DNA from: Pseudogymnoascus verrucosus
Lineage: Eukaryota
Direction: 5' to 3' (one strand)
Assembly (NCBI GenBank): GCA_001662655.1
Contig: KV460275.1
Length of the DNA stretch: 22,135 nt
Shown here: positions 1 to 22,135 of the stretch, piece by piece
How positions within the stretch are numbered: the first letter of the stretch is position 1
Layout of the letters: each line of letters opens with the position of its first letter
Position numbers and translations under genes: made by a program
The notes under the pieces: model-generated
Told to the model about the DNA's origin: nothing
The model's input: the letters and a program-made list of their open reading frames with translations, nothing else
Database searches by the model: none

Positions 1-874
1 AAGCCTTCGTGTAGGTTACTAGGTAAGGTATAGGCATAAAGACTAGAATGCCCTTTGTTTGTTAAGAAGGCTAATGGTAGGCAGCTGTATAGGCAGTAGA
101 AGTAGTCTAAATCTGTTTACATAAGGTTGCGTCTTTGTTATGTATATAGCAGTTAGTAGGCAAGGGTCTATATTAGTATCGAATAGAGTTTGCATAGTAT
201 ATGTGTTATCCTAGAATTTTAATGTAAAGGGGAAATTTAGCGCTAACCTAATTTAGACAGCTTTGTTATAAGCTAGAATATGAATTTAAGCTTTGCCTAC
301 AACTTGTTGTTTTCTTTACAACGACGCTAAACCCCCCCCCTCCTAAGACTAGTAAGTAGCCCCTCTAATAGTATAGCTAGATACTAATAGGTTGTTTTTA
401 GATATAAAAACACATCTAACGGTTTAGTAGGTGCTAGGACTATGCTAGCGTAGTAGTGATAACTTAGGCTAGGCTAATAGGAAATTGTAGATTTCTAATT
501 TAAAGATACTAGTTCCCCCTCCTCCTAGCGCCCTTACTATGGCTTTCTACTAGTAGTATATACACTATGTGTACACTAAAGGGTGTAAGAAGGACAGAGA
601 TCCTACTGTCTTATGTATGTAGAGCTTAAAAAGCTCTAAGTGTAAGCGCTATGTAGCCTAACACATAACGTATGTTCTAGTAGGTTCTTGTTTAGCTTTT
701 AGTTTTATAGTTTGTCTGTCTGCCTATTGCTAACCTCTAGAGATAGATCTCCTAGTTTACTAGCCTAGAGTACTAGAAGCTCCTAGCTGCTAAGGCAGCA
801 ACCCCTCCTGTCCCTACTGTCATTAAGGCTGCTATAGTAGAGATTAGGTGTGTAGTTACATTAGCTACTACTAA
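1..874 (-). mobile_element. Older family-A Ty3/Gypsy copy, 3' internal fragment (left of the nested insertion)
   Basis: Colinear with 1237-2110 at offset 1236 (e.g. gactagaatgccctttgttt at 41 and 1277). Differences are mostly C->T/G->A. Its 3' LTR should end about 64 bp before the window. Confidence 0.93.
506..874 (+). pseudogene. 5' half of the antisense accessory gene of the older family-A copy (exon 1, intron 1, part of exon 2)
   Basis: Homologous to 1742-2110. Start ATG reads ATA at 506. Interrupted by the nested element. Confidence 0.7.
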
Positions 875-1173
875 TGTAAGGACATAGGGCACCGTATTAT
901 GAGAAGTTGTATATGGGAGTGCAAGTTAGATAGAAGTCGGTGCAATCCTATAGGTCTACTATAAAGGATATAAAAAAGATGAAGGTGTAACCCTGTATGG
1001 CTGTTCCCTTAAAATACCCGAAACTGCTCTAACTCAGCTAGCTCCCTGTTTGCCTAAGGCTTCCTTACGTTATGTGCCTAAGGCTGTTAGTCGCAACTGA
1101 CCCGTAACGGCCCCGAGTCTCGATGGCGCCACGTAACGGCCGTAACTACCCTAAGTAAGGAGGCATCCTTACA
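875..1173 (-). repeat. 3' LTR of younger family-A element
   Basis: tgtaagga...tccttaca (TG..CA, 8-bp terminal inverted repeat). Same length as and colinear with 8372-8670 and 14946-15244. Confidence 0.97.
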
Positions 1174-1187
1174 CTACCCCCTACCTT
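1174..1187 (-). other. Polypurine tract (plus-strand primer)
   Basis: The - strand reads aaggtagggggtag immediately before the 3' LTR. Confidence 0.8.
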
Positions 1188-1741
1188 AAGAAGGTGCTTT
1201 GTCCTCAAAGCACGCAAGCCGAGTAGCTGCCGCGACGAGCCCTTAGTCGGGTTAGTAGGTGAGGTGCGGGCGCTAAGACTAGAATGCCCTTTGTTTGTCT
1301 AGAAGGCTGATGGTAGGCGGCCGTATAGGCACTAGAAGTGGTCTGAATCCGTTTGCGCAAAGTTGCATCTTTGTTGTGTGCGTGGCGATTAGTAGGCGAG
1401 GGTCCGTATTAGTATCGAATAGAGTCCGCGCGGTATGTGTGTCGTCGTAGAATTTCAATGTAAAGGGGAAATTCAGCGCTAACCCAATTTAGACGGCTTT
1501 GTTATAAGCTAGAATATGAATTCGAGCTTCGCCTACAACTTGTTGTTTTCTTCACAACAACGACGCTAACCCCCCCTCCTAAGACTAGTAAGTGGCCCTT
1601 CCAATGGTACAGCTAGATGCTAATAGGTTGTTTTTAGATACAAAAACACAACTAACGATTTAGTAGGTGACGGAACCGCGCTGGCGCGGTGGTGATAACT
1701 TAGGTTGGGCTGACGGGAAATCGTAGATTTCTAATTTAAAG

Positions 1742-2488
1742 ATGCTAGTTCCCCCTCCTCCCGGCGCCCTCACTGTGGCTTTCTGCCAGTAGTGTATGCG
1801 CTGCGTGCGCGCTAAAGGGTGCAAGAAGGACGGAGATCCCGCCGTCTCGTGTGTGTAGAGCTTAGAAAGCTCTAAGTGTGAGCGCTACGTGGCCTAACAC
1901 GCAACGTGTGTTCTAGTAGGTTCTCGTTTAGCTTTCGGTTTTGTGGTTTGTCTGTCTGCCCGTCGCTGACCTCTAGAGATAGATCTCCTAGTTTACTAGC
2001 CTAGAGTACTAGAAGCTCCTAGCTGCTAAGGCAGCAACCCCTCCCGTCCCTGCTGCCATTAAGGCCGCTACGGCGGAGATTAGGCGTGTGGTTACATTAG
2101 CTACTGCTAATATGCTAAAGTTCCGCTCCCCAGCCGAGCTTTCAGCCTATATGGAGAGTTGCGCCCTCTACGCTACCGTCGAGGACGGTCTAGAGGTAAG
2201 TTTTCCATTTCCCTTGTGTGTTTTTAGTTCTCGCGCTAACGACCGTAGCGGGTCCGCTAGGCCGTGGCCGTCGTGGGCTAGAAATCGGCCCTAATCCTAG
2301 TGAACTAGGAGAAGGAGATCGCTGCCCTTGATGGGGTGGCTTCTGCGGTGGATGCGGTGGGGGAGTTAGTAGAGAGGATCCCCGACGCCCTCGCCGCGGC
2401 GGCGAAGGTAGGCGGTGGTAGGGGGAAGAAGAGGAAGAGGGGGGCGGAGGAGGTGGAGGAGGAGGGGGTGGCCGTCGACCTTAGGTGA
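1742..2488 (+). pseudogene. Antisense, spliced accessory gene (exons 1742-1915, 1983-2195, 2249-2488; ~208 aa) encoding a Zn(II)2Cys6-like Cys-cluster protein with NLS-like motif
   Basis: ATG at 1742. Introns GTAGGT..GCTGAC..TAG (1916-1982) and GTAAGT..GCTAAC..TAG (2196-2248), both phase 0. Joined frame ends at TGA 2486-2488. The 8 internal stops are all TAG/TAA, as RIP produces. Exon 1 reads CMRC-x15-C-x8-CER(C>Y)-x6-C. The C-terminus reads GKKRKRGAEEVEEEG. Confidence 0.78.
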
Positions 2489-2534
2489 TAGGCCCTGTGT
2501 CAGAGGGAACTCAGGCGTGGTCTTTTGCGTGGGG

Positions 2535-5500
2535 TCACTTCAACCCTTCGTCTCTCATGGTAGTAGCCGCTTGTTACGACGCTAGTGAGACGTTTAGGAA
2601 GGGTGGCTTCTGCAAGGGCTACGGCTCTAAGGGTGCCCTAGCTTAGAGGGTGTTTAGTTTAGTGTCGTAGGTAGCAACGACGCTGTTTTCCTCTGCTTTG
2701 CCGTGCCTCTCGTGATCGTAGCTTAGTTTGCCTATCTCCCATTCCGTGATCTAGCTAGGTAGGTCCTACGGCAGTCCTAGTAGGTTTAGGTACTCCGCGT
2801 AGAACTCCCGGATTTTGTAGGGGGAGTTCTTAAAGTTTGAGGCGGGGTACCATTCTAGGTCCGGATCGTATCCGACCTAGGATACCTAGTATTAAAGTTG
2901 TTTTCGCCGGATCCTTACGGCGAGGATCTTTTCGACCTCCTACTCCTCTAGGCCGTCTACGACTTTGCTACTTAGCTTAGGCGCTACTTAACTAGGCAGC
3001 GGGTTATTCGGAGCCTTAATGAGTACGTCTAGAGAGAAGACACTGTGTATTTAGGAACCCTTCGGTAGGTCTAGTCGGAAGGCGTGTCCAATTTGTTCTA
3101 GTACCGTATAGGGTCCGACCCATTGTTGCCCTAGCTTACGGCTAGGGCGGTGATTTTTCAGATTCTTAGTTGATAGGTAAACCTTGTCTCCTACGTCCTA
3201 GTCAATGGCTCGTTAGTATCGATTCGCGTATTTAGACATATCCTCTTGTGCTTTAGCCATGTTCTCCTTTGCGTAAATCTATGCGGAGTGCATGCGGTTT
3301 GCTACTACTTTAGCTTCCTTCTAGTTCATGATTTCCCTAGGGGTCGTGGCTTTTGGGGTTTCCTAGTCCTAACTAGTGCGCGGATTAGTTCCGTACTTAA
3401 GTCGGTAGGGGGTCATTCCGATCGAGGCATGGGGAAGGGTCATTTGCACCCGATCCATGATGGGAATGAGCTCGCTCTAGTTATCCTAGTAATGTGATAC
3501 GAAGGGCCTTAGTCTCTAATCGATATACCGATTCATGATTTCCGTCTACCCGTCGGTCTGCTTGTAATAGGCTGTTGACAGCTTAATCTTAACCCTTATA
3601 ATTCGGTAGAACTCTCGCTAGAAAGCTGATATGAATTAGGGTCCGCAATTACTAATGATCGACTCTAGGGTGTGTCCGAATCGATATATCCATTCGATGA
3701 ATAGCTGCGCCATTTAGTGGGCATCGGTAGTCTTATGACACGGTATGGACACCGAACCCTTACTAAGTCGGTCCATGAACATAAGGATGCTGTCGAATCC
3801 GTGTTTATCCTTTAGGAATTCCTTAAAGTCCATCGTTAGGTGTTGCATGGGGTATTCTAGTACCGGTAGGGGGTATAAGAAGCCTTGCTGCTTCGTGACG
3901 TTAGTGTAAGTGAGTCGGCACGTCACGTAGTTACGTACGTATCGGAGACAATCCGCTTCCATTCCGACCTAATGATACTTTAGGGCGAGTAACTGATAAG
4001 TTTTTCTGCCACTAGGGTGGGCTACTAATACTTAATCGTGTGCTTCCCGTATGAGTTTCGTACATAACTTAGTGTGCTGGGTTACGTACAGTCGACCCTT
4101 ATATAACAATAGTTGGTCCTTCATTATAAACCCATTAGGTAGGGGGTCTTTCGTGCGAGTGTCGGTAAACGACCTCCTATTATCCGCGCAGAGCGCTTCT
4201 ATTAGGTCAAAGGGGACCTAGGTGTTTAGGGCGTCCATTGCATTGATTGAGGCCACGTACGTTTGTGCTAATTCGGCACTGATTTAGGGGTGTAGTTGGG
4301 CTAGGCCTAAAAGCACCCTCGCATAGCTGTCTAGTTTGACCTTCTGCTGTGTAATTAGGTCTTGCTCTCTTCGGCTTAGTATATCTGCCTTCTGATTGTT
4401 CTTGCTAGCTATATATGTAATATAGAAGTTGAAGTTAGAGAGTAGCTCTATCTACCGAACCTGCTTCGCCATAAGAACCTTCGTCGTCATGAAGTATTCT
4501 AGCGATCAGTAATCGGTGTAAACGTCGATTTAGTGGCGTACCGATGTCAATTCTAGCCTCCATTTTGCGAACGCTTTTACGATGGCGAACAGTTCCTTGT
4601 CGTAGATCTCCTAATTGATCTCGTGCCTAGATAGGACGTGACTGTAGAAGCTTACGGGATACCATTGCTTATCTAGGTGTTCCTAAGAAAGAACACTAGC
4701 TACGACTCCGTTAGAGGAGTCTGTTTCCAGCTTTGTAGGCAATTCGGGGTTGAAGTGGTAGAGCGCCTACACGGCTAAAAGCTGTCGGCACATTTCTTTA
4801 AAAGCGTTCTTACATTCGTCAGTCCATAGAAACGGTTCTGAGGGGCTGGTGATAGTAGTAAGAGGCTTGGCTATTTTCCCGAAATTTCTGATAAATTGGC
4901 AGTAGAAGCCGTAGAATCTAAGGTAAGACTTCACGCCTATGACAGTTGTTGGCCGGATCCAATTCCGGAGGGGTTCGATCTTCTCGGGATCCGCTTCGAC
5001 ACCGGTAGTAGTTAGGATATAGCCTAAATACTTTGTCTAGGTTACGTTAAACTTGCATTTCTTAATGTCGGCTTGTAGTCCTGCTTCTTAAAGCCGTTAT
5101 AGGACCTTATGTACGTGGTCCATGTGTTCTGCAGGGTCCTTAGAGTAGATTAGGATGTCGTCTAGGTAGGCAGTACAGAAGTCGTCTAAGTATTGCATAA
5201 GAACGTCGTTCATATACCTCTAATAGGTTGTAGGGCCGTTCGTTAGACTAAACGGCAGCACTTTGCATTTGTAGGATCCATATCGAGTTTGGAAGGTTGT
5301 GTACTCTTCGGAGTTGGGGTCCATTCGTATACGATGGAAGGCTTGCCTAATGTCTAGCTTCGTGAAGATTTTTGCTTTCAACACCCGTCCTAGTAGTTCG
5401 TCGATACGTGGGATAGGGTAGGGGTCGTTATGGGTAAGTCCGTTCAACTTCTAGTAGTCGATACAAAATCTTAGTTTGCCATCTGCCTTCTTTACGAACA

Positions 5501-6770
5501 GTATAGGGGAGGCAAACGGGCTATTGCTATTGACTATAAAGCCCTTCTCGAGGTTCTCTAATAGGTATTGCTTAGTTGCCTTAAGCTCTTCGGTGCTTTG
5601 TCGGTATAGTGGCGAAAAGGCATTTAGTAAAGGGGCTTCTAGTTGTATCTTGTAATCGTATATGCAATGTAGGGGAAGCTGATTAGATTCCGACTTTAAG
5701 AAGACATCGGAATAGTTGCAGTGCATATGCGGAAGCTTGTCCTAAATAAGGCGGAGCGTTTCTTCGTCCTCAGCCGCTTCCCTCTCCTAGATGATCTAGT
5801 CGATCTCGTAGATGCTTGTCGTGAAGAACTTAGAGTCGCTTTGCATCATCTCATAGTAGAAAGCGTTTGCGCTAATCTCGCAAATTTAGACTAGCGTGAA
5901 GCTGCGTAATAGGGTCTAGCGTCGGGAGGGAGAGACAACTCTGCTCCTCCCATGGTTCTTTCTTTTATATGCGGATGGTCCGTTTCTTAGAGGTTTCGCC
6001 TCTACTTGTCCTAAGGGTCTGTCTTTATAGGTTTCTACGGGCAAGGCTCGTGTCCTTAGGGTTTTGGGGTGTGGGTAGGTCGTTCCCTCGTCTTACACCG
6101 AGCTCGGTAGGGTGATCATAATAGCGTCACGATGGGCCGTTATCACTTTCATTAGTATCGAGCGTCTGCCCTCACGTCGTCTGTCGTCATGGTCGATGGC
6201 ATCGTCCCGCTAGTTCGCATCCGATTAATGGGCGGGGTGACGTATAGACAGTTCACGCGAGTGGTAGGCTAAGGTGATCTCTTTGCTCTAGCTAGGAGTA
6301 GGCGGGTACTCCTTTAGCCATACTAGCCAGCTCTTTGCAGAGTCGAGTAGGATTCAGAAGCAGCTAAAAAGCTTCTTCCTAATTATTACATCTTGCGCTC
6401 TAAGATCTAGGAGCACAAAGGGGCAGTTATAGATTTAGCGTCCTTTGACTGTTAAGTGTAACCGAATATACTCCGACACGTAGCTTTAGATATTTTGCTA
6501 AAATCCACGTATGGGTATAGAGTAGGGCAGTTTCTATATAGGGCTCTAGAGCGCTTTTAACAACCGTTACGCGAAAGGCTTATTAATGACGAGGTAGCCA
6601 TTTGCTCCTATGTCTACGAGTGACTTCGTTTGCACCCTGAGTCCGTTCATACTTAGGGTTGTATCAACGAGAAATTAGGAGCCTCCTAAGAGCTCTCGTA
6701 AATCTAGTCCTTACAGATTACATTTGCATAGACCTAGGAAGGAGCCTTTCCCTAGGCCTCGTCGTTTTCC
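2535..6770 (-). pseudogene. pol: pol polyprotein (aspartic protease, RT, RNase H, integrase, chromodomain) with RIP stops; 3' end uncertain (TAA 2643 or TGA 2535)
   Basis: One frame throughout: LVD(T>I)GANGY (6606-6614), [40 protein letters not shown] (5157-5168), LETDSS, EIYDKELFAIV, HLTMDF..MDRLSK, WVGPY, and chromodomain EVEKIL..GYDPDLEWYPASNF (~2800-2945). ORF-track hits 3714-3962, 5220-5447 and 5451-5726 are fragments of it. Confidence 0.96.
6731..6770 (-). promoter_or_regulatory. Putative -1 ribosomal frameshift signal (gag/pol)
   Basis: G GAA AAC (6764-6770), 5-nt spacer, then 10-bp stem ggcctaggga/ttcctaggtc (6749-6758/6731-6740). pol is in the -1 frame relative to gag. Confidence 0.65.
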
Positions 6771-7960
6771 TCTAGGGACGCATCCGACTAGTAGGCGACT
6801 GCTTCCTCCCACTGCTCTTCGTCCTTAGGGGCTTTGCGATCAATCTCCTTAACGGTGGGGTTAAGCGGGCATTTGTCTTGGAAATGGCCCGGCTTGCTGC
6901 ACTTGAAACAGTTCCTAGACGTAGCTGGCACAGCGGTCTGCACGCGGCCTATAATGTCCAGCTTAGGGGCCGTAGGCGTAAAGGGAGTCCTCTAGAAGGA
7001 AACTAGAGGGTTTCTTGTCTGCCTTAGTAGCTAGGCCTTTCTAGGGTCCACGGGCGTGAACCTAGATGAGCTTAGGCGGGCGGGTCCTTAGGAGCTCGAC
7101 TCGCTGCTCTTAGACGGGAAGCTTAACTCGTTGTTCTAGCGCTGCTCCTAATCGAAGGCGGTGAGTTCTTAGACCATGGTGTAGTAGTCTCCCTTCCATT
7201 GACTTTTGATAACTGCTACGTGGCTACGGAATTAAGGGGTCAACTTGTTCTATATGTACCAAAACCATTCCAACTTAGTAACCTGTCCTATAATAGCTAC
7301 ACTTTAGAAGCGAGCTTTAAACTCTAAGAAAGTCTCGTTTGTATGTCCTTTCTCTCCCATTTAGAGGTCGTCAAAGAGGTTCTAGGCCTGTTCCGTTTCG
7401 TTGCTAGTGAGGTAATATGAACCTAACAGGTCCATCATCTCGTCGGCACTCCGAAACCCGTGGGTCGCAGATAGGTATTAGGGTTTGAGGTATTTCTTTG
7501 CTAGGCTAGTCGTAGTCCCCTATATCAACGCTCTTCTCGAGACGTCGGTAGGGTAGTGATCCTCATTAACTACGAGGCGGTCCTAAATGGACGCGCTCCA
7601 TTACATAAAGGTATGTTCTATCCCATCGCTAAGCGGCGTAATCTTCTTAGAGATGGTGGATTTCTTATAGCAATTCGGAGGGTCTTTGGAATACATCCTT
7701 AGAATCGATGGAGAACGAGTGTTTTAAAGAGGCAGCAACTGAACTGTCTTAGGGGTGTTTCGCATAGGGGAAGTTCGTTGCTCTGCAACTTCGACGGTGT
7801 CTACTAGTAGCGTGGACGGAATTCTAGTCTAGGTTGCCGCTAGGTTAGCTATCATTTCCTTAATCTCTTGCATCTAGATCTCGAGGTTTGCCATTCGATC
7901 TAGTATGTCATCGGTAGGTGTAGCAGTCGTAGCTATAGCAGTAGTTTATCTCGTTGACAT
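6752..7960 (-). pseudogene. gag: gag (~402 aa) with RIP stops
   Basis: ATG at 7960 is in frame with zinc knuckle CFKCSKPGHFQDKC (~6870-6910) and with stop TAG 6752-6754 after ENDEA. In-frame ATGs at 8005 and 8014 are alternative starts. Confidence 0.88.
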
Positions 7961-8356
7961 TCGTGACGGTTAACCATCATTGTCTTAGGGGATGTTTAAG
8001 GTCATTTTCCTCATATTAGTTCGGGGGTGTATTAGTGTCGATACGAAAGAGTTTGACTTCTAGTAGCTCGTAGCTATCAACACTCTTGTTTACAATTGCC
8101 TCTATGCTTAAGGGGGTTCTTAAGGATCTCGTATCCTATTTGGCGCTAACGCGTCAGCGACTTTACTAGCTTGCTCTATAGGATCAAACCCTGATCTACT
8201 AGTTGTCTGTGAGTTCTATAGGGTCACGGCTATTTGAAGTCGTTAGGTCTCTACTTCGAAATGTCACTAAGTCGCGGTCGGTAGTGTTTCGACAGTTCTC
8301 CTAAGTCGTTCTAGTTGTGGGATATTATTTACGTACGGCCGTCCCTAGTAGGTGTG

Positions 8357-8369
8357 ATCTTTTTTGTAT
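8357..8369 (-). other. Self-priming primer-binding site
   Basis: atcttttttgtat (8357-8369), 2 nt from the LTR edge, is the exact reverse complement of atacaaaaaagat (8465-8477) inside the 5' LTR. Confidence 0.85.
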
Positions 8370-8371
8370 AA

Positions 8372-8670
8372 TGTAAGGACATAGGGCACTGTATCATAAG
8401 AAGTTGCATATGGGAGTGCAAGTCAGATAGAAGTCGGTGCAATCCTATAGGTCTACTACGAAGGATACAAAAAAGATGAAGGTGTAACCCTATATGGCTG
8501 TTCCCTTAAAATACCCGAAACCGCTCCGACTTAGCTAGCTCCCTGTTTGCCTAAGGCTTCCTTACGTTATGTGCCTAAGGCTGTTAGTTGCAACTGACCT
8601 GTAACGGCCCCGAGTCTCAATGGCGCCACGTAACGGCCGTAACTACCCTGAGTAAGGAGGCATCCTTATA
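8372..8670 (-). repeat. 5' LTR of younger family-A element
   Basis: 299 bp. About 18 differences from 875-1173 by manual count, all transitions. Terminal CA changed to TA. Confidence 0.97.
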
Positions 8671-9062
8671 GCTAATATGCTAAAGTTCTGCTCCTTAGCT
8701 AAGCTTTTAGCCTATATAGAGAGTTGCGCCCTCTACACTACTATTAAGGACAGTCTAGAGGTAAGTTTTCTGTTACCCTTATATGTTTTTAGTTCTTAGG
8801 CTAACAACTATAGTAGGTTTATAAGGCTGTGGCCCTTATAGGCTAGAAGTTGGCCCTAATCCTAGTAAACTAGGAGAAGGAGATCGCTGCCCTTAATAGG
8901 GTAGCTTCTATAGTAGATGTAGTAGGGGAGTTAGTAGAGAGGATCCCTAACGCCCTTACTATAGTAGTAAAGGTAGGTAGTAGTAGGGGGAAGAAGAGGA
9001 AGAGGGGGGTAGAGGAGGTAGTAGAGGTAGAGGAGGAGGGGGTAACTGTTGACCTTAGGTAA
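8671..9062 (+). pseudogene. 3' half of the antisense accessory gene of the older family-A copy
   Basis: Homologous to 2106-2488. Retains GTAAGT donor (8761), GCTAAC branch point and KKRKR codons. Has an in-frame 9-bp insertion. Stop TGA reads TAA. Confidence 0.7.
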
Positions 9063-9108
9063 TAGGCCCTATGTTAGAGGGAACTTAGGTGTAGTCTTTT
9101 GCATAGGG

Positions 9109-12100
9109 TTACTTTAACCCTTTGTCTCTTATAGTAGTAGCTGCTTATTGTAACGCTAGTAAGACGTTTAGGAAGGGTAGCTTCTATAAGGGCTATAGCT
9201 CTAAGGGTGCCCTAGCTTAGAGGGTGTTTAGTTTAGTGTTATAGGTAGCAATAACGCTGTTTTCCTCTACTTTGCTATGCCTCTTGTAATCGTAGCTTAG
9301 TTTGCCTATCTCCTATTCTATAATCTAGCTAGGTAGGTCCTATAGCAGTCCTAGTAGGTTTAGGTACTCTATATAGAACTCTTAGATTTTATAGGGGGAG
9401 TTCTTAAAGTTTAAGGCAGGGTACCATTCTAGGTCTAGATTATATCTAACCTAGGATACCTAGTATTAAAGTTGTTTTCACTAGGTCCTTATAGCAAGGA
9501 TCTTTTTAACCTCCTACTCCTCTAGGCTATCTACAACTTTGCTACTTAGCTTAGGCGCTGCTTAACTAGGCAGTAGGTTATTTAGAGCTTTAATGAGTAT
9601 GTCTAGAGAGAAGACATTATGTATTTAGGAACCCTTTAGTAAGTCTAGTTAGAAGGCGTGTCTAATTTGTTCTAGTACTATATAGGGTCTAACCTATTAT
9701 TGCCCTAGCTTACAGCTAGGGAGGTGATTTTTTAGATTCTTAGTTAATAGGTAAACCTTGTCTCCTACGTCCTAGTTAATAGCTTGTTAGCGTTAATTTA
9801 TATATTTAGACATATCCTCTTATGCTTTAGCTATGTTCTCCTTTGTGTAAATCTATATAGAGTGCATGTAGTTTGCTACTGCCTTAGCTTCCTTCTAGTT
9901 TATAACTTCCCTAGGGGTTATAGCTTTTAGGGTTTCCTAGTCCTAACTAGTACGTAGATTAGTTCTATACTTAAGTTAGTAGGGGGTTATTCTAATCAAG
10001 GCATAGTAAAGGGTCATTTATACCTAATCTATAATAGGAATAAGCTTGCTCTAGTTATCCTAGTAATATGATACAAAGGGCCTTAGTCTCTAATTAATAT
10101 ACTGATTTATAATTTCTATCTACCTGTTAGTCTGCTTATAATAGGCTATTAACAGCTTAATCTTAACCCCTATAATTCAGTAGAACTCTCGCTAGAAAGC
10201 TAATATGAATTAGGGTCTACAATTACTAATAATCAACTCTAGGGTGTATCTAAATTAATATATCCATTTAATGAATAGCTACGCCATTTAGCAAGCGTTA
10301 GTAGTCTTATAACATAGGATAGACACTAAACCCTTACTAAGTTAGTCTATAAACACTAGGATGCTGTTGAATCTGTGTTTATCCTTTAGGAATTCCTTAA
10401 AGTCCATTATTAGGTGTTATATAGGGTATTCTAGTACTAGTAAGGGGTATAAGAAGCCTTGCTACTTCGTAACGTTAATGTAAGTAAGTTGGCATGTTAC
10501 ATAGTTATGTATGTATTAGAGACAATCTGCTTCTATTCTAACCTAATGATACTTTAGGGCAAGTAACTAATAAGTTTTTCTACTACTAGGGTAGGCTACT
10601 AATACTTAATCGTGTGCTTCCTATATAAGTTTCATATATAACTTAGTGTGCTAGGTTATACACAGTTGACCCTTATATAACAATAGTTAGTCCTTTATTA
10701 TAAACCTATTAGGTAGGGGGTCCTTTATGCAAGTGTTAGTAAACGACCTCCTATTATCTATATAGAGCGCTTCTATTAGGTTAAAGGGGACCTAGGTGTT
10801 TAGGGCGTCTATTGCATTAATTAAGGCCATGTACGTTTGTGCTAATTTAGCACTAATTTAAGGGTGTAGTTAGGCTAGGCCTAACAGCACCCTTACATAG
10901 CTGTTAAGTTTAACCTTCTATTGTGTAATTAGGTCTTGCTCTCTTTAGCTTAGTATATCTGCCTTCTAATTGTTCTTGCTAGTAGTATATGTAATAGAGA
11001 AATTAAAGTTAGAGAGTAGCTCTATCTACTAAACCTACTTTGCTATAAGAACCTTCATTGTTATAAAGTATTCTAGTAATTAGTAATTAGTGTAAACGTT
11101 GATTTAGTAGCATACCAATGTTAATTCTAGCCTCTATTTTACAAACGCTTTTATAATAGCAAACAGTTCCTTATTATAAATCTCCTAATTAATCTTATGC
11201 CTAGATAGGACGTAACTATAGAAGCTTATAGGATACCATTGCTTATCTAGGTGTTCCTAAGAAAGAACACTAGCTACAACTCTGTTAGAGGAGTCTGTTT
11301 CTAGCTTTGTAGGCAATTTAGGGTTGAAGTAGTAGAGCGCCTACATAGCTAAAAGCTATTAGTGCATTTCTTTAAAAGCGTTCTTACATTCGTTAGTCTA
11401 TAGAAACAGTTCTAAGGGGCTAGTAATAGTAGTAAGAGGCTTAGCTATTTTCCTAAAATTTCTAATAAATTAGCAGTAGAAGCTGTAGAATCTAAGGTAA
11501 GACTTTACGCCTATGATAGTTGTTAGCTAGATCTAATTCTAGAGGGGTTTAATCTTCTTAGGATCTACTTTAACACTAGTAGTAGTTAGGATATAGCCTA
11601 AATACTTTGTCTAGGTTACGTTAAACTTACATTTCTTAATGTTAGCTTATAGTCCTACTTCTTAAAGCTGTTAAAGGACCTTATATATATAGTCTATATG
11701 TTCTATAGGGTCCTTAGAGTAGATTAGGATGTTGTCTAGGTAGGTAGTATAGAAGTTGTCTAAGTATTACATAAGAACGTTGTTTATATACCTCTAATAG
11801 GTTATAGGGCTGTTTGTTAAGCTAAACGGCAGCACTTTACATTTATAAGATCTATATTAAGTTTAGAAGGTTGTGTACTCTTTAGAGTTAGGGTCTATTT
11901 ATATACAATGGAAGGCTTGCCTAATGTCTAGCTTTATAAAGATTTTTGCCTTTACTACCTGTCCTAGTAGTTTGTTAATACATAGGATAGGGTAGGGGTT
12001 GTTATAGGTAAGTCTGTTTAACTTCTAGTAGTTAATACAAAATCTTAGTTTACTATCTGCCTTCTTTACAAACAGTATAGGGGAGGCAAACAGGCTATTG

Positions 12101-13344
12101 CTATTAACTATAAAGCCTTTCTTAAGGTTCTCTAATAGGTATTGTTTAGTTGCCTTAAGCTCTTTAGTGCTTTATTAGTATAGTGGTGAAAAAGCATTTA
12201 GTAAAGGGGCTTCTAGCTATATCCTATAATTGTATATATAATGTAAGGGAAGCTAATTAGATTCTAACTTTAAGAAGACATTAGAATAGTTACAGTGCAT
12301 ATACAGAAGCTTGTCCTAAATGAGGTAGAGCGTTTCTTTATCCTTAGCTGCTTCCCTCTCTTAGATAATCTAGTTAATCTTATAGATGCTTGTTATAAAG
12401 AACTTAGAGTCGCTTTACATTATCTTATAGTAGAAAGCGTTTGCGCTAATCTTGTAAATTTAGACTAGTGTAAAGCTATGTACTAGGGTCTAGCGTTAGG
12501 AAAGAGAGAAGACTCTACCCCTCCTATAATTCTTTCTCTTATATGTAGATAGTCTGTTTCTTAGAGGTTTTGCCTCTACTTGCCCTAAGGGTCTGTCTTT
12601 ATAGGTTTCTATAGGTAAGGCTTATGTCCTTAGGGTTTTAGGGTGTAGGTGGGTTGTTCCCTTGTCTTGCACTAAGCTTAGTAAGGTAATTATAATAGCG
12701 TTATAATAGGCTATTATCACTTTCATTAGTATTGAGCGTCTACCCTTACGTTGTCTATTGTTATAGTTAATGGCATTGTCCTACTAGTTTGCATCTAATT
12801 AATAGGCAGGGTGACGTATAGACAGTTCACGCAAGTAGTAGGGCAAGGTAATCTCTTTACTCTAGCTAGGAGTAGGCAGGTACTCCTTTAGCCATACTAG
12901 CCAGCTCTTTATAGAGTTAAGTAGGATTTAGAAGTAGCTAAAAAGCTTCTTCCTAATTATTACATCTTACGCTCTAAGATCTAGGAGCATAAAGGGGTAG
13001 TTATATATTTAGCGTCCTTTAACTATTAAGTGTAACTAAATATACTCTAATACGTAGCTTTAGATATTTTGCTAAAATCCACATATAAGTACAGAGTAGG
13101 GCAGTTTCTATATAGGGCTTTAAAGCGCTTTCAACAGCTATTACATAAAAGGCTTATTAATAACAAGGTAGCCATTTGCTCCTATGTTAGTAAGTGACTT
13201 CGTTTACACCCTAAGTCCATTTATACTTAGGGTTGTATCAATGAGAAATTAGAAGCCTCCTAAGAGTTCTTATAAATCTAGTCCTTATAGATTACATTTG
13301 CATAGACCTAGGAAGGAGCCTTTCCCTAGGCCTTGTCGTTTTCC
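9109..13344 (-). pseudogene. pol: pol of older family-A copy
   Basis: Same length as and colinear with 2535-6770. Many more stops. Confidence 0.93.
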
Positions 13345-14534
13345 TCTAGGGACGTATCTAACTAGTAGGCAACTACTTCCTCCTACTACTCCTTGTCCTT
13401 AGGGGCTTTGCAATCAATCTCCTTAACAGTAGGGTTAAGTAGGCATTTGTCCTAGAAATGGCCTAGCTTGCTATACTTAAAACAGTTCCTAGACGTAGCT
13501 AGCACAGTAGTCTGTACGCAGCCTATAATGTCTAGCTTAGGGGCTATAGGCATAAAGGGAGTCCTCTAGAAGGAAACTAGAGGGCTTCTTATCTGCCTTA
13601 GTAGCTAGGCCTTTCTAGGGTCTATAGGCGTAAACCTAGATAAGCTTAGGCAGGTAGGTCCTTAGGAGCTTAACTTGCTACTCTTAGACAGGAAGCTTAA
13701 CTCGTTATTCTAGCGCCACTCCTAATTAAAGGCAGTAAGTTCTTAGACTATAGTGTAGTAGTCTCCCTTCTATTAGCTTTTAATAACTGCTATGCAGCTA
13801 TAGAATTAAGGGGTTAACTTGTTCTATATATACTAAAACCATTCTAACTTAGTAACCTGTCCTATAATAGCTGCACTTTAGAAGCGAGCTTTAAACTCTA
13901 AGAAAGTCTTGTTTATATGTCCTTTCTCTCCTATTTAGAGGTTGTTAAAGAGGTTCTAGGCCTGTTCCGTTTCGTTGCTAGTAAGGTAATATAAACCTAA
14001 TAGGTCCATTATCTCGTTAGCACTCTAAAACCTATGTGTTGTAGATAGGTATTAGGGTTTAAGGTACTTCTTTACTAAGCTAGTTGTAGTTCCCTATATT
14101 AACACTCTCCTTAAGACGTTAGTAGGGTAGTAATCCTCATTAACTATAAGGTAGTCCTAAATAGACGCACTCTATTACATAAAGGTATGTTCTATCCTAT
14201 TGCTAAGTGGCGTAATCTTCTTAGAGATAGTGGATTTCTTATAGCGATTTAGAGGGTCCTTAGAATACCTCCTTAGAATCGATAGAGAATAAGTGTTTTA
14301 AAGAGGCAGTAACTAAACTGTCTTAAGGGTATTTTGTATAAGGGAAGTTCATTGCTCCTCAACTTCAACAGTGTCTACTAGTAGCGTAGACAGTATTCTA
14401 GTCTAGGTTGCTACTAGGTTAGCTATCATTTCCTTAATCTCTTGTATCTAGATCTTAAGGTTTGCTATTTAATCTAGTATGTTATTAGTAGGTGTAGTAG
14501 TTGTAGCTATAGTAGTAGTTTATCTTCTTAACAT
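13326..14534 (-). pseudogene. gag: gag of older family-A copy
   Basis: Colinear with 6752-7960 (1209 nt). ATG retained at 14534. Confidence 0.86.
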
Positions 14535-14945
14535 TTGTAACAGTTAACTATCATTGTCTTAGGGGATGTTTAAGGTCATTTTCCTTATATTAGTTTAGGG
14601 GTGTATTAGTGTTAATACAAAAGAGTTTAACTTCTAGTAGCTTATAGCTATTAACACTCTTGTTTACAATTGCCTCTATACTTAAGGGGGTTCTTAAGGA
14701 TCTCGTATCCTATTTAGTGCTAACGCATTAGCGACTTTACTAGCTTGCTCTATAGGATTAAACCCTAATCTACTAGCTATCTATAAGTTCTCTAAGGTTA
14801 TAGCTATTTAAAGTTGTTAGGTCTTTACTTTAAAATGTCACTAAGTTGCAGTTAGTAGTGTTTTAACAGTTCTCCTAAGTTGTTCTAGTTATAGGATATT
14901 ATTTAAGTACAGCTGTCCCTAGTAGGCGTAATCTTTTTTATATAA

Positions 14946-15244
14946 TGTAAGGACATAGGGCACTATATTACAAGAAGTTGCATATAGGAGTGTAAGTTAG
15001 ATATAAGTTAGTACTATCCTATAGGTCTACTATAAAGGATATAAAAAAGATAAAGGTGTAACCCTATATAGCTGTTCCCTTAAAATACCTAAAACTGCTC
15101 TAACTTAGCTAGCTCCCTATTTGCCTAAGGCTTCCTTACATTATGTGTCTAAGGCTATTAGTTGCAACTGACCTACAATAGCCCTAAGTCTTAATGGCGC
15201 TATATAACAGCTGTAACTACCCTAAGTAAGGAGGCATCCTTACA
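14946..15244 (-). repeat. 5' LTR of older family-A copy
   Basis: 299 bp, tgtaagga...tccttaca. Adjacent PBS atcttttttatat (14931-14943) is complementary to 15039-15051. Confidence 0.96.
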
Positions 15245-15623
15245 TTATCCTAATAAGGAGGTCTATAAAGACTACTAAGAAAGCCTATTATAAGTATTAG
15301 AGTAACTAGAGCTAGAGGATAACTATAAAGGTCTATAGCCTATAGAAATCTAGGCTATAAATAGCTACTACTTTAATAGGGCTACTACTAATAAGGAAGG
15401 GGACAAACTATAGACATAAGACATATCTAAGATTAATTACCCCTAGTATAAATTTATACTATAGTTATAGTGTTATACTTAGGACTACTTATAGCACTAC
15501 CTTAAGAAGATAGACTATGCTTACTTCCTTACTAGATAAAGACTAGTCTACTATAACTAGGAGGTAATAAAGGGGATCCTTATAAAGTAATAATCTACTA
15601 GATAATTAAAGTTAAAAAACTAG
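15245..15623 (+). pseudogene. gag: 3' end of family-B gag
   Basis: Frame ends tta aaa aac tag (15612-15623) with slippery heptamer A AAA AAC (15614-15620). The protease frame is -1 to it. Confidence 0.62.
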
Positions 15624-17038
15624 GAGTCCTTAATAGTAGGCTACTAATAAGTAATAATAAGAGGCTTAGTAAGGAATAGCTATATACTATAGAGGGTAGT
15701 ATATAGCTATATATAGTTACTAAGATATAATAGTAACACCTCTAAGTAATAATTAACTTAGGAGTAATAGGCAACTTTATAATAAAGAAAGTAGTAGACT
15801 CTTAAGGTTTTAAGACATAATTAAAAACTAAACCTTACCTACTAATAGTTATAGATAGAGAACCTATCTTAACTAATAAGGGAATAGTAACCTATAAGAT
15901 AGTCCTATTAGAAATAGTTATACTATATAGATATAAGGAAATAATCTAATTTAACATTATATATATAGATAATTATATATATATCCTTAGTATACTATAG
16001 CTTAAGAAATATAATCCCTAGATTAACTAGTAGAATAAGAAAGTTATAATAAGCTAGTATATATATAAATAACAAACAGACATGCTATAATAGGAGAAAC
16101 CCTCCTAAGGCTAATATAAGGTGTAAATAACCTCTATAGAGCCTAGTAACCTAGCCTAGGCACCCTTACTAATAAATATACTAGTAGAGTATAAGGAATA
16201 TAAGTAGCTATTCTAGGAAGGCCCTAAGAATAAGGCACTTCCTAAGTACTAACTATAGGATTATATAATACCTTTAAAAGAAGGAAAGAGTCTACTATTT
16301 AGACTAATATACTAGATGTTAGTAGATAAGTTAAAACTGTTAAAGGAATATATTAATAATAACCTTAAGAAAGGATTTATTAGACTATCTAAATCTCTTA
16401 TAAGAAGCCTAATGTTATAAGTTCCTAAGAAGGATAGAAGTAAACAACTATATATAGACTATTAAGCATTAAATAATATAATAATAAAGGATTAATACAC
16501 CTTACTATTAATTAATAAGTTATATAATAGATTCTAAGGAGCTAAGATCTTTACTAAGCTAGATCTATATAGTATATATAACCTAATCTAGATAGCTAAT
16601 AGTAAGGAGTAGAAAATAGCATTCTATACCTACTATAGCCTATTTAAATATTAAGTTATACCCTTTAGGCTAACTAATGCCTATACATCTATATAATGCT
16701 TAATAAATAACACTTTATATAAATACCTAGATATATTTACTATTATTTACCTAGATGATATACTAGTATACTTAGTAAATAAGGACAAACATATATAGTA
16801 TGTTAAGCTTATCCTAAGAAAGCTAAAGGAATACAACCTACTATTAAAGCTAGAGAAGTATAAGTTCTATAAAAGCTAAGTTAAATTCTTAGGTTACATT
16901 ATTAGAACGTATAGTATTAAAATAGACTAAGTAAAGGTTATAGTAGTATTAGAATAGCTAATACTAACTATAGTTAAGGAAGTATAAGCTTTTTTAGACT
17001 TTACTAACTTTTACTATTAGTTTATTATAGGATATTCT

Positions 17039-17527
17039 TATTATAGTAGGTTTCTATAACCCCTATACTAACACATTAATTAATGGGGTAATCTAGGTTA
17101 TAGTGTTTTAAATGTAGATTATAAGGATATAGGTTTGCTTAAGAACGCTCCTAGGAGAAGTCTTCTAAGAGAGCTCTCCTAAAAGTAATAGGCTCCTAGA
17201 AGAGTTCTTCTAGAAGAGTTAGTCTCCTAGAAGAACTCTCCTAGAAGAGGAACTCTTATAGAAGAGAATTCACATAATTAGATATATTAGATATATAGAT
17301 ATATTATTATATCCATTAATATCCCTATATCTATTAGGTATAATGCTACTATATAAGTAAATAGTTAGTTCTTAGATAGGAGCTTTATGCTTAACTTAAC
17401 ATAGTATTTATTATATACTATAACATGTTTTATAAAAGCCTTTATGTCTAATCCTATACCTCCTCTATTAAGTAAACTAATGTAATGAAACCTCTATAAG
17501 TCTTATAGTTTAGGACCTAGCGTTATA
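17039..17527. mobile_element. Solo LTR of a third family (489 bp)
   Basis: Flanked by perfect 5-bp TSD attct (17034-17038, 17528-17532). Ends tattata../..cgttata fit RIP of TG..CA. Removing it restores pol ..GYS|KVA..L.ELTRKD. Confidence 0.88.
17141..17267. repeat. Degenerate tandem array (~8 copies of ctcctagaagag-like unit) in the solo LTR
   Basis: Repeated ctcctagaaga/cttctagaaga units at roughly 14-20 bp spacing. Confidence 0.8.
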
Positions 17528-19272
17528 ATTCTAAGGTAGCCTAACTACTTATAGAGCTTACTAGGAAGGATCTTATATTTAAATAGATAGATAAAGTAGA
17601 GGCTACCTTCTAGGAACTTAAGACAAAGTTTATAGAGGCACCTATCCTTACTACATTTAACCCTATAAAGAAGATTATCCTTAAGATAGACTCTTCTAAC
17701 TTTATAATTAGAGTATATCTAAATTAGCTATATAAGAATAGTAAGTTTAAACTAATTATATACTACTCTAAGAAACTATTACCTATAGAGCTTAACTATA
17801 ACATCTATAATAAGGAGCTACTAGCTATTATTATTACCTTTAAGTAATAGTAAGTATATCTTAAGGAATCTACCTATACTATATAAGTATAAATAGATTA
17901 TATAAACCTTATATACTTTACTATAACTAAGGTTCTAAACTATAGATAAGTCTACTAGATAGAAACCCTTATAGCCTATAACTTTATAATAACCTATTAT
18001 AAAGGCTCTAAGAACATAAGAGTAGATGCCCTTAGTAGATAGACTAACTACATTAGCCTAAAGGTAGAAAGACCTAGAGTAATATTAAAGAAAACAGATA
18101 TAAGAATATAGTATAATAAGTTACTAGATACTACTACTTCCTAGGTATAAGGAAGTAAGTAGAAATAGTAGTAAGAGAGTATAATATTTATAGTAAGGTG
18201 AAATCTAATAGGCACTTACCTTATAGACAGCTTAAGTTAACACTAGTACTAAAAGGAGTATAGAAATTAATAGCATTAGACTTTATTATTAAGCTACTAC
18301 CCTCTAAAGACCTATTAATAGAAGTAGAATATAACTCTATCCTTATTATTATAGAAAGACTTATAAAATATAGGAAATTTATACTATATCTAGAAGCTAG
18401 TAATGCTAAGGCACTTATATATACCTTTATTTAAGTTATATTAGCTAATTATAAGATGCTAGAAGAAATTATCTTAGATAGAGACAAGCTCTTTACTTTA
18501 AAATTCTAGAAATCATTAATGGCTCTATTAGGAATAAATCATAAGCTATTAATAGCTTTTTATCCTTAGATAGATAGCTAAATAGAAAGATTAAATTAAA
18601 CCCTTAAATAGTACCTATAAAGTTATGTTAATTATTAGTAGGATAACTAGGTTTAGATTTTACCTATTATATAGTTTATATATAACAGTGTAATAATAGA
18701 AGTAATAAAAGTCTTACTATTCTTTACTAATTATAGCTACTAGCTAGAAGTATATAGGTAACTAAGACTAGATAAAGCATAAGCTAAACAAGCCCTAATT
18801 ATAGTAGAATAACTAAAATCGTTCTATAAACAACTTATAATAGACATCTAATTCTTAAATGAATAATCTACTATATATATAAATAAGAAGTATAGTATAG
18901 AACCTACCTTTAAGGAGAGGGATAAAGTATACCTACTCTAGAAATACATTAAAACAAAATGACTAAGTATAAAGTTAGACTTTAAGAAATTAGGACTATT
19001 TAAAATATTAGATAAGGTTAGCTTAGTTAATTATAGGCTATAGCTACTTAAGAACTCTAAACTCTACCTAGTGTTTTATATCTTGTTATTAGAACTAGTA
19101 AGAGGGAATACCCTAATTATAACTAATACTAAACTCTAGCTTAAGAATAAAATTATTAAATATAAGGTTAAAGTAATCCTAGATAGAAGGTTAGTAGGAT
19201 GCTAAGAGGAGTTTTTAATAAAATAGAAAGGTTATAAACCTATAGATAACTTATAAGAAATAGTAGGAAACC

Positions 19273-19866
19273 TTAGTTACCTAGAGTTACTAGTAGGGTT
19301 CTACTATTAATACCCTAGTAATTAAAGAACCTAGGGGATAAGGCTAATAAGTAGTTATATTTAGAGATAATACTCCTAGAGTTAGTTATAAAAGGGCTAG
19401 TAAGGTAAGTATAGGCTTTAGCTTTATACTACTTACATTCCTCTACTTCCTCTAGCTTATCTAAGGTCTTTAGGCTATAATAAAGTATCTTAGTACCTTA
19501 GGTCTTAAGAAGATCCTACTACTACTTAAGGTAGTTAAGATAGGCTATAGCTATAGCTATAGCTTTATAAGTTATATAAGTTTTAAGATAAAGATAGTCC
19601 TCTTCTTTCTATAGTAACTACTAGTTACTAGTAGAGGGACTAGAGACGTTATAGTTATAGGAATTTAAATGAATACATTTATTACATTATTTAGAAGAAG
19701 TAGAGGTAAGGTAGTAAAGACCTTATTTCTTATAGTAGGAATAAGAAGGAATTTTAACCCCTTTATAGGTTATTTAGTTAGTAAGAAGTTTATACTCTTT
19801 AATTTTAGTATGTTTAAATAAAGATATAGTTATAGCCTAACCTACTCTATAGATAGTAGTAGGCAT
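19273..19866 (-). pseudogene. Antisense accessory ORF of family B (~197 aa): Zn(II)2Cys6-like cluster plus predicted coiled coil
   Basis: ATG at 19866. In-frame codons TAT-x2-TAT-x6-TAC-x8-TGT-x2-TGT-x7-TAT (19743-19651) revert by TA->TG to C-x2-C-x6-C-x8-C-x2-C-x7-C. Downstream literal KEED..LKTLDKLEEVEE. The stop position is inferred. Confidence 0.68.
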
Positions 19867-19926
19867 TACCCTACTTAAGTAGTTAGTACATTTCTTAGTT
19901 AGTAAGACCTAGGGGCTAGGCCTTTT

Positions 19927-19935
19927 AGGGAGGGA
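19927..19935 (+). other. Polypurine tract of family B
   Basis: agggaggga 5 nt before the tgttata LTR start. Confidence 0.7.
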
Positions 19936-19940
19936 CCTAG

Positions 19941-20290
19941 TGTTATAGCTAGCATTTATAGCTATACTTTTACTAACATACTAGTTATAGTAGTAATGAA
20001 TATATTAGTAATTTAGCTACCCTTAAGGTAGGGTTAACATTAAGTAATAGAGTTTTCTTAGGCACCTACTTCTATAGGTACTAGAGAATTCCTAGGCACT
20101 TAAGGAATACTAGGTACTAGATAGAGTAGGTACTAGACTCTTTCTAAGTACCTAACTATTATAGGGTACTAGATAGAGTAGGTACTAGACTATTTATAAG
20201 CACTTCCTTATAAGATCCCTATATAATAGAATAGTAGGAATAGTAAGAATAGTAATAGAGTTTACTATTCTAACTATTCCCTTTAGTATA
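19941..20290 (+). repeat. 3' LTR of family B (right end cut by the DNA transposon)
   Basis: Starts TG after the PPT. Contains a perfect 27-bp direct repeat (20113-20139, 20165-20191) and TATA-like tatttataag (20191). No second copy in the window. Confidence 0.72.
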
Positions 20291-20337
20291 ACGTGGGTAG
20301 ACATGACCCTATGCACAATAGGACCCTATGCACTTTT
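20291..20337. repeat. Left terminal inverted repeat with internal direct repeat
   Basis: gaccctatgcac occurs twice (20305-20316, 20322-20333). Confidence 0.88.
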
Positions 20338-20390
20338 CCTTAGCATTAAACTTTGAATATTAATAAATTAACTACAACACATTAAATTAA

Positions 20391-22052
20391 CTATAACTTA
20401 AAGGAATTAGATGAACTAGATATATCTACAGCTTCTTAATAAGTTTGTACGTTATAACTAGCTTTTCTATAGATCCCACAGCGCTGCCTAGACTGTTGCC
20501 CCTCCCTACAACTACCCCCTACTATACGTACGTTGCGTTGTATCTGCTCATCTACGTCCTCCTATGTAATAATATCCTATGCATCCTCTACTATAAGTGC
20601 ACCCCCTTTATAGACACAAGCCTTTTTAGCCCTATAGCGTTTGCTAAGGGCTTCATTAGCTGCTTAAAGGGTATGCACCTTAGTAGATAGAAGGGTGTTC
20701 TTATGGGCTAGTTGCTCTATACCCTTTGCTAGCGTAACAACTGTCTTAAAAAGTAGAGTTAGCAAGCTCCCTTAGTGACAGGCAATCCGATTTCAAACAA
20801 GTGTTGTTTATGAAAGAGCCTTAGTTAGGTTAGAAGGGGTCTAGGAGACCTAAGGGGTGGTGTTGGCAGTAGAGGGTCTAGAGGGAGTTAGAGTTCATAA
20901 CTTTACGTCAAGCTTTAAAAGCACTGCTTACAGGTTAAAAGGCACTAAGCTAGCTCTATAGAATCTAGCCTAATAGTTTTAGGCTGTTATTAACTCCTTA
21001 TATGCTGCTATAAAGGCTAGAAAGAACTCTACCTTTGTGATATAGTTAATATAGGCTTTAATAAACGTCTTAATCTACTAACTATACATCTGCTTTAATA
21101 CACTAAAGCACCTAACATTAAGTGGCTAGGTTAAATGAGACGAGTAAGAAGGTAGTCTAAGAGTTATAATGTTATGTAACTTATAGTACTCTTAGAACTT
21201 AGCTGATTTATAACTCTTATGCCCATCTAAGACTAGTATTTAATATAGACCCCTTATATAAGTAGCAGTGTGTTTATTAAAGTGTTTTAGCCATTCTAGA
21301 CCTATCTTATTATTTATCTATCTATTACTTGTCAGTTTAATAACCTAGTTAGGTGGGAGGCTACTGTCTATATACTAATTTAAAAGGTGGTTCTTGCCCT
21401 AAACTACTAGAAATGGAGGAACACTCTAGCCTTTACTATTAATACAAGTAATTACTATAGCCTATTCCTAATTCCCTAGCTAAACTACCTTGCCTCTACT
21501 ACGTTGATCTATATAGGTTACAACCATTATAGGGCAAATCACACCTATTATAAAGCTAGTTTCGTTAAAGTTATAGAAGTTGTAGTCTAAAACCCTATAT
21601 TTTGCCCTTATATTTTCTACTAGTTAAAACTATGCGCTAATTAGCTTAGGATCTTTGCATAAGGCCCTTTAGAAATTATAAACGTAATTAAAACGCGTCT
21701 TAAGGGCTAGTTGTCGTTATATAAACCGCTATGCCTAGTAGCCTCTAACACGCGTCCCCCTACGCGATTTAAGAATAAAATTAGCCATATCTTCTACACT
21801 AGCTAGCTAGGGTGCAAACCCTCTAGAATCTAGCTTAAGTATATTCTAAACAATCACTTCCTCCTCTAACTTAGACAATTTAATATTTGCTAGCTGTTGC
21901 TTAGGGAGGGGAAGGTGGCTGTTCATTCTAAGCCTAAGTAACGATTTAGGAACTTTATAGAGCTTTGTAGCAGCTTAACGGCTTAGCTTTCTAGACGTTT
22001 AAATAGCCTTAATAGCTAGAATGATTTTTACTTCTTTAGTAATAACTAACAT
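20391..22052 (-). pseudogene. Fot1/pogo-family DDE transposase (~553 aa) with RIP stops
   Basis: Start, middle and end share one frame: N-terminal HTH (ILAI.AI..S.KLS..AA.KLYKVP), YNF(D>N)ET(G>S)F, LVLDGH, SSHLT.PL(D>N)V.CF, and a C-terminal RCGI(C)..(H)N..T(C) knuckle. Confidence 0.93.
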
Positions 22053-22103
22053 AGTAGAAGGTAGATAAAACGCGTTCTAAAGTAAGAGGGTAGGGAATTT
22101 GCA

Positions 22104-22135
22104 AAAAGTACATAGGGTCCTATTGTGCATAGGGT
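22104..22135. repeat. Right terminal inverted repeat (partial)
   Basis: Reverse complement of 20306-20337 with one G->A mismatch. Confidence 0.9.

What the first reader, a model, noticed from the sequence alone, without database searches (positions are those of the whole stretch)
1742..19866. Shared architecture: gag-pol-chromodomain plus a convergent antisense Cys-cluster gene as a recurrent third gene of fungal chromoviruses
Seen: two families with dissimilar LTRs place a ~200-aa gene in the same slot and orientation. The second halves of the clusters are alike (C-x8-C-x2-C-x6/7-C; ESSKCER(C) vs SSK(R)CN(E)C), while first-loop length (15 vs 6) and intron content (2 vs 0) differ. Inference: an ancient, fast-evolving accessory module or repeated capture. 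It could be a self-regulation or counter-defence system, analogous in logic to plant VANDAL VANC proteins. Its convergent transcript could also make dsRNA. Function is not shown by the sequence.
Basis: inference. Interest (0 to 1): 0.85.

Follow-up and report, generated by a model that had tools for sequence, protein, structure and literature searches.

The report
Antisense zinc-cluster gene in fungal retrotransposon
One of the two dead fungal Gypsy-type jumping genes in this window really carries a backwards-facing, intron-containing extra gene for a small cysteine-cluster protein, a layout already known from the grey-mould element Boty, while the claimed second copy in the other element cannot be shown.

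Summary
The window is a nest of RIP-mutated transposons. A complete family-1 chromovirus (875-8670, minus strand, 299-bp LTRs, 5-bp target duplication) sits inside an older family-1 copy. That copy abuts a 5'-truncated, heavily RIPped family-2 element, followed by a Fot1/pogo-like DNA transposon.

Family 1: confirmed. Between pol and the polypurine tract lies a plus-strand gene of three exons (1742-1915, 1983-2195, 2249-2488) with two canonical introns. Spliced, it is collinear with an intact 208-aa Pseudogymnoascus protein. It matches 184 of 208 residues, and all 24 differences are RIP-type transitions. A profile search found 46 relatives, all in Pseudogymnoascus. They form at least four clades and keep C-x2-C-x11-15-C-x8-C-x2-C-x6-C. 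The protein also has a long helix and, in this clade, a KKRKR motif. Pfam finds no Zn2Cys6 domain.

Family 2: not demonstrated. The cluster exists only if four Tyr are read as Cys. RIP-aware profile alignment scores 18.4 bits, against 19.5 for decoys. There is no database relative. The pattern is nevertheless unusual, so I give it about 0.35.

Antisense genes in this slot are already published (brtn of Boty; plant aORFs). This is a new member of a known kind, and its function is untested.

The parts
875..8670 (-). E1: complete family-1 chromovirus (7796 bp), lightly RIPped (GC 0.48)
   Evidence: The LTR pair and the 5-bp target duplication come. Pfam domains come and composition.
875..1173 (-). 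E1 3' LTR (299 bp), with TGTAAGGA...TCCTTACA termini
   Evidence: Three-way alignment of the LTR copies and coordinates read. It holds GGCCGTTACG twice, 29 bp apart.
8372..8670 (-). E1 5' LTR (299 bp)
   Evidence: It is 94% identical to the 3' LTR, and 100% identical once transitions are collapsed.
870..874 (.). Left copy of the 5-bp target-site duplication (ACTAA, RIPped from GCTAA). The right copy is GCTAA at 8671-8675.
   Evidence: The uninterrupted site in the sister copy reads ..CTGCTAATATG.. at 2103-2113.
1174..1187 (-). Polypurine tract AAGGTAGGGGGTAG, directly upstream of the 3' LTR
   Evidence: read on the minus strand.
1742..1915 (+). Accessory gene exon 1 (codons 1-58). The six-Cys cluster is encoded at 1793-1909.
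   Evidence: tblastn of P0002 residues 1-57 onto 1742-1912 and the spliced model.
1916..1982 (+). Intron 1, 67 nt, GTAGGT ... CTGAC ... TAG. An alternative acceptor lies 9 nt upstream.
   Evidence: The frame shift of +1 between exons 1 and 2 is exactly restored.
1983..2195 (+). Accessory gene exon 2 (codons 59-129)
2196..2248 (+). Intron 2, 53 nt, GTAAGT ... CTAAC ... TAG
2249..2488 (+). Accessory gene exon 3 (codons 130-208 plus stop). It encodes the long-helix part, KKRKR and an acidic tail.
2702..6800 (-). E1 pol: RT 5013-5495, RNase H 4431-4826, integrase 3567-4073, SH3 3021-3191, weak chromodomain 2799-2939
   Evidence: Coordinates are computed from the residue ranges of that call.
6700..8368 (-). 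E1 gag region with a CCHC knuckle (about 6866-6913), in a different frame from pol
1..874 (-). E2, left part: 3' internal region of an older family-1 copy. It holds exon 1 (about 506-679) and the first part of exon 2 (747-874) of its accessory gene on the plus strand. Its PPT and 3' LTR lie off the window.
   Evidence: E1 is inserted into exon 2 of this copy.
8671..15244 (-). E2, right part: rest of accessory exon 2 (8671-8760), exon 3 (about 8814-9062), pol, gag and the 5' LTR (14946-15244). GC 0.36.
15245..20305 (+). Family-2 Ty3/gypsy element, 5'-truncated, GC 0.27. RT 16421-16903, RNase H 17596-17970, SH3 18921-19094, chromodomain-like stretch about 19150-19330 (by eye).
19200..19866 (-). 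The Cys/Tyr pattern starts at 19743, and the best profile match is at 19660-19713.
20306..22135 (-). Fot1/pogo-like DNA transposon (not part of the finding). It bounds family 2 on the right.
   Evidence: DDE_1 at E=4.5e-17. 32-nt terminal inverted repeats, 97% complementary.

Best explanation
The window holds RIP-inactivated, nested copies of a Pseudogymnoascus-type chromovirus (family 1). This lineage carries a third gene between pol and the polypurine tract, on the strand opposite to gag-pol.

Shown:
- The gene has three exons and two canonical introns, and encodes 208 aa.
- It lies inside the LTR-bounded element.
- The two copies here are dead.
- Intact relatives exist only in Pseudogymnoascus, as a multi-copy, diversified family with six conserved cysteines.

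Inferred mechanism:
- The protein binds zinc through a Gal4-like but aberrant six-Cys cluster (C-x2-C-x11-15-C-x8-C-x2-C-x6-C).
- It enters the nucleus (KKRKR in this clade).
- It pairs through its long helix.
- It acts as the element's own DNA-binding regulator, probably on LTR-driven transcription.

The family-2 'counterpart' in this window is at best a weak trace. The general architecture is a further example of the antisense aORF already described for Boty (brtn) and for several plant elements.
For: Element anatomy:
- The copies differ almost only by transitions. 820 of 898 substitutions are G>A or C>T in E2, mostly in CpG and CpA contexts. RY-collapsed identity is 98-100%.

Gene model:
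- P0002 maps onto the three exons.
- The spliced reading is collinear with P0002 and matches 184 of 208 residues. All differences are RIP-type.

Family:
- The first search gave 2 hits among 2961 candidates.
- The search of 1.84 billion representatives gave 6 hits at E<=0.001.
- The profile search gave 46 hits at E<=1 among 7999 scored. All carry Pseudogymnoascus names, and 32 of them are P. destructans.
- 27 of 53 fetched proteins keep the full six-Cys pattern. 7 have it broken and 19 are fragments without the N-domain.
- The N-domain is the best conserved part. There are at least 4 supported clades.

Same slot in diverged clades:
- The tails of 5 proteins map to 2484-2667 at 70-81% identity.

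Zinc-cluster lead:
- 2 of the 46 hits bear UniRef's name 'Zn(2)-C6 fungal-type domain'.
- Short helices start at or one residue after each C-x2-C in both AF2 models.
- The long helix 108-183 has pLDDT 80-90.

Precedent:
- brtn and plant aORFs.
Against: - Pfam finds no Zn_clus (or any other credible) domain in 0 of 40 members, even at E<=10.
- A profile search of PDB sequences finds no Gal4-type protein. The only hit is Dad2 at E=0.29.
- Foldseek finds nothing at E<=0.001.
- The Cys domain is modelled with low confidence, pLDDT 48-75.
- The first loop (11-15 residues) breaks the canonical x6 spacing.
- KKRKR is absent from the other clades.
- No expression or splicing evidence was obtained.
- Zinc binding, DNA binding and dimerisation are all untested.
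- Many family members show RIP-like damage, so part of the 'family' is decaying copies rather than selected genes.
- I could not see the genomic context of the relatives. Their residence in elements rests on the window, on the 5 read-through tails, and on the multi-copy pattern.
Confidence: 0.6

Rival explanations
1. Both families carry homologous antisense Cys-cluster genes, so the module is an ancient, recurrent third gene of fungal chromoviruses. The family-2 copy is simply RIPped beyond easy recognition.
For: - The only place in the window, apart from the two true gene copies, where a six-position [C/Y] pattern contains a real C-x2-C is 19743. It lies in the right slot and orientation. The loose pattern gave 3 decoy hits in about 44,000 codon positions over six frames.
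It scores 18.4 bits, and 7 of 300 codon shuffles reach that score.
- C>Y changes of just this type are seen in the RIPped E2 copy of the true gene.
- The candidate frame has the fewest stops of the six frames: 15 against 18-41. Its stop density is like that of the RIPped pol domains.
- Earlier unchecked notes of this scan report similar genes in at least 5 other genomes. These are leads only.
Against: - Decoy stretches of the same window score 18.7 and 19.5 bits.
- After allowing for three or six frames, the shuffle result is not significant.
- The stop count equals the random expectation.
- None of the 53 family proteins hits the family-2 region.
- No database relative was found among 210 candidates.
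- The pattern needs four Tyr read as Cys.
- No member of the real family has a first loop of 6 residues.
Confidence: 0.3
2. The gene matters mainly as RNA. Convergent transcription with gag-pol gives overlapping 3' ends and double-stranded RNA that feeds silencing of the element. The protein would be secondary or dispensable.
For: - The gene stop (2486-2488) lies about 310 bp from the end of the chromodomain (2799). Where pol really stops is unclear, because its frame shows candidate stops from 2768 down to 2483.
- Botrytis Gypsy elements are strong small-RNA sources (passages of PMC8365987).
Against: - Six cysteines, the surrounding motif and two frame-restoring introns are kept across clades that are only 49-76% identical in the N-domain. 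That points to selection on the protein.
- No RNA data were obtained.
Confidence: 0.15
3. The gene is a passenger. It was captured once from the host by this element lineage and multiplied by hitch-hiking, with no role in the element's life cycle.
For: - The family is confined to one genus in all three searches, which fits a recent capture.
- Many copies are damaged.
Against: - No single-copy host homologue outside the multi-copy family was found.
- At least four diverged clades keep the gene and its cysteines.
- For members whose tails could be mapped, the slot is the same.
Confidence: 0.15
4. There is no gene. The reading frames and 'introns' are chance features of a non-coding pol-LTR spacer.
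For: The window copies are full of stops (8 in E1).
Against: - The reading is collinear with independently annotated intact proteins of 208 aa. All differences are RIP-type.
- There are 46 relatives.
Confidence: 0.03

Closest known systems
[quoted passage not shown] 2011, Virology 417:248). The paper itself is not held. I know it from passages in PMC7264820, PMC8365987, PMC4227169 and PMC5987419.
   Same: - The host class is the same (Leotiomycetes; by my own knowledge).
- The element type is the same (gag-pol with a chromodomain).
- The slot (between pol and the 3' LTR) and the antisense orientation are the same.
- The function is unknown in both.
   Different: - Sequence relationship could not be tested, because no BRTN sequence was reachable with these tools.
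- A search of 1.84 billion representatives with the window's reading found only 6 hits, and every one that carries a source name is from Pseudogymnoascus.
- Whether BRTN has a Cys cluster or introns is not stated in the passages I saw.
Plant aORF-3R: antisense ORFs between pol and the 3' LTR of Grande1, RIRE2, Retand and PvRetro13 (review PMC7264820, passages)
   Same: The slot and orientation are the same. These ORFs are conserved within their families, and their function is unknown.
   Different: They occur in plant, mostly non-chromovirus lineages. No sequence relationship was sought or found.
Gal4-type Zn(II)2Cys6 binuclear-cluster transcription factors (Pfam PF00172; consensus spacing recalled from my own knowledge)
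   Same: - Six cysteines, with basic residues after the first C-x2-C.
- The second half, C-x8-C-x2-C-x6-C, lies within the canonical ranges.
- A helical region follows, with an acidic C-terminus.
- 2 of the 46 relatives carry UniRef's Zn(2)-C6 name.
   Different: - The first loop is 11-15 residues instead of 6.
- 0 of 40 members match PF00172.
- There is no PDB sequence or fold match.
HBZ of HTLV-1 (antisense-encoded nuclear bZIP regulator of a retrovirus; recalled from my own knowledge, not tested)
   Same: The logic is the same: a retroelement encodes on its minus strand a small nuclear, helix-mediated regulator.
   Different: The fold class, the host kingdom and the promoter (3' LTR in HBZ) all differ. 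This is analogy only.
DUF3716 (PF12511) cysteine-rich proteins, for example REP9-1 and REP9-2, carried by a class II transposon of Zymoseptoria tritici (PMC8232023, passages)
   Same: They are small fungal Cys-containing proteins of unknown function carried by transposons. An Atlas look-alike cluster in which 28% of members carry DUF3716 ranked 4th at score 0.77, which is a lead only.
   Different: 0 of 40 members match PF12511. The transposon class also differs.
VANC anti-silencing proteins of Arabidopsis VANDAL elements
   Same: They are element-encoded, fast-evolving, sequence-specific accessory proteins.
   Different: They belong to DNA transposons of plants. No evidence here bears on anti-silencing.

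Membership tests
Chromovirus (Ty3/gypsy with chromodomain), family 1 | LTRs with TG..CA ends, a target-site duplication and a PPT | tested here: met
   299-bp LTRs, a 5-bp TSD and a PPT.
Chromovirus (Ty3/gypsy with chromodomain), family 1 | pol order RT - RNase H - integrase, with a C-terminal chromodomain | tested here: met
   RVT_1, RT_RNaseH_2, Integrase_H2C2, rve and SH3_Tf2-1 appear in that order. Chromo is only weak (E 0.037, below the cut-off), as expected for a RIPped copy.
Chromovirus, family 2 | RT - RNase H - integrase - chromodomain | tested here: inconclusive
   RVT_1, RT_RNaseH_2 and SH3_Tf2-1 were found. There was no Pfam Chromo or integrase-core hit. A chromodomain-like stretch was seen by eye only.
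Antisense additional ORF between pol and 3' LTR (aORF-3R; brtn-type layout) | The gene lies inside the element, between pol and the PPT / 3' LTR | tested here: met
   The gene (1742-2488) lies between the PPT (1174-1187) and the end of the chromodomain (2799) in TSD-flanked E1. It is also present in E2.
Antisense additional ORF between pol and 3' LTR (aORF-3R; brtn-type layout) | Orientation opposite to gag-pol | tested here: met
   gag-pol is on the minus strand and the gene is on the plus strand.
Antisense additional ORF between pol and 3' LTR (aORF-3R; brtn-type layout) | Present in most copies of the family and conserved like other element proteins | tested here: inconclusive
   Both window copies have it. 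There are 46 relatives in at least 4 clades with conserved Cys. The genomic context of the relatives could not be read, except through 5 read-through tails.
Antisense additional ORF between pol and 3' LTR (aORF-3R; brtn-type layout) | The gene is transcribed (and here spliced) | tested here: inconclusive
   No run on record as RNA holds the stretch. The contigs laid showed no joints.
brtn protein family | Sequence homology to BRTN | not testable with these tools
   No BRTN sequence could be fetched and Zhao et al. 2011 is not held. The searches returned only Pseudogymnoascus proteins.
Zn(II)2Cys6 fungal binuclear cluster (PF00172) | C-x2-C-x6-C in the first half | tested here: not met
   The first loop is 11, 12 or 15 residues in 27 of 27 intact patterns.
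Zn(II)2Cys6 fungal binuclear cluster (PF00172) | C-x5-12-C-x2-C-x6-8-C in the second half | tested here: met
   C-x8-C-x2-C-x6-C in 27 of 53 proteins. The other 26 are damaged or fragments.
Zn(II)2Cys6 fungal binuclear cluster (PF00172) | Match to the family profile | tested here: not met
   0 of 40 members match at E<=10. There is no Gal4-type chain in the PDB profile search. 2 of the 46 hits carry UniRef's automatic Zn(2)-C6 name.
Zn(II)2Cys6 fungal binuclear cluster (PF00172) | Binds two zinc ions and CGG-type DNA half-sites | not testable with these tools
   This needs biochemistry. The LTR repeat GGCCGTTACG x2 is only a candidate site.
DUF3716 (PF12511) | Match to the family profile | tested here: not met
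   0 of 40 members match. The only hint is an Atlas look-alike at 0.77, below the tool's 0.9 lead threshold.
Family-1 accessory protein family (Pseudogymnoascus six-Cys proteins), for the family-2 candidate | Significant profile similarity | tested here: not met
   18.4 bits, against decoys of 18.7 and 19.5 bits. 7 of 300 shuffles reach the score in one of six frames. 0 of 53 proteins hit the region by tblastn.

The most novel reading that the evidence does not exclude
Fungal chromoviruses widely carry their own antisense, spliced, zinc-cluster-type DNA-binding regulator. brtn of Boty, this Pseudogymnoascus family, the trace in family 2 and the cases noted elsewhere in this scan would all be diverged descendants of one ancient third gene. 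It would evolve so fast, in step with each element's LTR or with host silencing, that sequence searches see only genus-level families.
Probability: 0.2. Interest if true: 0.75.

Novelty: new member of a known kind. Interest (0 to 1): 0.42.

Why it matters
LTR retrotransposons are usually taken to need only gag and pol. A conserved, intron-containing antisense gene for a probable nuclear metal-binding protein, kept through the diversification of an element lineage, suggests that the element brings its own regulator.

Such a regulator could explain LTR specificity, copy-number control or an interplay with genome defence in fungi. The roughly 46 'hypothetical proteins' of Pseudogymnoascus, including the bat pathogen P. 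destructans, would then be re-annotated as transposon genes rather than host genes.

The case also gives concrete material (natural intact proteins and a candidate LTR repeat) for testing what antisense aORFs do. That question has been open since they were described in plants and in Boty.

My searches found no paper that links Zn2Cys6, LTR retrotransposons and antisense genes (0 papers). None of the 6 papers listed for P. destructans, Gypsy and transposable elements appears, from its title and the start of its abstract, to deal with such a gene. I did not read their text.

Tried and rejected
- **Whole genome.** None is held for this window, so copy counts and un-RIPped family-2 copies could not be sought.
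- **RNA evidence.** No RNA holder is listed. I laid four runs of uncertain kind (X1, X2, X3, X7) at 80% likeness. Contigs cross both introns unspliced and there are no joints. The runs may be DNA, so this says nothing on expression.
- **Structure.** Two AF2 models gave mean pLDDT 71 and 61. The Cys domain is poorly resolved, as expected without metal. Foldseek against the PDB gave only helical noise with E>=2.7. I did not run further fold searches, because the domain of interest falls below the confidence at which matches mean anything.
- **Homodimer test of the helical part.** I handed the job to complex prediction 14 times, each time unchanged. The queue was full every time and the job never ran. 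Dimerisation therefore stays an inference.
- **ESM Atlas.** The best named look-alikes are hypothetical Ascomycota clusters at 0.79-0.89. A cluster with DUF3716 scored 0.77. All are below the tool's threshold for more than a lead.
- **Max-over-ancestors RIP-aware scoring.** I rejected it because off-frame background was too high (32-58 bits). I replaced it with a likelihood-ratio version. The RIPped E2 copy, used as positive control, rose from 34.7 to 80.5 bits.
- **Tandem-array idea.** I first considered a tandem LTR-internal-LTR array for 1-15250. I rejected it when the 5-bp duplication showed a nested insertion.
- **Earlier notes for this genome.** There are none.
- **Literature.** Zhao et al. 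2011 is not held. Muszewska et al. 2011 (PMC3248453) does not contain the words antisense, additional ORF, third ORF, zinc or opposite. Its two passages on 'additional domains' concern chromodomains and complex nested insertions. Figure S1 of PMC8365987 is said in the Methods to draw further additional ORFs in Botrytis elements. It is a PDF supplement that I could not see, and it may bear on the recurrence claim.


Full report
**What the window is.**
Self-comparison finds three repeat relations:
- 14-875 matches 1250-2111.
- A 300-bp unit recurs at 872, 8369 and 14943.
- 2106-8668 matches 8671-15242, at 84-94% identity.

With C/T and G/A collapsed, these identities become 98.4-100%. The copies therefore differ almost only by transitions. 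In the long alignment, 820 of 898 substitutions are G>A or C>T in the second copy. The context is mainly CpG (243 of 372 C>T) and CpA (111 of 372). TA/AT indices are 1.6-2.3. This is the signature of repeat-induced point mutation (RIP), an inference from established knowledge of RIP.

The 300-bp unit is an LTR with TGTAAGGA...TCCTTACA ends. The copy at 875-1173 is preceded on the minus strand by a polypurine tract. The pair 875-1173 / 8372-8670 is flanked by ACTAA / GCTAA, and the undisrupted sister sequence has one GCTAA.

So E1 (875-8670) is a complete element that inserted into an older copy of the same family, E2 (1-874 plus 8671-15244). This is not a tandem array. E2 abuts a third, far more degraded element of another family from 15245 onward (GC 0.27). 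That element lacks its 5' LTR and most of gag. From 20306 to the window's end lies a Fot1/pogo-like DNA transposon, with DDE_1 at E=4.5e-17 and 32-nt inverted ends.

**Family 1 is a chromovirus on the minus strand.**
Read through with X at the stops, pol gives the following:
- RVT_1 at 1.5e-32.
- RT_RNaseH_2 at 2e-23.
- Integrase_H2C2 at 2.9e-9.
- rve at 6.7e-5.
- SH3_Tf2-1 at 2.3e-10.
- A weak Chromo match at 0.037.

Gag has a CCHC knuckle.

**The family-1 antisense gene is real.**
No Pfam family matches it. A database search with the read-through translation found an intact 208-aa protein of Pseudogymnoascus sp. VKM F-103, P0002.

P0002 maps onto the window in three collinear pieces. The two gaps between them are introns with canonical fungal signals:
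- 67 nt, GTAGGT..CTGAC..TAG.
- 53 nt, GTAAGT..CTAAC..TAG.

These introns shift the frame by +1 and +2, exactly as needed. The spliced window reading has 208 codons and matches P0002 at 184 of 208 positions. All 24 differences are C>T or G>A changes, including 8 premature TAG/TAA stops.

RIP also created two false cysteines (codons 15 and 27, Arg in P0002) and destroyed one (codon 49, Cys to Tyr). The older copy E2 holds the same gene, more damaged. E1 is inserted into E2's exon 2.

**The protein family.**
- A full scan of 1.84 billion representatives with the window's reading gave 6 hits at E<=0.001.
- A profile of seven members gave 46 proteins at E<=1 among 7999 scored candidates.
- By their source names all 46 are from Pseudogymnoascus. 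32 are from P. destructans and 14 are from seven other strains.
- Of the 53 proteins fetched, 27 keep the six-Cys pattern. The first loop is 12 residues in 20, 15 in 6 and 11 in 1. Two of the six '15' cases are artefacts of an extra upstream Cys.
- 7 have the N-domain with a cysteine lost, and 19 are fragments without the N-domain.
- Identity to P0002 is highest in the N-domain (49-76%) and lowest in the C-terminal third (16-64%).
- A maximum-likelihood tree of 33 members shows at least four well-supported clades, each multi-copy in P. destructans.
- Five relatives were annotated past their stop codons. Those tails match the window's flank 2484-2667 at 70-81% identity. So members of diverged clades lie next to the same pol-proximal sequence. 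That flank is better conserved than the gene itself.

I could not read the genomic context of the relatives directly.

**What the protein looks like.**
Pfam finds nothing credible in 0 of 40 members, including Zn_clus and DUF3716. A profile search of PDB sequences finds no zinc-cluster protein.

AF2 with a 40-row alignment gives mean pLDDT 71:
- The Cys domain is uncertain (55-71). It shows two short helices, each beginning at or one residue after a C-x2-C.
- Helix 108-183 is confident (80-90).

A second model of a shorter member is worse, at 61. Foldseek finds no match.

The second half of the cluster, the basic residues after the first C-x2-C, the helical region and the acidic tail all resemble Gal4-type Zn2Cys6 factors (consensus recalled from my own knowledge). 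UniRef names two members that way. But the first loop of 11-15 residues, and the failure of the profile, mean I do not file it as a member. In the window's clade a KKRKR motif precedes the acidic tail, and other clades lack it.

I infer a nuclear, zinc-binding, probably dimeric DNA-binding regulator of the element. None of these steps is shown. A candidate cis-element is the direct repeat GGCCGTTACG x2 in each family-1 LTR. It gave 5 matches in the window against 0.62 expected.

**Family 2.**
RT, RNase H and SH3_Tf2-1 are found on the plus strand, in three different frames. A chromodomain-like stretch is seen only by eye.

That equals the shuffled expectation (16.4 +/- 3.6). It is also the same density as the genuine but RIPped pol domains, and it is the lowest of the six frames. 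So stops cannot decide the question.

The text SSK*CNKC is present. The pattern C-x2-C-x6-C-x8-C-x2-C-x7-C appears only if four Tyr are read as Cys. That kind of change is seen in E2's copy of the true gene.

I built a likelihood-ratio alignment that allows RIP reversal. It lifts the RIPped E2 copy from 34.7 to 80.5 bits. The candidate gets 18.4 bits, while decoy stretches of the window reach 18.7 and 19.5. This is not significant over six frames.

None of the 53 family proteins hits 15247-22135. The candidate has no database relative among 210 word-sharing candidates.

In its favour, a loose six-position [C/Y] pattern occurs only 6 times in about 44,000 codon positions. Two of these are the true gene copies, three are decoys, and one is this site. 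This site alone contains a real C-x2-C. I put the chance that family 2 once carried a related gene at about 0.35.

Its LTRs cannot be delimited. A possible PPT (AAGGTAGGG, 20026-20034) shares its core with that of family 1.

**Comparison with what is known.**
An antisense gene between pol and the 3' LTR of a fungal chromovirus is published: brtn of Boty in Botrytis and Sclerotinia. I read this in passages of PMC7264820, PMC8365987, PMC4227169 and PMC5987419. The original paper is not held.

The same layout is known in plants as aORF-3R, and its function is unknown. A relationship to BRTN could not be tested.

My searches found no paper that joins Zn2Cys6, LTR retrotransposon and antisense (0 papers). 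None of the 6 papers listed for P. destructans, Gypsy and transposable elements appears, from its title and the start of its abstract, to deal with such a gene. I did not read their text.

Earlier, mostly unchecked notes of this scan describe similar antisense Cys-cluster genes in chromoviruses of at least 5 other genomes. They agree with this reading but are not independent evidence.

**Verdict.**
The interpretation as a fast-evolving element-borne module is reasonable within this lineage. Recurrence across families is not shown here. The kind of feature is already known, so this is a new, well-defined member whose function is untested.

Noticed in passing
window 20306-22135: A Fot1/pogo-like DNA transposon lies on the minus strand. 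DDE_1 (PF03184) scores E=4.5e-17 at about 21032-21458. It has 32-nt terminal inverted repeats (20306-20337 and 22104-22135, 97% complementary). The window ends exactly at the outer repeat.
   Followed up: partly
window 870-874, 8671-8675, 747-878 and 8671-8760: The young family-1 element E1 inserted into exon 2 of the accessory gene of the older family-1 copy E2. This gives a three-level nest with family 2 (family 2 > E2 > E1), as expected for chromodomain-guided integration into repeats.
   Followed up: yes
window 1103-1112, 1132-1141, 8600-8609, 8629-8638: Each family-1 LTR holds a direct repeat GGCCGTTACG twice, 29 bp apart. There are 5 matches within 1 mismatch against 0.62 expected. It is a candidate binding site for a CGG-reading zinc-cluster protein, and it is untested.
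   Followed up: partly
window 8350-8371 (minus strand): No TGG-type tRNA primer-binding site follows the family-1 5' LTR. The sequence there starts TTATACAAAAAAGATC. The site may be RIPped, or the priming mode may be different.
   Followed up: no
window 16904-17599: Family 2 has about 500 extra bases between RT and RNase H compared with family 1. They include a short tandem duplication (17141-17185 / 17200-17247) and a CCHC-like CFKC text. RT, RNase H and integrase are in three different frames.
   Followed up: no
window 20026-20034 and 1174-1187: The putative polypurine tract of family 2 (AAGGTAGGG) shares its core with that of family 1 (AAGGTAGGGGGTAG), although the two elements are otherwise alignable only in RT (4889-5213 against 17027-16703 when transitions are collapsed).
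   Followed up: no
window-wide; alignment of 2101-8669 with 8666-15246: The RIP-like mutation here prefers CpG (243 C>T) over CpA (111 C>T). This differs from the classical CpA bias of Neurospora.
   Followed up: partly
window 2484-2667: The flank between the accessory gene's stop and the chromodomain is better conserved among diverged relatives (70-81% in read-through tails of 5 proteins) than the accessory protein itself (16-64% in its C-terminal third). It may encode the C-terminal tail of pol on the other strand. The true pol stop could not be fixed, with candidates from 2768 down to 2483.
   Followed up: partly
proteins P0003, P0010, P0016, P0029, P0050 (public annotations): Several public gene models fuse pieces of this transposon gene to unrelated host-like parts (an acetyltransferase-like N-terminus, a BTB protein, an AMP-binding enzyme). 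These are probably annotation chimeras at insertion sites.
   Followed up: no

Follow-up and report, generated by a model that had tools for sequence, protein, structure and literature searches.

On the minus strand of a heavily mutated Ty3/gypsy element of Pseudogymnoascus verrucosus, from 19827 to 19273 of the stretch of DNA analysed here (the window, 22,135 nucleotides of contig KV460275.1), there is, with high probability, a dead, RIP-mutated gene of the brtn type, as found in Boty-like chromoviruses of the Leotiomycetes; for the intact form of the gene we infer a mode of action that is set out further below. The narrower statement that the frame is a pseudogene of the brtn family is very likely. 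The feature is already known as a kind, namely the brtn gene family, of which the window holds a dead member from another lineage. Given the database record of a BRTN protein and the literature on brtn in Boty, the window copy is therefore to be regarded as an ordinary dead brtn member, and the gene in this window does nothing.

The term brtn designates the additional antisense ORF of BcGypsy1/Boty (PMC8365987, after Zhao et al. 2011, Virology 417:248). In Botrytis cinerea and Sclerotinia sclerotiorum, Boty is described as having an antisense ORF between pol and the 3' LTR (PMC7264820). The portion of PMC7264820 that deals with antisense ORFs in this place gives their function as unknown, and describes such ORFs also for the plant Ty3/gypsy elements Grande1, RIRE2, Retand and PvRetro13; the plant ORFs have the same position in the element and the same orientation as the window gene, but in that portion of the paper they are not reported as zinc-cluster proteins. 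Also on record are a Boty-like element for which 'brtn-106' and target duplications of 5 bp are described (PMC4227169), a Monilinia transcript resembling truncated Pol and BRTN (PMC5987419), and small RNAs that derive from Boty-type LTR elements in B. cinerea (PMC8365987). Among the open papers covered, which do not include Zhao et al. 2011, none was found that links brtn to a Zn2Cys6 cluster. As a side observation, brtn and Zn2Cys6 are both mentioned in PMC5987419, in separate contexts.

The whole window consists of fungal repeat DNA with strong RIP signatures, the GC content going down to 26% over 15.5-19.5 kb and one single ORF of at least 100 aa being found in the six frames. Its map (table 1) is based on Pfam searches of stop-masked (X-masked) frames and on self-comparison; the internal end of element B, which hosts the brtn-type gene, was extrapolated from L004, an intact relative in a metagenome contig. 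Past 20293, other copies of element B continue with different sequence.

Table 1. Features of the window, with strand and the basis of the assignment or a remark.
Feature	Position	Strand	Basis or remark
Element A, Ty3/gypsy	14-15250	-	Pfam on masked frames and self-comparison
Partial matches to P0151	512-878, 8671-9005		
Blocks matching P0151 on element A	1742-1912, 1983-2195, 2276-2440	+	85-95% identity
Element B, internal part	15251-19394	+	Boty-like Ty3/gypsy chromovirus, truncated at the 5' end and heavily RIPed (GC about 26%)
Element B, RT (RVT_1)	16421-16903	+	Pfam on X-masked frames
Element B, RNase H (RT_RNaseH)	17596-17970	+	Pfam on X-masked frames
Element B, integrase SH3 (SH3_Tf2-1)	18921-19094	+	Pfam on X-masked frames
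Element B, chromodomain	about 19163-19310	+	62.7% identity to the pol end of L004
RIP-inactivated gene, very probably of brtn type	19273-19827	-	Family profile and codon alignment to L004
Long-helix region, putative coiled coil	19408-19632	-	Coordinates via the L004 codon map
Six-cysteine cluster, C-x2-C-x6-C-x8-C-x2-C-x7-C	19651-19743	-	Pattern match and L004 alignment
Conserved Met codon just ahead of the cluster	19750-19752	-	ATT in the window, ATG in L004
Element B, polypurine tract	19927-19935	+	In L004 the aligned stretch is the purine run ahead of TGTTA
Element B, 3' LTR	19941-20293	+	Starts TGTTA; interrupted by the adjoining DNA transposon at about 20293
Fot1/pogo-like DNA transposon	DDE_1 21033-21461; inverted repeats 20306-20337, 22104-22135	-	

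A preliminary description of this DNA had drawn attention to a minus-strand frame, from an ATG at 19866 to 19273, with Tyr and Cys codons at the spacing of a Zn2Cys6 cluster. The frame exists as described, with 13 internal stops and a terminal stop, but its start has to be moved: the ancestral start codon lies at 19827-19825, 39 nt downstream, where the window now reads ATA, and ATG is found both in L004 and in the unmutated end of a contig from another copy (run X2), which at this place reads M-S-S-S-K-H-T-K on the minus strand. The ancestral gene, so delimited, has 12 internal stops and ends with the TAA at 19275-19273, a stop common to the family that faces the stop of L004. The cluster codons in the window are TAT, TAT, TAC, TGT, TGT and TAT, and their C/Y spacing at 19651-19743 on the minus strand is the sole match across the six frames of the window; the all-Cys version of the spacing has no match in the same frames. 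By itself the C/Y spacing is weak evidence for a gene: it was matched at least once in 21.6% of 1000 dinucleotide-preserving shuffles of 15250-20200, such chance matches being frequent because Tyr makes up 9.4% of the residues in the six-frame translation of RIPed DNA. Pfam gave no match at E<=10 on the X-masked window frame, and Zn_clus at E<=0.01 was absent from the six-frame Pfam search of the whole window.

The identity of the frame emerges from homology. With the X-masked frame as query, phmmer found 27 proteins at E<=1e-3 among 1.84 billion representatives, most of them 140-220 aa long and aligned over most of the frame. The family profile, when run against the six-frame translation of the window, has a single match, at 19294-19818 on the minus strand (E 1.9e-35, 110.8 bits), which spans profile positions 4-176 of 182; P0013, the middle of which is frame-shifted, was left out of the profile for this run. 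Family proteins at E<=1e-5 number 122, and the family includes P0064, recorded as 'putative BRTN [Botrytis cinerea]' (ACN56558.1), which the family profile matches at E 6.9e-49. Records with a name belong to Pseudogymnoascus, Botrytis, Sclerotinia, Monilinia, Stromatinia, Hymenoscyphus and Calycina, and to a single Dothideomycete, Aulographum. Several members or their cluster mates bear the name 'Zn(2)-C6 fungal-type domain-containing protein'; the nearest clusters of the ESM Atlas consist of 'hypothetical proteins' from Ascomycota that share no Pfam family, and RIPed fragments of the family (P0001, P0003, P0004) are filed as 'hypothetical proteins' as well. A protein of another kind, P0012 (1290 aa, with EGF and Dictyostelium repeats), was judged a spurious Cys-rich match and dropped from all alignments.

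Intact members begin with M-S-S-S-K-H-T-K-I-K-E-R, followed by the six-Cys cluster, by D-V-x-G-P-S-x-x-D-W, by a long helix that includes E-M-L-R-R-G-L-K-T-L-D-E-L-D (E-M-L-R-R-G-L-K-T-L-D-E-L being the motif of the long-helix region of table 1) and by a C-terminus of the form F-W...G-G-T-P-x-A-x-x-G-S, the conserved motif of which is F-W...G-G-x-P. All 13 intact members share M25 (the Met before the cluster), the six Cys, W67 and L70, at a mean column identity of 39%; across 99 members one cluster Cys is invariant and the five others are conserved in at least 90%. The preliminary description had seen in the frame a minimal protein devoid of the usual middle and activation regions. This stands in so far as no fused longer form (381-2000 aa) was found at E<=1e-5 among 8000 candidates, which is weak evidence that the family may have no longer forms carrying such regions; it needs amending in that the C-terminus, with its F-W...G-G-x-P motif, is itself conserved.

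The closest view of the gene before its decay is offered by L004, one of eight related loci found when metagenome contigs were scanned with a single protein, P0022. The pol DNA of L004 is 66-75% identical to window 15610-19291 (blastn), its integrase-chromodomain part matches window 18120-19316 with 62.7% protein identity (tblastn), and its pol end contains Pfam Chromo at E 2.9e-14. The antisense ORF of L004 is intact, intron-less and 188 aa long, and it can be aligned with the window codon by codon over 555 columns with 58.7% identity. The 229 differences break down into 175 C>T or G>A changes leading to the window sequence, 25 reverse transitions and 29 transversions. All six cluster Cys codons are TGT or TGC in L004, four of them having passed from TGY to TAY in the window via G>A, and each of the 12 internal stops of the window (12/12) faces an Arg, Gln, Trp or Leu codon. 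Base by base, this alignment shows that the mutations that killed the window copy are transitions of the RIP type.

Several proposals of the preliminary description are settled by the same alignment. The two remaining TGT codons and the four TAT/TAC codons taken as the product of RIP correspond to Cys throughout, the protein reading obtained by reverting the mutations is almost the same as the protein of L004 and of the intact members, and no intron is needed. The finding of Cys rather than Tyr, His or Arg at these codons in a less mutated copy, which had been named as a test, comes from a close relative and not from a copy in the same genome. Further copies were compared over 18800-20300 in contigs of four sequencing runs, in which element B is multi-copy in four organisms. 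In these copies the prevailing changes relative to the window are A>G and T>C (in run X1, 110 A>G and 108 T>C vs 37 G>A and 15 C>T), and at position 19750 nearly all of them, in the four runs, have C instead of A, which restores ATG for the conserved Met on the minus strand. For the four Tyr codons there is no row among the 40 read differences listed out of 446, which makes this comparison neutral on Cys. Copies found in the runs vary along the motif stretch of the 3' LTR through skips of 34-108 bp.

The gene sits between pol and the 3' LTR, because a polypurine tract precedes TGTTA at 19941, homology to L004 spans 19891-19945 of the window (blastn), and the contigs of other copies begin or end their matching at 19941-19945; polypurine tract and LTR start are found 100-114 bp upstream of the ancestral ATG. 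On the other side, plus-strand pol homology reaches at least 19316 and overlaps the end of the 19827-19273 ORF. In four intact loci (L001, L002, L004 and L006), the pol of which ends in SH3_Tf2-1 and Chromo, the antisense ORF overlaps the end of pol by 113-125 bp, and in L003, L005 and L007 the pol end is also downstream and on the opposite strand. The antisense tail-to-tail arrangement is thus found in seven of the eight loci, while in the remaining one, L008, the contig ends 40 bp past the match. The ORF is open in six loci and has an early stop in L007 and L008. Both the tail-to-tail overlap with the chromodomain region and the prediction that relatives would lie antisense, directly 3' of chromodomain integrases, were in this way borne out.

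When set beside brtn of Boty, the window gene shares homology with B. cinerea BRTN (BLASTP of the window frame against P0064, E 3e-11), the antisense position between pol and the 3' LTR, and the same kind of host element, a Ty3/gypsy element with chromodomain integrase and a short LTR. The differences are that the window copy no longer has an open reading frame and is a pseudogene (start lost, 12 internal stops, 4/6 Cys changed to Tyr), that its closest named relatives are Pseudogymnoascus proteins, that the mutated frame is 28% identical to B. cinerea BRTN, and that the window has 7 residues in the last cluster loop, where most members have 6.

Whether the six-Cys module is a zinc cluster of the Gal4 type is a separate matter, in which several lines of evidence have to be combined. 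The Zn2Cys6 consensus C-x2-C-x6-C-x5-12-C-x2-C-x6-8-C is fitted by 13/13 intact members, the spacing of the family being C-x2-C-x6-C-x8-C-x2-C-x6/7-C, so that the consensus invoked in the preliminary description holds beyond the window. The corresponding Pfam profile, PF00172 (39 positions, curated cut-off 21 bits), placed 1 of 21 scanned proteins above the curated cut-off and 9 at E<0.01; over 99 members it was found in 20 at E<=0.01 (best 2.1e-4) and is the sole recurrent Pfam family, every other one occurring in 1/99. For B. cinerea BRTN the E value is 0.07, for the L004 protein 0.6. The matches cover about half of the profile, the first half of the cluster being aligned to the second half of the profile.

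The AF2 model of member P0011 (mean pLDDT 83; 87-93 over residues 21-60) has two short helices at the cluster and, after a short linker, one helix over residues 64-134 (pLDDT 96-98), in line with the long helix expected by the preliminary description. With this model, a Foldseek search of 350,542 PDB chains gave no match at E<=0.001; the 19 best matches listed are all Zn2Cys6 proteins (best E 0.058), and nothing but Zn2Cys6 DNA-binding domains occurs until rank 26. The entries comprise Pho7, Gal4, Put3, Hap1, Leu3, Ppr1, CBF3, AlcR and 1cld, which we take to be LAC9. A VIA overlay on 1cld aligned 33/33 residues with an rmsd of 2.2 A and 30% identity, the VIA Z being 2.1-2.9. The fold match does not count as independent evidence, such domains having been part of the training data of AF2. 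Among PDB sequences, a profile search found no Zn2Cys6 protein, just Beclin-1 (E 0.12) and KKT4 (E 0.9), which amount to coiled-coil noise. E, R and K are abundant in the helix, which is very charged; its heptad a/d excess was reached by 151/5000 permutations (p about 0.03), and it could be a single stable helix.

Compared with Zn(II)2Cys6 proteins such as Gal4, Put3, Ppr1, Hap1, Leu3 and Pho7, the family thus has in common the cysteine spacing, the predicted linker and long helix, and a model whose best structural matches are exactly such domains. It differs in the size of the protein (140-220 aa, without the middle homology region of fungal transcription factors), in Pfam scores that are mostly below the curated cut-off, in being borne by a retrotransposon and not by a host locus, and in a conserved N-terminal basic helix besides the C-terminal F-W...G-G-x-P. 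Domains of the Zn(II)2Cys6 class hold two zinc ions and, as dimers joined by a coiled coil, typically recognise CGG half-sites. Overall, the Gal4-like reading is plausible, and the chances that the brtn-type protein would be a zinc-cluster DNA-binding dimer are about even.

According to this reading, the intact gene would be transcribed inward from the 3' LTR, which would hold its promoter, and a small nuclear protein would be made. The N-terminal six-Cys module would fold like a Zn2Cys6 binuclear cluster and the 70-residue helix would pair two chains, as in Gal4-type DNA-binding domains. The protein would then be a regulator carried by the element, the DNA it binds being most likely that of its own LTR; for this choice of target our confidence is low. 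The U3 of the L004 LTR contains nine GGYACC motifs at 16-18 bp spacing, vs one in the remaining 4.2 kb of that locus, and GGATCC-like runs are seen by eye in the LTRs of L001 and L006. These arrays come from a pattern count, and Tandem Repeats Finder did not detect motif arrays in the LTRs. It may also be observed that each element lineage has a palindrome of its own, GGYACC in L004 and in the LTR of the window, GGATCC-like in L001 and L006.

In the retrovirus HTLV-1 the bZIP factor HBZ is encoded antisense, with transcription from the 3' LTR. By analogy, brtn-type proteins might be Gal4-like dimeric, self-encoded regulators that bind palindromic GG-N2-CC arrays in their own U3 and balance sense and antisense transcription, as a fungal counterpart of HBZ; in this full form the proposal is speculative and rather unlikely. 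To it belongs the thought that, since two very different chromovirus lineages in the window keep an antisense Cys6 gene in the same place, the gene would be an old and general accessory of Leotiomycete chromoviruses and not an oddity of Boty. The likeness to HBZ would consist in a small dimerising protein, similar to DNA-binding ones, with a minus-strand coding frame and expression from the 3' LTR, whereas HBZ has a bZIP and not a zinc cluster, belongs to another host kingdom and shows no homology.

Other explanations have to be weighed against these. The one with the greatest claim to attention, to which we assign an appreciable probability well short of even, is that the gene is a real retrotransposon gene whose Cys6 module is not of the Gal4 type, being instead a module stabilised by zinc or disulfides that binds protein or RNA; it could serve, for example, as an adaptor for the particle, the integrase or the silencing machinery of the element, a role that may be entertained to the same limited degree. 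The mostly sub-threshold PF00172 scores, with alignments over half of the domain, the missing sequence match to solved Zn2Cys6 proteins, the weak structural scores of Foldseek and VIA, the modest heptad signal of a helix rich in E, R and K, and nearest ESM Atlas clusters devoid of a Pfam family would all suit such a module. It is, on the other hand, at odds with the exact Zn2Cys6 spacing in every intact member, with PF00172 as the one Pfam family that recurs (20/99 vs 1/99 each), with the run of Zn2Cys6 proteins that heads the Foldseek matches until rank 26, and with the naming of several members as Zn(2)-C6 domain proteins by a source.

That the antisense unit matters mainly as RNA, antisense or double-stranded, made by transcription that starts in the 3' LTR and crosses the end of pol, and tuning the element or feeding small RNAs while the protein is secondary, appears improbable. 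The 113-125 bp overlap of the 3' ends of ORF and pol in the intact loci, together with the role of Boty-type LTR elements as small-RNA sources in B. cinerea noted in PMC8365987, would be in its favour, but an RNA function sits poorly with the retention of the six Cys, W67, L70 and E-M-L-R-R-G-L in 13 intact members and 99 sequences, with an ORF kept intact in 6/8 metagenome loci, and with about 440 of the 560 nt of the ORF lying outside pol. The remaining possibility, that no gene ever existed and that RIP-mutated, Tyr-rich LTR or untranslated DNA gave rise to the pattern by chance, draws on the frequency of the C/Y spacing in shuffles of the RIPed region (21.6%) and on the silence of Pfam in the window frame. 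It is contradicted by the family profile (E 1.9e-35 over 175 residues), by the collinear codon alignment from start to stop with the intact L004 ORF and by the 27 database matches from phmmer; on these grounds it was rejected, and its probability is negligible.

The preliminary description had also spoken of a second, distinct retrotransposon family with a Cys6 ORF in the same place, the other family being that of element A. Element A does carry such a gene, antisense, rich in Cys and in the corresponding place; P0151 (a Pseudogymnoascus hypothetical protein) maps onto it in three blocks, and the gene is spliced. The shared position and Cys6 content hold, but the alignment to brtn is weak. All six Cys are in register, the first loop being longer by an insertion of 9 residues in the element A gene, and hhalign gives a probability of 39% (E 3.2e-4) over 33 columns. 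Pfam has no match on P0151; the brtn profile finds nothing better than an i-E of 0.58, at 1820-1915, in element A (1-15250), and the best tblastn match of 149 family proteins to element A (E 0.013) is on the gag zinc knuckle. Homology of the element A gene to brtn is no more than a possibility.

The window copy matters little, being a fossil. For the family, its extent is wider than the two species named in the portion of PMC7264820 cited above, with further genera and 122 proteins at E<=1e-5, and annotators should be aware that RIPed brtn fragments pass as 'hypothetical proteins'. The six-Cys cluster, the long helix and the LTR motif arrays together provide a concrete, testable hypothesis, that of an element-borne DNA-binding factor.

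The Ty3/gypsy element A, which occupies 14-15250 on the - strand, is a nested pair of copies, one full copy lying inside a second, and not a tandem array. The inner copy is bounded by LTRs with the termini TGTAAGG...CCTTACA, is flanked on either side by a 5-bp duplication (TTAGC / TTAGT), and has the antisense-gene region of the outer copy as its insertion point.

Coordinates of the features described (in the window unless a metagenome locus, L001-L006, is named)
Feature	Position	Strand	Remarks
Inner element A copy, full-length	877-8670	-	LTR, gag-pol, antisense-gene region, PPT, LTR
Inner copy, first LTR	8670-8369	-	
Inner copy, gag-pol	between 8670-8369 and 2111-1250	-	between first LTR and antisense-gene region
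Inner copy, antisense-gene region	2111-1250		
Inner copy, PPT	about 1196-1183	-	
Inner copy, second LTR	1181-877	-	
Outer element A copy	875-14 and 8671-15250	-	two parts around inner copy
Element A antisense gene, P0151-matching blocks	1742-1912, 1983-2195, 2276-2440	+	85-95% identity
Element A antisense gene, further matches	512-878 and 8671-9005	+	
Codon of pre-cluster Met, element B	19750-19752	-	
Fot1/pogo-like DNA transposon	20294-22135	-	Pfam DDE_1, inverted repeats
DDE_1 of transposon	21033-21461	-	Pfam
Inverted repeats of transposon	20306-20337 and 22104-22135		32 nt
GG-N2-CC arrays	L004 1-150; window about 20060-20205; L001 about 1990-2050; L006 about 4340-4400		
CACGTG in LTR	L001 about 2070; L002 about 1-10; L003 about 1500; L006 about 4390		

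The antisense gene of element A is positioned between pol and the 3' LTR, appears to be spliced and matches P0151, a hypothetical protein from Pseudogymnoascus. Its Cys residues are spaced C-x2-C-x15-C-x8-C-x2-C-x6-C; its protein gave no match in Pfam, and its alignment to brtn, the antisense gene family of element B, is weak (hhalign probability, 39%).

The start (15243-15260) of element B, the RIP-mutated Boty-like chromovirus, is abrupt, falls within the protease region and directly adjoins the 5' LTR of the outer element A copy, and neither gag nor a 5' LTR of element B is found within the window; either element A was inserted into element B, or element B was truncated. The 3' LTR of element B is truncated by the Fot1/pogo-like transposon, whose right inverted repeat extends to the window end (22135), and past 20293 other copies of this LTR continue with different sequence.

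In the LTRs of element B and of three brtn-bearing loci, short GG-N2-CC palindromes recur as arrays in U3, with nine GGYACC units spaced by 16-18 bp in L004, a close relative of element B, and GGATCC-like runs in L001 and L006. The number of units varies, since other copies represented in the sequencing runs lack 34-108 bp here; the arrays were not called as repeats by TRF. Host factors, or the protein encoded by the element itself, may bind to them. The motif CACGTG, which several brtn-bearing elements have in the LTR and which a contig of one sequencing run (X1) shows at the LTR joint, may be a host-factor site.

Within the brtn family, the Met immediately N-terminal to the first Cys of the six-Cys cluster is invariant in the intact members (13/13; column M25 of alignment A2) and is the first residue of several database proteins (P0002, P0026, P0018). 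It could serve as an internal start, the product of which would lack the N-terminal basic helix, or be merely a structural residue. Four further database entries (P0001, P0003, P0004 and P0006), labelled 'hypothetical protein' in public gene sets, are RIP-mutated brtn-type gene fragments in which Tyr replaces Cys; such fragments lead to false small ORFs in annotation.
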